From positions 69,244 to 133,243 of the forward strand of contig CAYFGP010000003.1 in the NCBI GenBank assembly GCA_964342385.1: 64,000 bases of DNA. The letters are read 5' to 3'. This document shows positions 1 through 64,000 of this stretch, piece after piece. The notes beneath the pieces were generated by a model, which did no database searches, was not told where the DNA came from, and saw only the letters and a list, made by a program, of their open reading frames with translations. Each line of letters opens with the position of its first letter. Position 1 is the stretch's first letter. The position numbers were made by a program, and so were the translations under genes. Origin of the DNA: an uncultured Oleiphilus sp. (GTDB lineage: Bacteria; Pseudomonadota; Gammaproteobacteria; Pseudomonadales; Halomonadaceae).

Positions 1-146
1 ATGCAGAACTGGCGTTGTGGTTTGGTATTAAACGGCGTGATTTACCATTAATGTTTCCTAATCTGAAACACTTCTACAATATGGCTAATTTTAATCAGGC
101 TCTGCCGTTAGGTGTGGTACCAGCTGCAGCTCAAGCTCAAATATAG
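1..146 (+). CDS. 3' end of a gene entering from the left; resembles the C-terminus of DUF1501-family proteins
   Basis: The frame from nt 3 reads AELALWFGIKRRDLPLMFPNLKHFYNMANFNQALPLGVVPAAAQAQI*, with TAG at 144-146. The AELALWFG...LP...PNL pattern is recalled from DUF1501 C-termini. A palindromic hairpin follows. Confidence 0.5.
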   Translation, partial: AELALWFGIKRRDLPLMFPNLKHFYNMANFNQALPLGVVPAAAQAQI

Positions 147-170
147 GGCAGAGTGAGGCGGTTCAGGTTT

Positions 171-196
171 GCCCGAAGCTCATATGAGCTTCGGGC
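171..196. terminator. Perfect 26-bp palindrome, probable terminator/stem-loop
   Basis: GCCCGAAGCTCATATGAGCTTCGGGC is its own reverse complement and lies 25 nt after the stop at 146. Confidence 0.55.
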
Positions 197-668
197 CTTG
201 TGCGTATACACAGCGAAAAAAATAACTCGACATCGGCTTCTCTGGAATTCAGATAATAGGGCTCAGTTTGCTCAGGAAAGTTTTTTTTCGCTATTTGTTA
301 ATACACTCTGGCTTGCCAAACTTTAGTTGTTAAACACCCGTTTAAATAAAAATTCTCGATATTATTTAGTCTATTGTTGGAACATCCAGTCTTTTGTTTC
401 AAAAATGCTTTGGTTTGAGTGTTTAATCTTTCAGATAAAAGCTGTCCATTTTGGTGCAAATTGTAGGGAAAGATTGCAGTCTGTTTCAAAGTGTTTCTAT
501 CTGAGCAGAATTGAAATTAATTCACACACTTGCCCTGTTTTTTTCACGTTAATCCTTATGTTTTGCATACATATTTTTCTGATATAGGTTAGTCTTTTTG
601 CACTAGCAAGGAAGCACTATTTTGACCAGGGAGGAAAATTAAAGACGACAATATTATAAATATAAACG

Positions 669-1517
669 ATGATTATTCTTAATAAGGTATTTAGTGATTT
701 GAAAGGGGTAACCCATCTGCCTTGCCGGTCTGTTACTGGCACCGCACAGTGTAAAAATACTAATGTTTATTCCATTGAGCAGGATGTGTATGTTCTAGCA
801 GGCATACATGAAGCTGAGTTAGAAATTGCGTACACCTCACAAGATATGTTCAAAATGGTTATCCCTATTAAAGGGATGTCTGAGGTCCGTTTTGAACATA
901 TGCCTGTCACTCGTAAACCTGGTGAGCTCATCCTAATTAATTATGCTGATGGGGATGAAATTGTTACACCTCATATCGAAAGTGAGTCTATCTGCGTTGT
1001 AGGATCTGTCGATTGGTTTAAACACTATATTGGTCATATCGAAACGGTTAATGTCAGTGATTTATCACCGATCAAACCTATGTTGCAGCATTTTTATCAG
1101 TCAGTTTTTCCTCATTATTGCAATGATGCTTTACTACTAAAAAAACTCTTTTACGACATGATGTTTGATTTGCGTCTGGCATTGAAAGCAGATGAGAAGG
1201 ACGACATGATATTTAATGCCGTAGACTCTATGTTGCAATCTAATGAGTATCGCTATGTTTACCAGATAACAGAAGCATTAGATATCTCTGTTGGTAAACT
1301 CAATAGCTTGTATGAAGCGCGTCATGGGGTTGGTATCAAACGCTATTGTGAAATATATCGCATGGAATTGGCCCGTAAATATCTTTCTAATCGAAGCATG
1401 AAAATTGCTGAAGTAGCCGACTTATTAGGTTTTTCCAGTCGAGAAGGATTAAGCAAGGCATTTAAGAAATACTTTGGCACAACGATTAAAGAGTATGTGT
1501 CTCAGACTGAGCAATAA
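669..1517 (+). CDS. AraC/XylS family transcriptional regulator
   Basis: C-terminal double-HTH signature LARKYLSNRSMKIAEVADLLGFSSREGLSKAFKKYFGTT; 282 aa. Confidence 0.85.
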   Translation: MIILNKVFSDLKGVTHLPCRSVTGTAQCKNTNVYSIEQDVYVLAGIHEAELEIAYTSQDMFKMVIPIKGMSEVRFEHMPVTRKPGELILINYADGDEIVTPHIESESICVVGSVDWFKHYIGHIETVNVSDLSPIKPMLQHFYQSVFPHYCNDALLLKKLFYDMMFDLRLALKADEKDDMIFNAVDSMLQSNEYRYVYQITEALDISVGKLNSLYEARHGVGIKRYCEIYRMELARKYLSNRSMKIAEVADLLGFSSREGLSKAFKKYFGTTIKEYVSQTEQ

Positions 1518-1528
1518 GACGATTTTTT

Positions 1529-1570
1529 TGCCTCATCGGGAATAAGGCCTTGACCTGATGAGGCATTTTT
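1529..1570. terminator. Intrinsic terminator between convergent genes
   Basis: TGCCTCATCGGG...CCTGATGAGGCA stem with T-runs on both sides, between the stops at 1517 (+) and 1631 (-). Confidence 0.6.
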
Positions 1571-1630
1571 ATGTTCTAGGCTAGATAGTGATGGGAGGGC
1601 AATATCTTGCACAACGCTCTCTTATTAAAA

Positions 1631-2410
1631 CTAACTACCATCGGAAAATAATTTATATATCTTCAGTGGCGGTGGTTGCAAGCCATACAGAGCAAATAGT
1701 TCATCCATTTGTGGGCCCTTGCACTTCAACAGCAACTGGTTGAACTCCTCAACGTCGATTGGGGATGAGGGCAGTGTGATAAACTGTCGGTTATAGCTGT
1801 GATCCTCTTTGGGATCGATTTTGAACTTTTGGTATCGCTCCGGTTCAGAAACGGAGATCCAATTTAACAGGGATTCACTAATGATCCCCTTTTCTGTCCT
1901 GCCATGCTCAACCAATCGAATGACAGCCTGTTCATTTTTTACCAGACGAACATAGTCTAGCTTGGGTAGATTTTTAGATTGATAATCCGCAAAAGCATAG
2001 TAAAACCCGGTTACCGCTGCCAGGGTGCCTTTGTTTTCAGGATGAATATTATCCGTCAGACTAAAAAATAGATCTCTGCCATCTGTTAGCGTCAGGCTAC
2101 CAATTCCACCTCGTTTTACCCAACCCCATTCGACATTATTAAAAGCGATCATATCTGGCGTATCGTATTTATCAGTAGACAGAAGACGTTTTACAGGGAC
2201 CAAACGAGCGGAGAAGTGATATTTATCCTGCTTTTTATTTAGAAACTCTAAAAAATCGTAGACCAACCCTTGCTTAGTCTCTGGGTTGACGACAAAGGGA
2301 GGCTGAATAGACGTAAGACCCACATTGACCAGTTGGGTAGCATTGGCTGCTGTTGTAACCAGCAGGGTACTCAGGCTTAAGGTTGTGAGTAGACGTCTCA
2401 GGTAAGGCAT
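1631..2410 (-). CDS. Periplasmic solute-binding protein (family 3-like, amino-acid type), standalone
   Basis: Signal peptide (LLTTLSLSTLLVTTAANA), PPFVV motif, PVKRL and LVEHGRTE segments typical of SBP_bac_3-like proteins; 259 aa. Confidence 0.7.
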   Translation of the reverse strand: MPYLRRLLTTLSLSTLLVTTAANATQLVNVGLTSIQPPFVVNPETKQGLVYDFLEFLNKKQDKYHFSARLVPVKRLLSTDKYDTPDMIAFNNVEWGWVKRGGIGSLTLTDGRDLFFSLTDNIHPENKGTLAAVTGFYYAFADYQSKNLPKLDYVRLVKNEQAVIRLVEHGRTEKGIISESLLNWISVSEPERYQKFKIDPKEDHSYNRQFITLPSSPIDVEEFNQLLLKCKGPQMDELFALYGLQPPPLKIYKLFSDGS

Positions 2411-2977
2411 AAACTAAACTCTGTTGCTGCGCTGCCCACCATTATAGGGACTACTTGCAAAAGCGCCAATGAAGTATTTTTGATGCAGGTCTCAATTTAC
2501 TCTATTGCATTCTGTTGTGTTCTGCAGTTTCAGCTCGCTTCGGCCTGTATTGTGGAGGTACAGGTATTCACATTCAGATTCTTTATCCCAGTATTTATAT
2601 CCTGGTACTTACTATTCAGTCACCTGCATCAAGATGGCCAAAAAGCACTCGCAAAAGGCTTTTAGTCTTTTCTGGCGGTTTTTCTTGTTTCTATGCTTAT
2701 TGCTTGAACGTCTGATCTTTCAGGGGCTTAAAGACCATCCCTTAGAAAATCTAAGTTGTGCCCGGCGAAATTCTCTGATCTGTTGCACTTTTATTTCATC
2801 TTGGTGCAACAAAGCCCTCCTAATATGGCCCCGCACTCTGGTTCAAGCAAGAGTGACAGCAAGGGCGGCAGTATCTACACGTCAGTATTTGACGAAAGAT
2901 CGACTATTTAACGCTCTTAAATTTTTAAGGCCGAACTCAACGTTATTACGGCACAGTTTAGAAGAGCTATTACTCAA

Positions 2978-4234
2978 ATGGGCAAACTAATCCTGATTAT
3001 GGTTGATGGTATCGCGGCGGATTACTTCGAGAAGATTCGTCACCAGTTACCCACATTAAACCGTTTGGCAAAAAACGGTACCCAGGTTCAAGGGGTAAGC
3101 CCAGAGATGTGTGGTACTTCATGCCCGGGGCGTACCTCGATTATTACTGCCGCGGCTCCGGCTGAGCATGAGGTATATGGCAACTTTATTCTCGATGGCG
3201 AAGCGTTCCGCTGGGCCAATCCTTATGATGTGAAAGCAGAAACTTTACCTCAGTTGGCGAAACAGCAAGGTAAAGACGTGGCTTGTATCGGTTACGGCAT
3301 GGTACGTCCTGAAGATTGCACCACCTATGTCGGCCCTTGGTGGGTGGATGAGATGCTGATGTGCGGTAAAGATGCGGAGCCTATCCCAGCCGATCTGCAG
3401 TGGCAGCATTGTGGTAAGACATTTGATTCCGAAGGTCGTATCGAAGCTTTGTACAAACAGGGTATGGCTAAACCACCGGTGACGCCGAATCAAAAGCCGG
3501 AATTTAAACTGCAACTGGGTATGCTGGCAGATCATCAATTGTTAGATATCGCCGCTGGTTTGGCAACATCCGAGCAGGCCCCGGATCTGATCCTGCTAGA
3601 GATCGCGATTACCGACTACTTCCTGCATAAATACGGTGCGGATCATCCATTAACTGAGTGGTCTATGCGTGTGGCCGATGCGCAGATTGGCAGTCTGATC
3701 ACCCGTTTGGAAACCGCCGGTAAACTGGATGAATACAACTTTGCCATTATGAGTGATCACGGTCATGCACCAATGCCGGATGCCTTATATGTAGATCGTA
3801 TCCTGGGTGAGGACGTGAACTGGTCCAGTGAAGGTGCTGTGTTGATGGTGAAACTACGGGATAAACAGCATGCCCATGAAGTTACGCTGGCACTGACCGA
3901 GTTTGGTATCCAGCTGTGGGATAACAACCATCTGCCAGAAAAACTGCGGGATGATGTAATCACCTTTATTACGCCAAAAGGTTCGGATATCAGTTTTGAA
4001 GCCGCACCTGCTGATGCGCCGGAAGGTTACTACGGCAAATCCAAATATCTATCCAATCACGGTATGCGTCCAGGGCGTCGTGAAGACTTCCGCTTCTGTA
4101 TTTTCAGCGGCCCGGATGTACCTAAACAGATTTTACCCACCGCCTACAACCATCAGGTGGCACCAACGGCGGCAGCCATTCTGGGGGTAGAAACCCCATG
4201 GCACGCCCAACCGATCTTTCAAAGCAATGAATAG
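2978..4234 (+). CDS. Alkaline phosphatase superfamily hydrolase (nucleotide pyrophosphatase/phosphodiesterase or phosphonoacetate hydrolase-like), cytoplasmic
   Basis: N-terminal ILIMVDG metal Asp, ITDYFLHKYG (D-x3-H), SDHGH and SNHG metal motifs; nucleophile region TSCPGRTSIIT; no signal peptide. Confidence 0.8.
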   Translation: MGKLILIMVDGIAADYFEKIRHQLPTLNRLAKNGTQVQGVSPEMCGTSCPGRTSIITAAAPAEHEVYGNFILDGEAFRWANPYDVKAETLPQLAKQQGKDVACIGYGMVRPEDCTTYVGPWWVDEMLMCGKDAEPIPADLQWQHCGKTFDSEGRIEALYKQGMAKPPVTPNQKPEFKLQLGMLADHQLLDIAAGLATSEQAPDLILLEIAITDYFLHKYGADHPLTEWSMRVADAQIGSLITRLETAGKLDEYNFAIMSDHGHAPMPDALYVDRILGEDVNWSSEGAVLMVKLRDKQHAHEVTLALTEFGIQLWDNNHLPEKLRDDVITFITPKGSDISFEAAPADAPEGYYGKSKYLSNHGMRPGRREDFRFCIFSGPDVPKQILPTAYNHQVAPTAAAILGVETPWHAQPIFQSNE

Positions 4235-4277
4235 CTGACTTTAGTCGTCTGACGGTGCGTTGTCCCAAAGGGATGAG

Positions 4278-4322
4278 TTTTAGTGGGCTGAATCTCAGTC
4301 GGATAAGTCTCAGTGGGATAAA
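4278..4322. repeat. Degenerate 15-bp tandem repeat (2 clear copies plus 1 degenerate)
   Basis: TCTCAGTCGGATAAG (4293-4307) and TCTCAGTGGGATAAA (4308-4322), preceded by TTTTAGTGGGCTGAA. Confidence 0.5.
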
Positions 4323-4493
4323 CCGTCTTTAAGCTGACCAGGCAGATCTGCGCTTTAGCGTTTCGTTAAGGCAAAGAATGCACCGAAAAAATACAAATGT
4401 ATTGAGCCTTTCGTCTCTGATTTTCAGAGGCGCTGGTCAGCTCTTTTCTGAATTTACGTTATAGACCAAAAATTTGAGTAACAGGAGCAACCC

Positions 4494-5996
4494 ATGAAGA
4501 AGGTGTTTAAATCCCTGGCCCTGGTTTCTGCCATTGGTGCCGCAGCGATCGTAGGTACTACAGCAAGTGTTGAAGCGTTAGCAGGTACCGTACGTGTTGC
4601 CCATGATGCGGGTTATGCCGGTGCAGAATCCCTGGACCCAATCTCACCGACCCGTTTCTATTACGCCAACCAGATGCTGTACTCACGTCTGGTGCGCCAG
4701 GACGAAAACGGTTCACCTTCTGCTGAAATTGCCAAAAGCTGGAAAGCTTCTGCAGATGCCAAGACCTGGACCTTTAACCTGCGTAAAGGTGTGAAGTTCC
4801 ATGATGGTTCCGATCTGACCGCTGCGGATGTGAAATACACCCTGGAGCGTATTAAAGATCCTAAGATTGATTCCCCGGTTGCGGCGGTACTGGGTGTGAT
4901 CTCCAGTGTTGATGCGGTGGATGATTACACCGTGCGTATCAACCTGTCTGCGCCACACGCTGACTTGCCTCTACTGCTGATGGATTACCGTGTCCGTCTG
5001 ATTCCTGAAGGTGCAGGCGACACTATCGCTGAAACCGGTATTGGTTCCGGTCCTTTTATTCTGGAAGAGCTGGATCCGGAAGGTACTACCGTCCTGCGTG
5101 CTAACCCGAATTACTGGGAAGGTAAACCTGCTGCGGATTATATGGAAATTATCGGTATCTCTGACTCCCAGGCACGGGTTCAGGCGTTGCTAGCCGGTCA
5201 GCTGGATATGGAAGACAGTGTACTGCCGCAGCAGGTTCGTCTGTTTAAGAGCAGTGGCAAGTTCAAAACTCAGAATATTGCGACCGGTGAATGGCGTGGT
5301 CTGGTTTTCCGCACCGATATGGCCCCTTACGACGATGCCCGTGTACGTAAAGCACTGCGTTTAGCGGTAGATCGTGACGAGATGATGAAACTGGTATCCG
5401 GTCAGGGTGCAGGCATCGTGACCTGTGACCACCCGGTTTGGTCCGGTGATCAGTATCGAGCCGATATCGACTGTGGCCAGAATATCGCTGAAGCGAAAAA
5501 ACTGCTGAAAGAAGCGGGCTATCCAAATGGTATCGACGTAGAGATCAGCTCTGCGGATAACGAGCCAGAGTGGATCCGCATGATTGAGGTATACCAGCAG
5601 CAGGCGAAAAAGGCCGGTATCAATATCAAGCTGAATATGGTGCCTTCTGACGGTTACTGGAGCGATGTATGGATGAAAGATCCAGCCGTTGCCACCCGCT
5701 GGTCCCAGCGTCCAGCAGATCAGGTGCTGAACGAAGCCTTCCGTTCTACTGCCGCTTGGAACGAGACCTTCTTTAAAAATCGGAGCTTTGACCAGCTGTT
5801 AGACAGTGCTCGTAGTGAACTGGATTTCGACAAGCGTAAAGGTCTGTATGCGGATCTACAGAACACCTTGTGGAATGAAGGTGGCGCACTGATTCCTTAC
5901 CACCTGAATCAGGTTCGTGTGATGAACAGCAATCTGGTTGGTGTTGATCCGGTTGAGTACTGGTCAATCCGCTGGCACAAGGTTGATGTGAAGTAG
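4494..5996 (+). CDS. ABC transporter substrate-binding protein, family 5 (DppA/OppA/NikA-like)
   Basis: Signal peptide; family-5 signature LAKSW/WTFNLRKGVKFHDGSDLTAADVKYT; IGSGPF; 500 aa. Confidence 0.92.
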   Translation: MKKVFKSLALVSAIGAAAIVGTTASVEALAGTVRVAHDAGYAGAESLDPISPTRFYYANQMLYSRLVRQDENGSPSAEIAKSWKASADAKTWTFNLRKGVKFHDGSDLTAADVKYTLERIKDPKIDSPVAAVLGVISSVDAVDDYTVRINLSAPHADLPLLLMDYRVRLIPEGAGDTIAETGIGSGPFILEELDPEGTTVLRANPNYWEGKPAADYMEIIGISDSQARVQALLAGQLDMEDSVLPQQVRLFKSSGKFKTQNIATGEWRGLVFRTDMAPYDDARVRKALRLAVDRDEMMKLVSGQGAGIVTCDHPVWSGDQYRADIDCGQNIAEAKKLLKEAGYPNGIDVEISSADNEPEWIRMIEVYQQQAKKAGINIKLNMVPSDGYWSDVWMKDPAVATRWSQRPADQVLNEAFRSTAAWNETFFKNRSFDQLLDSARSELDFDKRKGLYADLQNTLWNEGGALIPYHLNQVRVMNSNLVGVDPVEYWSIRWHKVDVK

Positions 5997-6279
5997 TTCA
6001 CTTCAAACCGATCGCCCTATTCAGCTGCTTCCCTGCCGGGTAGGGCGTTTGTACCCACTTACACAAAAGCATTTCGATATTCCTTGGTCAACGGCTGAAG
6101 AGAAACTCTTGTGTGAGTGCTTATGTGTGAACCACTGTGTTTGTTTCAGATAACTCCATTTGGTTACTACAAGCCTTTTAGCTTTTATGCCTAACGTATG
6201 CCCTCTGAATCGAGTGCCCGCTGGGGTTATCTGAAACAACATATCCGCAATAAAGAAAAACCAATAAAGATTTAAGACA

Positions 6280-7227
6280 ATGATAAAGCTGATTCTTCAA
6301 CGGATGTTTCTGGCCGTACTCACCCTGATCGGGGTGTGCGTGCTGGTATTTTCTGTGACAGAGGCTCTACCCGGAGATGCCTGTAGCGCCTTTTTAGGTC
6401 GTGATGCCCAAGGCACCCGTCTGGAAAACTGCCGCCAGGAAAGAGGGTTATACAAACCTGCTATTGAGCGTTTTGCTGAGTGGGGCGGTGGCGTGCTTCA
6501 GGGGGATCTGGGTCGCTCACTGAAACGCAATAAATCGATCAATAAGCTGGTGGGCACTCGTATGCGCAATACTGCCGTGCTGGGACTGACCGCCGCCGCA
6601 ATCGGTATCCCGTTGGCGATTCTGTTGGGTGTTTTGGCAGCCTTGTATCGGGATAAAAAGACCGATGTCACCATCTCCACCAGTGCTATTTTCGCCATGA
6701 CTATCCCTGAATTTGTTACGGCTACCCTGTTGATCTATCTGTTTGCGATTCAATTGCAGTGGTTCCCGGCGGTTACAACGGTACGCCATACCGCCCCGCT
6801 ATCAGATCTACTACCCAATATTATCCTGCCGGTAATCACCCTGGCCTTTGTCATGATGGCTCATATTCTGCGCATGGTACGTAGCGCCATGATCGATGTG
6901 ATGGCCAGTGATTTTGTTCAGATGGCAAAACTGAAAGGGGTGCCTTACTGGCATATCGTTTGGTTCCACGCACTGCCAAATGCCATGCTACCTGCGGTAA
7001 ACGTCATCGCGCTGACCATCGCTTGGTTGCTGGGTGGTGTCGTGATTATCGAACAGGTGTTTAACTTCCCGGGTATCGGCACTCTGATGATTCGAGCCAT
7101 TTACGATCGTGATCTGCCTTTAGTGCAGGCGATTGCCCTGATTCTGGCGGCGGTTTATATCGCCTGTAACCTGATTGCGGATCTGTGTTCTCTGGCACTG
7201 AGCCCGCGTTTAAGAACCGCACGTTAA
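6280..7227 (+). CDS. ABC transporter permease (DppB/OppB-like)
   Basis: Multiple TM helices; EAA-like loop MASDFVQMAKLKG; HALPNAMLP; VVIIEQVFNFPGIG. Confidence 0.92.
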   Translation: MIKLILQRMFLAVLTLIGVCVLVFSVTEALPGDACSAFLGRDAQGTRLENCRQERGLYKPAIERFAEWGGGVLQGDLGRSLKRNKSINKLVGTRMRNTAVLGLTAAAIGIPLAILLGVLAALYRDKKTDVTISTSAIFAMTIPEFVTATLLIYLFAIQLQWFPAVTTVRHTAPLSDLLPNIILPVITLAFVMMAHILRMVRSAMIDVMASDFVQMAKLKGVPYWHIVWFHALPNAMLPAVNVIALTIAWLLGGVVIIEQVFNFPGIGTLMIRAIYDRDLPLVQAIALILAAVYIACNLIADLCSLALSPRLRTAR

Positions 7228-7245
7228 GGCATAAGGAGCTAAATA

Positions 7246-8166
7246 ATGACGCAACAAAACAGCTTAATTGTGCCTGATCAGGCGACAAGCGCGCTATTGA
7301 ACAGTGAGCTAAAGCGGGAATCCCGTATCACTCAGGTGTGGCGCAGTATGCGTAAATCACCGTCCGGTATGATCGGCATGATCGTATTGGCCCTGCATTT
7401 GGTGATCGCTGTAATTGCCCCGTGGATCGTGCCCTTTGATTGGACCCTGCAGGATGGCTATCGCATGTTGTTGGCCCCAGATGCCAATAATTGGCTGGGT
7501 ACCGACAATATGGGACGGGATATTCTCAGCCGTACCCTGATGGGCGGTCGTACCGCAATTCTAGTCACGCTATCGGGCACTGCTGTGGCGATGATTTGGG
7601 GCAGTCTGGCAGGCATGATGCTAGGTTTTGTCGGCGGTCGTATCGACGAATGGGTGATGCGTGTGGTGGATGCTCTGTTAGCCATCCCCTGGTTACTGTT
7701 CCTATTGCTGATTATCGCCTTGGTCGGCCAGGAGCTGTGGACACTGATTGTCACTCTGGGTTTCTTCTACGGTATCGCCGTGATTCGCGTGGTACGAGGT
7801 GCCACCCTGGAGTTTGTCTCCCGTGATTTTGTCACTGCAGCCCGTACCCGTGGCGAAAGCAAAATGACCATCGTGGTTAAAGAGCTGCTGCCTAATGTGC
7901 TGGATGCGGTACTGGTAGAAGGTGCCATGCGTTGGGCCTGGATGCTGCTGGCGTTTAGCTCCCTCTCTTTCCTGGGTTTTGGTGTGGTACCACCGACGCC
8001 GGACTGGGGCCTGATGATTGCCGATGCCCGCGGCATGATCTCAATCGCGCCTTGGGCGGTGCTGTTCCCGGCCCTGGCCCTGTCTACTTTGATTATCAGT
8101 ATTAACCTGACCGCAGACGCTTTTGCTAAAGCCATGGGTCTTGATCGTGCCAAGGCTCCGGTTTAA
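7246..8166 (+). CDS. ABC transporter permease (DppC/OppC-like)
   Basis: WLGTDNMGRDILSR motif, FVTAARTRG EAA loop, LSFLGFG...PPTPDWG. Confidence 0.92.
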   Translation: MTQQNSLIVPDQATSALLNSELKRESRITQVWRSMRKSPSGMIGMIVLALHLVIAVIAPWIVPFDWTLQDGYRMLLAPDANNWLGTDNMGRDILSRTLMGGRTAILVTLSGTAVAMIWGSLAGMMLGFVGGRIDEWVMRVVDALLAIPWLLFLLLIIALVGQELWTLIVTLGFFYGIAVIRVVRGATLEFVSRDFVTAARTRGESKMTIVVKELLPNVLDAVLVEGAMRWAWMLLAFSSLSFLGFGVVPPTPDWGLMIADARGMISIAPWAVLFPALALSTLIISINLTADAFAKAMGLDRAKAPV

Positions 8167-8189
8167 CCGCCTGGCCAGTTGATGGAGTT

Positions 8190-10391
8190 TTGAATATGAA
8201 CGCAGCCACCATTTTATCCGTGAAAGAGTTTTCACTGGGATATCACAACGGTAAAGGCGAACTGGTTAAGGTACTGAGAAACGTTAATCTGGATATTGCT
8301 CATGGCGAGACCATTGGTCTGGTGGGTGAGTCCGGGTGTGGTAAAAGTACTCTGGCCTTGGCGCTGATGGGCTTTTTACGTTCGGGTTCTCAAGTACTGA
8401 ACGGCGATATTCTATATAAGCCAGAAGAGGCCGATAGCAAAGCATTGTTTACTCTGCCGGAAAAACAGATCGAAGCAATGCGTGGTAAACAGATCGGTCT
8501 GATTCCACAAAACGCCGGTCAATCCCTGACTCCGACTATGACGATTGGCCGCCAGTTGGAAGAAGCGCTTAAGCTGCATACCCTGTTACCAAAAGAGCAG
8601 TGGTATGGACGTTGTCTGGAGCTATTGGCCCAGGTGCGTTTACCAGCACCGGAAGCGATGATGGAGCGTTATCCGCACCAGTTATCCGGTGGTCAGCAGC
8701 AGCGTGTCGCCATTGCGATGGCGCTGGCCGGTAACCCCGATGTCTTATTGTTGGATGAACCTACTACTGGTCTGGATGTGACCACCCAGGCTCATATTCT
8801 GGAGCTATTACGGGATCTGCGTGCTGAGCTAGGTACCAGTATGGTGTTTGTCAGTCATGATCTGGGTGTGATTGCCCGAATCAGTGATCGCATTGCTGTA
8901 ATGTATGCCGGTGAAGTGATTGAGTTGGGTAGTTCTGCTGATGTATTGCGTCACCCTGCTCATGCCTATACCCGAGGTCTGCTGGCTTCGATTCCACGTT
9001 TACACCAGCAGGGTTTGCCACCGGCGATGCCCGGTTATCCACCAAAAGTGGGTTCGGTGAACCTGGGCTGTGCCTTTGCCCCTCGTTGTGCCCAGTGCCT
9101 GCCGAAGTGTAGCAGTCAGGATGCGCCGATTCGTGCCTTGCCTGCGATGACTTCATCAGCTGCAGCTTCACAAGCGCGTTTGGTGCGCTGTCATCTGCCG
9201 GAAGATACCCTGATTCAAAGCCAGCCCGTTGAACTGGTACAGGTACCGGAACAAGCGCAGGGTGAAACCTTGCTGGATCTGGATCAGGTGGCGGTGAGTT
9301 ATCAGAAATCCAGTTGGATGGATAAGCTGATCGCCAGCACTCTGGAAAAGACGGGTTTAAAACAATCTGCCATTCATAAAGGCAAAGAGAGTGATATCCC
9401 GACAGTGGACGATATCAGTCTGCAGGTAAAACAGGGCGAAACCTTGGCTTTGGTGGGTGAATCCGGTAGTGGTAAATCTACGATTATGAAGGCGATCAGC
9501 GGTGTCCATGCCGCCCGGAATGGCGATATCCAATTGGCCAGCGATAGCCTGAATCAATCCGTTGATAAGCGTCATCCTGCGTTGAAGCGTCGGGTGCAGA
9601 TGATCTTCCAAAACCCTGATGCTTCTTTAAATCCCCGTCATACGGTAGCTGAGATTCTGGCCCAACCGCTGAAACTCTATTTTGGTCTGACCGGTGATGA
9701 GAGCCGTGCTAAAGCCGCTGAGCTATTAAGCAAGGTACGACTGGGCGCTCATTATCTGGATCGTATGCCTGGGCAGCTGTCCGGTGGTGAAAAACAGCGT
9801 GTGGCCATTGCCCGTTGTTTTGCTGGTGATCCTGAGCTGATTTTGTGTGATGAGGTGACTTCGGCACTGGATGTCTCGGTACAGGCGGCGGTACTCAAAC
9901 TGCTGAAAGAGTTGCAGGCAGAGAAAGGCGTGACCTATCTGTTTATCGCCCACGATCTGGCAGTAGTTCAAGCCATTGCAGATCAGGTTGCGGTATTGTA
10001 CCAAGGCCGTCTGGTACAGGTGGGCTCTGTTAATGATGTCTTCCAGGGGCCGCATCACCCCTATACCGAAACCCTGTTAAAAGCGGTACTGGAACCCGAT
10101 CCTGATCATAGCCCGGAACTGTTGGCCAGTGATCAACCGGAGCAACATCCACCAGCACAGGGCTGTGCTTATCAGCGCCGCTGCAACCGTGCTACTGAGC
10201 AGTGTATGCAGCAAACTCCACCGTGGCAGGAAGTGCTGTCTTCAGATGTTGGTAAAGGCGAAAACGTTGCCACTAACCGTATTCGTTGCCATCTACCACT
10301 GGAATCCCTGTCGGCAGAACTCGCAGAACCTGTAGAAGCCAATGACATTCTGGTTAATACCAGTGAGCCAGAGACGGTTTGTGCGGCTTAA
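8190..10391 (+). CDS. Fused double ABC ATPase (DppD-DppF-like); start may be the ATG at 8196
   Basis: Two NBDs: GESGCGKS/LSGGQQQR/LLDEPT and GESGSGKS/LSGGEKQR/LCDEVT, each followed by a Cys-rich oligopeptide-ABC C-terminal domain. Confidence 0.92.
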   Translation: MNMNAATILSVKEFSLGYHNGKGELVKVLRNVNLDIAHGETIGLVGESGCGKSTLALALMGFLRSGSQVLNGDILYKPEEADSKALFTLPEKQIEAMRGKQIGLIPQNAGQSLTPTMTIGRQLEEALKLHTLLPKEQWYGRCLELLAQVRLPAPEAMMERYPHQLSGGQQQRVAIAMALAGNPDVLLLDEPTTGLDVTTQAHILELLRDLRAELGTSMVFVSHDLGVIARISDRIAVMYAGEVIELGSSADVLRHPAHAYTRGLLASIPRLHQQGLPPAMPGYPPKVGSVNLGCAFAPRCAQCLPKCSSQDAPIRALPAMTSSAAASQARLVRCHLPEDTLIQSQPVELVQVPEQAQGETLLDLDQVAVSYQKSSWMDKLIASTLEKTGLKQSAIHKGKESDIPTVDDISLQVKQGETLALVGESGSGKSTIMKAISGVHAARNGDIQLASDSLNQSVDKRHPALKRRVQMIFQNPDASLNPRHTVAEILAQPLKLYFGLTGDESRAKAAELLSKVRLGAHYLDRMPGQLSGGEKQRVAIARCFAGDPELILCDEVTSALDVSVQAAVLKLLKELQAEKGVTYLFIAHDLAVVQAIADQVAVLYQGRLVQVGSVNDVFQGPHHPYTETLLKAVLEPDPDHSPELLASDQPEQHPPAQGCAYQRRCNRATEQCMQQTPPWQEVLSSDVGKGENVATNRIRCHLPLESLSAELAEPVEANDILVNTSEPETVCAA

Positions 10392-10601
10392 TTAATATTT
10401 CTTGATCTTGTAGGAGCTTAATCCTTTCGGCGCTAACCCTCAAGCTATGCTGTTATGCCTGACCTCAGTTTATCGCAGATGGAATCCGCTTCTACAGTTA
10501 ATCGTGTCAATTTTTTTATATGAATTTCTGGTCTAGTCCAGTTTGTTTTTAGCTTAGGGTAGACCGAAAATTTTAGAACATTGAAATATCATGGAATCCT
10601 T

Positions 10602-11252
10602 ATGGCTTTAGTAATTTATGACATGGATGAAACCTTGTTGAACGCAGATGCTTCAACATTGTGGATCGAATACCTGGTCGAGCAGGGCATGGCCGATGCT
10701 CAGGAAATGTTTGCTCAGGAACAGCGCTTAATGGAGCAATACCGCCAGGGCAATCTGGATGTGCATGATTATGTTTCGATGCAGTTGAAACCTAATGTCG
10801 GTATGACTCTGGGAGAACTTCAGCCGCATATCGAGCGTTATATCGATCAGAAGATTCGCCCCGTGATTCGTGATGACGCGCGCAGCAATATTGCTGATCA
10901 TCAGGCCAAGGGTGATCGTTGTCTGGTGATCTCTGCTTCTACGACTTTTTTGGTCGCGCCAATTGCCAAAGAGGTGGGAATTGATGATGCCATTGGTATC
11001 GATATCCATCTGGACGATGAACGTATTGTCGGTACGGTAAAAGGTGTGCCTAGCTATCGTGAAGGCAAGGTGACCCGTTTGCAGCATTGGCTGCAGCAGG
11101 AATCTGAGCAGATGTCTGGTTCCTGGTTTTACACCGATTCGCACAATGATTTACCTTTATTGGAACAGGTATGTAATCCGGTTGCGGTCAATGCGGATGA
11201 CAAACTGGTTCGTCTGGCTCAGGAGAAGGGCTGGCAGCAGGTGATTTGGTAA
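10602..11252 (+). CDS. HAD-IB family phosphatase (SerB/histidinol-phosphatase-like)
   Basis: YDMDETL (DxDxT) motif I, ISAS motif II, GKV, YTDSHNDLPLL motif IV. ATG at 10602 preferred over the upstream TTG. Confidence 0.88.
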   Translation: MALVIYDMDETLLNADASTLWIEYLVEQGMADAQEMFAQEQRLMEQYRQGNLDVHDYVSMQLKPNVGMTLGELQPHIERYIDQKIRPVIRDDARSNIADHQAKGDRCLVISASTTFLVAPIAKEVGIDDAIGIDIHLDDERIVGTVKGVPSYREGKVTRLQHWLQQESEQMSGSWFYTDSHNDLPLLEQVCNPVAVNADDKLVRLAQEKGWQQVIW

Positions 11253-11293
11253 TTTGATAGTTGGTAGTTTGATCGTCTGTAGTTTGATAGCTT
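11249..11293. repeat. Degenerate 15-bp tandem repeat, three copies
   Basis: GTAATTTGATAGTTG / GTAGTTTGATCGTCT / GTAGTTTGATAGCTT, starting at the HAD stop codon. Confidence 0.6.
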
Positions 11294-11412
11294 GGTGATT
11301 CGTTAGCGTGCTCTGGTCAAAGGTTGATAAAGGGGATTGATCTGTTACATATCGGGCCCTCGTGTGTCAAATAAACCAACCTTCCGAAAGGAAGGTTGGG
11401 CTAATCCAAAAT

Positions 11413-11450
11413 AGTCAAAAGGGAAGCTTTTATGCTTCCCTTTTGACTTT
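11413..11450. terminator. Strong intrinsic terminator (15-bp perfect stem)
   Basis: AGTCAAAAGGGAAGC-ttttat-GCTTCCCTTTTGACT. A second perfect hairpin, CCAACCTTCC-GAAA-GGAAGGTTGG, precedes it at 11376-11399. Confidence 0.65.
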
Positions 11451-11613
11451 GGTCAATACTCTGGGATGCGAAAATAATTGACTGAGCTATAAGTTAATTA
11501 AAATCAATAAAGTAGAGCGATAACTCCTTGCTTTATATGATGTTTTTATGTATTTGTCATATTTCTTTATTAGTCTTCCTGCTAGTAGGTTTGAGCAGTT
11601 ATAGGAGTCGCCC

Positions 11614-13656
11614 ATGTCGGCTGTGGCAAGTAAAAAGATTCTGACCCCGGAAGCAGGTGAAACCATGGTCTCTATGACCGACCTGCAAGGTAAAATTACC
11701 TATGTGAATCGCGTCTTTATGCGCGTCTCTGGCTATTTCGAAAGCCAGCTGATTGGCAATAACCACAATGTGGTGCGCCATGAGGATATGCCCAGCTGTC
11801 TCTGGAACCGGGTGTGGGAACGGATTCAGAAAAATGATGAAGCCTTTGTGCTGGTTAAGAACCGCTCCGCGACCGGTGAAACCGTCTGGCTGTTTTCCGC
11901 TCTCTATCCAAATATTGATCCTGCGGGTAATAAGGTGGGTTACTACGCCGTTCATTACCCTGCCCCACAGGATATGGTGCAGCTGATTGAGCCGATCTAT
12001 GCCAAAGTGCTCAGTGCTGAAAAGAAAAGCTATGAAGCAGGTCTGGAATGTCTGGAAGGTTTGTTAAAGCAGGCCGGTCATAGTAGTTATAGTGACTATC
12101 TGTTGGAAGCACACTTTAAGGCCCAGCCTTCTGCTGACAGCAGTCGTAAGAATTATGAATCCACCTACTCTAAGCAGACCTCGCAGGAAAGCTCCTTCTG
12201 GCCCTTTATCCGCTCTCAGATCAAGGTAGCGCAGGCTGCTCATATGACGCTGTCTACGCTGGTGGCCGCGTTGGGTTACTTTGTTTACGACATGCCGGTT
12301 TGGATCTTGATCTATCCCTTGTTAGTACTGGCCATTGTGATCTTCCAGCATCAGCTCACTCAGAAATCTTTTAATGTGCTGCACCGTATTCACCGTACGG
12401 TCAAACGTTCCAAAATGGGGGCGTTGCACCATCGGGTGAATGATGTTGCTGGCCTAGGTGAAGTGGGGCAGGTTGCTTGGGAAGTGAACGAATTACTGGA
12501 TCAGATGCAGAGTTTCTATATTGAAGCTGACAGCGCCTTTCAGGATGTAATCGAAGGTAAAAAACACCGTTATGCCATCACCACGGGTGTATCGGGTCTG
12601 CCGCAAAACTCTCTGCAGCAGTTAAATAAAGGTCTGGATGCGATTCGGGAAGTGAATCATATGAGCTCAAAAAATGAGCTGATGTCGCAATTGAATCAGA
12701 TCAATGTTAATCGTCTGGTACCCAATCTAAGCACCATTCAAACGGATCTGTCCGGTGTGATTGAAGAGATCAAAGTGGCATTGGATACCTCGGAAGAGAA
12801 CCGTTCTGATGTGGAAGCCAGTGAAGCCGTTATCGATAATATGCTGGGACAACTGAGCAATATCACCTCTGTGCTAGGAGATATTCAGGAGTTGGTTGAA
12901 CAGCTGGATAATGATGGTAACCAAGTGGTGCAGGCGCTCGCCTTAATCTCAGATATCTCCGAGCAGACTAATCTGTTGGCACTGAATGCCTCTATTGAAG
13001 CGGCACGGGCCGGTGAACATGGCCGGGGGTTTGCCGTAGTGGCGGATGAAGTGCGTACTCTGGCGGGACGTTCGAAAGAAGCGGCAGACAATATCAGTCG
13101 TATTATTGAAACCTTCTCTCAACGTTCGGTGCAGATGCGTGATGCTTCCGAGCGAGCTGGTAGAGAAGCCACGGCGTTAAATCGTGATATTGACGGTTTC
13201 CACCAAACCTTTAATAAACTTGCGACTTCGGCCAGGGATACACATAAACGTTTGGATCATGCCAGTGATAAGAACTTTACCGTATTGGCAAAAGTGGATC
13301 ATATCGTTTACAAACAGCGTACTTATCTCAGTATTCAGGATCTTGAAGAGCATCAGGTGGAAGTTCAGGCGGTGAGTGTGGATCACCATAATTGCCGTCT
13401 GGGTAAGTGGTACGATGAAGGCATTGGCTATGAGCAGTTTAACCATTTGCAAAGCTATAAGCAGTTGGAGCGCCCTCATGGTGAAGTGCACCAGAATGCT
13501 CACTTTGCAGTCGATCTGGCCGGTCAGGATTGGCTACATAATGCAGATCTACGTGCTGAGATTTTGGCAGCGGTAGAAAGAACCGAGCAAGCCAGTGATC
13601 AGGTGATGGATTTGCTGGATAAGATGGTGGATGAAAAGCACTTGAGGAAAAGTTAA
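11614..13656 (+). CDS. Methyl-accepting chemotaxis protein with Aer-like PAS domain and C-terminal CZB zinc-binding domain
   Basis: PAS: [14 protein letters not shown]...[10 protein letters not shown]; hydrophobic hairpin; MCP core [31 protein letters not shown]; CZB: [11 protein letters not shown]...HGEVH. Confidence 0.9.
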
Positions 13657-13694
13657 AGCAGGTTAAATCCCAAGTTCAGGGGCTTTTATAGATA

Positions 13695-13731
13695 GACGCG
13701 CCTCGGTTATCTCAGGTAGCTGGGGCGTGTT
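13695..13731 (+). terminator. G-U-rich RNA hairpin downstream of the MCP gene
   Basis: GACGCGCCTCGGTTATC-tca-GGTAGCTGGGGCGTGTT forms 17 contiguous pairs, 6 of them G-U. Confidence 0.45.
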
Positions 13732-13760
13732 GCGTTGTAGGTGTTTCACTTTAGCTTCTC

Positions 13761-13818
13761 TTCAGCTGATGGTTCCATTCTCTAGCTGACGGCTCCATTC
13801 TTCTGCTGTTGGTTGAAG
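13761..13818. repeat. Degenerate 20-bp tandem repeat (about 2.5 copies)
   Basis: TTCAGCTGATGGTTCCATTC / TCTAGCTGACGGCTCCATTC / TTCTGCTGTTGGTT. Confidence 0.55.
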
Positions 13819-14023
13819 AATTTCGGAATGCGTTTGTGCCAGCGTGTTATAAATCAATATTTACTGATATAAAGGTCTTTTAGCTGTCACAATTTTTATA
13901 ATAAAGTGTAATATTGTTGATGATAGATTGGCTTGCACTTATTCACCTGAATCCAAGCGGGCCGATTATCTATCTAAGATATAAAATGGATAACTGGCTG
14001 ATAAATAAGGGAAAGGAGCTATT

Positions 14024-14488
14024 ATGTACACTTGGCAAGAGATGCTCTGGGATACAGCTGGCACAGAGGAAGAAGTGGTTGAGACGCTGTTTAATGAAAC
14101 CATCTTTCCTGATCTGAAAGCGTTGGAAGATAGTTTAAAGCAAGCGGGCTGTGAAGTGTCACCGGTACTGAAAAAGTACACGCTGGATGATCGTATGTTA
14201 ACTCGTCTGAATTGGAAGCAGGGTGGCGATGAGTATAAGGTCTGTCTGCAGCATCAAAATGAGCTGAATTTGCTACTGGAAACCGATCTGGCAGGTAAGC
14301 AGGTGGCGGGTAAACAGACCTCACATGAGTGTTGTTTCAGCTTGCGTGAATTAAGTCCTTCAGATTCTGGTGAGGGATTCCTTGATAGCTGGCGCGATGA
14401 GTTATCCCGTGTCTATCAGCAGCATCAGGATAGCCTTAAGCCCGTACATAGTGATCAGGATAAAATTGTGATTACCAAAATGGCTTAA
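14024..14488 (+). CDS. Hypothetical protein
   Basis: 154-aa ORF with AAGGAG SD, protein-like composition and a terminator downstream; no recognised motif. Confidence 0.7.
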   Translation: MYTWQEMLWDTAGTEEEVVETLFNETIFPDLKALEDSLKQAGCEVSPVLKKYTLDDRMLTRLNWKQGGDEYKVCLQHQNELNLLLETDLAGKQVAGKQTSHECCFSLRELSPSDSGEGFLDSWRDELSRVYQQHQDSLKPVHSDQDKIVITKMA

Positions 14489-14525
14489 TGCCGTTTTGGT
14501 AATAAGTTGTTCTTAATAGACAATA

Positions 14526-14559
14526 AGCAAAGGGGCCGCTGGAAAGTGGCCCCTTTGCT
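14526..14559. terminator. Bidirectional terminator
   Basis: AGCAAAGGGGCC...GGCCCCTTTGCT between convergent stops at 14488 and 14591. Confidence 0.7.
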
Positions 14560-14590
14560 GTTATAGCGGTGTTGGTTTTTCTTTCGAATG

Positions 14591-15394
14591 TCAGGCATGA
14601 CCCAGTAGGCGGAAGTTCCAGTTTTCGACAATCCCTTGCTCTAGACGTTGCTCGACTTTACTGCTCCAGCTATTGGATAGAGCTTTAAGCTCTCGAAGTT
14701 GCTCCAGTCCCTGTTGGTTGAGTGGATCACCAAAAAAGATCTCGCATACCTGCTCGATAGTCATAGCATTATCTGGGCGTTGGATTAATATCAGGCTATC
14801 TTCTGGGTTGATATAGCCGGTTTGAATCACACGATAGAGCCAACCGCAGCGGCTGATCTCTTGCATATCTACCGAGAAGTTTTCCACCTGCCAACGGCGA
14901 TTGAGCTTAAAACAGGGTGAGCGGGGTTGGCTGACCTCAATAATGGCTTCACCCCATTGATATTGATCACCGATGCAAACGTTGTTTTCCAGCATGCCTC
15001 GACTGCTGATATTTTCTCCCATACCCGGTGCACTCCAATCATGCGTTGTCGTTTCTGCAGCATCGCCATTTCCACTATCATCAGGGGTACTGGAGTTAAC
15101 CGCTTGACCATATTTATCCAACCAATAAGCGTAATGCTCAACAGGGTATTGATGTAGCGCTCGCTCAGGGCCGCCATGGTGTTTGTTATCGGCGCATTCA
15201 TCGCCAACTAACCCGGTTTCTGATAGAAAAATCCGTTCACTCACTGGCTTTTTGTCAATTGCGGTCTGGAGACCGTATTTCTCTTCCACCTGTCCAATAA
15301 AAACACCCAGCGGTTTAATGGCATCTGGAGTCTGAATGGTTTCTGTCGACGATGATTGAGCCAATGGCTGATCAGAAGTGGTTTCCGATGACAT
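14591..15394 (-). CDS. yiiM: MOSC domain protein with 3-alpha domain (YiiM-like, N-hydroxylated base detoxification)
   Basis: GLVGDE..D.KHHGGPERAL, GMGENIS, CIGDQYQWG, EVSQPRSPCFKLN, RCGWLYRV. Confidence 0.85.
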   Translation of the reverse strand: MSSETTSDQPLAQSSSTETIQTPDAIKPLGVFIGQVEEKYGLQTAIDKKPVSERIFLSETGLVGDECADNKHHGGPERALHQYPVEHYAYWLDKYGQAVNSSTPDDSGNGDAAETTTHDWSAPGMGENISSRGMLENNVCIGDQYQWGEAIIEVSQPRSPCFKLNRRWQVENFSVDMQEISRCGWLYRVIQTGYINPEDSLILIQRPDNAMTIEQVCEIFFGDPLNQQGLEQLRELKALSNSWSSKVEQRLEQGIVENWNFRLLGHA

Positions 15395-15515
15395 GATTGC
15401 TGTCCTTAATAAAGATGCTTAATGGGGGGATGATTTGGGCACTTATGAGGTCGTAGTGTTCGATCAATTTTTAGTGATAAGAGTATGGATATATTGGACC
15501 CATTCAAGGGATCAG

Positions 15516-16058
15516 TTAAACCACCTGAATCAGATTATCCTCGCCGTCAAAATCGGGCAAAATCCAGATCTGTTCAAAGGGATGTTCCGCCATATCGAAA
15601 TTTGCCAAGGTGTCCAGAATCTGTTCCCGGTTCCAGATAGGGCTGGCATTACGAATGACCAACCAAACCCGATCAGAGTCATAGTGCTTTTGAGACTTAC
15701 TATTGAGTAATCGAAATAGTGCAGTTTTTAATTGTTGGCAGGGATCTAAAGTCACCAACTCGGCCAGATAATCCCATAGACGATCATCACTGTCTTTCTC
15801 TCCATCTCTGACATGACGAGCTTCTTCTACAGTGGCGTAGAGATGGGCAATCTCCAGGTCCAGTTGTTCATCCTGGAAATAGCAGGAGATATCAGGCTTG
15901 GCCGGCTCGTTATGCCAGATATGGCGCATGGGTTCACCAAACTCCTGTTCAAAGCGACGCATAAACAGCTTGGCTGCGTCACGTTCCAACAGGCGCTTTT
16001 CATGCTCGGAGCGACTTAACAGAACCCCTTTACTGGTGTGGTTGGTATCAGAAGTCAT
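15516..16058 (-). CDS. Hypothetical protein, possible PD-(D/E)XK-like fold
   Basis: 180-aa ORF; acidic helix followed by KPDISC...LDLEIAH, resembling a PD...E-x-x arrangement (weak). Confidence 0.6.
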   Translation of the reverse strand: MTSDTNHTSKGVLLSRSEHEKRLLERDAAKLFMRRFEQEFGEPMRHIWHNEPAKPDISCYFQDEQLDLEIAHLYATVEEARHVRDGEKDSDDRLWDYLAELVTLDPCQQLKTALFRLLNSKSQKHYDSDRVWLVIRNASPIWNREQILDTLANFDMAEHPFEQIWILPDFDGEDNLIQVV

Positions 16059-16200
16059 AACCGATCACCGCTGTCTAGTGGGCGGAGTATTTTGTTACAG
16101 ATACTTTGATTCTAATGACTTTTTACTATTTAGGGCAAATAACAGAGGGAAAACAAGCAATTACTGATATGACTGAAGCTTATCCTTGAAAAATAAGAAT

Positions 16201-17241
16201 CTACCAGCAGCCGATATAGACATTACTCTGGTTGTAGCGCTCTGTGCAGGGTGGTTGCTCAGGGCCCGCGTTAGCGGCTTCTGCGTTTTGGTTGGTGTCG
16301 ATTCGATAGTTTTGAAGTGTTTGGGTATAAGCTTGGCAGGTACGTCGATCTGTTTGTCCTGTAGAGCACTTCATCATATTGATCACTTGTGAGCGTTGAG
16401 ATTCAACGTTTTGCGGAGAAGTGCCAAGAAGGGTACCTGCTATTGTGAGGTTATTAAGGGAAGAGCTACCCAGAGAACTGTTACCCAGAGAGCTATTACC
16501 CAGAGAAGAGCGGTTAAGTGCGAGCTCTCCTAGTTGAGATCCACCGGATTGTTGTGATTGAACTTCCCATTGCAATAGCTGCTGACAATCTGCCGGACCT
16601 TGAATTAACCCCTGCCAAGAGGTTTGGCTGTAACCACCCTTACATAAACGAATATACAGATCTGCTCCCAATGCTGACCAGATATCAAAATTCTGTAGCT
16701 GTTTCTTACTCATACGCTGCATATGTTGATAAATATAATCTGCCGACTGCTGAGGGTAGTTTTGCAGAAAGGTAATATACTCCTGATCCGTTAAAGGACT
16801 GTTGTCGGAGTTATTGTCGGGATTGTTGTTGGAGTGATCAGGCTGAGCTCTGTTGTTGGCTGAAGTTTTTTCCGAAGCGGATGAAACCACAGAAGGTGAG
16901 CTGTTCTTACTGTCTCGATTTTGCTGAGATTGATCGGGTGAACGCTTAAATTGGTAGTAGCCCTGCTGGTCGGCCAAAATCAGCTGATTGCCCTGGAGCT
17001 GAACTTGAAACTGTATTGGTCCGTGAGGTGTATTGATGACAAGCTGTTGGCCGTTAAACTGCCACTGTCCTGACATCGTATTGCCATTAGCCCATTGTAC
17101 GGTGACTTGTCCATCGGGAGAAAACTGAAAAGTACCACTGGAATTACTCCATCGACCTTCCAAACTGGCCAGTGCAACTGAACTCATCAGGCTTAAACCT
17201 ATTAACAGAGTCAGTACCAGCTGTTTGATCTGTGATGTCAT
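16201..17241 (-). CDS. Exported Gln/Ser/Asn-rich hypothetical protein
   Basis: Signal peptide ending SSVALA; small beta-rich N-domain (LEGRW...FQFSPDG); low-complexity linkers; LGNSS/LGNSS/LGSSS repeat; Cys-containing C-terminus. Confidence 0.7.
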   Translation of the reverse strand: MTSQIKQLVLTLLIGLSLMSSVALASLEGRWSNSSGTFQFSPDGQVTVQWANGNTMSGQWQFNGQQLVINTPHGPIQFQVQLQGNQLILADQQGYYQFKRSPDQSQQNRDSKNSSPSVVSSASEKTSANNRAQPDHSNNNPDNNSDNSPLTDQEYITFLQNYPQQSADYIYQHMQRMSKKQLQNFDIWSALGADLYIRLCKGGYSQTSWQGLIQGPADCQQLLQWEVQSQQSGGSQLGELALNRSSLGNSSLGNSSLGSSSLNNLTIAGTLLGTSPQNVESQRSQVINMMKCSTGQTDRRTCQAYTQTLQNYRIDTNQNAEAANAGPEQPPCTERYNQSNVYIGCW

Positions 17242-17383
17242 AAATCTGTCCTATCGCAATCGGCCGTCGGCAAAATAACCTTTGGGGCATGTCATTTATC
17301 TATTTGCCCTCAATGGGGGAGGATTATAAGGCATGACCTGATCGCTAATCTGGTACTGTTTCACATTCCTTTATTAGCAGATA

Positions 17384-18799
17384 TTAGTTGGTTACTACCA
17401 ATTGCCCCAGGCTTTTAATCGCTTGCTCCACTTCATCACTCCAGGGAATAGCGCAGTTCAGACGCAATGAGTTCTGGTATTGATCCCGTGCGGAGAACAT
17501 CTCTCCAGGCATAATGCCGATATTGTCATCCAGAGCGTTGTAGTGCAGCTGAAGAGTATCAATGCCTACCGGTAAAACCACCCACAAAATATAGCCTCCT
17601 TGGGGATAGCTGACACTGGTGCCTGCCGGGAAATATTTCAGTACCGCTTCGCTCATCTTCTGTACTTGTTTGGCGTAAGCGGACTGAATACGACGCAGAT
17701 GGCGATCATAGCCCCCGTTGGCTAGAAACTCCGCCACGGCCATCTGACTCAGAGTCGAGGTACCGACGCTACTAAAAGACTTTAAAAACTCGATCTGAGG
17801 TTGATAACGTCCGGCAGATACCCATCCCACGCGTAGACCCGAAGCGATCGATTTGGATACCGACGAGCAGTACAACACCTGACCGTTTTCATCATAGGCT
17901 TTGATCGCCTTGGGACGACTGCCGGAGTAGTTGAGATCACCAAACAGATCATCCTCGATCACTGGAATCTCTTTTTCTGCCAACATGGTCAGTAAGCGCT
18001 GACGATTTTCATCAGGCATGGTAAAACCCAGCGGGTTGTTATTGGTCGGTACTAAAGCGACAGCTTTGATCGGCCACTGTTCCAGCGCCAGTTGCAGCGC
18101 ATCTAGACTGATGCCTTTACGCGGATCAGTAGGAATCTCCATCGCTTGCATACCCAAGGCTTCGATGGTTTGCAGCAGCCCCACAAACGCTGGACTTTCG
18201 ATGGCGATAATATCCCCCGGTTCAGCCACTGCGCGCAGACATAAGGTAAGTGCTTCCTGGCAACCGTTGGTAATCACGATCTCACCGGCACTGACACGAC
18301 AACCGGATTCCGCCATGCGTTTGGCGATCTGTACCCTAAGCTCCAAAAGTCCCGGTGGAAATACTGACACCACCACCTCATCCATCCGTTTTCTAACCAG
18401 ACTGCCCATAATACGCTGCAGCTGTTTCACCGGTAGAAACTCGGGAGAGGGAATTGCCGTACCCAGATTGATCGTATCCGGTTGCTGACAACGTTGAAGC
18501 ACTTCCGTCGCGGACTGCTTGATGCTCACCCTGGTTGGCAGTTGCAGATTGTCCTGAATCTCACAGGCTGGCAGATCCGTTTTAATAACTTCACGCACAT
18601 AAAAGCCGGATTGCGGACGGGATTCGATCAGCTGTTGGCGTTCCAACAGTTCGTAGGCACTTTGAATTGTGGCGATACTGACCTGTTTCTGCTGGCTGAG
18701 CTTACGAATTGAGGGCAGCTTATCACCGGCCTGGAAGCTGCCTTCATCAATCTGGCGGGCCAGATCATCGGCAATCTGCTGATAAAGTGTTGAAGTCAT
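17384..18799 (-). CDS. MocR/GabR family regulator (GntR wHTH plus PLP aminotransferase-like domain)
   Basis: LYQQIADDL...GDKLPSIRKL...VSIATIQSAYELL wHTH; IEDDLFGDL; SSVSKSIASGLRVGW with the PLP lysine. Confidence 0.93.
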   Translation of the reverse strand: MTSTLYQQIADDLARQIDEGSFQAGDKLPSIRKLSQQKQVSIATIQSAYELLERQQLIESRPQSGFYVREVIKTDLPACEIQDNLQLPTRVSIKQSATEVLQRCQQPDTINLGTAIPSPEFLPVKQLQRIMGSLVRKRMDEVVVSVFPPGLLELRVQIAKRMAESGCRVSAGEIVITNGCQEALTLCLRAVAEPGDIIAIESPAFVGLLQTIEALGMQAMEIPTDPRKGISLDALQLALEQWPIKAVALVPTNNNPLGFTMPDENRQRLLTMLAEKEIPVIEDDLFGDLNYSGSRPKAIKAYDENGQVLYCSSVSKSIASGLRVGWVSAGRYQPQIEFLKSFSSVGTSTLSQMAVAEFLANGGYDRHLRRIQSAYAKQVQKMSEAVLKYFPAGTSVSYPQGGYILWVVLPVGIDTLQLHYNALDDNIGIMPGEMFSARDQYQNSLRLNCAIPWSDEVEQAIKSLGQLVVTN

Positions 18800-18872
18800 G
18801 GGGCTGATATTGGTCTTTTTATCGTTTTAAATTCGCTGTTAACCGCAATAGTTGATTGAAGGTTTAGCCACA

Positions 18873-18987
18873 ACTGTACTGCAGTGTTACAAAATTTTAG
18901 CCTATGCTAACGGATCTGTAATACTTTTGACCAGTACAGTTTCTGTTAAATTAAGCAGTACAGTAACCAATTTTTAAAACTGTACTG
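18873..18987. promoter_or_regulatory. Four copies of the 9-mer ACTGTACTG in direct and inverted arrangement; probable MocR operators
   Basis: ACTGTACTG at 18873 and 18979; its reverse complement CAGTACAGT at 18932 and 18956. All lie in the divergent mocR/ior intergenic region. Confidence 0.7.
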
Positions 18988-19291
18988 GTCCAATTAGTAA
19001 AAACTAGCTCTGCAAGCGCACAGTCATATTTCCGACAATAGCAGTCAATAATTAAAGGTAGGCCATCGCCTAGCGATGAGACCTACCCTTTGACCAAGAT
19101 GAGTATCGGAAGGTGTGCTGGCTTGATGCACCTGCCAAATCTGAAACGCTACAACGCTCTGACTATTAAGACGTAATCAAGAAGTTATTAAGAAGCTCTC
19201 TAAAGTTTTCTAAAGCTCTTCAACGTTATAGCCAGTGTTCTTATCAGGTTTAACTGCCGATGCCCATCGACAACAACGATAAGGCAGGGTC

Positions 19292-22200
19292 ATGAGTTAC
19301 AAAATTCTGAACGGTAATGAACTGATTATTCAGGGTGGTCTGGAAGCGGGCTTTTCACTGTACACCGGTTACCCGGGCTCTCCACTGGCGGATTACTTCA
19401 ATATTCTGCACTCCCGTAAGAGTGAACTGCAGGAGAAGGGTATTCGTGTGGCTCTGGGTAATACCGAGGCTAACGCTGCGGCGATGGCTGGTGGTGCCAA
19501 GCAGGCTGGCCGTAATGTGATGGTGGGCATGAAGTCCATGGGCCTTCATGTTGCTTCTGATGCCTTATCCGTGGGTAACTTTGCTAACCCGGGTCAGCCT
19601 TATATCGATCCTGAAACCGGTGAGTCCATTCACTCCGGTGTGGTTGTTGTCGTTGGTGATGACCCTTGGTCTATGTCTACTTCTACAGCAGCAGATTCCC
19701 GCTATCTGTTTAAACACTTGCATATGCCGTTTCTGGAGCCATCCACGCCTCAGGAACTGAAGGACTGGATTGCCCACTCTCTGGAACTGTCTCAGCGTTC
19801 CTCTCTATACGCCGGTGTACTGGTCACCACCTTTATTGCCGAAGGTGGTGGTCGTGTTCAGCTGGGCGAAGAGTCAGAAGTACCGAATACCCTGACCGAG
19901 TTTGATCCAAGCACCTTTAACCTGTCTGAATCGGTGATGGTGCCCCCAAACTCCTTTAAAGCCGACGTGCGCATGATTCGTGAGCGTTTCCCTAAGGTGA
20001 AAAAAGTCCTGAAGGAGCTGGCGCTGGACGAACAGTCTGGTAATGCCGATAGCAAGGTTGGCTTTATCTCTTCCGGTGTGGTTTATGAAACCCTGAAGCA
20101 GATTATGCAGGAAGAGCATTACCTGGATGATTTCTCCCTGTACAAGGTGGCTTGTTCTTATCCGCTGGTGGATGATCTGTTGGTGCCTTGGTTACAGAAA
20201 CTGGACACTCTGGTTGTTGTTGAAGAGAAACGCGGCTTCTTGGAAAACGAGCTGATCAGCCTGTGTCAGGAACACGGCGTTAAGGTTCGTGTTTACGGTA
20301 AGGAATTCATTGATGGTGAGCTAGTGGTTGAAGGCTTCCCGGCTGATGGCGGTATCTCTTACGAAATTCTGCGTGGCAAGATGGATACCCTGATGGGCCT
20401 GTTAGGCCTGCGCCCTTGCCAGGAAAAACAGCCTGAGCTGATTGCTCTGGATAGTGCCTTGCCAATGCGTCTACCCACTTTCTGTCCGGGTTGTCCGCAC
20501 CGTGAAACCCTGAGTTTGCTGAAAGAACTGCGTAAGGTGTTTAAAGAGGAAGAGGGTATTAACCTGATCTCCCACGGTGATGTGGGCTGTTACTCTCTGT
20601 CCTTCCTGGAACCCTTTAAAGAGATGCACGATATCTCCGCAATGGGGCAGGGTGGTGCCTTTGGTGCCGGTATGGACCTGTTCTCTCAGAACCCATCTGT
20701 GGTGCTGATGGGTGACTCCACCTTCTTCCACTCCGGTCTGAGTGCGATCTCTAATTCAGTACAGTTGGGTCATAACATCACCTATATCGTACTGGATAAC
20801 GATTTCACTGCGATGACCGGTCACCAGATGTCACCGAGTACCGGTCAATCCGTTGAGGGCCGTAAGCGCCCAGAGCAGGATATGCTCAATTTGGTACGCG
20901 GTATGGGTGTGGATGAAGCGATGGAAGTGAATCCATCGGACCGCTATTTCTATCAGAATGTTCTGAAAGATATGGTGAAGAAGTCCGGCACCAAGGTGAT
21001 CGTATCCAATAAAGAGTGTGGTTTGACCTTTGCGGCGCGTAAGAAATCACAGGATCGTAAGATCTTTGGTGCGGGTGAAACCAAACCGGTACAGACCTTC
21101 TTCCAGATCAACACCTCTGCCTGTGAAGATTGTCGTGCCTGTGTTGAGATGACTGGCTGTCCTGGTCTGTCGCAAACAGAAGACGCCTATGGTCCTAAGA
21201 CCTTTATCGATCCACAGATCTGTGTCTCTGACGGTTACTGCACGAAGATTATGGCATGTCCAAGTTTCGAGAAAGTTGAGGTGATCAACTATCACCCAAC
21301 CCGTTATCAGAATGCCGCCGATAACAGCGCTGTGGTACAGAATGATGCCGCACTGCCTGAGCCAGTACGTCAGAAGTCCTTTGATGACATTCTGGCGGGT
21401 AACGACTGGCGCGTGGTGGTAACCGGCGTGGGCGGTACCGGTGTAACCACGATTTCCCGAGTCCTGGCAGAAGCCGGTGAGCAGATGAACGGCCTGGAAG
21501 GTCTGGACTTTAAGTTTATGGACCAGAAAGGTCTGGCTCAGCGTAATGGTCGTGTGACTGGCCACCTGAGTATCTTTAGTACCGCCAAGTCTGCCAGCGC
21601 TATTACTCCAGTAGGTACCGCGGACCTAGTGCTATCGCCGGATCTGCTCGATGGTAGTGCTGCACTGCCTTTCCTCGCCCCATTTGGCGAAGCCCTGCTG
21701 GATGAAGAGTTCCAGATCCCGCTGAGTATTCTGCTGGATTACGGCGAAGACAACGAAGTACTGACCTCTGACAAGCTGCGCAAACAGCTGACCGATAAAC
21801 TGGGTGATCGTGTCTTCTTAAGCCCAATGAAAGAGGTCTCTCACCGTCAACTGGGTAAAGGCGTGTATGCCTCAGCGGTATTGTTAGGTATCGCGTATCA
21901 GAAAGGTATGCTGCCGTTTACCGAAGACAATATGAAAGATGCCTTCCGTCGTAGCGTACCGAAAGCGGAATACGACAATAACTGGAAAGCGTTTGAACTG
22001 GGTCGTCGTGTGGTTGTGATGGGCATTGAAGCTTTCCGTAACCAGTTCCTGCCACAGCAGGAAACCAGTCAGTTCAACCTGTTCCGTGACAGTGTACGTG
22101 ACTCCGCGGGTATGAAAGAGAGCGCTGATGAATTGGCGCATATCTTTGATAACGGTCTGGCCAAGTTGAAAGGTTTGTTCCCAGCGATTGAAGAGGAACA

Positions 22201-22804
22201 TCTGGCCAATTACGTGCATGATCTGGTGGTTTTCGACCGCAACAAGGCGCTGGATGCCTTTATGGCAGATGCTGAGAAACTGGCTCAACTGTACCCAGCC
22301 GGTGACAATCAGCGTATCGCCCTGCGTGTACTGGTGAAAACACACTGGATTAAAGATGAAGTCTTTGTTGCGCACCTGATGGTATCGCCGCTGAAGAAAG
22401 CCCGTGATGAACAGGCTTACAAGCATCTGGGTAGTGACTTCCGCATCGTTCATATCAACCGTCCGGAATTTGAACTGATGGATCGTCGCTTTGCCTTCGA
22501 ATTCTCGCCAAAAGAGTGGATGTTGAAAACCATGCGTCATCAGCGCTGGTTCCGTAACTCTCAGGCGAAGGTCCATGAAAAAGAGCATCAGATTGCTCAA
22601 CGTATCCGTCACGAACTGCTGGAAACCGTGCCTAACGAAACGGATGATCAGCGTAAGGCGCTGATGCGTTTGGATAACATTAAAGGTTATCGCCAAGTGC
22701 GGTATGAGAAAGCAGAAAAGGTGTTCCCAGATCTGCCTTCATCGCCATCGAAAGGTGGCAAGAATCTCCAACAGATTCCTGTAGTACAGACCCATCAGCC
22801 GTAA
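19292..22804 (+). CDS. ior: Fused indolepyruvate:ferredoxin oxidoreductase (IorA+IorB-like), TPP and 4Fe-4S
   Basis: NGNE...GGLEAG..YTGYPGSP; FCPGCPHR; HGDVGC; GDSTFFHSG TPP motif; ferredoxin CEDCRAC..TGCP...CVSDGYC..CP; beta-subunit VTGVGGTGV and KGLAQRNG. Confidence 0.88.
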   Translation: MSYKILNGNELIIQGGLEAGFSLYTGYPGSPLADYFNILHSRKSELQEKGIRVALGNTEANAAAMAGGAKQAGRNVMVGMKSMGLHVASDALSVGNFANPGQPYIDPETGESIHSGVVVVVGDDPWSMSTSTAADSRYLFKHLHMPFLEPSTPQELKDWIAHSLELSQRSSLYAGVLVTTFIAEGGGRVQLGEESEVPNTLTEFDPSTFNLSESVMVPPNSFKADVRMIRERFPKVKKVLKELALDEQSGNADSKVGFISSGVVYETLKQIMQEEHYLDDFSLYKVACSYPLVDDLLVPWLQKLDTLVVVEEKRGFLENELISLCQEHGVKVRVYGKEFIDGELVVEGFPADGGISYEILRGKMDTLMGLLGLRPCQEKQPELIALDSALPMRLPTFCPGCPHRETLSLLKELRKVFKEEEGINLISHGDVGCYSLSFLEPFKEMHDISAMGQGGAFGAGMDLFSQNPSVVLMGDSTFFHSGLSAISNSVQLGHNITYIVLDNDFTAMTGHQMSPSTGQSVEGRKRPEQDMLNLVRGMGVDEAMEVNPSDRYFYQNVLKDMVKKSGTKVIVSNKECGLTFAARKKSQDRKIFGAGETKPVQTFFQINTSACEDCRACVEMTGCPGLSQTEDAYGPKTFIDPQICVSDGYCTKIMACPSFEKVEVINYHPTRYQNAADNSAVVQNDAALPEPVRQKSFDDILAGNDWRVVVTGVGGTGVTTISRVLAEAGEQMNGLEGLDFKFMDQKGLAQRNGRVTGHLSIFSTAKSASAITPVGTADLVLSPDLLDGSAALPFLAPFGEALLDEEFQIPLSILLDYGEDNEVLTSDKLRKQLTDKLGDRVFLSPMKEVSHRQLGKGVYASAVLLGIAYQKGMLPFTEDNMKDAFRRSVPKAEYDNNWKAFELGRRVVVMGIEAFRNQFLPQQETSQFNLFRDSVRDSAGMKESADELAHIFDNGLAKLKGLFPAIEEEHLANYVHDLVVFDRNKALDAFMADAEKLAQLYPAGDNQRIALRVLVKTHWIKDEVFVAHLMVSPLKKARDEQAYKHLGSDFRIVHINRPEFELMDRRFAFEFSPKEWMLKTMRHQRWFRNSQAKVHEKEHQIAQRIRHELLETVPNETDDQRKALMRLDNIKGYRQVRYEKAEKVFPDLPSSPSKGGKNLQQIPVVQTHQP

Positions 22805-22820
22805 GGTCGATAGAGCTGTC

Positions 22821-22854
22821 GCCAAATCAGGTCCTCTCCAATACCTGATTTGGC
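22821..22854. terminator. Stem-loop just downstream of ior
   Basis: GCCAAATCAGGT-N10-ACCTGATTTGGC, a perfect 12-bp stem. Confidence 0.5.
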
Positions 22855-23007
22855 CAGGAATCTAGAGATACTCTGAGTCGTGCTTATTTAGATATGCCTT
22901 TCTGGATAAGCATGATGGGTTATCTGGCTGAGTTAGGGTTTTGCCAGGTGACTGTTTCAGAGGCTTTTGGCCCTTGCAAAAGGGCAATCGTTGTTACATT
23001 TGGTCTT

Positions 23008-23089
23008 GTCCAGTTTTTACTGGTTTTTACCTCGATCCCGCAAGGGAGAGAGCTCTGCACTTTCCCCGCCGATTTGGCGGGTTTTTTTT
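23008..23089 (+). ncRNA. Candidate ~80-nt small RNA ending in an intrinsic terminator
   Basis: Extended -10-like TGtTACATT at 22992-23000; hairpins CCAGT-TTTT-ACTGG and CTC(GA)TCCC-GCAA-GGGAGAG (GNRA loop); terminator CCCGCC-gattt-GGCGGG-T8 at 23065-23089. No family assigned. Confidence 0.4.
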
Positions 23090-23279
23090 GTTCTGAGACA
23101 GAGGCTTTATGATTAGCAAAATCAAAGGATTGCGACATATAAGATCGTGTATTTATCGCAAGCCATTTTTTAACTGACCTCTACTCAATCTTTTCTTCCC
23201 TTCACCACTATAAATTCCTTGCTGAGCTAAATAACAGCTTGATATTCTTGAAGCTTTTAGACGATCAGGCTACAGCAGA

Positions 23280-24998
23280 ATGAAGCAGACCGAGCAGGAA
23301 TTTCTCAATCAACTGGATAACAAACTCTGGACCGCCGCCGATAAGCTGCGCTCAACATTGGATGCTGCCCAGTATAAACACGCTGTATTAGGTTTGATCT
23401 TTGTTAAGTATGTGTCAGATGCTTTTTCCCTACGTCAGGATGAGATCAAAGCCGATCTGCTTAATCCTGAACATGAGTATTACCTTGATCCAGAGGATTA
23501 CTCAGAGGAGGAACTGGCGGAAGAGATGGCCATCGAGCTGGAGCAGCGCGACTTCTACACCGAGAAGAACGTGTTCTGGTTACCGCCTGAATCCCGTTGG
23601 TCGTTTCTGCAAGACAAGGCTCCTACCGTGATCGGGGGCAGAGAGTTAGAGGTTACCGACGCTAACGGCAAGACGACTCAAAAGAAGATCACCTCTGTCG
23701 GCCACCTGATTGATAACGCCCTGGAAGGTATCGAGCGGGATAATGCCAAGTTAAAAGGCGTATTAAACAAACACTATGCTCAATTAAAAATTGATCAGTC
23801 AAAACTGAATGAACTGATCAACCTGATCGCGACCATTCCGTTTAACCACGAGTCTTTAAACAGTAAAGATATTCTGGGCCACGTCTACGAGTATATGTTG
23901 GGCCAGTTTGCCCTGGCAGAGGGTAAAAAGGGTGGTCAGTTCTATACACCAGCCTCAATCGTAACCCTGATTGTAGAGATGATAGAACCCTTTGAAGGCC
24001 GGGTATACGATCCTGCTATGGGTTCCGGTGGCTTCTTTGTGCAATCTGAGAAGTTTATCGAGCGTTACGCCAACGAAAAGAAATTCGACCCGATTAGCCA
24101 AAAGCGCAAAATCTCTATTTATGGTCAGGAATATAACCACACCACATGGCAACTCGCCGCCATGAATATGGCGATTCGTGGTCTAGATTATGACTTTGGC
24201 AAAGAACCTGCCAGCACCTACACCAGCGACCAGCACCCGGATCTGCGCGCTGACTTTATTATGGCCAACCCACCTTTCAATATGAAAGAGTGGAACAGCG
24301 GTGTCGATGAAAACGACCCGCGCTGGAAATACGGCACACCACCAGCCGGTAACGCCAACTTTGCCTGGTTGCAGCATATGCTGCACCACCTGGCACCGGA
24401 TGGCTCTCAAGCCCTGTTACTCGCTAACGGCTCTATGAGCTCCAGCACCAATAACGAAGGCACGATCCGTCAGGCTCTGATCGACAATGATCTGGTGGAA
24501 TGTATGGTCGCCCTGCCAGGGCAACTGTTTACCAACACCCAGATTCCCGCCTGTATCTGGTTCTTAACCAAGAACAAAAAACAGCGAACCGACCGAGCGG
24601 GCCGCAAACTGCGTAACCGCCAGAAAGAAGTGCTCTTTATCGATGCCCGTAACCTCGGCTATATGAAAGACCGGGTTCTCAGAGACTTTAAATGGGAAGA
24701 GATCGAACAGGTCGCCAGCCTATATCACGCCTGGAAAACCGGAGAAACTGTTCATGGCGTAAGCTACGAAGACCAGCCAGGATTCTGTAAATCCGCCACC
24801 CTGGAAGATATTGTCAAACACGATTACGTCCTTACCCCTGGTCGCTATGTCGGTGCCGCAGAAGAAGAGGATGATGGCATTCCATTTAAAGAAAAGATGG
24901 AGACCCTAACCGCCAAACTAAGCGAACAGTTTGCTGAATCCGCCAAGCTCGAAGCAGAGATTAAAAAGAATCTAGAGGGGTTAGGTTATGACATCTAA
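23280..24998 (+). CDS. hsdM: Type I restriction-modification methyltransferase subunit
   Basis: LWTAADKLRS N-terminus; EGKKGGQFYTP; motif I VYDPAMGSGG; motif IV MANPPFN (m6A); LTPGRYVG. Confidence 0.96.
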   Translation: MKQTEQEFLNQLDNKLWTAADKLRSTLDAAQYKHAVLGLIFVKYVSDAFSLRQDEIKADLLNPEHEYYLDPEDYSEEELAEEMAIELEQRDFYTEKNVFWLPPESRWSFLQDKAPTVIGGRELEVTDANGKTTQKKITSVGHLIDNALEGIERDNAKLKGVLNKHYAQLKIDQSKLNELINLIATIPFNHESLNSKDILGHVYEYMLGQFALAEGKKGGQFYTPASIVTLIVEMIEPFEGRVYDPAMGSGGFFVQSEKFIERYANEKKFDPISQKRKISIYGQEYNHTTWQLAAMNMAIRGLDYDFGKEPASTYTSDQHPDLRADFIMANPPFNMKEWNSGVDENDPRWKYGTPPAGNANFAWLQHMLHHLAPDGSQALLLANGSMSSSTNNEGTIRQALIDNDLVECMVALPGQLFTNTQIPACIWFLTKNKKQRTDRAGRKLRNRQKEVLFIDARNLGYMKDRVLRDFKWEEIEQVASLYHAWKTGETVHGVSYEDQPGFCKSATLEDIVKHDYVLTPGRYVGAAEEEDDGIPFKEKMETLTAKLSEQFAESAKLEAEIKKNLEGLGYDI

Positions 24999-26331
24999 TT
25001 GGCAAACTTATACCCTTGGTGACGTATGTGAAAAGATTACTGACGGTGCTCATCAAAGCCCTAAGTCTGTAGACGATGGTAAGCCAATGGCTTCTGTTAA
25101 GGATTTAAGCTACTTTGGGGTAGATTTATCGGGTGCACGAAAAATATCTCAAGAGGATTTTGACTCTCTCGTAAGGCAAGGCTGCAAGCCTGAAATTGGT
25201 GATGTCCTAATTGCTAAGGATGGTAATACCGCTTTAGATACAGTTTGCACTGTGGATAAAGAATTAGATGCAGTTCTTCTATCTTCTGTTGCAATATTAA
25301 GGCCTAATTCAGAAAAGGTTGATTCCGAGTTCTTGAAATATTATTTGTCTTCACCACGGACAATTGATTATCTGAAGTCAAATTTTATATCTGGTGCAGC
25401 TATTCCTAGGGTCGTGTTGCGTGATTTTAGAAAAGCGCTTATTACACTACCACCCGTTAGCTTACAGTTGAGAATTTCAAACATTCTTCGCTCTATAGAT
25501 AAAAAGATTCTGAATAATATTGAATCAAACCAAACCTTAGAAGAAATGGCTCAAGCCCTCTTCAAATCTTGGTTTGTAGATTTTGACCCAGTTAAAGCCA
25601 AAATGAGTAGTGAACAGCCGGTAGGTATGGGTCAGGAAACAGCGGAGCTTTTCCCTAATAGACTTGTGAGTTCTGAGTTAGGAATGATTCCTGATGGATG
25701 GGATGTTGGTACGATTGATTCATATACGACGCTGATTATTGATCACCGTGGCAAAACACCAAAGAAACTTGGCAGTGACTGGGTTGAAAGTGGTTACCCT
25801 GCAATATCTGCAAAAAATATCAAATCAAAGAAAATTGTCAGAGAAGATACTATCCGCTTTATTAATGAAGCAACTTATAGAAAATGGATGAAGGAGCCAT
25901 TGGTCAAGGGGGATATTATTATGACTTCCGAAGCACCAATGGGGGAGCTTTATTTCTATGATGGAGTTTCACCGTTTTGTCTAAGCCAAAGGCTATATGG
26001 ATTACGTGCAAACCCACAGCTTACTTCACCTGAGTTTCTATATTTCTGGTTGCAAACAGTTAAAGCTCAATCAGATATGGAAGGTCGAGCTTCAGGTACA
26101 ACAGCACTAGGTATTAAACAAGCTGAATTAAGAAAAGTTAAAGTACTTAGCCCTCCAATTTGGTTAGTGAGAAAATTTAGCCAGTTTGTTGGAGGCTTAG
26201 TCGAACTGTCGGCTGAAAATAATAGATCAAATGAGTCGTTGATAAACTTGCGTGATACTCTTCTACCTAAACTCCTATCTGGTGAGATTCAGCTATCTGA
26301 AACTGAAAGCCTGACTGGGGCGGTAGTGTGA
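24988..26331 (+). CDS. hsdS: Type I RM specificity subunit
   Basis: Two variable TRDs separated by conserved NQTLEEMAQALFKSWFVDFDP and a terminal LRDTLLPKLLSGE; overlaps the hsdM stop by 11 nt; AT-richer than hsdM. Confidence 0.95.
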   Translation: MTSNWQTYTLGDVCEKITDGAHQSPKSVDDGKPMASVKDLSYFGVDLSGARKISQEDFDSLVRQGCKPEIGDVLIAKDGNTALDTVCTVDKELDAVLLSSVAILRPNSEKVDSEFLKYYLSSPRTIDYLKSNFISGAAIPRVVLRDFRKALITLPPVSLQLRISNILRSIDKKILNNIESNQTLEEMAQALFKSWFVDFDPVKAKMSSEQPVGMGQETAELFPNRLVSSELGMIPDGWDVGTIDSYTTLIIDHRGKTPKKLGSDWVESGYPAISAKNIKSKKIVREDTIRFINEATYRKWMKEPLVKGDIIMTSEAPMGELYFYDGVSPFCLSQRLYGLRANPQLTSPEFLYFWLQTVKAQSDMEGRASGTTALGIKQAELRKVKVLSPPIWLVRKFSQFVGGLVELSAENNRSNESLINLRDTLLPKLLSGEIQLSETESLTGAVV

Positions 26332-26410
26332 TGTGGTTGGCTCTTGCTCTAAGTAGTTTAGAGTCATTCTCAGCATATATCGTATCTTAAAAAATAGATT
26401 AGGTATTCTG

Positions 26411-27430
26411 ATGATTACTGATTTTGAGTTAAAGAACTTTGGCCCTATTAATCAGATATCAGGTCATTCTCTGAGCTCAATCAATCTGATTATTGGAGAT
26501 AATGGGGCAGGAAAAACCTTTCTGCTTAAAGCTTTATATAGTGCACTAAAAAGTCATGAGAGTACTGATCAAAGTGATGGGCAGCGAGGTTTTTCAAAGG
26601 TTTTATCTAATAAACTATCTCGCACTTTTCAAACAGAGAAAGTTGGAGATCTTGTTTCAAAAGGGAAAGGAAAGAGGCTACAGCTAACTTTAAACACCAA
26701 AGATAATCAATATTTAGTGTTTTCTTTTGGGGCGGAAACTAAAAGTAAGATTACTCAGTTGCAGAATCATCTAGAGTCGAGAGGTGCAAGTACAGTATTT
26801 TTGCCTTCTCAAGAAGTGTTATCTCCGACTCCTGTTATTTTGGATTCCCAATTACGGGATAATGCATTTGCTTTTGATGACACCTGCTTGGATCTAGCCT
26901 TAGCATTACAAAAGCAATCCCAGCCATCGGCCGACAGCGATACTTTATCTCTAGCAAGCCGACAATTAGGCGCAATGCTGGGTGGCAAGATTGAGTTTGA
27001 TACCGTTAAACGATGTTGGGTCTATAAAAAGAGAAATAGTCGATATCCAATATCTGCAGTCGCCGATGGCTTTAAGAAGATTGCAACTTTTGATATCTTG
27101 TTAAGAAATCGCTTTATCAATGAAGGCTCTATAGTATTTGTTGATACACCTGAATCGGCTTTGCACCCTACAAACGTTGTCGAACTCTTAGACGTAATCA
27201 GCTTGTTAGCTCAATCTGGTGTTCAGTTCTTTATCGCTAGTCATTCCTATTTCGTGATTAAAAAACTGTTGTTGGTAGCCAATAATGAGAAAATGCAAAT
27301 ACCTGTGTTTGTTGCAGACAATGCAGGTGACTGGAGACAAAGCTGTTTATTAGAAGATGGCTTGCCTGAGAACGAGATTATTAATAAGTCAATACGCTTA
27401 TTTGAGCAAGAGTTTACAGGAAGCTTCTGA
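26411..27430 (+). CDS. ABC/AAA_21-like ATPase with non-canonical Walker B
   Basis: Walker A GDNGAGKT, signature-like ADGFKK, Walker B FVDTPESALHP (usually DEPE), H-loop ASHS. Confidence 0.82.
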   Translation: MITDFELKNFGPINQISGHSLSSINLIIGDNGAGKTFLLKALYSALKSHESTDQSDGQRGFSKVLSNKLSRTFQTEKVGDLVSKGKGKRLQLTLNTKDNQYLVFSFGAETKSKITQLQNHLESRGASTVFLPSQEVLSPTPVILDSQLRDNAFAFDDTCLDLALALQKQSQPSADSDTLSLASRQLGAMLGGKIEFDTVKRCWVYKKRNSRYPISAVADGFKKIATFDILLRNRFINEGSIVFVDTPESALHPTNVVELLDVISLLAQSGVQFFIASHSYFVIKKLLLVANNEKMQIPVFVADNAGDWRQSCLLEDGLPENEIINKSIRLFEQEFTGSF

Positions 27431-27490
27431 TGGTTTTACTGAATAAATCAGGCATTTCATTTAAAAAGCTTTGGCTGGAGGGGTAAAGCT

Positions 27491-28564
27491 ATGAAGCCCC
27501 CTTTTACTATTACCAGTGAAATACTGACTCTGGTTGCCAATATCAGCGAGCTGGTGGGGCGCTTAACTGAGCAGTTGGCTTCTCAGCATGATGTTCGTTT
27601 ACGTCGGGTAAACCGGGTGCGAACGATTCAGGGCTCTTTGGCAATTGAAGGTAACACCTTAAGCGAAGAACAGATTACGGCTATTTTGGCGGGTAAAAGG
27701 GTGATCGCTCCACCTCGTGAAGTACAGGAAGCCCAGAATGCGATTAAGGTTTATGATCAGTTCTCTTTCCTGCAATTTGGTAGTGAGCAGGATCTGTTAA
27801 AAGCCCATAAAACCCTGATGCTTGGCTTAATTGATACTGCAGGCGCATATCGTTCAGGTGGTGTGGGGGTTATGAAAGGTGATCAGGTGATTCATATGGC
27901 ACCGCCTGCGAATCGTGTTCCTGTTTTGATGGGCGATTTAATGCGCTGGTTGAAACAAAGCCAGGATCACCCGCTGATCAAAAGCTGTGTTTTTCATTAT
28001 GAGTTTGAATTTATCCATCCGTTTGCTGATGGCAATGGTCGTATGGGGCGTTTGTGGCAAAGTCTGATATTGGCTGAGTGGCAGCCGTTATTTGCTAACT
28101 TGCCCGTTGAGAGTTTGATCCACCAGTATCAGGATGAGTACTATGCTGCGATTAATCGAAGTACTCAGATTACAGACTCTGCACCTTTTATCGAATTTAT
28201 GCTCAAGATGATTCTTGATGTATTAGAAGAGGGGGCTGAGAGTGCGGGAGAGCAGCAGACCCGCCAAGTCAGCCCTCAAGAAACCCACCAAGTTAGCCCT
28301 CAAGTTATCCGTGCTGATATAGGCTTAAAATATGCTGATATTTCACCTCAGGTGCAGCTGTTATTGCAGTCTGTAAAAGGAGAAATGTTACGAGGGGAGT
28401 TGCAACAAAAACTGGGTCTAAAAGATCGGGCTTCTTTCCGAACTCGTTATTTAAAGCCTGCTATTGAAGGTGGTTGGCTAGAGATGACACAACCCGATAA
28501 ACCAACAAGTCGTACCCAGCGTTATCGTTTAACGGCAAAAGCCAAGAGCTATCTACAGCCTTAA
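27491..28564 (+). CDS. Fic family protein with C-terminal winged-helix domain
   Basis: Canonical HPFADGNGRMGR motif; QVSPQ-repeat linker; C-terminal LKPAIEGGWLEMTQPDKPTSRTQRYRLT. Confidence 0.92.
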   Translation: MKPPFTITSEILTLVANISELVGRLTEQLASQHDVRLRRVNRVRTIQGSLAIEGNTLSEEQITAILAGKRVIAPPREVQEAQNAIKVYDQFSFLQFGSEQDLLKAHKTLMLGLIDTAGAYRSGGVGVMKGDQVIHMAPPANRVPVLMGDLMRWLKQSQDHPLIKSCVFHYEFEFIHPFADGNGRMGRLWQSLILAEWQPLFANLPVESLIHQYQDEYYAAINRSTQITDSAPFIEFMLKMILDVLEEGAESAGEQQTRQVSPQETHQVSPQVIRADIGLKYADISPQVQLLLQSVKGEMLRGELQQKLGLKDRASFRTRYLKPAIEGGWLEMTQPDKPTSRTQRYRLTAKAKSYLQP

Positions 28565-28604
28565 TAATTGAATATTAATCGGTGTAGAACATATAGAGAT
28601 ATGG

Positions 28605-29801
28605 ATGATGAAAGCACCTCTACATGATAGTCATTATGTAATAGAGAAGGTTGAGCAGTATCTTCAAAATAAATTGGATGAAAACAGAGGCTTTAATGAC
28701 GAAGTAAATAGTAGTGCTCTGGTTGAAATTGCTAAGGAAGGGCCAAAAGTTAAAGTTACTAGCTTAACTGATCCCGAGACGCATTTTAGCTATGATGTTA
28801 GTGATATTCTATTTTGGATAGAAAGAGAAACATATTTCGATGAATTTTCAAAATGGAATGGTGCTAAGCTGACCGATAAGCATGAATCTACAATTGATTA
28901 TCTGAGAAAGACGAATCAGCTTCCGTTATTCCAGGATCTAATTGCGGCAATACAGCGACAACGTATCGCCCCTTTTATTGGTGCTGGAGCATCTTATCCT
29001 GCTGGATATCCAATCTGGAGGGATGCTCTAGAGTCTTTAGCTAAACAGCTTGGAGATAATGTTTTTGCAGAGATTAAAGATGCTTTAGATGAGTATCGTT
29101 ATCTCTATGTTGCCGAACACTTATACAAGAAAAATGAACCTTTTTTTAATAATTACATACAAACTGATTTTCGCTTAAAGCCTAGGTATGAAGAAGATGA
29201 TCCTATTTTTCCTCCTGTTATAGAAGTATTACCTATGCTGGCCAAAGGATGTATAGTAACAACTAACTTTGATAGGCTAATTGAGAAAAAATTTGAACAA
29301 GTGAATAGTAGACCTTTGGCTGGTTATATGTATGGTAAACAAGCTGAGAATGGTTTTGTCAGTCAGCTCTTAAAGGGTGAAAACTGTTTGATGAAGTTGC
29401 ATGGTGACTTAGAACAGAGTCAATCTTATGTATTTACCGAATCTCAGTACAATGAAGCGTATGGGACTGAGGAAATTGATTTTTCTAAACAGCTACCTCG
29501 ATCATTACGCCAGATTTATATCAGTTATTCCCTATTATTTATTGGTTGTTCGTTAGAACAGGATCGTACACTGGATCTGTTTCAATCAGTTAAGGCTCAA
29601 GGTCATTTCGAAATCCCAAGTCATTTTGCATTATTACCTGAGTCTGAAGGAGAAGATAAAGCTACAAAGATGGGGCGCCTTCTGGATATGAATATCAGGC
29701 CTATCTGGTATGAGTCGAAAGATAAAGATCACTCTATGCTAGAAAAGTTGCTGCTACTCGCCATTGATGTAGCTGAGAAGAAGTTTAGTCTGGGAGGTTA
29801 A
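28605..29801 (+). CDS. SIR2-like (SIR2_2) domain protein, predicted NAD+ hydrolase, with ~105-aa N-terminal domain
   Basis: PFIGAGAS, IVTTNFD, MKLHGD and LLFIGCSL sirtuin motifs; AT-rich; stop is 3 nt before the hsdR ATG. Confidence 0.88.
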   Translation: MMKAPLHDSHYVIEKVEQYLQNKLDENRGFNDEVNSSALVEIAKEGPKVKVTSLTDPETHFSYDVSDILFWIERETYFDEFSKWNGAKLTDKHESTIDYLRKTNQLPLFQDLIAAIQRQRIAPFIGAGASYPAGYPIWRDALESLAKQLGDNVFAEIKDALDEYRYLYVAEHLYKKNEPFFNNYIQTDFRLKPRYEEDDPIFPPVIEVLPMLAKGCIVTTNFDRLIEKKFEQVNSRPLAGYMYGKQAENGFVSQLLKGENCLMKLHGDLEQSQSYVFTESQYNEAYGTEEIDFSKQLPRSLRQIYISYSLLFIGCSLEQDRTLDLFQSVKAQGHFEIPSHFALLPESEGEDKATKMGRLLDMNIRPIWYESKDKDHSMLEKLLLLAIDVAEKKFSLGG

Positions 29802-29804
29802 GGC

Positions 29805-32800
29805 ATGATTACTGAAGATCAATTAGAACAGAATTGCCTCCTATGGTTTCAAGACATTGGCTATGACTATTGTTCAGGTGTCGGTATTGCCCCTGATGGA
29901 GAGAATCCTGAACGGGATGATTATTATCAGGTGGTGTTAAAGCCGCGTTTATCTGAGCGTTTGGCGCTGCTGAATCCTGAGTTAAGTTCGGATGTGCTGG
30001 AGCAGGTTGTTCAGACTGTGTGCACCCCTGAAACACCTGTGTTGATCAAGAATAACCGTAGCTTTCATAAATATCTGATCGAGGGTGTGCCGGTTGAATA
30101 CAGTGTCATTGAGGACGGTCAGTCGGTTAGCAAGCACAGTCATGCTCGGCTAATGGATTTTGATCAGCCAGATAATAATGATTTTCTGGTGGTGAATCAG
30201 TTTACCGTTAAAGGCCGTTCCAGTTCGGGACAAAACAGCACCCGTCGTCCTGATGTGGTGGTGTTTATTAATGGTTTGCCCATTAGTGTGATTGAACTGA
30301 AAAATCCGGCGGATGAACATGCGGATATCTGGAATGCTTTTAATCAGCTGCAAACCTATAAAGACGATATCAGTGATCTGTTTATCTTCAATGAGGCTTT
30401 GGTGATCAGCGATGGTTGGCAAGCGCGGGTAGGGTCGTTAACGGCGAACAGAGAACGCTTTTTACCCTGGAAGACCATTAAGAGTGAAGACGATAAGCCG
30501 CTGTTAGAGTATCAGTTAGAAACGCTGATTCGGGGCTTTTTCCAGCCTGAGCTGCTACTGGACTATATCCGTTATTTTATTCTGTTTGAAAATGCGACAG
30601 AGGCGAGTAGCGATAGTCTGATTAAGAAGATTGCGGCTTACCATCAGTTCCATGCGGTGCGTGCGGCGGTTAAAGCAACGGTGATTGCGGCACAGCCTTC
30701 AGAGAAAGTGGCTGAACCCCGTGCGACTTATGCCGAACGTGTATTACCGGGCAGTAAAAAGGCGGGGGTGGTCTGGCATACTCAGGGCAGTGGTAAAAGC
30801 ATCTCTATGGTGTGTTATGCCAGTAAGTTGTTGCAGCAACCGAGTATGAATAACCCAACACTGGTGGTGGTGACAGATCGTAATGATCTACACGGTCAGC
30901 TGTTTAATACCTTTAGTACGGCTCATGAGACGCTGAAGCAACTTCCGCAAGAAGCAGGTAGCCGTGATGGTCTACGTGAACTGTTATTCAGCCGTCAATC
31001 CGGCGGTATTATTTTTACCACGATTCAAAAGTTTGCTCTGCTGGACGGCGAGCTAAATCATCCGGTGTTATCAAAGCGGGATAATATTGTGGTGGTATCC
31101 GATGAGGCCCACCGTAGTCAATATGGTAATACAGCCAAACTGGTGGATATTAAGGACAAAGACGGTGCCGTCATTGAGCAGCGCTACGTCTACGGTTACT
31201 CCAAATATCTGCGTGATGCCTTGCCTAATGCTTCCTTTATCGGTTTTACCGGCACCCCCATTGCTCTGGATGATAAGGATACACGGGGTGTGTTTGGTGA
31301 CTATGTCTCTATCTATGATATTCAGGATGCGGTAGATGATGGTGCGACGGTGCCTATCTATTATGAATCCCGTTTAGCCAAACTTGATATTCAACAACAG
31401 GATATTGAGGCGTTAAACGATCAGGTGGAAGACGAGATCGCTGAAGAAGATGAGCTAGCGGCCCGAGAGCAGATTAAATCCAAATGGTCGGCGCTGGAAA
31501 AGCTGGTGGGAGCTGAACCTCGGATAGAGGAAGTGGCGAAGGATCTGATTGCCCATTTCACTACCCGTACCAAGACATTCCCTGGCAAGGCGATGATTGT
31601 TGGTATGAGCCGAGAGATCTGTGTGGATCTCTACGACGCCATCACCAAGCTGAGGCCCGACTGGCACAACGATGATCCCAAGCAGGGCGCTATTAAGGTA
31701 GTAATGACAGGGAGCGCCTCAGATAAAGAGAAACTACAGCAGCATATTTATGATTCTAAAACCAAAAAGCATTTTGAGAAGCGCTTTAAAGATACCGCTG
31801 ACCCGCTACAGCTGGTGATTGTACGGGATATGTGGCTGACCGGTTTTGATGCTCCTTGCTGTCACACCATGTACGTGGATAAACCAATGCGTGGCCATAA
31901 CCTGATGCAGGCGATTGCACGGGTAAACCGGGTGTTTAAAGATAAACCCGGTGGTCTGGTGGTGGATTATATCGGTATCGCCAATGAGCTGAAAAATGCG
32001 CTGAAGACCTACACCAACAGCTCCGGTAAAGGTCAACCTACGGTTGATACGGCGGAAGCTTTCTCTCTGCTGCAGGAAAAGATCGATATTATTCGGGGCA
32101 TGTTTGCCACACCGGTTGACGGTCAGGTGTTCCACTATCGGCCAGATTTTGAAACTCAAGCGCTGCGTTTATTACCTGACGCCGCCAATCATATTGTCAG
32201 TTTAGTTATCCCTAGCGCCAATAACCCCGAAGGTGAAAGAAGTGGCAAACGTCGCTTTCTGGATGTGATGGCTGCCCTCAGTAAGACCTATTCTCTGTGT
32301 AACACTCTGGATGAGGTACAGGAATACAAAACTGAAATCGCGTTTTATTCGGCCATTAAAGCGGCATTTCTTAAACACTCCAATGTGGATAAAAAACGCA
32401 GCGATGAGGCTCGTAACTCAGCCCTGAAACAGATCCTGGATAACGCCATTACCGCTGATGGAGTAGATGATATCTTTGCGATGGTCGGTCTCGATAAGCC
32501 AGATATCAGTCTGTTGTCGGAAGAGTTTCTGGAAGACGTGCAAAATATGCCGCAGCAAAATCTTGCGGTTGAGCTATTGGAAAAACTACTGCGGGATGAA
32601 GTCAAAGCCCGCATGAAAACTGATGTGGTACAGGAGCGTAAATACTCTGACCTCATTACAGAAACTCTGAAAAAGTATCACAATCGTAGCATTGAAACCG
32701 CCCAGGTGATTGAGGAACTGATCCAGTGGGCAAAAGAGATGGCTGCTGATGCTGAAATGGCCAGCCGACTGAAACTGTCCCCTGATGAGATCGCGTTTTA

Positions 32801-33059
32801 CCGTGCTTTGATTGTTAATGAAGCCTCTGTGCGTGAACTGGGTGATAACAATCTGCGTCAATTGGCGATTGAACTGACCCAGAAACTACGGAAGTCCACT
32901 ACGGTGGATTGGAATAAACGGGAGAGTGTCCGGGCGAGAATGCGTAATCTGGTGCGCCGTTTATTAAGACGCTGGAAGTACCCACCAGATGCTGCTGAAG
33001 ATGCCGTTAGGCTGGTGCTTGAACAGGCTGAAGCACTGGCAGACGAGTGGAGTGACTAG
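29805..33059 (+). CDS. hsdR: Type I restriction endonuclease subunit R
   Basis: Nuclease RPDVVVFING...IELKN; Walker A HTQGSGKS; DEAHRSQYG; GFTGTP; MWLTGFD; QAIARVNR. Confidence 0.96.
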   Translation: MITEDQLEQNCLLWFQDIGYDYCSGVGIAPDGENPERDDYYQVVLKPRLSERLALLNPELSSDVLEQVVQTVCTPETPVLIKNNRSFHKYLIEGVPVEYSVIEDGQSVSKHSHARLMDFDQPDNNDFLVVNQFTVKGRSSSGQNSTRRPDVVVFINGLPISVIELKNPADEHADIWNAFNQLQTYKDDISDLFIFNEALVISDGWQARVGSLTANRERFLPWKTIKSEDDKPLLEYQLETLIRGFFQPELLLDYIRYFILFENATEASSDSLIKKIAAYHQFHAVRAAVKATVIAAQPSEKVAEPRATYAERVLPGSKKAGVVWHTQGSGKSISMVCYASKLLQQPSMNNPTLVVVTDRNDLHGQLFNTFSTAHETLKQLPQEAGSRDGLRELLFSRQSGGIIFTTIQKFALLDGELNHPVLSKRDNIVVVSDEAHRSQYGNTAKLVDIKDKDGAVIEQRYVYGYSKYLRDALPNASFIGFTGTPIALDDKDTRGVFGDYVSIYDIQDAVDDGATVPIYYESRLAKLDIQQQDIEALNDQVEDEIAEEDELAAREQIKSKWSALEKLVGAEPRIEEVAKDLIAHFTTRTKTFPGKAMIVGMSREICVDLYDAITKLRPDWHNDDPKQGAIKVVMTGSASDKEKLQQHIYDSKTKKHFEKRFKDTADPLQLVIVRDMWLTGFDAPCCHTMYVDKPMRGHNLMQAIARVNRVFKDKPGGLVVDYIGIANELKNALKTYTNSSGKGQPTVDTAEAFSLLQEKIDIIRGMFATPVDGQVFHYRPDFETQALRLLPDAANHIVSLVIPSANNPEGERSGKRRFLDVMAALSKTYSLCNTLDEVQEYKTEIAFYSAIKAAFLKHSNVDKKRSDEARNSALKQILDNAITADGVDDIFAMVGLDKPDISLLSEEFLEDVQNMPQQNLAVELLEKLLRDEVKARMKTDVVQERKYSDLITETLKKYHNRSIETAQVIEELIQWAKEMAADAEMASRLKLSPDEIAFYRALIVNEASVRELGDNNLRQLAIELTQKLRKSTTVDWNKRESVRARMRNLVRRLLRRWKYPPDAAEDAVRLVLEQAEALADEWSD

Positions 33060-33147
33060 TCCTTTAAGCCGTTGGAAGTGAGACAAAGAGCTTGCCCTGA
33101 GAAGTTGGGGGCAGGCTCAAGGAATCATAAGGAAGTAGAGGATAAAA

Positions 33148-34332
33148 ATGCTAATGATTGGTCAGTCTGAAAATTCGTCTTACGTATTAAATTGTCCGGA
33201 AGAGTTTGATCTTAATAAAGAAATCCTAGCTGCTGAAGCGGTGTATATTGCTACTGCATTTGCCCATGAAAGTGGTTGGCGTTTAATAAAAAAAGGACTG
33301 AAAAATACCCAGGCTAAAGTTAAGTTGATTGCGGGGTTAAACTTTTGTCAATCTGAGCCTAGGGTGCTAGAGCAGTGGATCAGCCCTGACTTTGATCACG
33401 CCGAAGCTTATTGTTATATCGGAGAAGAAACATTCCATCCGAAGGTAATGATTGTAAAGGGACAAGAGCACAGTTTTGCCATTGTCGGTTCAGGCAATAT
33501 GTCCCGAGGCGGCTATATCGATAATGTTGAGTGCAATGTTTATCTCTCATCTGACCAGGATGTTGAACGTTTGATCGAGTGGTATCAGGGCATTATTTCA
33601 GGCGGCAGTAGCGCTCTGTTAAATGCTAATCTGCTGGCTGACTATAAGATCAAACATGCCGCAGCTCAGAGCAGTATCGCCAAGGCCAAAAAGAAAAACC
33701 GTCAAGCTCAGAATGAACTGGCGCAGTTGGTGCAGAATAGAGCCAAAAAAGAAGCAGGTTTTGAAAATTGGGATCAAGCGATTAAAGATGCCAAAGCATT
33801 CTATGCTTCCGATGAGTTTGCCAATGGTTGGTATAGGAACCACAAAAAAGCGGCGAAAGAGATTAAAGAGCAGTTGGGCTATCCCAATTTTAATTTTGGC
33901 TATGAGCAGTGGGATGAATTCTACCGAATTGAGAGCTTTGGCAATCTGAATGATATACCTAAGAAGCGAATTTTTGGTGAAGACAAGAAACTTAAAGACG
34001 GACTCAAGCAGCTCTTGGATGAAAGCATCCCTGTTGCAGAGAGGGTCAATTACTTGGTGGATAATAATCGATCTACCGGCATTTCTGGTATGGGGATAAA
34101 TACCGTTTCAAAGGTATTGTTGGCATCGGCACCGAAACGTTGGCCTGTTATGAATGGTCCTGTTGAGAATGTATTGGATTATTATGGCTATGCGGAACCC
34201 TTTCGAGTGAGTAAAGGTGATAAGTATGCTGCTTATGCCGAATTGATGCAGCGATTTATCAAAGAGGCAGGGATCAAAAATATGATGGCCCTCGATTGTT
34301 TCTTCTACTGGAAGAATGAGCAGATCAGCTAA
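33148..34332 (+). CDS. Phospholipase D-family (single HKD) nuclease with C-terminal domain; putative restriction endonuclease
   Basis: FHPKVMIV...IVGSGNMSRGG..DNVE motif of Nuc/BfiI/NgoFVII-type PLD nucleases; directly downstream of hsdR. Confidence 0.78.
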   Translation: MLMIGQSENSSYVLNCPEEFDLNKEILAAEAVYIATAFAHESGWRLIKKGLKNTQAKVKLIAGLNFCQSEPRVLEQWISPDFDHAEAYCYIGEETFHPKVMIVKGQEHSFAIVGSGNMSRGGYIDNVECNVYLSSDQDVERLIEWYQGIISGGSSALLNANLLADYKIKHAAAQSSIAKAKKKNRQAQNELAQLVQNRAKKEAGFENWDQAIKDAKAFYASDEFANGWYRNHKKAAKEIKEQLGYPNFNFGYEQWDEFYRIESFGNLNDIPKKRIFGEDKKLKDGLKQLLDESIPVAERVNYLVDNNRSTGISGMGINTVSKVLLASAPKRWPVMNGPVENVLDYYGYAEPFRVSKGDKYAAYAELMQRFIKEAGIKNMMALDCFFYWKNEQIS

Positions 34333-34361
34333 ATAAAGCTAGATCCCTGACTTAACAGTCT

Positions 34362-34398
34362 GATCTCACTCCTATCTATGATGGATAAGAGTGAGATC
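34362..34398. terminator. Stem-loop closing the defence cluster
   Basis: GATCTCACTCCTATC-N7-GATAAGAGTGAGATC (14/15 paired). Confidence 0.55.
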
Positions 34399-34646
34399 GG
34401 CTTGGTCAATTACAGTGCTAGTTCCAGTCTGAGCTAATTACAACGAGTCCCAAGCAAAAATCTCCGCTGGTAAACCAATAATCGGAGCTTGTTACAGTTA
34501 GTCTTTCCCCTTACCCATCTTGTTTTCCTAATGATTATTAAGCGTCTTGTGTTGTCACTGGTGTAATGACTAGGATCGCGTCGCAAATCAATTGCAGCTG
34601 TTAATAAAAACAATTAGCATTACGAGCTTGAAATAAGGAGCTCGTT

Positions 34647-35840
34647 ATGGGGATTTATCAGGGCCTGAATAGATGTGATCTGTTTAGTCGGACCCGCCCA
34701 CAGGTTCAAGGCATATCTGCCTTATCTTTTTTGACCACGGTTTTATCTGTCGCAAGGACTTCTATCGTCTCTCTTCTACTCGCTATTGTGTCAGTTCTGA
34801 TCGTATTTGTTATTAGCTCACCGGCATTGGCTCAGCAGGCAACGGTATCTGCTTTAGATCAGCCCCAATCAGCGGTACAAAGCTTACAACAGGAACGAAG
34901 AGTGGCTGATAAAGGTGATGGCCTGGTGATTCAGGGCATGCCCAAACGAGTTGTGGTGCTGGAATACTCTTTTCTTGATGCGGTGGTACTGGCGGGCATT
35001 ACTCCAGTGGGGATTGCTGATGACCAAAAGCCTCAGCGAATTCTGCCGCAACTGAAACAGCGGATGGGTGATTATCAATCTGTTGGTTTGCGTGGTCAGC
35101 CTAATCTTGAAACCATTGCCAGCCTGAAACCGGATCTGATTATTGCTGATCAGCAGCGTCATAGCGGTATCTACCGGGAGCTACAGGAGATTGCTCCAAC
35201 GCTGTTATTGCTAAGTTATGGTGCGGAATATAACGATCTGTTAGATGATGCTGTGTTGATTGGTCTGGCGCTGGGCAAACAAACCTACGTTGAGCAGCGT
35301 TTACAGCAGCATGAAACAGCGATGGATCGTTTTCGTGTCCAATTAAGGAGTGCTCAGTTAACAAACTTCCAGTTGAAAAGCACCCAATCAAAAAGTACGC
35401 AGGGGCAACAAGCTCAAGCCGAACGTTTCCTATTTGCTACGGCCAGTGCACGGGGTGTCGCGGTGCATGCCAGTAAAGCCTTTGCCACAGGCGTTATACG
35501 TCGCTTAGGGCTGCAGACGGCGATTCCTCAAGGGGATAACAGTGCCTATATGCGTGTCAGCTTTGAGCAGATGGCAGGTATGAACCCTGATTGGTTGTTG
35601 GTGGGTGATTATAACCGTGCGCAAGGTGGGGCTGAGGCACTAAAACGTTGGCAGGCTCATCCATTGTGGCCGATGTTAAATATGGCCAAAAAACAGCAGC
35701 TGAAGCTGGTGGATCCTAAGGTTTGGTCGCTCAGTCGCGGTATTTTTGCTGCCGAGCAGATTGCTGAGGACCTGATTAAACTGGTTTCTGCTTCTCAACT
35801 GGTTTCACTTACACCTGTAGAGGGTGTGCAACAACCATGA
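34647..35840 (+). CDS. fecB: Fe(3+)-dicitrate/siderophore ABC substrate-binding protein
   Basis: PKRVVVLEYSFLDA, PVGIADD, SVGLRGQPNLETIASLKPDLIIAD, WSLSRGI. Confidence 0.85.
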   Translation: MGIYQGLNRCDLFSRTRPQVQGISALSFLTTVLSVARTSIVSLLLAIVSVLIVFVISSPALAQQATVSALDQPQSAVQSLQQERRVADKGDGLVIQGMPKRVVVLEYSFLDAVVLAGITPVGIADDQKPQRILPQLKQRMGDYQSVGLRGQPNLETIASLKPDLIIADQQRHSGIYRELQEIAPTLLLLSYGAEYNDLLDDAVLIGLALGKQTYVEQRLQQHETAMDRFRVQLRSAQLTNFQLKSTQSKSTQGQQAQAERFLFATASARGVAVHASKAFATGVIRRLGLQTAIPQGDNSAYMRVSFEQMAGMNPDWLLVGDYNRAQGGAEALKRWQAHPLWPMLNMAKKQQLKLVDPKVWSLSRGIFAAEQIAEDLIKLVSASQLVSLTPVEGVQQP

Positions 35841-36940
35841 GTGCTTCTGAAGCTACAGCCAGTAGATTAGCGGCTGGTCCTAAATGGTTTTTGCCTTTTT
35901 CCCAACTCATCCTATTACTGAGTCTTTTGATGCTCGGGGGCGTGTTAGCTTCTATCGGTGCATCAACATTTACCCTGACTTTAGCGGATCTCTGGCAAGC
36001 GGTACTTAATAAGATTATTGATGCGGGAATGATTGGTGCCGTAGTAGTTGAAGCTCTGTCTCTTGATGATCAAGTGGACGCTAAGACTCTGGCTTCTCAA
36101 TTGATCAGTACCATACGCCTGCCTCGTGTGATGGTTGCGGCTGTAGCCGGTGCCGCTCTGGCTATGGCGGGGGCGTTGATGCAGGGCATTACCCGTAATC
36201 CTCTGGCGTCACCGGCTTTATTTGGTATTAATGCCGGTGCGGCTTGTTTATTGGTGATGGCTCAATCCGGTTTAATTCCCCTATTAGCAGAGCTACCCTT
36301 GATTGTCGTAACAGCCATTGGCGCTGGTGCTGCCGGTGCCTTGGTATTGATGCTAGGTGGTGGATTAGCCGGGCGTATTCATCCCGTGCGAGTGGTGCTG
36401 GCCGGTGTGGCGGTAACCGCATTGCTGATCGCATTAACACGCACCTTATTGATTCTGGATGAGCAATCTCAGTCTGTTTTGGATTGGCTATCTGGCTCTT
36501 TGACAGATATCGGTTGGGCAGAGTGGCATCAGTTATGGCCCTGGGTATTAGTAGCAGGATTGTTGTCCTTGTTATTGGCTCAGCGTATTAACTTATTGGC
36601 TCTGGGTGAGGAAATGGCCTCAGGTCTAGGCATTTCACCGGTCAAACTACGTTTGCAGGTCTCCTGTCTGGTAATCATTCTGTCGGCTGCAACAGTGGCG
36701 ATTACTGGTCCTGTGGCGTTTGTTGGTTTGTTAGTACCTCATCTGGCACGCAAATTTACCGGTGCGGACCATAGAGTTTTATTGCCTGTGTGTGCGCTGA
36801 TGGGAGCGACCTTGATGGTTTGGGCGGATTATCTGTCCCGTTTGCTGGTTTTTCCTTCTGAAACCCCTGTTGGCTTGGTGACTGCTTTAGTGGGTGCGCC
36901 TTGTTTTCTTTGGTTGGCCAGTCGGGAGGGTAAGCGCTGA
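35837..36940 (+). CDS. fecC: Iron ABC permease (FecCD family)
   Basis: IRLPR, GALMQGITRNPLASP, GPVAFVGLLVPHLAR, ETPVG; overlaps fecB by 4 nt. Confidence 0.88.
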   Translation: MSASEATASRLAAGPKWFLPFSQLILLLSLLMLGGVLASIGASTFTLTLADLWQAVLNKIIDAGMIGAVVVEALSLDDQVDAKTLASQLISTIRLPRVMVAAVAGAALAMAGALMQGITRNPLASPALFGINAGAACLLVMAQSGLIPLLAELPLIVVTAIGAGAAGALVLMLGGGLAGRIHPVRVVLAGVAVTALLIALTRTLLILDEQSQSVLDWLSGSLTDIGWAEWHQLWPWVLVAGLLSLLLAQRINLLALGEEMASGLGISPVKLRLQVSCLVIILSAATVAITGPVAFVGLLVPHLARKFTGADHRVLLPVCALMGATLMVWADYLSRLLVFPSETPVGLVTALVGAPCFLWLASREGKR

Positions 36941-37887
36941 TGTATCCTCGTTTAACGTTAACGCTGCTGCCTGTTTTTTTATTGGTGCTGGCGATCAGTG
37001 GTGTCTTGCTGGGCTCTTTGGATCTACAAACGGCACTGAGCACAGGCCCAGATATTTTGACCGATCTAAGACTATCTCGTGTTTTGGTCGCGATATTGGC
37101 CGGAGCGGGCCTAGGTCTGGCTGGAGCCATGATTCAAGGTGTGGTGAGAAACCCGCTGGCATCGCCGGATATTATCGGTGTGACCGGCGGATCTGGTCTT
37201 GCTGCAACGGCATTATTGCTGCTGTTTCCTGGGGTAGCCTTCGGCTGGATGATTCCAGCAGCCATTGTGGGTGCCTTGCTGACGATGGCTTTGATGCTAT
37301 GGCTGGTCCGTAATCAGGATTTGAATCCGGCTCGTTTAGTGCTGGTAGGGGTCGCCCTAAGCGCCTGGTTGGGTGCCTTGATCGATTGGCTATTAGTAAG
37401 CCATCCCTATCAGGTTAATGCCGCTCTGGTATGGCTAACCGGTAGTTTATGGGGCCGGGGCTGGGATCATGTCGCAGTACTCTTACCTTGGTTGCTGGTG
37501 CTATTCCCATTGGCGCTGATGATGGCATTACGCCTGGATCTGCTGGCGCTGGGTGATGAAGCCGCAGAAGGCCTTGGCGCAAATGTGCTGCAAACCCGTA
37601 AGCTAGCCCTGTTGTTGTCCGTTGCTTTGGCTGCAGTCAGTGTGGCCGTGTGCGGTGCTATTAGTTTTGTCGGGTTGATCTCGCCCCATCTGGCGCGTTT
37701 GCTGGTAGGTGGGAGTCACCATCGGTTAATACCGGCGACTGCTATGATCGGAGCTGTGTTGGTTCTATTGGCAGATATTCTGGCCCGTACTTTGGCTCCG
37801 CCTATTGAGTTACCGGCTGGTGTGCTGACATCCCTGATCGGTGCGCCCTATTTTCTCTTCCTGTTAACCCGTTATCGAGGCTGGTAA
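36940..37887 (+). CDS. fecD: Iron ABC permease (FecCD family)
   Basis: LRLSRV, QGVVRNPLASPDIIG, GAISFVGLISPHLAR, IELPAG, GAPYFLFLL..YRGW. Confidence 0.88.
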   Translation: MYPRLTLTLLPVFLLVLAISGVLLGSLDLQTALSTGPDILTDLRLSRVLVAILAGAGLGLAGAMIQGVVRNPLASPDIIGVTGGSGLAATALLLLFPGVAFGWMIPAAIVGALLTMALMLWLVRNQDLNPARLVLVGVALSAWLGALIDWLLVSHPYQVNAALVWLTGSLWGRGWDHVAVLLPWLLVLFPLALMMALRLDLLALGDEAAEGLGANVLQTRKLALLLSVALAAVSVAVCGAISFVGLISPHLARLLVGGSHHRLIPATAMIGAVLVLLADILARTLAPPIELPAGVLTSLIGAPYFLFLLTRYRGW

Positions 37888-38657
37888 TGAACTATCTGTC
37901 TATTGAAAATCTGACGGTCAGTTACGGCGATAAAGTGATTCTGAACGAGCTGAATCTGCAGATTCCGAAAGGAAAAATTACCGCTCTGATTGGCCCTAAT
38001 GGTTGCGGTAAATCTACGTTACTAAAAACCGTGGCTCGTATTCTGTCGCCTAAACAGGGGCAGATTCTGCTACAGGGTGAGAGTCTGCATAAACAGGATA
38101 CCCGTCAGGTAGCAAGAAAGCTGGCGTTATTGCCTCAGGCCCCCATTACCCCAGAGGGTGTGACGATTCGTGAGTTGGTGGGTTATGGTCGCGCACCCTG
38201 GGGTTCCCGTTGGGGGCGCTTGAGTGATGAAGATCGAGCCATTGTACAACACGCTTTGGAGCAAGTCGGTCTGTTAGAACTAGCGGACCGGCCCGCTACA
38301 GATCTATCTGGCGGACAGAGGCAAAGAGCCTGGATTGCGATGATCTTGGCGCAAAAGACCGATCTGGTATTACTGGATGAACCGACAACCTGGTTGGATA
38401 TTGCCCATCAGATTGAGCTGTTAAAGCTGATGCGAGAGCTGAACCTGCAAGGGAAAACCATTGTTGTAGTGCTGCATGATCTTAATCAGGCTTGTCGCTA
38501 TTGTGATGAGTTGGTGGTGCTTAAACAGGGGGCTGTACAGCAGCAGGGCACGCCGGAGCAGGTATTAACTCAAAAACTGGTGGAAGAGGTGTTTGATCTG
38601 TGTGCAGAGATCCACCCTGATCCTGTCGCGGGTAGTCCTACCTTGGTTCCTGTATAG
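37887..38657 (+). CDS. fecE: Iron ABC ATPase
   Basis: GPNGCGKSTLL, LSGGQRQRAWIAM, LLDEPTTWLDI, VLHDLNQACRY. Confidence 0.92.
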   Translation: MNYLSIENLTVSYGDKVILNELNLQIPKGKITALIGPNGCGKSTLLKTVARILSPKQGQILLQGESLHKQDTRQVARKLALLPQAPITPEGVTIRELVGYGRAPWGSRWGRLSDEDRAIVQHALEQVGLLELADRPATDLSGGQRQRAWIAMILAQKTDLVLLDEPTTWLDIAHQIELLKLMRELNLQGKTIVVVLHDLNQACRYCDELVVLKQGAVQQQGTPEQVLTQKLVEEVFDLCAEIHPDPVAGSPTLVPV

Positions 38658-38832
38658 ATTTCCTTCTTATAACCGTCAATCAAAATAGCCCATTAAAACT
38701 GTCCATCAACGTTCTATCAAGACAGCCCATAAAAAGCCCCGATGCTTTCGTTCTGGTTGAACTAAGACTCGGGGCAAAATGAGAAAGGACCGAACAGCCT
38801 CTCAGCAGAGAGACTGAGTTGTTTTTGTGCGA

Positions 38833-41355
38833 TTAAAATTTCATATCCAGTTCAACAAAGGCTGTCGCCGGTGCTCCAGCACTGATGCCTGCACCATAAG
38901 GCTGATCTGGGCCGCTCAGAGTGTAGTAGTCCTTGTTAAACAGATTCTTCACACCAAAAGCGATGCTGCTAGCATTTTTACCTTCGGTCATTAGATAGCT
39001 GACACGGGTATTCCAGATAGAGAAGCTCGGCAGCTTGCCACGGTAATAGGTGTTGTTAACGACGGTTAACTCACTGGTATTCTCATTGTCGGCAAACTGA
39101 GAGGACTGGCTATAGTTATCCAGATTCCAGGTCCAACGCCCATGCTGATATTCCATGCCCAGATTGCTGACCCAGTTAGAGTAGTAAGGCAATTCGTTCC
39201 CTTTTAGTTCCCCCTCTCTGAACTCGGCTTGGGTATAGGCCAGGTTGCCGTAAACACTCAGGCCAGTGTCCGGTATTTGATAAGATGCTCCTAGTTCAAC
39301 ACCGTAGTGGCGGGTTTCACCCTTGTTTACGTGGTGACCCAGATCGTCGTCCCACTGAAGTTTATTATCAAAGTTGATATTAAACAGGGTGACTTCTGCA
39401 TTCAGAGTGTCCTTGTTATAGCGGCCACCCAGCTCAAAGGTACGGGCGATTTCAGGCTCCAGATTATTATCAGTGCTATCTGACAGCTGTAGATGCTGTA
39501 GGGTGCCAAATGAGGTGCTGAAGTTAGAGAACAGAGTTGTTTCTGGCGACAGCAGATAGCTGACGCTCAAAGAGGGTAGGACTTCGGTATAACTCTCTTC
39601 GTTGCGGAAATTATTCGGGCTGTTTTTCTTCACCAGGCTATGGCGATAAACCTCAACATTTTCCAAGCGTACGCCCGGTGTGATCTGCCATAAGCCGACA
39701 CTGATACGATCATCAATAAAGGCCGCATGTGCAGTGGTACCCGCCTTATCCTGGGTGCGGAAAACTCCTTCAATGGATTTAGGCGCATCACCTTCAGCAA
39801 AGTTATTCCAACGGTAACGAGTCAGATCCGCGTCTTCTTTTACAAAGCGGTAACCAACAGAGACTTCGTGGTCGATATCGCGGGTAGTAAACAGCTGGCT
39901 GTAGCGAGGTTCGATACCGTAAACATCGTACTCACGGCCCCATTCGTCGTAACGCTGACGAGAGTCTGGATTAAACTGCAAGCCGTACAGACGATAGGTA
40001 TTTGCCGCAAAGGCTTGAACTTCAAACTCTTGAGTGGCACTGATCTCATTGGTATAGCGGATACGGCCTTCGGTACGATCACCTTTAAAGTGATTGTAAT
40101 CATAACGGGATTGCCATGGATTTTGATCATACTGCGTTTGATTTAAGCCGCCAGGGATATCGGTTTCAGCGTTGAAGAAACGGATATGACCTTCAAGCAG
40201 TTCACTGTCGGATAACCAGGTTTCCCCCTTGAGCATCAGGTCATCGATATTCTCATCGGAGTTTTCTCGGAAACCGCTGCCATGGCTACCGGAGTAGATC
40301 AGTGCCAGGCCGGTATCTTCGTTTACCTTACCGCTGAAAAAGGCGTTCATCTGACCGAGCAGATTCTGTTCGCCATCGTCGATCGCGCTTTCGGCTTTTA
40401 GCTTGATACGTGCAGTGGTTTCTTCACTGATCTGCGGGGTAACAAAGTTGATAATGCCACCGACGTTCTGTGGTCCGTAACGCACTGAGCTACCGCCTTT
40501 CACCACATCAATAGCGGCCAAGTTACCCAGACCTACAGGGGCGATAGACAGCTGAGGCTGACCGTATGGGGCAAAGGAGAGCGGCATGCCGTCCAGCAGA
40601 ATAGTGGACTTCTCAGAGAAACGGGATTTCAGACCGCGTACACCAATGCTAAGAGCGTGATTAGCGCCATAGCTCTCCGCTGGAACGCGAACCTGAACAC
40701 CCGGTATTTTGCGAAATGCCTCGGTTAGGGAGCTAACCCCCGACTTTTCCATCTCTTCCTGAGTTAATTGCTGACGGGAGCCGGGGAAGTTCTGCCGTGT
40801 GGTGCTATCGGCTTGGTTTAGCCAGTTACCGATGACCACTAATTCATCCTCAATCAGCTCATGTTCAGCTTGGGATTGTTTTGCTGCTGAATGAGTTTGA
40901 GATTGACCGGAAGAGGAGCTTTTTACCAACATCAGGCGATTACCTGTGCCGACTTTAAAGCTGAAGCCACTCTCTTTCAGTAGTGTTTTCAGAGCCTGTT
41001 GCGTACTCATCTGGCCACGGATTACTGGTGCTTGCAAACCTTTTAATTGGCCAGGTTGCAATAGAATATGTAGTCCAGCTTGTTCTGCCAGATCAGTAAT
41101 TGAACGATCCAAAGTCTGTGCCGGAATATTCCAGTTTTGACTTTGTTGCAATACTGTTTGAGCAGTACTTTGTTCAGCCATCGCTGGTGAGGCTGCGAGA
41201 GCAGATACCATCAAACCCGCAGCAAGTGATCGCTTCAAGCCTTGTGCATATTGACCGTCCTGAGTGTTTGGACGAGCGTGTCCCTCTGCGTGAAGAGAAT
41301 CCCGGTGATGCTGACGAATTGCAGACTGCAGGATGTTCATATGTGGCGCGGGCAT
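38833..41355 (-). CDS. fecA: TonB-dependent ferric-citrate-type transducer receptor with N-terminal signalling (STN) domain
   Basis: STN WNIPAQTLD...L.EQAG; plug IGVRGL...FAPYGQPQLSIAP...VRYGPQNVGGIINF closely recalls E. coli FecA; C-terminal Phe. Confidence 0.88.
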   Translation of the reverse strand: MPAPHMNILQSAIRQHHRDSLHAEGHARPNTQDGQYAQGLKRSLAAGLMVSALAASPAMAEQSTAQTVLQQSQNWNIPAQTLDRSITDLAEQAGLHILLQPGQLKGLQAPVIRGQMSTQQALKTLLKESGFSFKVGTGNRLMLVKSSSSGQSQTHSAAKQSQAEHELIEDELVVIGNWLNQADSTTRQNFPGSRQQLTQEEMEKSGVSSLTEAFRKIPGVQVRVPAESYGANHALSIGVRGLKSRFSEKSTILLDGMPLSFAPYGQPQLSIAPVGLGNLAAIDVVKGGSSVRYGPQNVGGIINFVTPQISEETTARIKLKAESAIDDGEQNLLGQMNAFFSGKVNEDTGLALIYSGSHGSGFRENSDENIDDLMLKGETWLSDSELLEGHIRFFNAETDIPGGLNQTQYDQNPWQSRYDYNHFKGDRTEGRIRYTNEISATQEFEVQAFAANTYRLYGLQFNPDSRQRYDEWGREYDVYGIEPRYSQLFTTRDIDHEVSVGYRFVKEDADLTRYRWNNFAEGDAPKSIEGVFRTQDKAGTTAHAAFIDDRISVGLWQITPGVRLENVEVYRHSLVKKNSPNNFRNEESYTEVLPSLSVSYLLSPETTLFSNFSTSFGTLQHLQLSDSTDNNLEPEIARTFELGGRYNKDTLNAEVTLFNINFDNKLQWDDDLGHHVNKGETRHYGVELGASYQIPDTGLSVYGNLAYTQAEFREGELKGNELPYYSNWVSNLGMEYQHGRWTWNLDNYSQSSQFADNENTSELTVVNNTYYRGKLPSFSIWNTRVSYLMTEGKNASSIAFGVKNLFNKDYYTLSGPDQPYGAGISAGAPATAFVELDMKF

Positions 41356-41654
41356 CTATTGCTCCTTGATCTTATAGAATTATGCAAAAGATAATCTTTA
41401 TTATTTGCACTTAAGAACTAAGACGGAGCAAATTCAAAACACCCAACCCTAATTTTTAAATTTTTTTCACAAAAGTTTGGTAGCAGCATTTTCTGAAAGG
41501 CTTGGATTCAAGTAATAAGTGCAATGAAAGAGCAAGAAAAGGACAGGTTAGAGAAAATGTGCCGGGCAAGGTTCGATACCTTGTAAGTTATCAAACGTGC
41601 AAGGTATCGATCCGGTACAGGATGGCCGATTAGTGCAGAGCTAATGCGGGAAAG

Positions 41655-42773
41655 TTAATGTAGAACAACCATCTGCTCAGTTACCTTGATGACATCGGCA
41701 CCCAAGCTGCTATTCAGCAGGCTTAAGGTAAAATCAAGATCATTATTGGGTAGTATGCCGCTCATTTTTTTATCTGCCAGCGATGGATTCGCCAGGATTA
41801 TTTGAGCCGAGTATTGGCGGTTTAAACGCTCTAATACCTCAGATAGCGGCGTATCATCCAATCTGATGATTTGGCGTTTCCAATCCGGCAGGTAAAGCTT
41901 ATGGCCTGAGCTGTGATTGATCTGCCCAGAGTCAGTTACCGTAACGCTTTGACCGGCTTTAAGCTGAGCCTCTTTAGATTGGTTCGAATTGGATAAAACT
42001 GTAGTGACCTTCAACCGGCCCTCTGTCAGTGTGGTCTGCACCTGATTATCCAGTTGGCGCACATTGAATGCCGTACCTATAGCGGTAGCCGTTACATAAT
42101 GACTGATTACCTGAAAAGGGCGGTTTTTGTCGGATGCAACCTCAAAAAATGCCTCGCCATAAAGCAGTTCAATGCTGCGAGCAGACTCTGTGAAGTTGAC
42201 TGCAATACCCGTTTGGCCATTAAGATGTACCTGGCTGCCATCATCTAAAGTAATGCTTAGCTGTTCACCAACCGGCGTCGCGTAATCCGGCGAATGCCAG
42301 ATTTGTGGCGGTAGTAAAACCACGACTAACAGTGCTAGGGTAGATACCGCTAATGCGGTAAATCCTTTAGCGATTAAACTCGAGCTCCAAGATATTGCAT
42401 TTGATCGTTCTCTTGGTTGAATATCTCTATTATCAGGATGGCTAGAGATGCTATACGTAGGTGCCACTTGTTGAGGCAGCTGTTGAGGCTGTTGTTGATG
42501 ATCGGATTGCAGAGTGGGTGCCTGAGAAGATGTTTGGAAGGATAGAGCCCCTTCGTGATATTCATCCTGCAGCTGTTGTGTAGCGGTTTCCATATCCTGC
42601 CAAAGTAAACAGGTTTCCAGATATTGCTCTTCATGCTCAGGCGCTTGTGCTAGCCAGAGCTCAAATTGTTGCAACAACTCAGTGTCATCTGGGTTAGATT
42701 GCAGCATCAAAAACCAGTGCTGAGCTTGTTCCGATAATGTGGAATTGCTGGATTGATCTATGTTCGTTTTCAT
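41655..42773 (-). CDS. fecR: FecR family anti-sigma/transmembrane signal transducer
   Basis: EQAQHWF...WLAQAPEH N-terminus, TM helix, TLDDGSQVHLN, LLYGEAFFEVA.D..RPF, AIGTAFNV. Confidence 0.9.
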   Translation of the reverse strand: MKTNIDQSSNSTLSEQAQHWFLMLQSNPDDTELLQQFELWLAQAPEHEEQYLETCLLWQDMETATQQLQDEYHEGALSFQTSSQAPTLQSDHQQQPQQLPQQVAPTYSISSHPDNRDIQPRERSNAISWSSSLIAKGFTALAVSTLALLVVVLLPPQIWHSPDYATPVGEQLSITLDDGSQVHLNGQTGIAVNFTESARSIELLYGEAFFEVASDKNRPFQVISHYVTATAIGTAFNVRQLDNQVQTTLTEGRLKVTTVLSNSNQSKEAQLKAGQSVTVTDSGQINHSSGHKLYLPDWKRQIIRLDDTPLSEVLERLNRQYSAQIILANPSLADKKMSGILPNNDLDFTLSLLNSSLGADVIKVTEQMVVLH

Positions 42774-42790
42774 TGTCTATCAGCTCCGCA

Positions 42791-43438
42791 TCAATGCATA
42801 TCTGAGGTTAATGCACTTCGGCATTTCTGCAGAGCAGTTTTTAAATGCTTTTCAACCATGGTTTGAGAGATATCCATTTCTCTTGCCACCTCTTTTAACG
42901 TCATCTCTTTAAAGCGTGCGAGCATTAGTGCTTGCTTAGAGCGTTCTGGCAGTTGAGAGATGGCCTGTTTTAACAGGTCCAGACGACGCTCTTTAATCAA
43001 GGTTTCTAACTGTTCAGGTTGGGCTGAGACCAGCTCTTCAAACACCTCATCACTTTCGAGTGTGGGCGTTGTTTTTTGCTGACGGAGATAATCCAAAGCT
43101 AAGTTTGTTGCGATCTTGGTTAGAAATGCTTTGGGTTGGCGAATTACTTCGATCCCTGGCACTTTGGAGAGTCGCACAAACGTATCCTGTAATAGCTCTT
43201 CTGCAATAGCTCGGTTTTTCACCATAGCCAGCAAATGCAGCAGTATATCCTGCCGATGAGCCTGGTACATCCGGGTGATAGCCTGTTCCTTCCTTGAAGG
43301 CGAGAAACTTTTTTCTGATTGCTTGTTGTCGCCTTGCCCTTTGCGGCCTTGTTCTTTGTGGCCGTTAGATAACTTATCCGTGAGGGTATCCGATAAGCGA
43401 TCTGTGTTGTGGCCATCATCAAAAAAGACTTGGCTCAT
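42791..43438 (-). CDS. fecI: ECF sigma factor, FecI-like
   Basis: AEELLQDTFVRL; PKAFLTKIATNLALDYLR; region 4 ISQLPER...MTLKEVAREMDISQTMVEKHL. Confidence 0.9.
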   Translation of the reverse strand: MSQVFFDDGHNTDRLSDTLTDKLSNGHKEQGRKGQGDNKQSEKSFSPSRKEQAITRMYQAHRQDILLHLLAMVKNRAIAEELLQDTFVRLSKVPGIEVIRQPKAFLTKIATNLALDYLRQQKTTPTLESDEVFEELVSAQPEQLETLIKERRLDLLKQAISQLPERSKQALMLARFKEMTLKEVAREMDISQTMVEKHLKTALQKCRSALTSDMH

Positions 43439-43486
43439 AGAAGATTTCCAGCTTGGAAAATTAGGTAGTGCATAGCGTTATCTTTT

Positions 43487-43505
43487 GCTAATGAAAATTG
43501 TTATC
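43487..43505. promoter_or_regulatory. Fur box upstream of fecI
   Basis: GCTAATGAAAATTGTTATC matches GATAATGATAATCATTATC at 15/19 positions and lies about 50 nt upstream of the fecI start. Confidence 0.72.
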
Positions 43506-43749
43506 AGTTAATGTTTTGTCGGCATTATACATCGTTTTCCGAGAAATCCATTGTCGGATAAAAATGGGACTGTTTTATTGGGAAAGAAAAGTGGAGCTGT
43601 AAGCTATTACGTCACATTCCTTATGCCATGTAAGGTCTTGTAATAGTGGCGTTTGCCTGGATGGTTGAAAATTAGCGCTTTGTGCAGAGCAGGTGCGTCT
43701 ATAAATCGCTCTGTATTGTAGATGAGAGCTACAGCCGAAAAGGTGAAAT

Positions 43750-45240
43750 ATGAAACGAGTTAACGGTGCATTGCTACTGTGTGGTGCGACAGTGATGAGC
43801 GGTTGTGCTCACATGTCCAATACGGCACAGAACAGTGATCATGGGCGTCATTATCACAAAACAAAACGTTTTTATCAGGAGATCATCAATCAGGAGAAGG
43901 TTGATGTTTCCAAGCTGAATCTGTTTTTTACTCAGATGCCCAAAGGTGGTGATATCCACCATCACTATACTGGCAGTATTTATACTGAGACCTATCTGGA
44001 ATGGGTGGATGCCAAAGGTTGGATGATTGATAAATGCAACCTGAAGATTATTAGAGCCGCTGAAGATGCCTGTGATGGGAAGGGACTTACCATTGATCAA
44101 CTGATGAGTAACAATGCCCTGTACCGTAAGCTGCTGATGGTATGGTCCAATAAAGATTACGCAAATCATTACCACGATCAGCCACCACCCGACGCCAATT
44201 TCTTCCAGACTTTTGGCTATTTCGGTGGTGTTTCTGGCCAATATATGGACACAGGGCTGAATATTCTTAAGACACGTGCCAAGAAAGAGAATGTGAGTTA
44301 TATCGAAACTATGCTGCGAAAAGTGGGTGCACGCAGTGAAAATGTTTTCAATGAGGATCAAATTGCTCAGATTTCACAGCGGCTGAGAGCGGCAAAAGAC
44401 CAGGCAGCAGTCGATGAGATTCTGGAGCAACTGGTGGAGGTTTACGATAATAGTAAGAGCTTTGATAAAGCCATTAAAAAGTATCTGTCTAAGTTGAATA
44501 AAGATCATCAGGGCATCGACGATGAGCACTTTACTATGCGTTATCAGACCTATGCTTCCCGAACCTCCAACCCTGTGAAAGTGTTTACTGATCTTTATTC
44601 TGGTTACGTTGCAGCGGATATGTCGCCACTGGTGGTTGGGGTCAATATTGTCGCGCCGGAAAACAACCATATTGCGCTCAGGGACTATACCCTGCACATG
44701 CGCATGTATAACTTTCTTAAACGAAAATACCCGGATGTGGGCCGTTCGCTACATGCCGGTGAATTAACTCTGGGTATGGTGAGACCAAAAAACCTGACTT
44801 TCCATATCAATGAAGCCAGAAGTATCGCCAAGGCTCAGCGTATTGGTCATGGTGTTGATCTTCCCTATGAAGAGAAGCCTGAAGAGTTACTTAAAGATCT
44901 GAAAGAGAACTCTGCCATTGAGATCAATCTGACCAGCAATCAGTTTATCCTGGGAGTGGATAAGGAAAACCATCCTTATCAGATCTATGCCGCTTACGGT
45001 GTGCCTATGGTGATCTCAACCGACGATTCTGGCGTGTCCCGTAACAATCTGTCGGGTGAGTACGTGTTACTGGCTTCCCGCTATCGTGTGGATTATCCCA
45101 CAATCAAAAAATACGTTTACAACAGTATTGATTACTCTTTCCTGAGTGACGATGACAAGCGTAAACAGCGCGATCTTCTGGATAAATCTTTCCATCAGTT
45201 TGAAGCTGAAATTGCTCGATTGAGTGAGAAAATGCACTAA
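43750..45240 (+). CDS. Adenosine/AMP deaminase family protein (ADGF/ADA2-like), predicted lipoprotein
   Basis: Lipobox-like VMSGC; MPKGGDIHHH, LHAGE, RIGHG and STDDSG metal/catalytic motifs. Confidence 0.88.
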   Translation: MKRVNGALLLCGATVMSGCAHMSNTAQNSDHGRHYHKTKRFYQEIINQEKVDVSKLNLFFTQMPKGGDIHHHYTGSIYTETYLEWVDAKGWMIDKCNLKIIRAAEDACDGKGLTIDQLMSNNALYRKLLMVWSNKDYANHYHDQPPPDANFFQTFGYFGGVSGQYMDTGLNILKTRAKKENVSYIETMLRKVGARSENVFNEDQIAQISQRLRAAKDQAAVDEILEQLVEVYDNSKSFDKAIKKYLSKLNKDHQGIDDEHFTMRYQTYASRTSNPVKVFTDLYSGYVAADMSPLVVGVNIVAPENNHIALRDYTLHMRMYNFLKRKYPDVGRSLHAGELTLGMVRPKNLTFHINEARSIAKAQRIGHGVDLPYEEKPEELLKDLKENSAIEINLTSNQFILGVDKENHPYQIYAAYGVPMVISTDDSGVSRNNLSGEYVLLASRYRVDYPTIKKYVYNSIDYSFLSDDDKRKQRDLLDKSFHQFEAEIARLSEKMH

Positions 45241-45251
45241 GAGGCATTCGG

Positions 45252-45281
45252 CAGTTCCCCTGAAGTAGATCAGGGGAACTG
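45252..45281. terminator. Stem-loop after the deaminase gene
   Basis: CAGTTCCCCTGA-N6-TCAGGGGAACTG. Confidence 0.6.
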
Positions 45282-45427
45282 TTGCAACTGGTACGGTGCC
45301 CATAAAAAATATGAACTCTTAGAGTTGTATCAATCTCCCATCATCTTCTGGATTGGCTATGGTTAAAGGCCAAGTTGGTCACTAAGCACTCACACAAAAG
45401 TTCCTCTTTAGCAGATGGCATCATTCT

Positions 45428-45616
45428 TCAGCCGCTGGCCAAAAAATATCGAAATACTTTTGTGTAAGTATGTATGAACAATTTAAGTTTTGATTTGCGA
45501 CTAAATTTGTCGCATTCTTGGCTTGGGAAAGATGATAGCGGTCGACATAAGGGGCTCTTTTCACTTGGTTCACTGAGAGATTGGATAATCCGCTCCTTGT
45601 TAACCTTTCGCCTCAT
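45428..45616 (-). CDS. Small basic ORF (62 aa) in the cro position, divergent from the repressor
   Basis: SD AGAGGA just upstream of the ATG and a divergent position across operator repeats; no recognisable HTH. Confidence 0.3.
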   Translation of the reverse strand: MRRKVNKERIIQSLSEPSEKSPLCRPLSSFPSQECDKFSRKSKLKLFIHTYTKVFRYFLASG

Positions 45617-45648
45617 ATTCCTCTCTTTTATTGGAAATTTTCACCTTT

Positions 45649-45722
45649 TGTAATCTAAACTTACAATTAGCAATGCAGCAGATTAAGTTATTCTTGTGCT
45701 GACTGTGCAAGTAACACTTGTA
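45649..45722. promoter_or_regulatory. Three spaced 17-bp imperfect palindromes (YAAG-N5-CTTR); probable repressor operators
   Basis: TGTAAT-ctaaa-CTTACA (45649), ATTAAG-ttatt-CTTGTG (45682), TGCAAG-taaca-CTTGTA (45706). Confidence 0.55.
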
Positions 45723-45724
45723 AA

Positions 45725-46414
45725 ATGGTCAGTATGGAAACGACAATAGGCGGCAGAATTGCCGAAGCAAGAAAAGCCAAAGGCTTTAACCAGTCAGAAC
45801 TGGCAACCCGAATCGGTGTAACTCCTCAATCAGTACAGCATTGGGAGAATGACCGTACTGTGCCAAGAAATAATAGGGTTGAATTGCTTGCCAGTGTGAT
45901 GGGCGTTAGCCAGGAGTGGATTCTCTTTGGTGATAAACCTGATCGTGTGGGTGATTCTGCAGAGGTTGTCTATACCTATAAACCGTCGCCAGGGATTGTT
46001 CATATTCCGTTTTTTTGCATAGAAACTGCTGCAGAGAAAGGGGAGGATGTAAGCTTGGAAGACGTGACAGATCGGGTCTCATTCGGTAAAGAAATCCTGG
46101 AGAAGCACGGACTGGAACAAGGACAGGTTGTTGCTGTTGTTGTCTCTGATGATCATATGGAGCCTCGTATCCTGAAAGGGGATACGGTACTGGTTGATAA
46201 ATCAGATAAAACCTTGGTGGATAACCATGTTTATCTGATACGGGTAGAGAATGCCCTAAGAGTGCAGCGCATGGTGAGCAGGGTTGACGGTAAGTGGGTG
46301 ATTACTTGCGATAACGCTAAATTTGCTCAATATGACACTCTCATCTCAAGAGAAGAATTCGATCAGCTTAATGTTATAGGTCGGGTTTTTATGATCCTTA
46401 TGGGTGAAATCTAG
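45725..46414 (+). CDS. Phage CI/LexA-like repressor (XRE HTH plus S24 domain) lacking the autocleavage residues
   Basis: RIAEARKAKGFNQSELATRIGVTPQSVQHWE HTH. S24 region VSDDHMEP (Ser->His144) and LRVQRM (Lys->Gln181) keeps the 37-residue dyad spacing. Confidence 0.9.
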   Translation: MVSMETTIGGRIAEARKAKGFNQSELATRIGVTPQSVQHWENDRTVPRNNRVELLASVMGVSQEWILFGDKPDRVGDSAEVVYTYKPSPGIVHIPFFCIETAAEKGEDVSLEDVTDRVSFGKEILEKHGLEQGQVVAVVVSDDHMEPRILKGDTVLVDKSDKTLVDNHVYLIRVENALRVQRMVSRVDGKWVITCDNAKFAQYDTLISREEFDQLNVIGRVFMILMGEI

Positions 46415-46584
46415 CGTTTCTTCTCACTGATTTTATTTGTTATTTATTGTCGTTTTTGCCTCTTTTTTAATCCTTTCTGTATTGCACTTATTATCCGAAA
46501 CTGCACCACCTTTTTCACCTTAGTACGCATTTATCATCCGAAACTGTGTTTAAATTAATCTTTGATATAGTTTAAATTATAATC

Positions 46585-46636
46585 TTGACAAGATTAACTT
46601 GATCCGTTTGAATTCTTTTTGTAATTTTAAATTGTA
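46585..46636 (+). promoter_or_regulatory. Sigma70-like promoter overlapped by the same operator motif
   Basis: TTGACA (46585)-17 nt-TTGAAT (46608); GACAAG-attaa-CTTGAT at 46587-46603 and TGTAAT-tttaa-ATTGTA at 46620-46636. Confidence 0.55.
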
Positions 46637-46696
46637 TTTGTTGGGCTGCATTATGTTTAAGAGCACGCCGTTTTGTGATTACCCAAGGAAAGATTG

Positions 46697-47011
46697 ATGG
46701 CACTGCAAGCTGCTGAAGTAAAATGTGATAACGAGGGGCACTGGCAACACCCTGATCTACCTCGTTGGGCAGAAGATGCCTCCAGTACAGAGATGGAGGA
46801 TTGGTTGGGGCAGCAGAGAATCAAATCAAAGATACTCCGTATAGAACAGGCTGAAGCAGAGCAAATCTTTAATTCTGGTCATATTGTTCGAACAAAAGCT
46901 CGATATAACAGGCACAGCTTAGACCTCTATTTGGAAAAGGGTTATATCGTGTTGTCCGTATATCGATCCGAGGAGGGGACATTTATTTGGTTAGGGTGTG
47001 ATAAGAGCTAA
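46697..47011 (+). CDS. Small hypothetical protein resembling lambdoid phage early-region proteins
   Basis: EGHWQHPDLPRW...MEDWL and a terminal GYIVLSVYRSEEGTFIW pattern recalled from phage hypotheticals; AAGGA SD before the ATG at 46697. Confidence 0.6.
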   Translation: MALQAAEVKCDNEGHWQHPDLPRWAEDASSTEMEDWLGQQRIKSKILRIEQAEAEQIFNSGHIVRTKARYNRHSLDLYLEKGYIVLSVYRSEEGTFIWLGCDKS

Positions 47012-47287
47012 ACCCTTTTTACACTACCGGTCTTATCATCTGTTTTGGCTTTCTTATTAATCTATTCTAATTGCCGCACAAAAATTCAAATAGCATTATC
47101 CATGTAGGGTATTATGAGGTCACAGATAAGCACTCACACTAAAGCTTCTCTGTGACAAAGGACTTCATTCTTCAGCTGTTGATCAAAGATCGTTGAAACA
47201 TTCTTTGTAGGTGAGTAGTAAATGAGTGAGTGAAGCTATGGCCTGCCAGCGCAAAGAATATGCACGCTTTGAAATAGGATAGATCGC

Positions 47288-48358
47288 TTGATGATAGGAA
47301 TAACAGGTTTACTGCAGCGTAAGATGCATATCGGTGTTATCACTTTGGCTATGGCTATAACCGCGTGCGGTGATGCCATTGTTGATCAGAAAGGGAATGC
47401 TAACAGTCAAGCTATCCCTGCTACATTGACTTCAGTTCCTGTGCCTGTAGAGCATAGTCATGCTGCGATCCAGCTACAAGCCAGTAATCGCTTACAATAC
47501 GGTGGTTTTTCAGCGCTCTGGTTATCTAAGGATTGCTCTCAAATGATTAGTTTTTCTGACTACAGTCAGGTCAGCTTTTTTAGCTTGGATGGCCAGGTCA
47601 AGCGCTCTGGTTGGATTCAGGCAAACCTCTCTTTTGATGCCAATGATAAGCTAACAGGGTTTAATCTTGTCGATCAGGGGCAGTTAAAAGATGCGGACGG
47701 TGATCTCTTGTCTGGTGCAGCGGAGTCTCTGGCTTGGGATGGCAGTGGCTTTTTAGTCTCCTTTGATGATAAAGGTGATCTCTATCGCTACGCTGGTGTT
47801 CAGCCACAAGGTGCTTTGTTTAATCAACTTCCTGAAATATCAATCAAGCAAGAGCGTTTGGGTAAAGACAACGCGGGCTTGGAAAGCATCACAGAGCTTC
47901 CTGACGGAAGAGTGTTAGCTCTTTGGGAGAAGAACGATAAACAAAAGCCCGTTACTCATGGGCAATTAATTCAACCAGATGGCCAATCCCTGCAGTTCAG
48001 TTACTCCTCTGACGCCAATCCAGGTGCTGCTACCACCTTGCCAGATGGCTCATTTGTAATAGCAGAGCGAAAGTACAAGGGCCCTGAGCAGGGTGTTCAA
48101 TTAAGATTAACGCGTTTTCTGCCCAGTGATATTCAGACAGATAGGCTGTTAACTCCACAGGTTCTGCTTGATCATACCTCAATTTCTTACGACAACTTTG
48201 AAGGTATCGCTAACTGTCAACGTAATGGCAAGCAGTGGTTGTTTGTGCTGTCGGATGATAATGGTGATTGGCCAGAATCCTGGGTAGAAGGTAAAGGCCG
48301 CCAGCGACAAAAGACCCTGCTAGTGCAGTTTGATTTAACCCAATTAATGGCTCAATAA
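47288..48358 (+). CDS. Esterase-like activity of phytase family protein (beta-propeller), predicted lipoprotein
   Basis: Lipobox ITAC; YGGFSAL, AAESLA, NAGLESIT, DNFEGIA and LFVLSDDN motifs. Confidence 0.78.
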   Translation: MMIGITGLLQRKMHIGVITLAMAITACGDAIVDQKGNANSQAIPATLTSVPVPVEHSHAAIQLQASNRLQYGGFSALWLSKDCSQMISFSDYSQVSFFSLDGQVKRSGWIQANLSFDANDKLTGFNLVDQGQLKDADGDLLSGAAESLAWDGSGFLVSFDDKGDLYRYAGVQPQGALFNQLPEISIKQERLGKDNAGLESITELPDGRVLALWEKNDKQKPVTHGQLIQPDGQSLQFSYSSDANPGAATTLPDGSFVIAERKYKGPEQGVQLRLTRFLPSDIQTDRLLTPQVLLDHTSISYDNFEGIANCQRNGKQWLFVLSDDNGDWPESWVEGKGRQRQKTLLVQFDLTQLMAQ

Positions 48359-48370
48359 GTTGTCACTCCT

Positions 48371-48808
48371 ATGCTAACGAATGACTCTATTCATACCGGA
48401 CAGTGCCTATGTGGGCAGGTCCGTTACCAGGTCCAGGGAAAGCCAATCATTGTTGCTCATTGCCACTGTGTGGATTGCCAGCGCTTGTCCGGCTCAGGCC
48501 ATTCTACTGGAGCTATGTTTCCGGTTTTGAGTTTTCAAATGGAAGGTCAAGTCGGTGAATTCCGATACCAGTCGGATAATGGCAATACTGTGACGCGGGT
48601 GTTCTGTCCATCTTGTGGCAGCCCAATCTTAGGTAAAAATACAGCAGCAGAAGGCTTTGTTACCATTTCACTGGGAACATTGGACAACTCCGATGATTTT
48701 CAGCCAGAAGTTGTTGTCTTTGCTCGTAACCGAAAGCCTTGGGACTATATGGATAACTCAATTTGTACATTTGAGGCACAACCGCGATGGAGCCCGGAGG
48801 ATGATTAG
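48371..48808 (+). CDS. GFA / CENP-V family Zn-binding protein
   Basis: GQCLCGQVRY, CHCVDCQR, RVFCPSCGSP. Confidence 0.9.
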   Translation: MLTNDSIHTGQCLCGQVRYQVQGKPIIVAHCHCVDCQRLSGSGHSTGAMFPVLSFQMEGQVGEFRYQSDNGNTVTRVFCPSCGSPILGKNTAAEGFVTISLGTLDNSDDFQPEVVVFARNRKPWDYMDNSICTFEAQPRWSPEDD

Positions 48809-48862
48809 CAATAATGCTATTGGGGTGTTATGCGACAGGGATTTAGAAGAAAGGAAAAGATA

Positions 48863-49162
48863 ATGATGTTAAATGCAGATGATTTGGGTGTTGATCTGGT
48901 TGGTGTAAAGGTTGCTAATACAAATGATCTCCAAACGACTCATAGCCCTGAAGCCAGGCTGGTTACCCGAGGTGTTGATGTATCAGTGCGCTATAAAGGC
49001 GTTGATATTCGCATCGAAAAGATTGAACATGATGATAATGGGCTTTTAGTCGGTTTGGTTTCCAGCTTTTCTAATGTCTGCTCGACTCAATATGAAGGCA
49101 TCGGCTTAGGGCAGAAAATCACCTTTCGCTATCATCACGTACAGCAGTCGTTTGAGAACTAG
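48863..49162 (+). CDS. Hypothetical protein
   Basis: ORF continuing the phytase-like/GFA run; AAGGA SD before the ATG at 48863; no motif recognised. Confidence 0.55.
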   Translation: MMLNADDLGVDLVGVKVANTNDLQTTHSPEARLVTRGVDVSVRYKGVDIRIEKIEHDDNGLLVGLVSSFSNVCSTQYEGIGLGQKITFRYHHVQQSFEN

Positions 49163-49337
49163 TCTAAGATTGAACCGCTGTTGTAGTGGGATATAGTTTT
49201 ACTTTGTAGTGCTCTTTATACTCTTACACAAAAGTGTTGCGGTATTTTTTAGCCAACGGCTGAAGAATCCATTTGCTAAAGAGAAACTTTTGTGGGGTAC
49301 TGAGAGACCAGCTTTAAAGGCATCAATGGCTTGTCTC

Positions 49338-50511
49338 CTATGGGCCATTGGTCTGTATGATTAGACATAGTCATTGAAATATCTGTCCTGTCCCGAATAA
49401 TATCCTTTGCACTCAGGATAATACGATGAATGTCCTAACTCTATCCAATTGCCTTCTGAAGATTGCCGTAAGCTGTAATCTCGGATCAGAAAAGCATCTC
49501 TGCCTCAAAGGGATGTTATCTGGGGCTGAATCATTCTTATGCTAAGTGACGGTCTGACGTTAGCCTACATTGTTCGAAAAATAAGTTCTAGTCGCTCTGT
49601 AGTTAACAAATGGCATAGAAGGTATGAATCAACTGGTGCCATGGAATTAAGAGACGCCTCTCGAAGCGGTCAGCCAACAAAAATGACTCCAAAGATTCGC
49701 CAAAAAATCTTGCATATGACTGTTCTCATGATTCCCTAGGAAGCATCCTATTGGAGTGTTAGGTTGATAGTGAAATATGAAGGGATTACCCACTGGCAAG
49801 TTGCTTGGATCTGGAAAGAAGCCGATCTAAAAACATATCCTTCTCACATCTAAGATGAGCAGTGATCCTTTTCTTACTGAAAAAGTAGTCGATATTATCG
49901 TGATTTATGTGTAATGCAGTAGTCTTGGCTGTTGATGAAAATATACAAATACTTGATCGAGCTCATCCTATATTACTGCTGAAACCTGGAATGGCGTAGT
50001 GTTGTGCTCACGACTATAGACGTCATGGAATGGTTAACCTGTATGCATACTTCGATATATTAGTTGGAAAAGTCTGAAGCCGTATTACTCAATGTTACAG
50101 AGCGAAAAAGCTCCTGAGCTTTATAAAGCAAATAGATCAGTCAGTACCACAAGGCCTGGATCTTCATTTGATTTTAGATGACAGCAGTACGCATAAAACA
50201 CCAAAAATGCAAGAATGGTAAGAAGAGCATCCTTGCTTTGTTATTCGCTTCACTCTTACGAGTGCCTTATGACTAAATGCAATTGAAGGTCGGTTTGCTC
50301 AGCTGGAAAGGCGATCACTTCATCGAGGAAGTTTTAATAGCACGGAAGAATTCAGGAAAGAGATTAAGCGCTTCATCAAGGCTCATAATTAGGAGAATAG
50401 CAAATTTTTTATCTGGAAAAAGTCAGCAGAGGCGACTTTAGGACCTATAGCGTAGGCTAAACTGAGCTTGTTAAAATAAAAGGTTCTCAAATTAACCATA
50501 TGGTCCACTAG
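49338..50511 (+). mobile_element. Decayed IS630-family element (transposase pseudogene)
   Basis: Interrupted frames give an HTH (VVNKWHRRY...LRDASRSGQP), then VDE, HDYRRHG, LHLILDDSSTHKTP and LNAIEGRFAQLERR with several stops/frameshifts. Degenerate terminal repeats CTATGGGCCATTGG and CCATATGGTCCACTAG. Confidence 0.85.
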
Positions 50512-50952
50512 AGGTCGATTTAATCGGCATATAATAAGAATCTTTTAGGGGGTACATGGCAAGCTTAGCTTGGTATACGATGTTTTATTAGTGCATCTTA
50601 AGAATGTTGTTTTATTATGCGACCTTATTTGTCTTGTTTTTTTATTTATATCTCACTGATTTTTTTAATGTTTTGGTGTCGTGATTGCTGTTGGTTTTTA
50701 GTTGATAAGACATGTTGTTTCATTTCTGTTATCTTGCGATCTATAAAATATTCTTAACGATATTCTGTCGTCATAAAAAATCCATTTATCACTTGTATTG
50801 AATTGTGGTAGAAGTGTTAGGTAAATGTTGAACGGTTTTATATTTTATCGTTTTGCATTATTTCGTCCGTTCTGTAGGTTTTTATGTTAGTAAAAGCTAA
50901 TTATTTTCCAGAATGCATTAATGGATATGAATATCACGAGTAGGAAGTCAGG

Positions 50953-53091
50953 ATGAATAAAGATGTGATAGTTATTGGTGCCGGTTTTACTGGGCTCACG
51001 GCGGCCAAAAAATTGGAAAAAGAGGGAAAAGATTTTTTAGTTCTTGAAGCAGAAAATAGACTAGGAGGAAGAAATTTTAGCTTTAGTCCTAAAAATATAG
51101 AAATGCCAGGGCTAGAATATGAACACGGCTCTCAATACATAGGACACTCTCAAGAGCCGCTGTGGTCGACTGTGACTGGTGATGATTTTTATAACTGGAT
51201 GGTTGAGAATTACCCGGAATATACAAAATCATTTGTACCTGATGTAGCCAATTCAAGTTCTGATTGCGACGGTAGCTTACCGCCTTACATTGTTGATAAC
51301 TACACTGATAGACTACCCTACGATGAGCAAGTGCTTATCCTGACTGACACCAGAACAAAAGAACCGACTCGATTCCCATTTAATAAAAATGATACCCCGT
51401 ACGGTATCACGGGTTTACCCAGTGGTATTGGTCTGCCTAGTATCTTGGCAATTGGCCTTGTTTCCTTAGATATTATATTTATTGAAAGCTGTATTAATGT
51501 TGTTGAGCCATGGGAGTCTGAGTTTAAAGGTCTTTATACTGCAGAAGACCTTGATTCAATCAGCTTTGAGGAATGGTTGAATGAAAGCCCGCGCAGCAAA
51601 TATATGACACCAACGGCTCTTGATGCTATTCGTATTGCTGTTCAAGCACTGCTTTCGGTTGAGCCTTCAGAAATATCTGCTTTGTATTTTTTCTGGTATT
51701 GCGCCTGTAATGAAGGCTTCTTCAATGAAGTTAATGATTCTATCAATGGCCCTCAGCAGTATTGGTTACGCTGTGGGTTTGGCAAAGTACTTGAGTTTTG
51801 TAGTGAAAGCTTCAAGGAGCAAATTCAGTTTGAGCAAACAGTGAAATCTGTTTCTGTAGATGAAAGCTCAGAGTATCCTATTTGCTTAAAGGTTAATGAA
51901 CATGACGCTTATTATGCCAAACAACTTATTGTTGCAGTGTCACCTCATACCGCTAATAAAATAGAATGGCCGAGTGATTTGCCCGAGTACTATCAAGCGC
52001 TAATGAAGCAAGGTATGGGGCGTACTCTCAAAGCTCAAGTGTTTTATGATAAAAGCTGGTGGAATAATATTGATAATACAGGGTGGCAAGGTTATTCGGG
52101 TGGTACCTCTTATCCTGTGTTATGGACCATGGACAACTCAGCCTATGATGGTAATGGAACATATCACTCGTGTCTGATGACATTCACGATTGGCGACCAG
52201 ATTAACGAACTTGAAAAAGCTTTGGCAACCGCTGAGTCAGATCCTCAGGAAGGGCTTAAGTCATTCTTGACGAAACATATTAGTTATTTGTTTACAGGTC
52301 GTTATGATTACGGACCAGCCTTAAAACCTGTCGCTATTGAATCAAGCCTTTGGGTTAAAAAAACTAATATAGATGGCTATCAAGTAGGGACTTTTATCGG
52401 TGGTGGACCTAATACTGTCTTTGCGCCAAACTTTATTACTTCAATGTATGATGGCAAACCAGCCCTATCCTATATAAATCAGCCATGGAAAAATTTAATC
52501 TATTTTTCTGCCGCTGAGCTTGCACGCAATCTTAATCCGAAAACGCCGGAGGTTTGTGAAATTAAACAAGATGAATCTGGGTCTCTACTTCCCACAGAGC
52601 AGTTCTCAGATAATCGTTGTAACTTAGGTTACATGAATGGCGCTATCTATAGTGGTCAATATGTTGCTCAGCAAGTGATCGAGGGTGTTGATTTTAAAGA
52701 ACCCGTTTCCCCTGAATCTTCAGCTGAGAAAGGACATTGGCAACCGATCACCCTGCTATCTTATGCACTCAGAAGGGCGTTAGATTCTTTCTTTAGCTCT
52801 GGGCAGACCTTTTCAGACATTACTCAGAACCAACAAGAAAAACTGCTAAGTAGCTTGTTAGGAGACTTGGATAAAGATTCAACAGATCAAGGAAGTATGG
52901 GGCATATGCTTAGAAATAGAGCTATGGAGCTCTATATGAATAAGGATATTAATAAAATTGATTTCCTGGCTAATTTAGCTAAAGAGCAACTTGACAGCTT
53001 TGATGTTGTCCATGCTCAGCTTAAACAGGAAGGTGTCTCAGAAGAGATGATTGACTTCCTGGCAAGGTTGTATGGCCAGAGTGCATCTTAA
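50953..53091 (+). CDS. Flavin-dependent amine oxidase (MAO family) with ~130-aa C-terminal extension
   Basis: Dinucleotide-binding VIGAGFTGLTAA...VLEAENRLGGR; EHGSQYIG; GRTLKAQVFYDKSWW (conserved Lys); GYMNGAIYSG. Confidence 0.85.
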   Translation: MNKDVIVIGAGFTGLTAAKKLEKEGKDFLVLEAENRLGGRNFSFSPKNIEMPGLEYEHGSQYIGHSQEPLWSTVTGDDFYNWMVENYPEYTKSFVPDVANSSSDCDGSLPPYIVDNYTDRLPYDEQVLILTDTRTKEPTRFPFNKNDTPYGITGLPSGIGLPSILAIGLVSLDIIFIESCINVVEPWESEFKGLYTAEDLDSISFEEWLNESPRSKYMTPTALDAIRIAVQALLSVEPSEISALYFFWYCACNEGFFNEVNDSINGPQQYWLRCGFGKVLEFCSESFKEQIQFEQTVKSVSVDESSEYPICLKVNEHDAYYAKQLIVAVSPHTANKIEWPSDLPEYYQALMKQGMGRTLKAQVFYDKSWWNNIDNTGWQGYSGGTSYPVLWTMDNSAYDGNGTYHSCLMTFTIGDQINELEKALATAESDPQEGLKSFLTKHISYLFTGRYDYGPALKPVAIESSLWVKKTNIDGYQVGTFIGGGPNTVFAPNFITSMYDGKPALSYINQPWKNLIYFSAAELARNLNPKTPEVCEIKQDESGSLLPTEQFSDNRCNLGYMNGAIYSGQYVAQQVIEGVDFKEPVSPESSAEKGHWQPITLLSYALRRALDSFFSSGQTFSDITQNQQEKLLSSLLGDLDKDSTDQGSMGHMLRNRAMELYMNKDINKIDFLANLAKEQLDSFDVVHAQLKQEGVSEEMIDFLARLYGQSAS

Positions 53092-56000
53092 ATGGCTACG
53101 ACATCTGAATCTACTGCTGATTCAAAGATCCTCCCTTTCCAGATTGGCAACTTTCTGGTTAAGGGAGTGTTGGGGCGTGGAGGCATGGGGATCGTTTATG
53201 AAGCTTGGGACGAGCTAAACGAACGGTCCGTTGCTCTTAAGGCTATTCAGCTTAATATTCCCTCTGCGCTTTACCGATTGAAGCTGGAATACCGCCAGGT
53301 CTCCTCAATTGTTCATCCTAATCTGGTTGGTTTATACGATCTAACATATCTGGATGGGCATTGTTATATCGTGATGGAGTACATCGAAGGCAAGGCACTT
53401 GGTCATGTTATTGCTAACACCTATGGACTAGATAATAGATTAGAAGCACTTACTTCTACAAAAATTCTTGCAGATAGCCCTTATGTTGATCAGTCCGAAG
53501 TACACTGGCCTCCTAATAAACCATTCGGATCGGATATCAACGTACTGGATATTGCAAGGCAGTTAGCCCAGGGAATATTTGCGTTGCATGTGGGTGGTGT
53601 ACTGCATTTAGATATAAAACCATCAAATATGATATTAAAAGATGATGGTCAAATTAAGCTGCTTGATTTTGGCGTTGCTCAACTGATCAATGTTAAACAT
53701 AGAAAACTGCATTATGAGAGGGCCGCTACTTTACAGTATGTTTCTCCCGAATACTTAGATGGTGAAGTCCCAACTGCTGCCAGTGACTGGTACAGTTTTG
53801 GTGTTGTTGTGTTTGAGCTAATAACAGGCAAACAATATACAAGAAGGCTGTTTCACAGAAACCCACATGAGCAAGCTATTTTTGATGAGGTTACTCTTAC
53901 ATTACTGAATGACTATTTGCCATCAAAAATAACTCTATTGTTAGAACGGTTACTGAATGAAGATCCATTGAAACGTCCACCAGATAGAGAGATTCTTGAA
54001 GTATTTAACATTCATGAGCCGCTTTGGCATATAGGGGAAGAGAAAGACGAAAAAAAGGTATTTATTGGCAGGCAAGATGAATTAGAGCAATTAAGTAATG
54101 CATTTGATTGTCATAGAGAAGGAAAGTCTAATATTGTCAATGTCGTCGGGGCCCCAGGCGTTGGCAAAAGTGAGTTGATTAATCACTTCTTAGATGCTTA
54201 TAAGGATTCGCTTATACTGGTAGGACGCTGTTATGAGCGAGAGACAGTCCCTTTCAAAGCTTTAGATATGGTCATTGATGATTTTTCTGAGTACCTGAAA
54301 AGCTTACCAGCGACAATTCGCGATAGTTATGTTGTTGATGGATTTGAGTATTTAGCAATACTATTTCCTGTTCTCAAATATCTTGTGCCAGATAAGACTT
54401 TGAATCTTAATATTGATGCAGCTCATTGTCGGATTCTGGCAATGAAGGCATTAGCATCCAGTCTGACTTTAATTGTTAATGATCAACCCGTTATTATTTT
54501 TATTGATGATATTCAATGGGGAGATGAAGATAGTGCCAACTTATTGATCAACCTAATGGAGTTTCAGTCATATAAAAAGCCTTTTATTGTATTGAGTGAA
54601 AGATCGGGAGGAGATTTAAACAGTCGTTTTACTTCTACGCTCAATCAATTCTGGAGCAATAGCAGCTCGGATATGCAATACCAGACTATTGAAGTTGAAT
54701 CTTTTGATGAAAAAGAGGGTATGACGTTGGTTGATGCTCTTTTGGGGAATGCACATGCCATTTCAGAGCAAAGGGCGCAAGAGATAGTTCGAGTCAGTCG
54801 AGGTATTCCATTTATTTTGGAACAGCTTCTTCTTTATTATGATCAAACTGGGGCTATGGAGAATATTAATGCTGTCGGTATTATCAAATCCAGGCTTGAT
54901 GTTCTGTCAAATCAATCCCGAGAAGTCTTATCTTTATTAGCTATTGCTGGTCAGCCCGTTAAGGTTAGTGCAATTCTAGAAGCTGCTGGAGTTTCCAATA
55001 TAGATGATTTTTCTTTCACTTGTCTTAGAGCCCAACGATTTCTGATTGTTCAGCATGACGAGTCGGTACAATACTTTCACGACCAAATTCGTGAATCTGT
55101 ATTGATTCTTGAGTCAGAGAATAGGGTGGAAGAGAAGGCGAGAAAGCTCGCACTTGTATTGGAGAAATATTCTGATTCTGATAATTCATTGTTAGGTCGA
55201 CTCTTCTATCAAGGCGGAGAAGATCAGAAAGCTATTTCGTTTATGCTAAGAGCGGCAGACGATGCTGAAAGCAGTTTGGCATTTAGCCGTGCAGCTGATT
55301 TATATCAGAATGTTATTAATTGGTTACCTGATTCAGAGTTTGATGAGAGCCGAAGAGTTAAAGAACGAAAAGCTATCGCATGGTCTAAAGCAGGCTATGG
55401 AAAAAAAGCAGCTCAGTTATTCAGTGACTTAATGCGAACAGGTGGCGTAAGTGACGAAGAAAGAGCTCGGCTAGGCGCTTTGGCAGCAGAACAATTCATG
55501 TACGGGGGGCATATTGAGGAAGGTGAAAAAATATTTCGTCCTTTATTAAAAAAGTGGAGATTGCCTTACCCTTCCTCAATCAAGCTGGCGACCATTAGTA
55601 TTATATACAGCGCCTTGTTATTAGAACTCAAAAGGAGAAGGCTTTCTTCTCGCGCGTTCAGCCGCTCTCAGAAAGTACACCCTAAAATCGAACTGGCTTT
55701 TTCTGTAGCACAAGCCATGGGGAACTGGGATCCTATTAGAAGCCTCCATTTTTCTTTAATCGGCCTGAGGTTAGCAATATCTGCGAATGATTTACCCTAT
55801 ATTGTTCAAGGATTGAATATATACGCTTTAGTACGCTCATACGGTGGCAAGCAAAAAGACAAAGAAGTGAGTGATTCGATTTTTAAACAAGCCTCTAGTC
55901 TAGCTAAGCAATTAGATGATCCTGCTAATACCAACTATGGCCTGTTACTTAAAGGGATTGCTCATACTGCACGTAGCGAATTGAGGCAAGGTATCCAAAT

Positions 56001-56871
56001 GATCATGGAAGCCGAATCCCAGTTCTCACAACGGCTGGTAGATACAAAAAATAATAGTGTTATTGCTCGGACAACTGCACTTAATATCTATTGGCAAATG
56101 GGTGAGTTAAATCAGATTGGTTCCCTAGCACCAGGATGGATTCAAGATGCTAAAGCCCGAGGGGATAAATTCTCTCTTGTTGAGTTAAATATGTTTCTTG
56201 GAATTTACGATGCTGCGAGAGGAGACTATATCAAAGGGCGTAAAACGATTGTGTCTGCAATTGAGTCTTGGCCATTGCAAGATTTTACTTTTCAGCACTG
56301 GGTCGCATCTAAAGCAATTACGCAAATTGATTTATTGTCTGGTCGGGAAGCTGAAGCTTGGCCGCGGTTACAACAAGAGATTAAGTTGGCTAAAAAAGCT
56401 GGTTTATTTGATTCTGTTTTTGTGCGCATCGACTTTATGTTCTTAAAGGGAAGGGTTGCATTGGCTTGTGCTGAGTCCGGCAGTAAATTAAGACCCTCGA
56501 TGATAAAGGTTGCACAGAGAGAGTCTGATAGGCTCAGGAAGGAAAATAATCATGCAGCAAAAGGGCTGGGCTTTTGTCTTCTGGCTGCAGTCGCAAGGCT
56601 AAGGAATCAGCCAGAACAGGAAATCCTGGCCCTTAAAGAGTCATGTATCTATTTTGAACTGGCTCAGATGGAATTGTATTTATTAGCGATGAATAATTGT
56701 TTGGCAAAAATTAATCGTGAACAAAGCACTCTTAAAAAAATAAAAGATCGTTTTATTGATCTAGGTGTTAAAGATCCTGAACGATACCAAATAATTTACT
56801 ACCCATATATGGCTTATTATGATGAAAAGAATATTTTTGAGTTCAATGATCGGGATTGCCTGATGGAATAA
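53092..56871 (+). CDS. Hanks-type Ser/Thr kinase fused to a STAND (SWACOS/AAA_16-type) NTPase and a helical repeat C-terminus
   Basis: Kinase: LGRGGMGIVY, VALK, HLDIKPSN, DFG, YVSPE, SDWYSFGV. NTPase: FIGRQDEL, GAPGVGKS, IFIDDIQWGD. Long TPR-like helical tail. Confidence 0.9.
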   Translation: MATTSESTADSKILPFQIGNFLVKGVLGRGGMGIVYEAWDELNERSVALKAIQLNIPSALYRLKLEYRQVSSIVHPNLVGLYDLTYLDGHCYIVMEYIEGKALGHVIANTYGLDNRLEALTSTKILADSPYVDQSEVHWPPNKPFGSDINVLDIARQLAQGIFALHVGGVLHLDIKPSNMILKDDGQIKLLDFGVAQLINVKHRKLHYERAATLQYVSPEYLDGEVPTAASDWYSFGVVVFELITGKQYTRRLFHRNPHEQAIFDEVTLTLLNDYLPSKITLLLERLLNEDPLKRPPDREILEVFNIHEPLWHIGEEKDEKKVFIGRQDELEQLSNAFDCHREGKSNIVNVVGAPGVGKSELINHFLDAYKDSLILVGRCYERETVPFKALDMVIDDFSEYLKSLPATIRDSYVVDGFEYLAILFPVLKYLVPDKTLNLNIDAAHCRILAMKALASSLTLIVNDQPVIIFIDDIQWGDEDSANLLINLMEFQSYKKPFIVLSERSGGDLNSRFTSTLNQFWSNSSSDMQYQTIEVESFDEKEGMTLVDALLGNAHAISEQRAQEIVRVSRGIPFILEQLLLYYDQTGAMENINAVGIIKSRLDVLSNQSREVLSLLAIAGQPVKVSAILEAAGVSNIDDFSFTCLRAQRFLIVQHDESVQYFHDQIRESVLILESENRVEEKARKLALVLEKYSDSDNSLLGRLFYQGGEDQKAISFMLRAADDAESSLAFSRAADLYQNVINWLPDSEFDESRRVKERKAIAWSKAGYGKKAAQLFSDLMRTGGVSDEERARLGALAAEQFMYGGHIEEGEKIFRPLLKKWRLPYPSSIKLATISIIYSALLLELKRRRLSSRAFSRSQKVHPKIELAFSVAQAMGNWDPIRSLHFSLIGLRLAISANDLPYIVQGLNIYALVRSYGGKQKDKEVSDSIFKQASSLAKQLDDPANTNYGLLLKGIAHTARSELRQGIQMIMEAESQFSQRLVDTKNNSVIARTTALNIYWQMGELNQIGSLAPGWIQDAKARGDKFSLVELNMFLGIYDAARGDYIKGRKTIVSAIESWPLQDFTFQHWVASKAITQIDLLSGREAEAWPRLQQEIKLAKKAGLFDSVFVRIDFMFLKGRVALACAESGSKLRPSMIKVAQRESDRLRKENNHAAKGLGFCLLAAVARLRNQPEQEILALKESCIYFELAQMELYLLAMNNCLAKINREQSTLKKIKDRFIDLGVKDPERYQIIYYPYMAYYDEKNIFEFNDRDCLME

Positions 56872-56890
56872 TCATGTAGTTAGTTTTGAG

Positions 56891-56929
56891 ATCTGTATTT
56901 ACGATAAACATCGTAAATACAGATTTTTG
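56891..56929. terminator. Terminator between the convergent kinase and PAP2 genes
   Basis: ATCTGTATTTACGAT-aaac-ATCGTAAATACAGAT, a perfect 15-bp stem followed by TTTTT. Confidence 0.7.
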
Positions 56930-56938
56930 CTAAAAAGG

Positions 56939-57628
56939 TTACTGATTAGAAGAAGACTTAGCTATACAAGAGTCTTCCTTTAACATCCACTTGGCCATCA
57001 GCCAGCCACTGGCGTAACAGATATAGCCTGAGAAGATAATATCACTCAGAAAGTGCCCGCCCTGAATTACTCGAATACCACCAACAAACAAGCCTAAAGC
57101 TATACCAAACGTCATCCAGCGGCGGCAACGGAATACCCAACCCAGTGCGATAAAGGCAAACCCCATGGCGGCATGGCCGCTCACAAATGAGCAGTTTTTC
57201 TGACACTGGTTACTCACTTCTAGTGGTGGCGTAAAGTTCAGTTGGCCGCCAAACTCTACTACGTCCCTTGGACGGGCTCGATCCCAGTTATCTTTAAAGC
57301 CGGTGTGTACAATGATGCCAGGGCCAATCAGGAGAAAGGCAAGCATAAAGTAAGATTTTCGCTTGTGGGTTCTACTCCATTCTGGTGCTTGTTTAAGTAG
57401 AGGGACTAGGCATAACGCGAGTAATAGGGGAATGATAACGTTGGGAAGTTCCTTGAAGAGCCAGTAGATAAACTGTACAAACAGATTGTCGTTGGCGGGG
57501 AAACTCACTGTGGTCGGGTCATAGAATAACCCTGTTATCATGATGTCCAGCTCGGGCCAGAGGGTGAACAGAAGCGCTGCGAATAGGAAACTTGTGGAAG
57601 CTATGCCAAATGGCCATTTTTTTATCAT
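56939..57628 (-). CDS. PAP2 family integral membrane phosphatase (lipid A 4'-phosphatase LpxF-like)
   Basis: KDNWDRARP (K-x6-RP), SFVSGH and RVIQGGHFLSD motifs; several TM helices. Confidence 0.85.
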   Translation of the reverse strand: MIKKWPFGIASTSFLFAALLFTLWPELDIMITGLFYDPTTVSFPANDNLFVQFIYWLFKELPNVIIPLLLALCLVPLLKQAPEWSRTHKRKSYFMLAFLLIGPGIIVHTGFKDNWDRARPRDVVEFGGQLNFTPPLEVSNQCQKNCSFVSGHAAMGFAFIALGWVFRCRRWMTFGIALGLFVGGIRVIQGGHFLSDIIFSGYICYASGWLMAKWMLKEDSCIAKSSSNQ

Positions 57629-57917
57629 CGTAAGTTCCGTACATTTTTTTATTATTGGTAGAGGCTAAGTTCGTTTAGCCACACTGACGTTACCAAAACA
57701 CGTAAAAATTTCAAATTTATGACTCATATTGAGCCCTTCTAATATCGGGTGAATATAGAATATTTGGTTATAGAGCTGCTTGGTCAAAGATTGTCGCAAC
57801 GGAATATTAAGGAAAGATTAAGAGATCAGCGGTGGAAAAAATGTTAGAGGTTGAGAAGACGCATTTACTGCAGAAGTGTTGATAAATGCGTCAGCTCGAT
57901 GTGTGAATAGGGGCGAT

Positions 57918-60149
57918 TTACATACCATTTGCTCGAAGAATACGTTGCTCAATTCCCTGTTTCAGTACACCACTGTTTTTATACACCAATGTGAACCTGT
58001 CTTTGGCTCGGGTGATGCCGGTGTAGATCAGCTCTTTACTCAACACTGGTGAGTTATGCTCTGGTAGCACTAAAACGGTGTGATTAAACTCAGAGCCCTG
58101 AGATTTATGCACCGTCATGGCAAATACAGTTTCGACCGCTTGCAAACGGCTGGGTAGAATCCAGCGGATACGTTCTGAGCCATCGCCCATAGGGAAGGCG
58201 ACTCGCAGCATAAACTTGAAAGAACCATCATTCTGCTTAACCGGTACCTGCAGAGTGATACCGATATCACCGTTCATCAGCTTTAGGCTGTAGTCATTGC
58301 TGGTAACCAGTACGGGGCGACCGGGATACCAGATCTGGCCTTCTCCTTTAAGCTTACGGCGTAAAATCTCGCGAATACGGATATTTAGCCCTTCGATACC
58401 CCATTCGCCACGACGCAATGCGGTGAGCAGTTGGAAGCGGGAGTATTGTTTAATCACGCTAGCCGCCCATTGATCTAATACGGCTTGTCGCTGGGTATCC
58501 TGCCCTAGTGCCAGAAGTGATGGTTGCTCCTGGTTACTTTGCAGGTTTGCGCTGAAATCTTGGCTATGGGGTTGATAAGATTGTGATAAGGGTGAGGTAT
58601 TCACCATATCCAGATAGGGGCCGTAGCCATTTCGAATCAGCTGCTCAAAGCTTCTGTCTTGCTGATCCTGTATCACCCGTTGATCAATATCTGTTTGTCC
58701 TGACTTCAGCGTTTTAACCGCTTGTTGGCTTTGGCATTGGTTAACTGCATCGGCCAGTTGTTTAATACCACTGTCATTAGAGAAACGATAACTCTTGCGC
58801 AGCATTGCCACGGCCTGATCCAGCTTTTGGCCCTGAATATCCTCAAACTGATCACTGATCTGTTCGCCGGTAACTCGCTGCAACCATTGCAGCGTTTCGG
58901 GCTGATAGTGTCCAAGGTCGGCGCGTTCACACAGGCTACCCAAGACAGAGCCAGCTTCCACCGAAGCCAGCTGGTCTTTATCGCCCAGTAGGATTAGACG
59001 GGCTTTGGGCTTGAGTGCATCCATCAAGCGAGACATCATCTCAACGTCAATCATCGAGGCTTCATCCACTACCACAATATCTGCGGTTAAAGGATTGTGC
59101 TTATGATGGCGGAAGTGACGACTATCAGGTCGTGCGCCCAATAAACGGTGCAGTGTGGTCACTTCTGTTGGGATATGGGCTCTAACGGCTTCATCCATAC
59201 CCAATTGATTACCGTCATTCAGGCCTTGCAGATCCAGACTGGCGATACGACCGCTGAGGGATTCATTCAGTCGGGCTGCGGCTTTACCGGTTGGTGCCGC
59301 GAGAGCGATCTGTAGACCTTGGCTGGATTGTTTCAGTGCGACAAACTGCAATAGGGCCAGTAGATTGATAACCGTGGTTGTTTTACCGGTACCTGGACCG
59401 CCGGTGATAATAGCAAAGGCACTCTTGGCCGCGAGAGCACAAGCCACTTTTTGCCAGTTGGTATCATTGGATATATCCGCGTTATCTTTTGGCTTGAACA
59501 GGTAGCTTAAGGCTTGCTGGCTATCTTGTTCTGGCAATGCGACGGGCAACGATAATAAACGTTCCAGATGGCTAAGAATCTCTTGCTCGTACTGCCAGTA
59601 ACGGCGCAGATAGAGCAGAGGTTGGATAATTGTTTTAGCTGTTTTTGCTTTTTTACCTTTCGATGGAGCTGAAAGTTCTGATTTTAGGAACAGTACCAGA
59701 GGCGCTTGTGCCGAGTTGAGTTCCCCTTCCGTATCCACCAGTAGGTTGTTCTGCTGTAGCGTTACCTGCCACTGGGCAAGCGTCACCTGTTCCAGCAGTT
59801 GATCCGGTGTGAGTACCGCTTCGGCTAGTTCTGGCAGATCTTCTGGTGGCATAGAGAGCACAAAGTTTGGTCTTTGCAGACACTGGGCCAGATCCAGGCA
59901 GACGTGACCACGACCGGTTTGGTGGCTGGCCAGAGCGGCGGTCAGCAGTACCAAAGCATCCATCTCTTGAGCCTGATCCTGCAGGAAACGGGCACAGGCC
60001 AGATCCAAGGCTCTTAACCAACCTTTATTGACCCATTGCTGTAACAGCATCAGCATTACCTGTGGTTGCTGTAGAGCGGATTTGGCTGTAATCACTGGGA
60101 CTTGAGCCTCTTCATTCAACCAGGGCATTTGCATGGATTGAGAAAACAT
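57918..60149 (-). CDS. recD: Exodeoxyribonuclease V alpha subunit
   Basis: GGPGTGKTT, TLHRLLG, VVVDEASM, LGDKDQLASV, AMTVHKSQGSEF, LIYTGITRAK. The ATG overlaps the recB stop (TAATG) with GGAGG upstream. Confidence 0.96.
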   Translation of the reverse strand: MFSQSMQMPWLNEEAQVPVITAKSALQQPQVMLMLLQQWVNKGWLRALDLACARFLQDQAQEMDALVLLTAALASHQTGRGHVCLDLAQCLQRPNFVLSMPPEDLPELAEAVLTPDQLLEQVTLAQWQVTLQQNNLLVDTEGELNSAQAPLVLFLKSELSAPSKGKKAKTAKTIIQPLLYLRRYWQYEQEILSHLERLLSLPVALPEQDSQQALSYLFKPKDNADISNDTNWQKVACALAAKSAFAIITGGPGTGKTTTVINLLALLQFVALKQSSQGLQIALAAPTGKAAARLNESLSGRIASLDLQGLNDGNQLGMDEAVRAHIPTEVTTLHRLLGARPDSRHFRHHKHNPLTADIVVVDEASMIDVEMMSRLMDALKPKARLILLGDKDQLASVEAGSVLGSLCERADLGHYQPETLQWLQRVTGEQISDQFEDIQGQKLDQAVAMLRKSYRFSNDSGIKQLADAVNQCQSQQAVKTLKSGQTDIDQRVIQDQQDRSFEQLIRNGYGPYLDMVNTSPLSQSYQPHSQDFSANLQSNQEQPSLLALGQDTQRQAVLDQWAASVIKQYSRFQLLTALRRGEWGIEGLNIRIREILRRKLKGEGQIWYPGRPVLVTSNDYSLKLMNGDIGITLQVPVKQNDGSFKFMLRVAFPMGDGSERIRWILPSRLQAVETVFAMTVHKSQGSEFNHTVLVLPEHNSPVLSKELIYTGITRAKDRFTLVYKNSGVLKQGIEQRILRANGM

Positions 60150-63100
60150 TAGCACGCCTCCTGGCTGATACCGGCAAACAGTTGATCCAGTTGTTCGATT
60201 AAGATTTTTTCTGGTCGATCAGCAAATACGCCCTGGCTATCGCTATGGCTACCGCGTAGAAACAGATACAGGGCCCCGCCGACATGCTGATCGTAATCAT
60301 AGTTCGGTAGTCGGGATTTTAGGTGGCGATGCAGCGCCAGAATATATAGCAGGTACTGCATGTCGTAACGTTTTTTCAGGATCGCTTCCAGCATACTGCT
60401 GTAGTGATAATCGCTGTTTTCCGGGCCGATATAGTTGGATTTCCAGTCGATCACGTAATAACGACCATCGTGTTGTACCACCAAATCGATAAAACCTTTC
60501 AACATGCCGTTGAGTTCATTGGCTAAGATCTCGGGCCGAGGTTGGCTGTTTAAACTGTACTGGCGCACCAGTTGATCCATGGCTTGAGTTTTAACGTGAT
60601 GGGCTTCAAACCAAAATTCCATCTCAGCCTGATAGATTTCGAGGGCTGAGAGTTGTAATGGTGCGTGGCTCATCTCTGTTTGAGTGGTTTGCTGAGAGGT
60701 CTCGGTACGAGCACTGGCAAAAGCTTGCTCCAGATCCCAAGGCGTTGATAAGAAATCTTCCAACCAGAGATTGAGTGGATTAATCCACTGTTGCCAACCC
60801 CGCAGCTGACAGCGGCGACTGAGCATGTCCAAACGGTCCGCTTCATTGCTAATCGCTAGGTCAAAGCCTTCTTCTGCAGCCCATTCCAGCAGACCATGAA
60901 GGAAGGTACCGGCGTTAGCCCCTCGGGGGAACAGGTGCAGTTCACGCAGTAGCTGCTTGGATTCTGCATCCAGTACCGCGGCACTAAGTTGAATATCCCC
61001 CATCTGATCGGATTCTTCTTCTGCTGTGGCTTGCAGGGCCGTATCAGGCGCGTCCGGTAGAGTAGGGGCTTCTGTTTCACTCGGCTCAAACTCATTTAAG
61101 GTGTTGAGAGTAATTGAAGGATCTGTGCCATTGCTACCCGTCACTGCTCCGGTTTGTAAGCTTGAATAACTGGCGATCCACCAGGGATCTCTGGGCTGAA
61201 CCTGGCTAATTTGCGCATGTCCCAGAGTCTGCTGATTGCTCTCTGCAAAACAGAAATCGTTTGCTTCAGGTAGCGTATCCAACTGAATATAAGATGACTT
61301 CTCGGTGAGTTCCGTCAAATTGAGTTGCAAGCCTTCAGCAGTAAACTCAGCACCACCATTCAATAGATAACCCAGCGCCCCTTTTTCCAGCTGTGGCTTT
61401 TTGCTATTACCTACTGCAAGCGGTGCAACACCTAACCAGGTAGCGTATTTAGCACGGGTTAAGGCTACGTATAATAAACGCAGATCTTCACTGAGGCGTT
61501 CGGCATCGGCTATTAGCCAGCTTTCCGGTGCGCCTTTTTTACCGGCCAGTTCCATAATGCGTTCGCCGTTATTTGGCTGATAGCTGAACAGATCACTGGA
61601 GGCTTCTTTCCAGCTGGCGATAAATGGCAGAAATACCAGTGGGTATTCCAAACCTTTGGATTTGTGGATGGTGACCACTTTCACCAAATCATCGTCACTT
61701 TCCAGGCGAAGGATAAACTCATCTGCGCTTTCGCCAATATGTTCGGCCAGGAAGCGAATCAGGGCAAAGTCACCTTCGATAGTGCTGGCACATTCCTGTA
61801 GCCATTCTGCCAGATGCAATACGTTGGTCAGACGGCGTTCACCACCGGATTGTGTCAACAGGCGGGCAGGAAGTTCAAAGTCGTGCAGCAAACGATGGCA
61901 CATCGCTAGTACACCCTGTTGCCACCATAGGCGACGATACAGACTGAACTGTTCAACCTTGCTTTCCCACGCCAATTCATCATGGTTAAGCTGATCTAGC
62001 GCTTCAATGGGCAGATCCAGTGTACTGGTCGCCAGTGCATTTCTGAGCAGCGTATCCCGGTTAGGTTCGGCGCAGGCTTTTAACCAGATGAGCAGATCTT
62101 CCGCTTCCTGGGTGGCAAATACGGAATCCCGATCTGATAAATAAACACTGTTTACATTGCGGTTGGCTAGCGCGGTTTGAATGGCATCCGCTTCGGTTTT
62201 ATTACGCACCAGAATAGCGATATTGCTGGGCTTAACCCCTTGGATAGGGTTTTCATGAGAGCCCGAGCTTTGTCTACTTGAAGCAGAACCAAAACCGGCT
62301 TGGTTTTGCTGACCCAGGTTGAGTAAACGCACAATCTCGCTGGCACTGCTTTCGGCCATAGCAACACGGTAGCTGGTGCTATTCACCTTTTCTAAGCCTT
62401 CTTCTGGTGGCAGATGCCATAGCTGCATGGCGGGGGCGGTCTGGCCCTGAATGATAAAGCTATCGACTTTACCCTGAGCATCCACTGCCTCAAACGGTAG
62501 ATCATCTCCCTGAAAGCGGAAGGGGCCGTAGGCGTAGTGTGAGGCTTGCTCAAATAGGGTATTGGTCGCTTCGACTACACCCCGTGTCGAGCGGTAGTTT
62601 TTCTTGAGCGTATGATGACGGCCTTTGGTGGCTGATTTTGCCTGTAGATAGGTATAGATATCCGCACCCCGGAAAGCGTAAATCGCCTGCTTGGGATCGC
62701 CAATCAGAATCAGTCCGTTATCGGGATTGTTCTCTTCCAGTTTGTAGACAGTATTAAAAATTCGGTACTGAATGGGGTCGGTATCCTGAAACTCATCAAT
62801 CAGGGCAACGGGAAATTGCTGGCGAATACTTGCTGCGAGAGCTTCACCCTGATCACCTTGCAGTGCTTGATCCAGCTGGCTGAGTAGATCATCAAAACCC
62901 ATCTGTGCTTTGGCTTGCTGGCGCTGATTAAAGGTGCTTTGACACCATAGCGCAGCGTGGACTAACAGCTCTTGTTTTAAGCTGCTGCCGTCGGCTTCTT
63001 CGCTCAGTGCATCCTGCCATTGTTTAAGTGCAGCAAATACCGGAAAATCTGGCTCGGGTTGATCCTTACCTTTTTTATAGGCAAAGCGACCGCTGGCAAA

Positions 63101-64000
63101 GTTACCCAGTTTAGATGGCGCTTTTTGACCCTGTGACCAGTCCGCGATCTCCGCTAAAAAGGCGTTAAATTTATCCGGTTTGCTGGAGTTATGTTTGGTG
63201 CCGTTTAAGCTGGGTTGCAGCTCAGTCAGGGCCTGCTCAATACCTGCTTTATCTTTTAACCATAAGTTTCTGGCGTTGTTTTCCAGCTCAATCAGCTGGT
63301 TTTGATGGGTGAGTTCCTGTAATAGCCTGTCGGTAACATTGAACTCACCATTAAGCTCATGACCCTGATAGTAAATCCGGCCCGAACTGATCTTTAATAA
63401 GGGGAGTAAAGCGTGTTTAAGCGCATCAGGGCTCGGAAAGTTCTGTAATACCAGTAGGGCTGCTTCAGGCCTTAAAGAATAAAAATGACTGCGCCAATAA
63501 TCTTGTACCACCTGTTCCAGTAGCTCTGATTGATCAGTTACCAGTTCCTGATCAAACAGGCTGCCACTATGAAAAGCGTGTTCATGCAACATGCGGTGAC
63601 ACCAACCGTGGATGGTGGAGATAGAAGACTCATCCATCCATTCCGCTGCTTGAATCAGCTGGCGGGTGCACTGGCTGTATTGTTCAGGTTCGATATCCTG
63701 CCGTAGATGAACCAGAGGATTACCGCTGTCGTGATCTTTGAGATCATCAAATTCACTTTCATTGAGTGCAAAGATATCCGCCGCCTCAACCAGCTTAGCA
63801 CGGATACGATCTCTCAGTTCCTGTGTCGCAGCATCGGTAAAGGTTACTACCAGAATCTCGGGTGGCATCAATGGCCGTTGATAGCCATTTTCGCCGCCAT
63901 GGCCCAGCACCAGTCGAGTATATAAGTGAGCCAGGGTAAAGGTTTTACCGGTACCTGCACTGGCTTCAATCAGCTGACTGCCTTTTAGGGGAAAGCGAAT
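60149..64000 (-). CDS. recB: Exodeoxyribonuclease V beta subunit (5' end lies beyond the window)
   Basis: In-frame from 64000: IRFPLKGSQLIEASAGTGKTFT; VTFTDAAT, LIDEFQDTD, IGDPKQAIYAFRGAD, TIHKSKGLEY; nuclease GFIDLV...IDWKSN. Confidence 0.97.
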   Translation of the reverse strand: MRFPLKGSQLIEASAGTGKTFTLAHLYTRLVLGHGGENGYQRPLMPPEILVVTFTDAATQELRDRIRAKLVEAADIFALNESEFDDLKDHDSGNPLVHLRQDIEPEQYSQCTRQLIQAAEWMDESSISTIHGWCHRMLHEHAFHSGSLFDQELVTDQSELLEQVVQDYWRSHFYSLRPEAALLVLQNFPSPDALKHALLPLLKISSGRIYYQGHELNGEFNVTDRLLQELTHQNQLIELENNARNLWLKDKAGIEQALTELQPSLNGTKHNSSKPDKFNAFLAEIADWSQGQKAPSKLGNFASGRFAYKKGKDQPEPDFPVFAALKQWQDALSEEADGSSLKQELLVHAALWCQSTFNQRQQAKAQMGFDDLLSQLDQALQGDQGEALAASIRQQFPVALIDEFQDTDPIQYRIFNTVYKLEENNPDNGLILIGDPKQAIYAFRGADIYTYLQAKSATKGRHHTLKKNYRSTRGVVEATNTLFEQASHYAYGPFRFQGDDLPFEAVDAQGKVDSFIIQGQTAPAMQLWHLPPEEGLEKVNSTSYRVAMAESSASEIVRLLNLGQQNQAGFGSASSRQSSGSHENPIQGVKPSNIAILVRNKTEADAIQTALANRNVNSVYLSDRDSVFATQEAEDLLIWLKACAEPNRDTLLRNALATSTLDLPIEALDQLNHDELAWESKVEQFSLYRRLWWQQGVLAMCHRLLHDFELPARLLTQSGGERRLTNVLHLAEWLQECASTIEGDFALIRFLAEHIGESADEFILRLESDDDLVKVVTIHKSKGLEYPLVFLPFIASWKEASSDLFSYQPNNGERIMELAGKKGAPESWLIADAERLSEDLRLLYVALTRAKYATWLGVAPLAVGNSKKPQLEKGALGYLLNGGAEFTAEGLQLNLTELTEKSSYIQLDTLPEANDFCFAESNQQTLGHAQISQVQPRDPWWIASYSSLQTGAVTGSNGTDPSITLNTLNEFEPSETEAPTLPDAPDTALQATAEEESDQMGDIQLSAAVLDAESKQLLRELHLFPRGANAGTFLHGLLEWAAEEGFDLAISNEADRLDMLSRRCQLRGWQQWINPLNLWLEDFLSTPWDLEQAFASARTETSQQTTQTEMSHAPLQLSALEIYQAEMEFWFEAHHVKTQAMDQLVRQYSLNSQPRPEILANELNGMLKGFIDLVVQHDGRYYVIDWKSNYIGPENSDYHYSSMLEAILKKRYDMQYLLYILALHRHLKSRLPNYDYDQHVGGALYLFLRGSHSDSQGVFADRPEKILIEQLDQLFAGISQEAC

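What the first reader, a model, noticed from the sequence alone, without database searches (positions are those of the whole stretch)
23280..34332. Layered defence island: type I RM carrying four extra effector-like genes
Seen: one co-directional run hsdM-hsdS-ATPase-Fic-SIR2-hsdR-PLD nuclease with gaps under 90 nt, closed by a stem-loop. The cargo genes hsdS, ATPase and SIR2 look AT-richer than hsdM/hsdR. Established: the hsdS-hsdR interval is a hotspot for exchangeable antiphage genes. Inference: three different chemistries (AMPylation, NAD+ cleavage, phosphodiester cleavage) may back up restriction, either independently or as one circuit.
Basis: partly seen in the sequence, partly recalled or inferred. 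Interest (0 to 1): 0.65.

Follow-up and report, generated by a model that had tools for sequence, protein, structure and literature searches.

The report
Restriction operon carrying extra defence genes
A marine bacterium's type I restriction-modification operon carries four passenger genes that turn out to be separate add-ons, not one machine: one is a broken half of a known anti-phage pair, and one, an NAD-destroying SIR2 enzyme, is found only inside such operons.

Summary
Window 23280-34332 is one co-directional run, hsdM-hsdS-ATPase-Fic-SIR2-hsdR-PLD, with gaps of 88 nt or less and a strong hairpin after it.

The "one circuit" reading is not supported. The four passengers behave differently across relatives.

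1. The ATPase is HEC-02A. Its obligatory nuclease partner HEC-02B is present in 81 of 82 relatives but missing here, leaving only an 18-codon stub. The invariant Walker-B glutamate is Thr, and 16 of 95 conserved sites are changed.
2. Fic has an intact motif plus an inhibitory helix. It is shared at 96% aa identity with a sister strain, and its family is only sometimes linked to restriction-modification (RM) genes.
3. The SIR2 family sits between hsdS and hsdR in all 82 related loci, from bacteria to archaea. It co-diverges with HsdR (r=0.85), keeps its catalytic residues and folds like defence NADases. It is probably a PrrC-like back-up, which is inferred and untested.
4. The PLD gene encodes an HKD nuclease with an Ogg-like C-domain. 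Its family mostly stands alone elsewhere.

A sister strain has the same island with a different hsdS, a different neighbouring gene and no SIR2, which confirms cassette exchange. The AT-richness of hsdS and SIR2 is a family-wide trait.

The island is a new member of a known kind: defence genes embedded in type I RM.

The parts
23065..23090 (+). Terminator-like hairpin plus T8 between the ior-like gene and hsdM; left border of the island
   Evidence: 7-bp stem with 6 GC pairs, followed by TTTTTTTT; sequence. The sister strain L088 is collinear from ior into hsdM.
23280..24998 (+). hsdM, type I N6-adenine DNA methyltransferase
   Evidence: Pfam N6_Mtase 362 bits plus HsdM_N. PADLOC MTase_I 571 bits. 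NPPF at residue 330. Only 1 of 195 conserved sites changed. PDB 3KHK 671 bits.
24988..26331 (+). hsdS, specificity subunit with two target-recognition domains; allele differs from the sister strain
   Evidence: Methylase_S with 2 matched stretches. PADLOC Specificity_I 325 bits. Not alignable to L088 hsdS except for a 174-nt central piece. GC3 0.30.
26411..27430 (+). Orphan HEC-02A-like ABC ATPase with Walker-B Glu replaced by Thr (E246T)
   Evidence: PADLOC HEC-02A 416 bits. The partner HEC-02B follows in 81 of 82 relatives that have downstream sequence, but not here. E246 is invariant in 79 of 79 relatives. 16 of 95 conserved sites are changed, against a mean of 1.3 in relatives. It has the longest terminal branch in the family tree.
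27430..27486 (+). 18-codon stub (MVLLNKSGISFKKLWLEG*), probable remnant of the deleted HEC-02B 5' end
   Evidence: The ATG overlaps the ATPase stop codon (TGATG). 'SG..F' is in register with the HEC-02B N-termini. Its profile score ranks 8th of 1232 Met-started 12-mers of the window. This is suggestive only.
27491..28564 (+). Class II-type Fic protein (N-terminal inhibitory helix) with a C-terminal winged-helix domain
   Evidence: Fic plus Fic-like_C. HPFADGNGRMGR at 176 and SLAIEG at 49. PDB 4RGL 371 bits. PADLOC SoFic 141 bits. NCBIfam SoFic 62 bits against a cut-off of 550. 96% aa identity to L088 Fic.
28605..29801 (+). SIR2_2 protein with a family-specific N-terminal domain of about 105 aa; predicted NADase dedicated to type I RM
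   Evidence: SIR2_2 99.6 bits. GAGAS, TTNFD and KLHG motifs present. 0 of 49 conserved sites lost. The model (pLDDT 81.8) matches ThsA, KomC and DSR2. All 82 related loci place it between hsdS and hsdR. It co-diverges with HsdR, r = 0.85. The N-domain is found only in this family.
29805..33059 (+). hsdR, type I restriction/translocase subunit
   Evidence: TIGR00348 616 bits. Pfam HSDR_N, SWI2_SNF2, T1R_D3-like and T1RH-like_C. GSGKS, DEAH and ELK motifs. 5 of 334 conserved sites changed, which is typical.
33148..34332 (+). Single-HKD (PLD-family) nuclease with an Ogg/HhH-GPD-like helical C-terminal domain
   Evidence: PLDc_2. Family alignment keeps FHPK and VGSGN. Model pLDDT 89.5. The N-domain matches SauUSI, NucT, BfiI and NgoAVII; the C-domain matches 8-oxoG glycosylases. 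85% aa identity in L088 at the same position. 0 of 22 other genome loci are next to RM genes.
34357..34402 (+). Strong hairpin after the PLD gene, with no U-tract
   Evidence: -31.7 kcal/mol, z = -4.87. Sequence.

Best explanation
This is a chromosomal type I RM island in an Oceanospirillum-like marine gammaproteobacterium. It lies between an ior-like gene and an iron-siderophore ABC transporter. hsdM, Fic, hsdR and PLD are inherited vertically and are shared with a sister strain at about 90-96% nt identity. The segments 'hsdS + next gene' and 'SIR2 (+ the 5' end of hsdR)' have been exchanged by recombination.

The four passengers are separate modules.

(a) The ATPase is the sensor half of HEC-02. 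Its PD-(D/E)xK nuclease partner was deleted and its catalytic glutamate is lost, so HEC-02 defence is not expected from it.

(b) Fic is an auto-inhibited class II AMP-transferase with a DNA-binding winged helix. It most likely acts as a SoFic-like single-gene toxin or abortive module.

(c) SIR2 is a dedicated accessory of this RM lineage. The inferred mechanism is that its N-terminal domain docks on the HsdM2S or complete enzyme and keeps the NADase silent. When phage anti-restriction proteins disable the enzyme, NAD+ is hydrolysed and infection aborts, as PrrC does with EcoprrI.

(d) The HKD nuclease with its Ogg-like base-reading domain acts on DNA on its own, possibly as a modification-dependent nuclease.

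Shown here: anatomy, homology, linkage statistics and intact or lost motifs. Inferred: all activities, triggers and physical contacts.
For: RM core: complete, with motifs intact.

Sister-strain comparison: blocks 21764-25003, 27497-28567 and 29805-38661 are 90-92% identical. hsdS+ATPase and SIR2 have no counterpart.

HEC-02:
- The ATPase scores 416 bits on HEC-02A.
- The 169-aa neighbour in relatives scores 171 bits on HEC-02B.
- 81 of 82 loci with downstream sequence have that neighbour. None is found in this window.
- Both genes are required for defence (Payne 2024).
- E246T against 79 of 79 Glu. 16 of 95 conserved sites changed, against a mean of 1.3, sd 1.5.
- A stub is in register with HEC-02B.

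SIR2:
- 82 of 82 loci lie between hsdS and hsdR, in Proteobacteria, Bacteroidota, Bacillus, Cyanobacteria, Acidobacteriota, Planctomycetota and Methanosarcinales.
- The hsdS-SIR2 gap is 30 nt or less in 68 of 72 loci, with a median of -4.
- SIR2-HsdR distance correlation is 0.85, against 0.89 for HsdR-HsdM; Mantel p <= 0.001.
- It has a defence-NADase fold.
- The N-domain is exclusive to the family.

Independence of the modules: Fic, PLD or HEC-02 lie near this SIR2 family in 3 or fewer of 82 loci each. The Fic family is near hsd genes in 20 of 80 metagenome loci. The PLD family is near them in 0 of 22 genome loci.

Precedents for RM-guard effectors: PrrC and Ronin. The Sir2-type I RM link was noted in 2012.
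Against: - No functional data exist for any passenger here or, as far as I could find, for this SIR2 family.
- The sister strain keeps the RM genes without SIR2, so SIR2 is dispensable for RM.
- This is the only locus of 83 in which SIR2 is not directly behind hsdS (2273 nt apart, against a maximum of 458 elsewhere). Any coupling to HsdS translation is therefore lost here.
- The ATPase ORF is still open over 339 codons. Neutral simulation keeps it stop-free in only 1.7-18% of runs, so some selection on it may persist.
- A HEC-02B gene elsewhere in the genome could not be excluded, because the genome search was shut.
- Transcription as one operon is unverified.
Confidence: 0.6

Rival explanations
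1. One integrated circuit. The hydrolysis-deficient ATPase has been rewired as an ATP-bound sensor that now controls the neighbouring Fic (or SIR2) in place of its lost nuclease, so that the passengers and the RM enzyme work as one system.
For: ABC-ATPase defence systems swap effectors (Payne 2024). The ATPase lies 60 nt upstream of Fic on the same strand. Its ORF is intact although 16 conserved sites have changed, which is unlikely under pure decay (1.7-18%). Walker A, the D-loop and the H-loop are kept.
Against: The arrangement is unique: no closer homologue than 54% identity exists among 5.8 billion proteins apart from identical metagenome copies. None of 82 relatives has Fic in place of HEC-02B. 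In L012 and L055 Fic follows a complete HEC-02 pair. The same Fic (96% aa) follows an unrelated gene in the sister strain. The stub suggests a simple deletion.
Confidence: 0.08
2. SIR2 is an autonomous single-gene NADase defence, like DSR, that merely hitch-hikes in the hsdS-hsdR hotspot and senses phage proteins by itself without any functional tie to the RM enzyme.
For: The sister strain has the RM genes without SIR2. Other SIR2 defence proteins act alone or with non-RM partners (targets). Many unrelated genes use the same slot.
Against: 82 of 82 loci are embedded, always in the same HsdR/HsdM lineage (HsdR 47-77% identical) and nearly always abutting hsdS. Co-divergence is almost as tight as HsdR with HsdM. 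Facultative passengers such as Fic (20 of 80) and PLD (0 of 22) behave quite differently.
Confidence: 0.2
3. Only hsdRMS is active. All four passengers are silent or decaying relics of past recombination.
For: The ATPase is clearly damaged. The locus has been rearranged. No RNA evidence exists beyond one short contig.
Against: SIR2 has lost 0 of 49 conserved sites. The Fic and PLD motifs are intact, and both genes are conserved at 96% and 85% aa with a strain whose flanks are 92-94% nt identical, which indicates purifying selection. All ORFs are open, with tight spacing.
Confidence: 0.1

Closest known systems
PrrC / EcoprrI (E. coli prr locus) and Ronin (RonA with HsdMS)
   Same: An effector gene is embedded in, or tied to, type I RM genes. 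It is proposed to be held silent by the RM proteins and released by phage anti-restriction factors. The SIR2 family here shows PrrC-like exclusive embedding between hsdS and hsdR.
   Different: The effector is a SIR2 NADase-type domain plus a private N-terminal domain. It is not an ABC-ATPase/HEPN anticodon nuclease or a 61-aa membrane peptide. No biochemical or genetic evidence of coupling exists.
HEC-02 (Hma-embedded candidate 02; Payne, Hughes, Fineran, Jackson 2024, bioRxiv 10.1101/2024.01.29.577857)
   Same: The ATPase scores 416 bits on the HEC-02A model and sits in an RM operon, as many HEC-02 copies do.
   Different: The NERD-like nuclease HEC-02B is absent, and the Walker-B glutamate is Thr. 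Both genes are required in the tested system.
SoFic single-gene defence (Millman et al. 2022) / class II Fic AMP-transferases; PDB 4RGL
   Same: It has a Fic core with HPFxDGNGRxxR and an N-terminal SxxxEG inhibitory helix. PADLOC SoFic scores 141 bits. It is a close homologue of the solved but uncharacterised 4RGL.
   Different: It is far below the NCBIfam SoFic equivalog cut-off (62 against 550 bits). It carries a Fic-like_C winged helix. Its target and any defence role are untested.
Defence SIR2 NADases: Thoeris ThsA, DSR2, Kongming KomC
   Same: The SIR2 domain is their closest structural match (Foldseek E 1e-12 to 1e-10) and has catalytic Asn and His in place.
   Different: It has no SLOG domain, no DSR2 C-terminal sensor and no KomB partner. 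Instead it has a 105-aa N-domain unique to the family, and its partner by linkage is a type I RM enzyme.
HKD nucleases of restriction systems: SauUSI nuclease domain, BfiI, NgoAVII R, Nuc/NucT
   Same: The N-terminal domain is a single-HKD domain with HxK and GSxN motifs, and these are its best structural matches.
   Different: It has no helicase (unlike SauUSI) and no B3-like domain (unlike BfiI). The C-terminal domain resembles Ogg/HhH-GPD glycosylases. It has no adjacent methyltransferase of its own in other genomes.

Membership tests
Type I restriction-modification system | HsdM (N6-adenine MTase), HsdS (two TRDs) and HsdR (PD-(D/E)xK nuclease plus SF2 motor) encoded together with catalytic motifs | tested here: met
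   HsdR TIGR00348 scores 616 bits against a cut-off of 285. NPPF, GSGKS, DEAH and ELK are present. Conserved-site loss is typical. HsdM scores below the TIGR00497 cut-off (172 against 243) but passes Pfam.
HEC-02 | HEC-02A ABC ATPase | tested here: met
   PADLOC PDLC04214 scores 416 bits over 1-336 of 338 profile positions.
HEC-02 | Adjacent HEC-02B NERD-like PD-(D/E)xK nuclease (both genes required) | tested here: not met
   There is only a 60-nt spacer before Fic. No profile hit is found in six frames of the 64-kb window. 81 of 82 relatives have it. The requirement is stated. The rest of the genome could not be searched.
HEC-02 | Catalytically competent ABC ATPase (Walker-B Asp-Glu) | tested here: not met
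   The motif is D245-T246 here; Glu is present in 79 of 79 relatives.
SoFic (single-gene Fic defence) | Class II Fic: HxFx(D/E)GNGRxxR motif plus N-terminal (S/T)xxxE(G/N) inhibitory helix | tested here: met
   HPFADGNGRMGR at 176 and SLAIEG at 49. Both are conserved in relatives.
SoFic (single-gene Fic defence) | Sequence membership by curated model | tested here: inconclusive
   PADLOC SoFic scores 141 bits over residues 7-260. NCBIfam NF046030 scores 62 bits against a cut-off of 550. PDB SoFic scores only 49 bits.
PrrC-like RM-guard effector (works-like, not homology) | Gene almost exclusively embedded between hsdS and hsdR of type I RM | tested here: met
   82 of 82 loci of the SIR2 family. 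Tight abutment to hsdS. Co-divergence with HsdR and HsdM.
PrrC-like RM-guard effector (works-like, not homology) | Physical masking by the RM enzyme and activation by phage anti-restriction factors | not testable with these tools
   This needs pull-downs and NAD+ assays with Ocr, ArdA or Stp-like proteins. No report was found.
Thoeris ThsA | SIR2 domain fused to a SLOG/STALD signal-binding domain, with a ThsB TIR partner | tested here: not met
   Only the SIR2 part aligns (PADLOC ThsA 77 bits over residues 107-353). There is no SLOG domain and no TIR gene in the locus.
HKD/PLD nuclease superfamily | HxK...GSxN motif in a PLD fold | tested here: met
   FHPK at 96-99 and GSGN at 114, invariant in the family. 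The fold matches SauUSI, NucT and BfiI.
Type IV restriction enzyme SauUSI | PLD nuclease plus SF2 helicase plus target-recognition domain in one chain | tested here: not met
   The protein is 394 aa with no helicase domain. Only the nuclease domain matches.

The most novel reading that the evidence does not exclude
The orphan ATPase is not a relic. It has lost its nuclease partner and its catalytic glutamate but keeps an open frame and its nucleotide-binding motifs. It may have been rewired as a non-hydrolysing, ATP-bound switch that gates the neighbouring Fic AMP-transferase and/or the RM-docked SIR2 NADase. That would make a new composite sensor-effector circuit built inside a type I RM operon.
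Probability: 0.08. Interest if true: 0.65.

Novelty: new member of a known kind. Interest (0 to 1): 0.4.

Why it matters
The locus is a clean natural example of how defence genes are shuffled inside a restriction operon. Two strains share the same frame (hsdM, Fic, hsdR, PLD) but differ in hsdS, the gene behind it and SIR2. One passenger has been caught after losing its partner.

The most useful by-product is quantitative. This SIR2 family is as tightly bound to one type I RM lineage as PrrC is, across bacteria and archaea (82 of 82 loci; co-divergence r = 0.85). The link was noted in 2012, yet I found no experiment on it. That makes 'restriction enzyme guarded by an NAD+-depleting suicide enzyme' directly testable with a small construct set.

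It also warns annotators that a strong HEC-02A hit does not mean a working HEC-02 system, and that AT-richness of hsdS and SIR2 is not evidence of recent transfer.

Tried and rejected
- E. coli genomes hold no close relative; only hsdM/hsdR pieces match at about 73-75%.
- An exact look-up of the ATPase found nothing. A single-protein scan of genomes found one distant locus only, so I used family alignments instead.
- Metis (an m6dAMP-sensing system) came up as a possible model for an RM-linked NAD+ depleter. It is a different protein family and is not RM-embedded, so I kept it only as an idea.
- The N-terminal SIR2 domain has no Pfam family and no homologues outside the family among 1.84 billion representatives. 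Domain shuffling with other effectors was therefore not found.
- The sister-strain gene X301 is unrelated to the ATPase (hhalign probability 0.2%) and has no Pfam or PADLOC family.
- Rfam finds no RNA family in the island. No flanking direct repeats or att-like sites were found.
- The metatranscriptome contigs are too sparse to test the operon structure.
- Whole-genome search for a HEC-02B in trans, and for relatives, was impossible because the genome search was shut.
- Oceanospirillum beijerinckii is not a clean 'empty site'. Synteny ends after ior and the iron transporter is also absent.

Full report
**Observation.**
Seven ORFs lie on the + strand at exactly the coordinates given, separated by -11, 79, 60, 40, 3 and 88 nt. 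Profile searches name them as follows:
- HsdM: HsdM_N + N6_Mtase.
- HsdS: two Methylase_S stretches.
- An AAA_21/AAA_15 ABC-type ATPase.
- Fic + Fic-like_C.
- SIR2_2.
- HsdR: HSDR_N, SWI2_SNF2, T1R_D3-like and T1RH-like_C; TIGR00348 616 bits against a cut-off of 285.
- A PLDc_2 protein.

Catalytic motifs are in place in HsdM (NPPF), HsdR (GSGKS, DEAH, ELK), Fic (HPFADGNGRMGR plus the inhibitory SLAIEG), SIR2 (GAGAS, TTNFD, KLHG) and PLD (HPK...GSGN).

GC content is 48.9% and 47.6% for hsdM and hsdR. It is 39.4%, 38.3% and 37.0% for hsdS, ATPase and SIR2, and 45.9% and 42.4% for Fic and PLD.

A hairpin of -31.7 kcal/mol (z = -4.9) follows the PLD gene but lacks a U-tract. A canonical terminator (23065-23090) closes the upstream ior-like gene.

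**Setting.**
The flanks are an indolepyruvate-oxidoreductase-like gene and a periplasmic-binding-protein/FecCD/ABC iron transporter. The ior product clusters at 90% identity or more with Oceanospirillum beijerinckii, whose genome has the same upstream synteny but no island after ior. Tara Oceans and other marine metagenome contigs are 99.96-100% identical to the window. The only RNA evidence is one 163-nt metatranscriptome contig inside Fic. The genome search was shut, so the rest of the genome could not be searched.

**Sister strain.**
A Logan contig (L088) carries the same site: ior - hsdM - hsdS - 301-aa gene - Fic - hsdR - PLD - iron transporter.
- DNA identity is 92% over ior-hsdM, 92% over Fic and 90% from hsdR onward. 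The flanking chromosome is 92-94% identical.
- There is no alignment for hsdS+ATPase apart from a 174-nt central hsdS piece.
- There is no counterpart of SIR2. L088 has 44 nt between Fic and hsdR.
- The break points are at the hsdM/hsdS junction (25003) and the first codons of Fic (27497).
- The first 300 nt of hsdR are the least similar part of that gene (82%).

So hsdM, Fic, hsdR and PLD are the inherited frame. 'hsdS + next gene' and 'SIR2' are the exchanged pieces, and these are exactly the AT-rich genes. The 301-aa gene is unrelated to the ATPase and has no family.

**The ATPase.**
It scores 416 bits on PADLOC HEC-02A. In Vibrio, Lacimicrobium and many others the homologous ATPase is followed, usually with overlapping stop and start codons, by a gene of about 169 aa that scores 171 bits on HEC-02B. 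Of 86 related loci, 81 have it. Four of the other five end within about 250 nt of the ATPase.

Payne et al. describe HEC-02 as an ABC ATPase plus a NERD-like PD-(D/E)xK nuclease, with both genes required for defence. Here only 60 nt separate the ATPase from Fic, and a HEC-02B profile finds nothing in six frames of the 64-kb window.

The spacer starts with an 18-codon ORF. Its ATG overlaps the ATPase stop codon, and its 'SG..F' is in register with the HEC-02B N-termini. It ranks 8th of 1232 Met-started 12-mers in the window. This suggests a deletion that left the first codons of HEC-02B.

The ATPase itself is an outlier:
- 16 of 95 positions conserved in 95% or more of relatives are changed, against a mean of 1.3, sd 1.5 and a maximum of 9.
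- The changes include the Walker-B glutamate, which is Glu in 79 of 79 relatives and Thr here.
- It has the longest terminal branch in the family tree (0.72 against a median of 0.125).
- No homologue above 54% identity exists among 5.8 billion proteins.

By the same test HsdM, HsdR and SIR2 look normal, with 1 of 195, 5 of 334 and 0 of 49 sites changed.

Against a purely dead gene, the 339-codon frame is still open. Neutral simulations keep it stop-free in only 1.7% of runs if all 16 changes were neutral, or 18% if only 7 were. I therefore call it an orphaned, hydrolysis-deficient HEC-02A that cannot act as HEC-02. Whether it is a relic or has another role is left open.

**SIR2.**
Full-length homologues (35-69% identity) keep both the N-terminal domain of about 105 aa and the SIR2 motifs. 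In all 82 related loci fetched, the gene lies between hsdS and hsdR of a type I RM of the same HsdM/HsdR lineage, with HsdR 47-77% identical. These loci come from Vibrionaceae, Betaproteobacteria, Bacteroidota, Bacillus, Cyanobacteria, Acidobacteriota, Planctomycetota and Methanosarcinales.
- The hsdS-to-SIR2 gap is 30 nt or less in 68 of 72 loci, with a median of -4.
- The SIR2-to-hsdR gap is 30 nt or less in 56 of 79 loci.
- In 19 loci other cargo sits between SIR2 and hsdR: Schlafen/AlbA_2-HATPase_c_4, Abi_2, Mrr_cat, an AAA_21 ATPase, DUF3800, and a complete HEC-02 pair in L112.
- Pairwise distances of SIR2 correlate with those of HsdR (r = 0.85) and HsdM (0.86) almost as well as HsdR with HsdM (0.89); Mantel p <= 0.001.
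- The model (pLDDT 81.8) matches ThsA, KomC and DSR2, which are defence NADases.
- The N-domain has no Pfam family and occurs only in this family among 1.84 billion representatives.
- hsdS and SIR2 have lower GC3 than hsdM and hsdR in 66 of 66 loci (mean -0.17 and -0.15). Their AT-richness here is therefore a family trait, not a mark of recent arrival.

The window is the only locus in which SIR2 is not directly behind hsdS (2273 nt away; the maximum elsewhere is 458). It still abuts hsdR, with a 3-nt gap.

A Sir2-type I RM link was mentioned by Makarova et al. in 2012. I found no experimental study of it. The best-supported mechanism is by analogy with PrrC/EcoprrI and Ronin: an NADase kept silent by the RM complex and released when phage anti-restriction factors disable that complex. 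This is inference.

**Fic.**
It is a class II-type Fic, with the inhibitory helix N-terminal to the core, plus a winged-helix C-domain. It is a close homologue of the solved but uncharacterised 4RGL (371 bits) and only distantly related to SoFic and FICD.
- PADLOC would call it SoFic (141 bits), but NCBIfam's SoFic model gives 62 bits against a cut-off of 550.
- SoFic is a reported single-gene defence.
- The family lies near hsd genes in 20 of 80 metagenome loci, at varying positions. This is a lower bound because contigs are short.
- It follows complete HEC-02 pairs in L012 and L055.

It is a frequent but facultative passenger.

**PLD.**
It is a single-HKD nuclease. Its N-domain best matches the SauUSI nuclease domain, NucT, Zucchini, NgoAVII R and BfiI. 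Its helical C-domain resembles 8-oxoguanine glycosylases (profile E = 0.004; 3KNT in the fold search).
- The sister strain keeps it after hsdR (85% aa). Its C-terminal half is the most diverged stretch of the shared island, at 75-80% nt.
- An Oleispira homologue sits just upstream of hsdM of another type I RM.
- None of 22 other genome loci has hsd genes nearby. Their neighbours are heterogeneous, with no adjacent methyltransferase.

It is best read as a stand-alone DNA nuclease with a base-reading domain, possibly modification-dependent.

**Circuit or modules.**
Fic, PLD or HEC-02 genes occur near this SIR2 family in 3 or fewer of 82 loci each. No pair of passengers recurs. The evidence therefore favours a stack of independent modules, of which only SIR2 depends on the RM enzyme and one (HEC-02) is broken. 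A rewired ATPase-Fic or ATPase-SIR2 circuit is not excluded, but it rests only on adjacency and the open frame.

**Verdict.**
This is a real, correctly described locus. It is a new member of the known class 'defence genes embedded in type I RM' (Payne 2024). The points of interest are an orphaned HEC-02A and a member of an RM-exclusive SIR2 family whose guard function remains untested.

Noticed in passing
L089-L170 (related loci); window 24988-26331 and 28605-29801: In 66 of 66 SIR2-bearing type I RM loci, both hsdS and SIR2 have lower GC3 than hsdM and hsdR (mean -0.17 and -0.15). This is a systematic compositional split inside these operons.
   Followed up: partly
L107, L114, L118, L152, L156, L157, L163 (between SIR2 and hsdR): A 469-aa Schlafen/AlbA_2 + HATPase_c_4 protein is 86-95% identical across Pseudomonas, Ideonella, Hylemonella, Pseudoduganella and Methylococcaceae loci. 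This suggests very recent spread of this cargo.
   Followed up: partly
L112 (Hahellaceae MAG) 8986-15034: This locus reads hsdS-SIR2-HEC02A-HEC02B-hsdR. It holds a complete HEC-02 pair and the SIR2 in one slot, in the opposite order to the window.
   Followed up: no
L171 (Oleispira-like metagenome contig) 8001-17188: A PLD homologue (49% identity) lies directly upstream of hsdM. A reverse-transcriptase (RVT_1) gene plus a 442-aa gene are embedded between hsdS and hsdR, with BrxR nearby.
   Followed up: no
window 33702-34301: The C-terminal (Ogg-like) half of the PLD gene is only 75-80% nt identical to the sister strain, against 96% for the N-terminal half. This may reflect diversifying specificity.
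   Followed up: no
L088 4578-5483: In the sister strain a 301-aa gene occupies the ATPase position. It has no Pfam or PADLOC family, and its sequence hints at an N-terminal winged helix plus a PD-(D/E)xK-like core (D...EVK).
   Followed up: partly
window 28259-28304: A 24-nt tandem repeat in the Fic linker codes QV(S/T)PQ-type repeats. Its length varies between the window, L088 and L012.
   Followed up: no
L001 (Megasphaera) 7851-9255 and L043 (Endozoicomonas MAG) 8947-10253: These are the two other HEC-02A loci with a short or undetected HEC-02B (74-aa and 80-aa ORFs). L001 also has the second-highest loss of conserved ATPase sites, 9 of 95.
   Followed up: no
L203 2-3928: A metagenome contig has an HsdR 95% identical to the window's, followed directly by a Fic that is only 58% identical. 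The backbone is the same but a different Fic sits in a different position.
   Followed up: no
window 22894-23112 / 22992-23089: A 475-nt intergenic region lies before hsdM, with two small hairpins and a strong terminator. It overlaps a 72-aa ORF that has no family. Rfam finds nothing there.
   Followed up: no

Follow-up and report, generated by a model that had tools for sequence, protein, structure and literature searches.

Does a SIR2 protein that is encoded between the specificity and restriction genes of a type I restriction-modification (RM) operon serve that operon as a suicide device, or does it only share its address? The question is raised by a gene in the 64-kb stretch of DNA analysed here (the window), which an earlier note on the sequence had placed in the slot that PrrC occupies in EcoprrI and had tentatively read as a SIR2 NADase standing guard over the restriction enzyme. 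To our knowledge, PrrC has for decades been the only well-studied example of a restriction enzyme coupled to an abortive effector. The SIR2 family described below is a second, non-homologous family with the strict genomic dependence of PrrC. Its predicted chemistry, that of SIR2 NADases, is now well understood, and the family would show whether restriction enzymes are guarded in this way as a general principle. We give an even chance to the interpretation that SIR2 is a PrrC-like, restriction-coupled abortive NADase, of which the enzymatic activity, the trigger and the interaction with the RM enzyme are all predicted features.

A restriction island with three genes between hsdS and hsdR

The features of the island are collected in Table 1. 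The terminator-like hairpin, past which GC content falls, likely marks the left boundary of the island, and the first two hsd genes overlap by 11 nt. At the other end, the PLD-like protein encoded right after hsdR may be a further defence component of the same island, although its membership is uncertain; its gene is not conserved beside SIR2 operons.

Table 1. Coordinates of the island and of landmarks within the SIR2 gene, in window positions.
Feature	Position	Strand	Details
Strong terminator-like hairpin	23065..23081	+	7-bp stem, 6 G-C pairs, T8 tail; after upstream housekeeping gene
hsdM, type I DNA methyltransferase subunit	23280..24998	+	572 aa; Pfam N6_Mtase E 2.8e-108, HsdM_N E 5e-21; PADLOC MTase_I E 1.5e-171
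hsdS, specificity subunit	24988..26331	+	447 aa; two Pfam Methylase_S stretches; PADLOC Specificity_I E 1.7e-97
ABC-type ATPase (cargo 1)	26411..27430	+	339 aa; PADLOC HEC-02A E 3.2e-125; Pfam AAA_21, AAA_15
Fic-family protein (cargo 2)	27491..28564	+	357 aa; Pfam Fic E 2.9e-21, Fic-like_C E 5.9e-27; PADLOC SoFic E 1.3e-41
SIR2 ORF	28605..29801	+	398 aa, ATG start, intact; second ATG at 28608
SIR2 N-terminal domain, family-specific	28605..28919	+	aa 1-105
SIR2_2 catalytic domain and stop codon	28920..29801	+	aa 106-398; Pfam PF13289
GAGAS motif	28980..28994		G126-A-G-A-S130
TTNFD motif	29259..29273		T219-T-N221-F-D223; N221 at 29265-29267, D223 at 29271-29273
KLHG motif	29394..29405		K264-L-H266-G; H266 at 29400-29402
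SIR2 stop codon	29799..29801		TAA
hsdR, type I restriction/translocase subunit	29805..33059	+	1084 aa; Pfam HSDR_N, SWI2_SNF2, T1R_D3-like, T1RH-like_C; PADLOC REase_I 1151 bits
PLD-like protein	33148..34332	+	394 aa; Pfam PLDc_2 E 1.3e-7, aa 28-147; weak PADLOC ZacB, DrmC matches

The position assigned to SIR2 by the earlier note is correct, but SIR2 is not the sole occupant of the slot: an ABC ATPase and a Fic protein precede it, with gaps of 79, 60 and 40 nt from hsdS through to SIR2 and no sign of coupling. The translation of the Fic gene shows the active-site motif HPFADGNGR and, near the N terminus, a SLAIEG motif that looks like an inhibitory helix; the protein is 62% identical to a Fic protein encoded directly after hsdS in a plasmid RM operon of Shewanella aestuarii that has no ATPase. 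A metatranscriptome from the same sample contributed one 163-nt contig within the Fic gene and none over SIR2, too little to be informative.

The company that SIR2 keeps here raises the possibility that it is the effector of a three-gene cassette, working in this window with the ATPase and Fic upstream of it. The ATPase matches HEC-02A over its full length (positions 1-334 of 338), and HEC-02 defence needs both the HEC-02A ABC ATPase and the HEC-02B NERD nuclease (Payne et al., 10.1101/2024.01.29.577857). Complete A+B pairs are found at three other loci (L022, L095 and L096), but neither HEC-02B nor a remnant of it was detected in the 64-kb window, leaving the ATPase an orphan HEC-02A-like protein that might have recruited a neighbouring effector in place of its usual NERD partner. 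Lamassu offers a precedent in pairing ABC ATPases with sirtuin effectors (Payne et al., 10.1101/2024.01.29.577857). However, the ATPase is not LmuB-like, the three genes are uncoupled, Fic fills the same slot elsewhere without ATPase or SIR2, and roughly 80 SIR2 loci lack both the ATPase and Fic, their constant neighbours being hsdM, hsdS and hsdR. Because the three genes occur independently elsewhere, an ATPase-Fic-SIR2 system has been largely rejected, and we accord it almost no weight. The description of SIR2 as a standalone protein is therefore a fair one.

The SIR2 protein and its orphan N-terminal domain

The SIR2 reading frame is intact, and it is not a chance ORF, since it has 153 homologues (best non-self match E 8.5e-187) and N221, D223 and H266 are invariant among the 79 that were compared. 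G126, A127 and G128 are equally invariant in that set, as are the GAGAS, TTNFD and KLHG motifs, which could be read directly from the sequence as the earlier note had done. The SIR2_2 profile of Pfam (PF13289) is matched over aa 216-367 (E 2.1e-28; 99.6 bits against a cut-off of 24.5). Profile searches of the PDB returned SeThsA (7uxt, E 4.6e-18), BcThsA (6lhx, E 5.5e-17), KomC (8zsf, E 1.6e-14) and DSR2 (8k98, E 3e-13), and Foldseek matched the protein to 8btp (ThsA, E 6.8e-15) and 9xvc (KomC, E 2.8e-13). By both sequence and structure, then, the closest known structures to the SIR2 domain are the defence NADases ThsA, KomC and DSR2, and the catalytic Asn221, Asp223 and His266 together with the GAG loop align with the TTNYD and KMHGD motifs of ThsA. 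Given the conserved catalytic residues and these similarities, the SIR2 protein is probably an NAD+-destroying enzyme.

An alternative is that SIR2 is a regulatory enzyme that ADP-ribosylates or deacylates an Hsd subunit or DNA and thereby tunes restriction at times such as establishment or restriction alleviation, with no suicidal NADase activity. Makarova et al. (2012, PMC3506569) suggested that Sir2 enzymes linked to RM might carry out mono-ADP-ribosylation, and the tight operon integration and co-divergence reported below would also suit a regulatory subunit. Nevertheless, the close structural relatives of SIR2 are all NAD+ hydrolases that serve as abortive effectors, and RM operons readily drop SIR2 in favour of nucleases and other toxin-like cargo, a pattern that suggests the displacement of an effector rather than the loss of a regulator. 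We regard a regulatory role as very improbable.

In both the PDB profile alignments and the Foldseek matches, the SIR2 fold begins only at about aa 100-110, and aa 1 to ~105 therefore form an extra N-terminal domain. The earlier note had been unable to assign this region, and it resisted assignment again: searches with the fold of the isolated domain gave no significant match in the PDB (best E 0.69) or among the viral structures of BFVD (best E 0.3). AlphaFold2 models it as a helical hairpin, a beta-hairpin and a long helix (pLDDT 84 for the isolated domain; 92 for the full-length protein), and W71 and Y77 within it are invariant. A profile search of 1.84 billion representative sequences yielded 49 matches, all of them at the N terminus of proteins of at most 403 aa, and detected the domain in no other architecture or fusion; SIR2_2 relatives that lack it are found in non-RM contexts. 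Comparison by hhalign with HsdR and HsdM alignments revealed no Hsd-like docking module (probability <1%), and no SIR2-Hsd fusion protein was seen in the homologue search or the N-domain profile search. The domain is also the fastest-evolving part of the protein, with a mean pairwise identity of 0.34 versus 0.48 for the SIR2 domain.

Genomic dependence of SIR2 on a single restriction-modification lineage

A survey of homologues for the hsdS-x-hsdR position, as suggested in the earlier note, found hsdR downstream of SIR2 at all 74 informative loci, hsdS adjacent upstream at 70 of 73 and hsdM upstream at 58 of 59. Far from lying mostly outside RM loci, the family was never seen outside the hsdS-hsdR slot among these informative loci. 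The hosts span Proteobacteria, Bacteroidota, Acidobacteriota, Cyanobacteriota, Planctomycetota, Nitrospira and Bacillus, as well as the archaeal Methanosarcinales/Methanoperedens; even a plasmid copy that is only 27% identical retains the hsdM-hsdS-SIR2-hsdR arrangement, and the hsdS-SIR2-hsdR placement was confirmed on annotated plasmids. Minimal four-gene operons are carried, for example, by Vibrio maritimus plasmid NZ_CP090440, Photobacterium damselae and Plesiomonas. No DNA match was obtained in 5,426 E. coli genomes and no protein match in 50,697 phage records.

The junctions are tight. At most loci the start of SIR2 either overlaps the hsdS stop by 1-8 nt or is no more than ~20 nt away from it, and the distance from the SIR2 stop to the hsdR start falls between -4 and +34 nt at about 57 of 77, so that SIR2 is usually translationally coupled to both neighbours. 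In the window the stop codon is separated from the hsdR ATG by 3 nt (GGC), just as the earlier note had observed, and the final SIR2 codons read GGAGGT, a Shine-Dalgarno-like sequence for hsdR. SIR2 has also diverged together with its neighbours: pairwise distances correlate at r 0.85 for SIR2-HsdR and r 0.87 for SIR2-HsdM, with HsdR-HsdM at 0.90 (Mantel p 0.001, n=59). Taken together, the comparative genomics strongly support the positional analogy with PrrC, and equally a functional link between SIR2 and type I restriction.

The dependence runs in one direction. Elsewhere the hsdS-hsdR slot carries PDC-S11, PDC-S15, PDC-S02, HEC-02, Abi_2, AlbA_2, HrgA or Fic. RM operons whose HsdR is 91-92% identical to that of SIR2-bearing operons do without SIR2, which implies that HsdR has no SIR2-specific adaptation, and near-identical operons hold other cargo in its place, such as DUF4268, FRG, HrgA or Fic. 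With its N-terminal domain confined to one architecture and near-identical operons carrying other cargo, SIR2 depends on the RM context, and the RM system is able to dispense with SIR2. HEC-02, another cargo of the slot, also occurs outside RM loci, which indicates that the exclusive association with RM is a property of this SIR2 family in particular. Scanning a metagenome with HsdR added eight loci that were used as SIR2-less controls, a number too small for estimating frequencies.

How, then, is the exclusivity to be explained? SIR2 might be an autonomous single-protein defence whose N-terminal domain senses a phage component, much as the DSR2 sensor responds to tail tube, and activates the NADase, with the RM operon acting as a favoured landing site and expression platform in which SIR2 is kept by recombination between the conserved hsd flanks. 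Cassette exchange of this kind could account for the exclusivity if homologous recombination is confined to related flanks. The slot does carry many unrelated cargo families, relatives of several of which remain functional when taken out of their native setting (Payne et al., 10.1101/2024.01.29.577857), and cargo is swapped between near-identical operons; the rapid evolution of the N-terminal domain is what one would expect of a phage-facing sensor. In addition, at the locus of Vibrionales SWAT-3 (L002), IS elements have cost the operon its hsdM and its hsdS is truncated, yet SIR2 and hsdR are both intact. This locus argues against SIR2 being lethal in the absence of the methyltransferase, although SIR2 may simply not be expressed there. 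The promiscuity of the slot, the cargo swaps and the retention of SIR2 in SWAT-3 thus weaken the idea that SIR2 guards the restriction enzyme. Against autonomy, however, an association that is without exception at 74 loci and that reaches archaea and copies of 27% identity would be hard to maintain by flank homology alone, and other cargo of the slot also occurs elsewhere. The translational coupling of SIR2 to hsdS is strongly conserved as well, and the putative sensor would be a domain of only ~105 aa in which no fold for binding ligands or proteins can be recognised. We therefore consider autonomous defence unlikely, though worth keeping in view.

A proposed restriction-coupled abortive NADase and its relatives

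Since SIR2 lies between hsdS and hsdR of one RM lineage in all the genomes surveyed, it probably serves restriction as a suicidal backup. According to this interpretation, SIR2 would be a latent NAD+-consuming effector of the ThsA/KomC/DSR2 clade, linked functionally to one lineage of type I enzymes by its unique N-terminal domain and made from the same operon as the hsd genes, usually with translational coupling to hsdS and hsdR. We suspect that SIR2 would be held inactive as long as the Hsd complex is normal and switched on once restriction has been disabled or overwhelmed by a phage, perhaps with a DNA-mimic or peptide anti-restriction protein; Ocr, ArdA and Stp are the candidate triggers put forward. 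NAD+ would then collapse and phage growth would stop, an abortive backup of the kind that PrrC provides for EcoprrI. One more specific possibility, to which we give somewhat less than an even chance, is that SIR2 is a physically associated fourth component of the type I enzyme that reads the state of the Hsd complex and responds with NAD+ collapse, with the N-terminal domain as its docking or sensing module. The state sensed might arise when a DNA mimic or peptide inhibits the complex, or when the complex engages unmodified DNA. If SIR2 is indeed such a component, no earlier guard of a restriction enzyme would have worked by depleting NAD, and the PrrC principle would have a second, independent representative, one that is widespread in archaea and bacteria alike.

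The trigger could also be of the opposite sense. SIR2 may be activated by Hsd on unmodified DNA, through translocating or stalled HsdR, such that NAD+ depletion accompanies restriction and not its failure, in a manner comparable to SIR2 systems that sense nucleic acids, such as short pAgo-SIR2 and SIR2-HerA. The synteny, coupling and co-divergence suit such an effector equally well, and PrrC itself can reportedly be activated not only by Stp but also by unmodified DNA (PMC3506569). An enzyme wired in this way would nevertheless risk killing its own cell whenever unmodified host sites appear, and the sequence holds nothing to tell it from a guard. We think a trigger of this kind distinctly improbable.

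The preferred reading, that of an abortive NADase coupled to restriction, draws on PrrC as its model. Both genes lie between hsdS and hsdR, and in both cases the dependence is one-way, with the PrrC family nearly confined to type I RM operons and RM operons able to exist without PrrC. The Hsd complex holds PrrC in a latent state until a phage anti-restriction peptide frees it (PMC3506569; Payne et al., 10.1101/2024.01.29.577857). The proteins themselves differ: PrrC joins an ABC ATPase to a HEPN RNase that cuts tRNA-Lys, whereas the SIR2 protein combines its orphan N-terminal domain with a SIR2 NADase fold, and searches of Pfam, PADLOC, NCBIfam and the PDB returned SIR2-type matches and no PrrC homology. 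The host RM lineages also differ, the HsdR of the window being only distantly related to that of type IC EcoR124I (E 1e-27, aa 141-601). "PrrC-like" thus denotes a functional class and not a homology family, and the association with Hsd is seen here at the level of genes.

Among the SIR2 NADases, ThsA of Thoeris is the best match in both sequence and structure and shares the TTN(F/Y)D and K(L/M)HGD motifs. However, the SIR2 protein ends at aa 398 without a C-terminal SLOG or Macro sensor and has a different N-terminal extension, and it matches the PADLOC ThsA model over only 8-232 of 478 positions, the alignment to this model and to the ThsA chains of the PDB being limited to their SIR2 portion; Pfam and PADLOC scans found no ThsB/TIR gene in the operon or among its neighbours. 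DSR1 and DSR2 are likewise single-polypeptide SIR2 NADases of defence with a similar SIR2 domain (Foldseek ~1e-12 in addition to the 8k98 match), but they are proteins of ~1000-1260 aa with a large C-terminal sensor and are not tied to RM operons, and SIR2 scores 24.8 bits with the NCBIfam Dsr1 model, whose cut-off is 1400. KomC of Kongming (KomABC) is a compact NADase of the same clade (9xvc, target-normalised TM-score 0.78) that differs in working with KomA, KomB and a nucleotide signal and in having no N-terminal domain of this type. The partner genes HerA, pAgo, LmuB and KomA/B were absent from the window operon and from 80 homologous loci. Membership in Thoeris, DSR, SIR2-HerA, pAgo-SIR2, Lamassu or Kongming was rejected on account of these missing partner genes or domains.

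Other relatives are relatives by logic. Ronin mounts an abortive response to Ocr-like inhibitors by means of a nuclease and an HsdMS decoy, and is unrelated to the SIR2 protein. The response of PARIS AriA/AriB to Ocr-like inhibitors of type I RM enzymes is also abortive, as proposed here for SIR2, although AriA/AriB are an ABC ATPase and a TOPRIM protein unrelated to it; PARIS and Ocr are both mentioned by Payne et al. (10.1101/2024.01.29.577857). The HEC and PDC candidates of PADLOC that are embedded in type I RM, BREX and DISARM operons (Payne et al., 10.1101/2024.01.29.577857) invite the same guilt-by-embedding argument, and PDC-S11, PDC-S15, PDC-S02 and HEC-02 fill the very same slot in sister operons. 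Unlike most embedded cargo, the SIR2 family was seen in this slot alone. Its best PDC match in PADLOC is a partial one to PDC-S25 (E 2.7e-9).

The link between Sir2 enzymes and type I RM, and the logic that would couple them, are not new, because both were proposed in 2012: Makarova, Anantharaman, Aravind & Koonin described certain Sir2 enzymes as "linked to Type I RM systems" and put forward a PrrC-like toxin logic that couples immunity to suicide (PMC3506569). Their treatment was a general statement with a figure, and contained no definition of the family or its N-terminal domain, no quantified exclusivity or co-divergence and no experiments; Sir2 was viewed at that time as a nuclease or ADP-ribosyltransferase and not as a NADase. 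Literature searches found no experimental study of the family, the term "SIR2" was not found in the text or supplements of Payne et al. that were searched (10.1101/2024.01.29.577857), and PADLOC v2 and NCBIfam have no dedicated model for it. An appealing aspect of the system is that the NAD+ level would provide a simple read-out of Hsd complexes signalling their inhibition by phage anti-restriction proteins. The question posed by this locus is directly testable, since compact four-gene SIR2 operons are available from culturable strains of Vibrio, Photobacterium, Plesiomonas, Pseudomonas and Bacillus.

The SIR2 gene and its neighbours in the window

Direct reading of the DNA agrees with the earlier note on the motifs of the SIR2 protein, GAGAS (aa 126-130), TTNFD (aa 219-223, with Asn221) and KLHG (aa 264-267, with His266), and on the TAA stop of its gene, which ends at 29801 just before the hsdR ATG at 29805. 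The extra N-terminal domain of about 105 residues (N-domain) proposed there is also borne out by PDB profile alignments and Foldseek, which place the start of the SIR2 fold near residue 100-110. Absent from that description is the full content of the hsdS-hsdR interval, or slot, which holds three genes and not one.

[quoted passage not shown]
Gene	Position	Strand	Features
hsdM	23280-24998	+	
hsdS	24988-26331	+	
ATPase, 339 aa	26411-27430	+	full-length PADLOC HEC-02A match, E 3e-125
Fic protein, 357 aa	27491-28564	+	HPFADGNGR motif
SIR2 ORF, 398 aa	28605-29801	+	Pfam SIR2_2, E 2e-28
hsdR	29805-33059	+	
PLD-like gene, 394 aa	33148-34332	+	N-terminal PLDc_2 domain; C-terminal half without assignment

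HEC-02 pairs the gene of an ABC ATPase with that of a NERD nuclease and, according to a preprint by Payne et al. (10.1101/2024.01.29.577857), defends only when both are present. Complete A+B pairs were found at one fetched locus (L022) and on two plasmids; the window contains no remnant of HEC-02B, and its ATPase is therefore an orphan: the system has either decayed or taken on a different effector. After a 60-nt gap, the Fic gene stands in place of HEC-02B. The Fic motif is intact, and an N-terminal SLAIEG motif resembles an inhibitory helix. On a Shewanella aestuarii plasmid, an operon with neither the ATPase nor SIR2 encodes in the same slot, directly 3' of hsdS, a Fic protein (L094:5842-6852) that shares 62% identity with the one in the window, and Fic seems to recur in this RM lineage as a cargo in its own right. 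An ATPase-Fic-SIR2 cassette specific to the window is thus extremely improbable: given the S. aestuarii operon and the HEC-02 pairs elsewhere, the three genes occur independently of each other.

hsdS and the three embedded genes (window 25000-30000) have a GC content of 0.385-0.42, compared with 0.45-0.50 for hsdM and hsdR and about 0.49-0.51 for the housekeeping genes on either side. This dip in the middle of the operon is consistent with recent exchange of its variable part. The PLD-like gene, which starts 88 nt past hsdR within the lower-GC island, could be a further defence gene; other SIR2 operons do not have it as a conserved neighbour. The entire window is contained in marine metagenome contigs (share of sampled words 1.00), and the closest relatives of its SIR2 and Hsd proteins are from Photobacterium, Vibrio and Shewanella, which makes an uncultured marine gammaproteobacterium the probable source.

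Association of the SIR2 family with type I RM operons

A protein search recovered 153 SIR2 homologues, nearly all full length (370-406 aa) and all carrying no annotation beyond 'SIR2 family protein'. Across 185,579 species-representative genomes, a pattern scan turned up 103 loci that were confirmed. Neighbours were mapped in the 80 of these that were fetched, by tblastn with the window proteins, and the counts refer to loci with sufficient flanking sequence. The synteny is exclusive: hsdR lies downstream on the same strand in every case (74/74), hsdS immediately upstream in 70 of 73 and hsdM upstream in 58 of 59, a linkage much stronger than could have been known from the window by itself. 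The hosts span Gamma-, Beta- and Alphaproteobacteria, Bacteroidota, Acidobacteriota, Cyanobacteriota, Planctomycetota, Nitrospira, a Bacillus and, among archaea, Methanosarcinales/Methanoperedens; gene order is identical on annotated plasmids, including a Ketogulonicigenium copy at only 27% identity.

The genes are also closely coupled. At the hsdS-SIR2 junction, most loci have stop and start overlapping by 1, 4 or 8 nt or separated by no more than about 20 nt; at the SIR2-hsdR junction, the spacing between stop and start is -4 to +34 nt for about 57 of 77 loci. The other loci (about 20) have further cargo between SIR2 and hsdR (about 17) or a non-coding spacer of about 225-310 nt (L013, L016, L025), and in other loci the cargo sits between hsdM and hsdS. 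Pairwise SIR2 distances correlate with those of HsdR (r = 0.85) and HsdM (r = 0.87) nearly as strongly as HsdR and HsdM do with each other (0.90; Mantel p = 0.001, n = 59). Two homologues may be decaying copies: one in Cyanobium (L069:9732-10843) aligns only from residue 109 on, its N-domain missing or diverged, and one in an Accumulibacter MAG (L078:10001-10672) is N-terminally truncated, with about 2.4 kb interrupting hsdR.

The RM system, for its part, does not need SIR2. In a reverse survey of close HsdR relatives from metagenomes and plasmids (75-78% identity to the window HsdR), SIR2-less operons carried in their slot DUF4268/PDC-S11, HrgA, Fic with DUF4268, PD-(D/E)xK nucleases, or an FRG protein (PDC-S15) whose C-terminal tail resembles that of HsdR, accompanied by AlbA_2 and NERD-UvrD genes; SIR2 was present in only 2 of 16 plasmid HsdR loci at at least 75% identity. 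HsdR of the SIR2-less S. aestuarii operon shares 91-92% identity with several HsdRs from SIR2-bearing operons, more than some SIR2-bearing HsdRs share with one another, and cargo has therefore been exchanged within the clade. The dependence of SIR2 on RM is thus one-way, as has been described for PrrC, the anticodon nuclease between hsdS and hsdR of EcoprrI.

The FRG protein occupies the same slot at L087:3585-4919 and L083:249-1550. The last segment of this protein and the very C-terminal end of HsdR are homologous (Pfam T1RH-like_C positions 249-325, E 4.7e-10), with the motif VDW..R.S..AR.RN.VRR.LRR..(F/Y)P(P/D)D. Such a tail on a cargo protein is a hint that certain embedded effectors may bind the methyltransferase core in the manner of HsdR.

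A possible restriction-coupled NADase

Homology places SIR2 among the SIR2_2 proteins of the ThsA/KomC/DSR2 clade. In its AF2 model (pLDDT 92, pTM 0.85) the SIR2 domain, with its catalytic residues conserved, superposes best on BcThsA, KomC and DSR2 (Foldseek E 7e-15 to 1e-11), in agreement with the profile-to-PDB matches. All three are NAD+ hydrolases that serve as abortive effectors; a regulatory ADP-ribosyltransferase or deacylase is accordingly a highly unlikely reading. The best-supported and plausible interpretation is that SIR2 is a restriction-coupled abortive NADase working like PrrC, which it resembles in position and genomic behaviour without being homologous. According to this model, SIR2 would contact the Hsd complex and stay latent so long as that complex is normal, to be set free once restriction is inhibited or overwhelmed. 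Triggering by RM engagement on unmodified DNA would fit the exclusive synteny as well, and we regard it as quite unlikely.

Some points count against a guard. The slot is a promiscuous hot-spot, and the exclusivity of SIR2 could partly stem from cassette exchange limited to homologous flanks. Moreover, in Vibrionales bacterium SWAT-3 (L002:4754-14424) hsdM has been lost to IS elements and hsdS is truncated, with SIR2 and hsdR intact. These would suit an autonomous sensor-effector for which the slot is mere residence, a reading that we find rather unlikely. The SWAT-3 locus, with two transposase genes in place of hsdM, a C-terminal hsdS remnant (8771-9175) and an intact 270-aa cargo gene without known function beside SIR2 (399 aa) and hsdR, is a natural instance of SIR2 without its methyltransferase.

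Known systems were considered and rejected: Thoeris, as SIR2 has no SLOG domain and no TIR gene accompanies it; DSR, as the protein's size does not fit and its NCBIfam score is 24.8 bits where 1400 is the cut-off; and SIR2-HerA, pAgo-SIR2, Lamassu and Kongming, as their partner genes are absent. EcoR124I (type IC) is only distant kin of the host RM lineage.

An RM-coupled SIR2 is already anticipated conceptually: a 2012 paper (PMC3506569) described 'Sir2 enzymes linked to Type I RM systems' as a general association and proposed that such toxins are held in check by RM components in the way PrrC is, and Payne et al. (10.1101/2024.01.29.577857) put 'guilt-by-embedding' in type I RM operons on a systematic footing. 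Literature searches turned up no experiments on the family, nor does PADLOC v2, NCBIfam or Pfam have a model dedicated to it. New here are a defined SIR2 family as a candidate RM-embedded abortive effector with an orphan N-domain, numbers for its exclusivity, and a model for restriction guarding open to direct testing.

The N-domain (aa 1-105) comprises a helical hairpin, a beta-hairpin and a long helix, with W71 and Y77 invariant. Nothing in PDB or BFVD matches its structure significantly, it has no similarity to HsdR or HsdM, and all 49 clusters that carry it among 1.84 billion representatives are proteins of at most 403 aa with the domain at their N-terminus. Its sequence varies more than that of the catalytic domain (mean pairwise identity 0.34 vs 0.48). 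SIR2_2 proteins without the N-domain occur in other contexts; on a Hymenobacter plasmid (NZ_CP110137, L097:1-6822) one follows DUF4007, large hypothetical, PAPS-reductase-family and DUF262 proteins on one strand, and looks to be attached to a DNA-phosphorothioation-like (Ssp/Dnd-type) module.

Follow-up and report, generated by a model that had tools for sequence, protein, structure and literature searches.

A conserved, predicted uncleavable cI-type repressor in the probable remnant of a lambdoid immunity region on a marine bacterial chromosome

Layout of the locus

Within the window, i.e., the whole stretch of 64,000 nucleotides analysed here, a remnant of approximately 1.7 kb lies between two copies of a REP/MITE-like repeat. 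Its features are the following (where no strand is given, none applies):

45372..45475: left border, one copy of a dispersed REP/MITE-like element, ~100 nt long, whose terminal inverted repeats are ACTCACACAAAAGT...ACTTTTGTGTAAGT (repeat search)
45428..45616, minus strand: 62-aa divergent ORF in the "cro position", coding status doubtful (no homology; last 14 codons within the repeat)
45625..45645, minus strand: breakpoint at the cro start (DNA alignment with the loci L045, L008 and L003; extent of blastn homology)
45648..45666: candidate operator O1, a perfect 19-bp palindrome TTGTAATCTAAACTTACAA; its core TAAT-N5-CTTA at 45651-45663 has one mismatch to YAAG-N5-CTTR
45684..45696: candidate operator O2, TAAGTTATTCTTG, exact YAAG-N5-CTTR
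45699..45726, plus strand: predicted repressor promoter CTGACT-16-TAAAAT (consensus scan)
45708..45720: candidate operator O3, CAAGTAACACTTG, exact YAAG-N5-CTTR, 24 bp centre-to-centre from O2
45737..46414 (alternative start 45725), plus strand: cI-type repressor gene (HTH and S24 profile matches, RNA contig cover, alleles)
46484..46546: a pair of direct repeats of 20 nt each, GCAYTTATYATCCGAAACTG, lying 43 bp apart in the interval from the stop codon of the repressor to the PL-like promoter (repeat family D2)
46585..46613, plus strand: predicted PL-like promoter TTGACA-17-TTGAAT of the 104-aa gene (read from the sequence)
46589..46601: candidate operator OL, CAAGATTAACTTG, exact YAAG-N5-CTTR inside the spacer of the PL-like promoter
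46619..46637: shortly beyond the -10 hexamer, a degenerate sequence resembling an operator, TTGTAATTTTAAATTGTAT, rated weak
46697..47011, plus strand: 104-aa phage-type gene, the first after PL (PHROG 1372)
47118..47205: right border, the REP/MITE-like element again, diverged but oriented like the left copy (family D1: 79 nt, 72% identity)

The first-pass annotation viewed this region as a stranded immunity region with the order cro/OR/cI/OL/PL. The operators, the cI gene, the second operator/promoter and the phage-type gene are indeed present in this order, but the small divergent ORF is not cro. This 62-aa ORF has no match in Pfam, PHROG, NCBIfam or PADLOC, does not align to Cro from L003 or L008, has no called gene at its position in the locus L001, and differs between two natural alleles by four synonymous and two non-synonymous changes, the same count that the antisense frame yields. 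Its candidacy as cro was rejected, since the whole window, when searched by tblastn with two Cro proteins, gave no match other than the HTH of the repressor itself. The part homologous to the phage loci ends where the cro start codon has been destroyed (~45625-45645), with no homology left of this breakpoint, and a divergent cro gene is missing from the window. The region is stranded, as had been proposed: only chromosomal genes surround it (FecR, an ECF sigma factor, adenosine deaminase, a phytase-like protein, GFA, IS630 remnants, PAP2), and no integrase, replication, lysis or structural genes that would embed it in a prophage are found near the locus. The window contains no tRNA, and no Rfam family matches over 45200-47400.

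The proposed set of three operators upstream of the repressor and a second operator/promoter downstream of it was borne out as well, with two exact sites, one one-mismatch core within a perfect palindrome, and a fourth site at the PL-like promoter. As in an immunity region, palindromic operators therefore lie between the repressor and the position of the divergent gene and at the second promoter. We defined the operator by its 13-bp core, YAAG-N5-CTTR; a 19-bp definition, TTGTAA-N7-TTACAA, was abandoned for want of enrichment at up to three mismatches (32 found vs 36 expected). Exact cores occur nine times in the 64 kb as against 4.9 expected, and three of the nine fall within the ~400 bp of intergenic DNA flanking cI. 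O1 is the sole zero-mismatch match to the 19-mer in the window and shares 18 of its 19 bases with TTGTAATTTAAACTTACAA from the OL region of phage locus L003. O2 has a counterpart, CAAGTTATTCTTG, at the equal position in L008 and L045, and those of O3 read TAAGCAACACTTG in L008 and TAAGTAATGCTTG in L045. Downstream of cI, L008 carries an exact site, TAAGTTTAGCTTG, and L003 two one-mismatch sites at a PL-like promoter. The O1-O2-O3 spacing is 33/24 in the window vs 34/25 in the loci L033 and L034, and the motif recurs with matching spacing in L008, L045, L033 and L034. The degenerate site TTGTAATTTTAAATTGTAT has three mismatches to the 19-mer; its left half agrees with the L003 and L008 palindromes.

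All four operators keep their position across relatives and their sequence between the two alleles, while the spacers vary: O1 is the same in the second allele and the bases 45667 and 45669 to its right differ, O2 is identical in allele B, and both PL-like hexamers are constant with the flanking bases 46580 and 46607 varying. As the first-pass annotation had advised, the operator motif was sought in phages. It was found in the metagenomic immunity regions L008 and L045, but no phage with this operator set was present in IMG/VR or among cultured phages. Eight 19-mer matches in IMG/VR, belonging to three sequence families, were rejected as chance occurrences since none lies near a repressor homologue.

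The arrangement TAAAAT-N7-ATG is kept in L003, L008 and L045, which indicates ATG 45737 as the repressor start. The protein would then comprise 225 amino acids, or 229 if translated from ATG 45725, the start from which residues are numbered here. A leaderless PRM-type start at this arrangement conflicts with the RNA contigs, as these extend upstream of the predicted -10 (to 45711 in metatranscriptome X3, and farther in X4 and X5). Adapter-tagged RNA contig ends were discarded as transcription start sites because they are too unreliable.

For the 104-aa gene, its earlier description as a phage-type hypothetical is apt: the protein matches PHROG 1372 (function unknown; E 2.6e-9) and, weakly, Vibrio-phage early-region hypotheticals. 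It has no match in Pfam or PADLOC and a marginal one in NCBIfam (RdgC, E 0.058). An AF2 model (pLDDT 62.5) retrieved through Foldseek uncharacterised phage proteins only, and a profile search returned only the protein itself and a copy in Oceanospirillum beijerinckii. This copy, 76% identical, is preceded by the same TTGACA-17-TTGAAT promoter and, further upstream, only by an IS630 remnant; no repressor adjoins it. In both species, the module is located near recD, a position that would fit long residence there but also separate acquisition.

The repressor, its lost cleavage determinants and its relatives

The repressor carries a Cro/C1-type helix-turn-helix at its N-terminus (HTH_3, E 5e-14, in a Pfam search), with residues 8-72 matching the 434 repressor (E 1.5e-8), and the whole protein is captured by PHROG 4, "transcriptional repressor" (E 9e-39). 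Judged from its sequence, the C-terminal part adopts the Peptidase_S24 fold (residues 111-222; PF00717, 44.5 bits vs a curated cut-off of 23.3, E 1.4e-11). The recognition helix, PQS[VI]QHWE, is identical in the phage relatives, in keeping with the earlier view that the HTH is preserved. PADLOC, run on the window, gave generic HTH matches only.

The closest relatives are the repressor of L045 (59% identity) and the proteins P0002 (57%) and P0003 (54%), all three of which adjoin cro in lambdoid phage immunity regions. Alignment with these proteins confirms exactly the losses of the catalytic Ser, the catalytic Lys and the Ala-Gly cleavage site that had been read from the sequence. Where the relatives have LAAG, the window repressor has TAAEKG, with A103-E104 (codons 46031-46036) at the scissile bond; the nucleophile column, G[ED]SM in the relatives, reads SDDHMEP with H144 (codon 46154-46156); and the general-base column, KVKR in the relatives, reads RVQRM with Q181 (codon 46265-46267). 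Both Ser and Lys are retained in 74 of 85 full-length relatives. The protein consequently possesses neither the Ser/Lys dyad nor the Ala-Gly (or Cys-Gly) scissile bond of self-cleaving S24 proteins, a loss that it shares with non-cleavable S24 host regulators of the Synechocystis LexA type. In LexA, self-cleavage is blocked by the lexA3 substitution (G85D). It is likewise blocked by S119A or K156A, each alone (PMC4980697, PMC3834820). Because any one such change suffices in LexA, the repressor, which has other residues in place of the nucleophile, of the general base and of the P1' glycine, is predicted to be uncleavable, and the earlier proposal of a non-inducible protein is thereby supported.

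The loci L003, L008 and L045 resemble the window in recognition helix, operator motif and spacing, TAAAAT-N7-ATG, and a PL-like promoter after the repressor. Unlike the window, they keep Ala-Gly, Ser, Lys and a divergent Cro/YdaS gene; Cro lies upstream in L045 and L008, and L003 carries, besides Cro, CII (CP76), lambda P and tail genes including a tape-measure protein. In the phylogenetic tree, the window repressor is sister to the catalytic pair P0002 and P0003 (support 87/88), on a terminal branch of 0.71 vs 0.21 and 0.38 for these two. Among genome contigs and viral contigs, no relative exceeded 33% identity, a metagenome scan added L045, and the best match among cultured phages reached 30%.

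Phages belonging to one immunity group with the window repressor occur in marine metagenomes; their recognition helix is identical, and they carry the YAAG-N5-CTTR motif as well.

Expression, selection and competing explanations

RNA contigs from four metatranscriptomes (X3, X4, X5, X7) cover the repressor gene; these contigs, including those over 45438-45710, carry no strand information. In X3, its depth of 20.2 falls between those of the upstream genes (27.6 and 8.9), and in X4, X5 and X7 it amounts to 92, 22 and 19.5, with neighbours at ~30, 10-21 and 2-9, respectively. As the coverage is not uniform, it does not stem from DNA carry-over. The very high depth at the left-border repeat reflects summation over copies of this element, of which the window contains at least five (further ones at 6057-6123, 49223-49294, 47118-47205 and ~408). 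The 104-aa gene has a lower RNA depth than the repressor, or none, in X4, X5 and X7.

The repressor is under strong purifying selection, the dead domain included. Its two natural alleles differ at 13 of 154 synonymous and at 4 of 521 non-synonymous sites (dN/dS ~0.09; binomial p = 4e-6), with 9 synonymous vs 3 non-synonymous changes in the C-terminal domain, and the dead residues H144, Q181 and A103-E104 are the same in both. Hence, the first-pass annotation's two points of concern, a gene that is not expressed and an HTH that evolves neutrally, do not apply: RNA contigs cover the gene, selection is evident, and the recognition helix is that of the phage relatives. Its suggestion that the repressor has been domesticated gains support from this combination of expression and purifying selection.

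These data bear directly on the view that the locus is a decaying prophage fragment, in which the triple residue loss would be ordinary pseudogenisation. The long terminal branch and the loss of cro and of the remaining phage would fit such a relic, as would the distribution of replacements unique to the window at positions invariant in the three phage relatives: 28 of 85 such positions are replaced in the C-terminal domain and 8 of 46, half that frequency, in the HTH domain. Against this stand the intact ORF, the low dN/dS extending into the C-terminal domain, the invariant operators amid variable spacers, and RNA depths at or above those of the neighbours. The repressor, moreover, diverges less between strains (1.0-1.8%) than the flanking contigs (2.2-3.0%). 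Neutral decay is thus very improbable.

We therefore favour, at a probability of roughly 0.6, the interpretation that the window holds a selected, constitutively active and SOS-blind orphan repressor within the immunity remnant of a lost lambdoid prophage, kept by the host chromosome. The prophage would have lost cro and all that followed it to one side, and to the other whatever lay past the first PL gene, with the remnant being maintained by selection. Dimers of the repressor should bind the operators via the HTH, and the dead S24 domain would be kept for dimerisation and cooperativity. In this way, the protein would autoregulate its own promoter and repress the PL-like promoter of the 104-aa gene. 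RecA*-stimulated self-cleavage would be impossible; with neither self-cleavage nor an opposing Cro, the switch would be locked in the "on" state and blind to the SOS response, unless the protein is inactivated by another route, e.g., an antirepressor or Lon/ClpXP. Two benefits to the host are likely: a standing immunity to homoimmune phages, and permanent silencing of the adjacent phage gene.

The second benefit could, in principle, be the sole reason for retention, if derepression of the 104-aa gene (or of the 62-aa ORF) were harmful and the cell thereby addicted to the repressor. An exact operator does sit within the spacer of the 104-aa gene promoter, the RNA depth of this gene is below that of the repressor in three of four runs, and the RacR-YdaS/YdaT and DicA-DicB pairs of E. 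coli cryptic prophages provide precedent (PMC5700373, PMC5700377, bioRxiv 10.1101/2023.04.14.536235). However, the 104-aa protein matches no toxin family, and orphan repressors of the P0008 type (see below) have no such gene downstream. O. beijerinckii, moreover, possesses both the gene and its promoter with no repressor next to them, and no close repressor homologue was present in genome contigs; silencing of the 104-aa gene is hence not indispensable. Addiction is, in our view, a rather unlikely explanation.

We consider it similarly unlikely that the repressor has been recruited as a host regulator of distant chromosomal genes, with the local operators serving autoregulation only, an alternative that the first-pass annotation had also raised. 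That the gene is expressed and under purifying selection speaks for a function of some kind, the P0008 clade is vertically conserved amid ordinary genes of metabolism and signalling, and Synechocystis, with its non-cleavable LexA, offers a precedent (PMC1524924, PMC11879457). Nevertheless, exact motifs outside the locus are about as frequent as expected by chance in the 64-kb window (six others vs 4.9 expected for the whole window), and the matches there are unclustered, as exemplified by one isolated palindrome at 50560.

Some phage repressors, e.g., those of coliphage 186, N15 and the Gifsy phages, are inactivated by an antirepressor. A repressor that cannot cleave itself could by this route still belong to an inducible or mobile element, such as a satellite or a mini-island between direct repeats. 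Two same-orientation repeat copies do bound the 1.7-kb unit, and repressors with a dead S24 domain make up ~13% of the full-length relatives (11/85). Yet the flanking repeat is a dispersed genomic element whose copies on either side of the unit share no more than 72% identity, genes for an integrase, replication, excision or an antirepressor are absent, and the position of the 104-aa module near recD in two species would sit well with long residence. A still-mobile element is accordingly a far-fetched reading of the locus.

Comparison with known systems and a parallel clade

In its general architecture, the favoured reading of an orphan, SOS-blind repressor connects the window to the CI repressors of lambda, 434 and P22, which likewise combine an HTH with a Peptidase_S24 domain, a tripartite operator before the cro position and a second operator at a PL-type promoter. 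The window differs from these phages in lacking both cro and a prophage, in a repressor that is at most 30% identical to those of cultured phages, and in its operator, the 13-bp YAAG-N5-CTTR as compared with ACAA-N6-TTGT of 434. The columns altered in the repressor (nucleophile, general base, P1') are those hit in ind- mutants and in the LexA variants S119A, K156A and lexA3; unlike these laboratory point mutants, the losses in the window are natural, threefold and fixed across strains.

Closer in kind are RacR of Rac, DicA of Qin and PaaR2 of CP-933P, immunity repressors that are kept in defective elements, where they continue to be expressed and to control the phage genes next to them. RacR, as the silencer of ydaS and ydaT, is essential (PMC5700373), and PaaR2, from which the peptidase motif is absent, does not respond to mitomycin C (PMC8630535). 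These loci, however, keep Cro-/CII-like partners along with many prophage genes, as compared with only a repressor, operators and one gene in the window, and their repressors lack the S24 fold that is retained, although dead, in the protein studied here. LexA of Synechocystis sp. PCC 6803 (sll1626), an S24 family member without the Ala-Gly site and the catalytic Ser, regulates transcription independently of SOS (PMC1524924). This LexA orthologue binds DNA through a winged-helix domain and governs a host regulon, whereas the window repressor is a phage-derived cI with phage-type operators. The locus thus adds a marine example to the class formed by RacR, DicA, PaaR2 and Synechocystis LexA, and current understanding is not overturned. 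What it illustrates is a prophage pared down to ~1.7 kb that still appears useful: one repressor, four operators and one gene have been conserved, and they are expressed in natural communities associated with hosts. Should immunity indeed be its role, an SOS-proof orphan repressor would represent a defence against phages that costs very little and escapes the standard catalogues of defence systems.

A neighbouring clade of Oceanospirillaceae, P0008/P0013/P0014/P0012, forms a separate lineage that shares 38-45% identity with the window repressor. The catalytic Lys is replaced by Arg in all four proteins and Ser is lost in two, and the tree requires that catalysis was lost independently. Its members share the dead dyad with the window repressor, and the P0008 orthologues also purifying selection and a non-phage context: in two Oceanospirillaceae genomes these reside on the chromosome between ordinary metabolic and signalling genes, with three exact YAAG-N5-CTTR sites at a spacing of 34/25 bp and a dN/dS of 0.16. 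The clade differs from the window repressor in its substitutions, in its neighbouring genes and in the absence of a PL-type gene downstream. Tentatively, one may envisage that Oceanospirillaceae repeatedly capture the repressor of one immunity group, that of YAAG-N5-CTTR, disable its SOS-sensing protease, and keep it as an uninducible, heritable anti-phage "immunity gene" in variable, defence-rich regions, the dead cleft then reflecting more than decay and possibly being rebuilt as a structural or receiver surface; we regard this as a doubtful generalisation. Parallel, independent loss of catalysis together with the same operator layout amounts to a natural experiment on the role of a non-cleaving S24 domain. 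In the window repressor, the dead cleft consists of Asp-Asp-His with Gln at the Lys column, and in several other relatives position -2 is occupied by Asp and the Lys column by Arg.

A cI-type repressor and its replaced cleavage residues

The gene under study carries the hallmarks of a temperate-phage repressor:

45725-46414, + strand, cI-type repressor ORF of 229 aa

Its matches to HTH_3 (residues 12-64) and Peptidase_S24 (residues 111-222) both exceed the Pfam thresholds, the protein matches PHROG 4 ("transcriptional repressor"; E 9e-39), and its N-terminal domain resembles the phage 434 repressor (E 1.5e-8). Residues are numbered from ATG 45725; the true start is probably ATG 45737, as this is the sole ATG that aligns in all relatives and as the arrangement TAAAAT-N7-ATG is common to all four relatives with upstream sequence. 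This conserved arrangement suggests a lambda-like leaderless start, with which the RNA contigs conflict in that they begin further upstream.

A word-indexed search yielded the relatives P0002 (57% identity) and P0003 (54%), and a metagenome scan added L045, a metagenomic phage immunity region (59%). Alignment with these three proteins bears out the loss of the catalytic Ser (H144), the catalytic Lys (Q181) and the Ala-Gly site (AAEKG) that the first-pass annotation had described.

Cleavage motifs of the window repressor aligned with P0002, P0003 and L045
Cleavage site: LAAG in the relatives; TAAEKG (A103-E104) in the window
Nucleophile: G[ED]SM in the relatives; SDDHMEP (H144) in the window
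General base: KVKR in the relatives; RVQRM (Q181) in the window

The replaced residues recur in two DNA assemblies (L001 and L002, 100% identical) and in contigs of four metatranscriptomes, which excludes an assembly error. The exchange of Gly for an acidic residue at P1' is of the lexA3 (G85D) type. Replacement of either the Ser (S119A; PMC4980697) or the Lys (K156A; PMC3834820) abolishes LexA self-cleavage. With all three elements replaced, the best-supported reading of the sequence is that of a constitutively active, SOS-blind orphan repressor, as had been proposed.

Ser or Lys is absent from 11 of the 85 alignable full-length family representatives (13%); dead S24 repressors are hence a recurrent minority rather than a rarity. 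Six of these 11 carry Arg at the Lys column, and in three of the six (P0036, P0088, P0098) the Gly at position -2 from the nucleophile is replaced by Asp, as it is in the window repressor (D142), whose Lys column holds Gln. The dead S24 cleft may owe its present form to remodelling and not to random decay.

Phage descent, operators and the loss of cro

In our maximum-likelihood tree, the window repressor is sister to P0002 plus P0003 (support 87/88) within a clade supported at 99/97, and its terminal branch is longer (0.71 versus 0.21 and 0.38). Of the sites invariant in the three phage relatives, 46 fall into the HTH domain, where the window repressor differs at 8, and 85 into the C-terminal domain, where it differs at 28, among them G104E, G142D, S144H and K181Q. 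The recognition helix PQSVQHWE is the same as in the phage relatives, in keeping with the HTH preservation noted earlier. P0003 shares its 46-kb contig with a divergent Cro/YdaS gene and with genes for CII (Phage_CP76), lambda P and a tape-measure protein. In L045 and in L008, a further immunity region, a Cro gene is likewise present, on the strand opposite to the repressor and ~110 bp upstream of it.

Exact YAAG-N5-CTTR sites occur nine times in the 64-kb window against 4.9 expected, and three of the nine (45684, 45708 and 46589) lie within about 400 bp of repressor-flanking intergenic DNA. A perfect 19-bp palindrome at 45648-45666, centred on the one-mismatch core TAAT-N5-CTTA, is the sole zero-mismatch match to the 19-bp motif in the window and agrees at 18 of 19 bases with a palindrome from the OL region of the immunity region L003. 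The upstream sites are spaced 33 and 24 bp centre-to-centre; L045 has the same two upstream YAAG-N5-CTTR sites, and L008 has exact sites at both equivalent positions, 24 bp apart, plus one downstream. The site at 46589 falls within the 17-bp spacer of the promoter TTGACA-17-TTGAAT, ahead of a gene for a 104-aa protein. In a second natural allele, all four operator sites and both promoter hexamers are unaltered, the substitutions lying at spacer bases 45667, 45669, 45682, 46580 and 46607. The operators postulated upstream of the cI-like gene and at the second promoter are therefore supported by motif match, position, and conservation in relatives and in this allele.

The lone perfect palindrome CAAGCTTAGCTTG at 50560-50572, 380 bp upstream of an amine oxidase-STAND kinase pair, also fits the motif; as a single site outside any cluster it is probably a chance match. 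Another factor could bind to the 20-nt direct repeats GCAYTTATYATCCGAAACTG (46484-46503 and 46527-46546, 43 bp apart), which follow the repressor stop codon and precede the downstream promoter. A second direct repeat, GTTTAAATTA (46548-46591; copies at 46548 and 46570), sits just upstream of the -35 hexamer; one of its 22-nt units is polymorphic and absent from the allele in metatranscriptomic run X4. In L003 (10770-11107), a leader of about 280 nt between the PL-like promoter/operators and the first gene holds a strong intrinsic-terminator-like hairpin (~10937-10965), suggestive of an N/nut-type antitermination arrangement; an HTH plus Peptidase_M78 (ImmA-like) gene follows further downstream.

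The divergent gene did not hold up as Cro:

45428-45616, - strand, ORF of 62 aa

The ORF exists, yet we found no family match and no alignment with either of two Cro proteins; no gene is called at its position in the metagenome record, and its 3' end lies inside a repeat. DNA homology to L045, L008 and L003 spans the operators up to the cro start-codon region at ~45625-45645, where the cro ATG is destroyed, and then ends. A deletion consequently took cro and all beyond it. In the 62-aa frame, the six allele differences comprise four synonymous and two non-synonymous changes; the antisense 59-aa frame (45474-45653, + strand) gives the same count. RNA contigs cover this stretch in runs X4, X5 and X7, with none in X3, a weak indication that it encodes a small protein or contains an upstream ORF.

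On the grounds of homology, motif position and conservation, the repressor would bind the three operators ahead of its gene as well as the one within the downstream promoter; with cro gone and self-cleavage predicted to be impossible, the switch could not flip. In the neighbouring clade of the tree, Arg occupies the Lys column of all four members (P0014, P0008, P0013 and P0012), two of which have lost the Ser. P0008 and its 90%-identical orthologue come from two genomes of Oceanospirillaceae, one of them a Pontibacterium MAG. Both neighbour a gene for a GGDEF-EAL protein and, in L034, whose contig extends further, one for an aldehyde dehydrogenase as well; phage genes are absent from both loci. 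In each locus, the exact YAAG-N5-CTTR sites are three in number, and all precede the regulator at a spacing of 34/25 bp (L033, 3727-3798; L034, 2275-2346); the orthologue pair has a dN/dS of 0.16 at a dS of 0.29. Chromosomal, catalysis-dead members with an intact tripartite operator have hence arisen at least twice. Both loci also share a conserved divergent gene (120-134 aa) with no family match.

Selection and transcription

The first-pass annotation had named a neutrally evolving HTH and a lack of expression as findings that would speak against its proposal; our data point the other way on both counts. Among the metatranscriptome contigs, one allele differs from the window by five synonymous and two non-synonymous changes (S185R, I193V) and the other by ten and two (V58A, K127Q), with two synonymous differences common to both. 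Pooled, these 13 synonymous and four non-synonymous changes over 154 and 521 sites give a dN/dS of ~0.09 across the gene (binomial p = 4e-6). The dead C-terminal domain accounts for nine of the synonymous and three of the non-synonymous changes; across alleles, codons 104, 144 and 181 are identical. Between strains, the repressor gene diverges by 1.0-1.8% and the flanking contigs by 2.2-3.0%.

In four metatranscriptomic runs, drawn from two studies, contigs match the locus at 97-99% identity.

Contig depth at the locus (a crude measure; contigs are strandless)
X4: repressor 92; neighbours ~30; 104-aa gene 25
X5: repressor 22; neighbours 10-21; 104-aa gene 0-3.5
X7: repressor 19.5; neighbours 2-9; 104-aa gene 0
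X3: repressor 20.2; upstream genes 27.6 and 8.9; 104-aa gene on the repressor's contig, without a separate value

In X3, coverage is zero over 45496-45643. Such an uneven pattern is not that of DNA carry-over, and we take it as evidence that the repressor locus is transcribed; that the 104-aa gene is repressed is only hinted at.

Genomic setting and possible function

To the left, the remnant adjoins genes for FecR, an ECF sigma factor and adenosine deaminase; to the right follow a phytase-like protein, GFA, IS630 remnants, the amine oxidase-STAND pair, PAP2 and recD-recB. This agrees with the reported lack of nearby integrase and structural genes; no tRNA was found in the window. Same-orientation copies of a dispersed, REP/MITE-like element of ~100 nt with 14-nt terminal inverted repeats bracket the remnant (45372-45475 and 47118-47205), and further copies lie at 6057-6123, 49223-49294 and ~408, and in L002 (3778-3869).

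RecD and RecB share 91% and 93% identity, respectively, with their counterparts in Oceanospirillum beijerinckii; the window hence stems from a close relative of this species, whose copy of the 104-aa gene is 76% identical and has the same TTGACA-17-TTGAAT promoter (DNA homology over window 46575-46996, 72%). There, the gene abuts recD, with an IS630 remnant upstream and no repressor gene. This weakens the alternative that the repressor is kept to silence a harmful neighbour, as O. beijerinckii has the 104-aa gene without it. The 104-aa protein matches PHROG 1372 (function unassigned in PHROG) and, weakly, hypothetical proteins encoded in the early regions of Vibrio phages; the AF2 model has low confidence, and its structural matches are uncharacterised phage proteins only.

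For the orphan repressor, homoimmune immunity is a plausible host benefit, since there are relatives that carry cro and have its recognition helix and operators; a phage with both was found neither in IMG/VR nor among cultured phages. Control of a distal regulon would be a further candidate. The window repressor joins an already known class, the same phenomenon being represented by RacR, DicA and PaaR2 (PMC5700373, PMC8630535) and by the non-cleavable Synechocystis LexA (PMC1524924).

In the window, the 104-aa gene is separated from recD by an accessory stretch of ~11 kb (phytase-like, GFA, IS630 remnants, amine oxidase-STAND, PAP2; 47000-57900 versus 8315-8489 in the O. beijerinckii locus L026); gene content upstream of recBCD thus varies between these genomes. 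The dispersed element has no match in Rfam. In the metatranscriptome contigs, its summed depth exceeds that of neighbouring genes by a factor of 40-90 in X3, X4 and X5 and of ~5-20 in X7, and it produces chimeric contigs, for instance one in X3 with 45475 joined to 49270.
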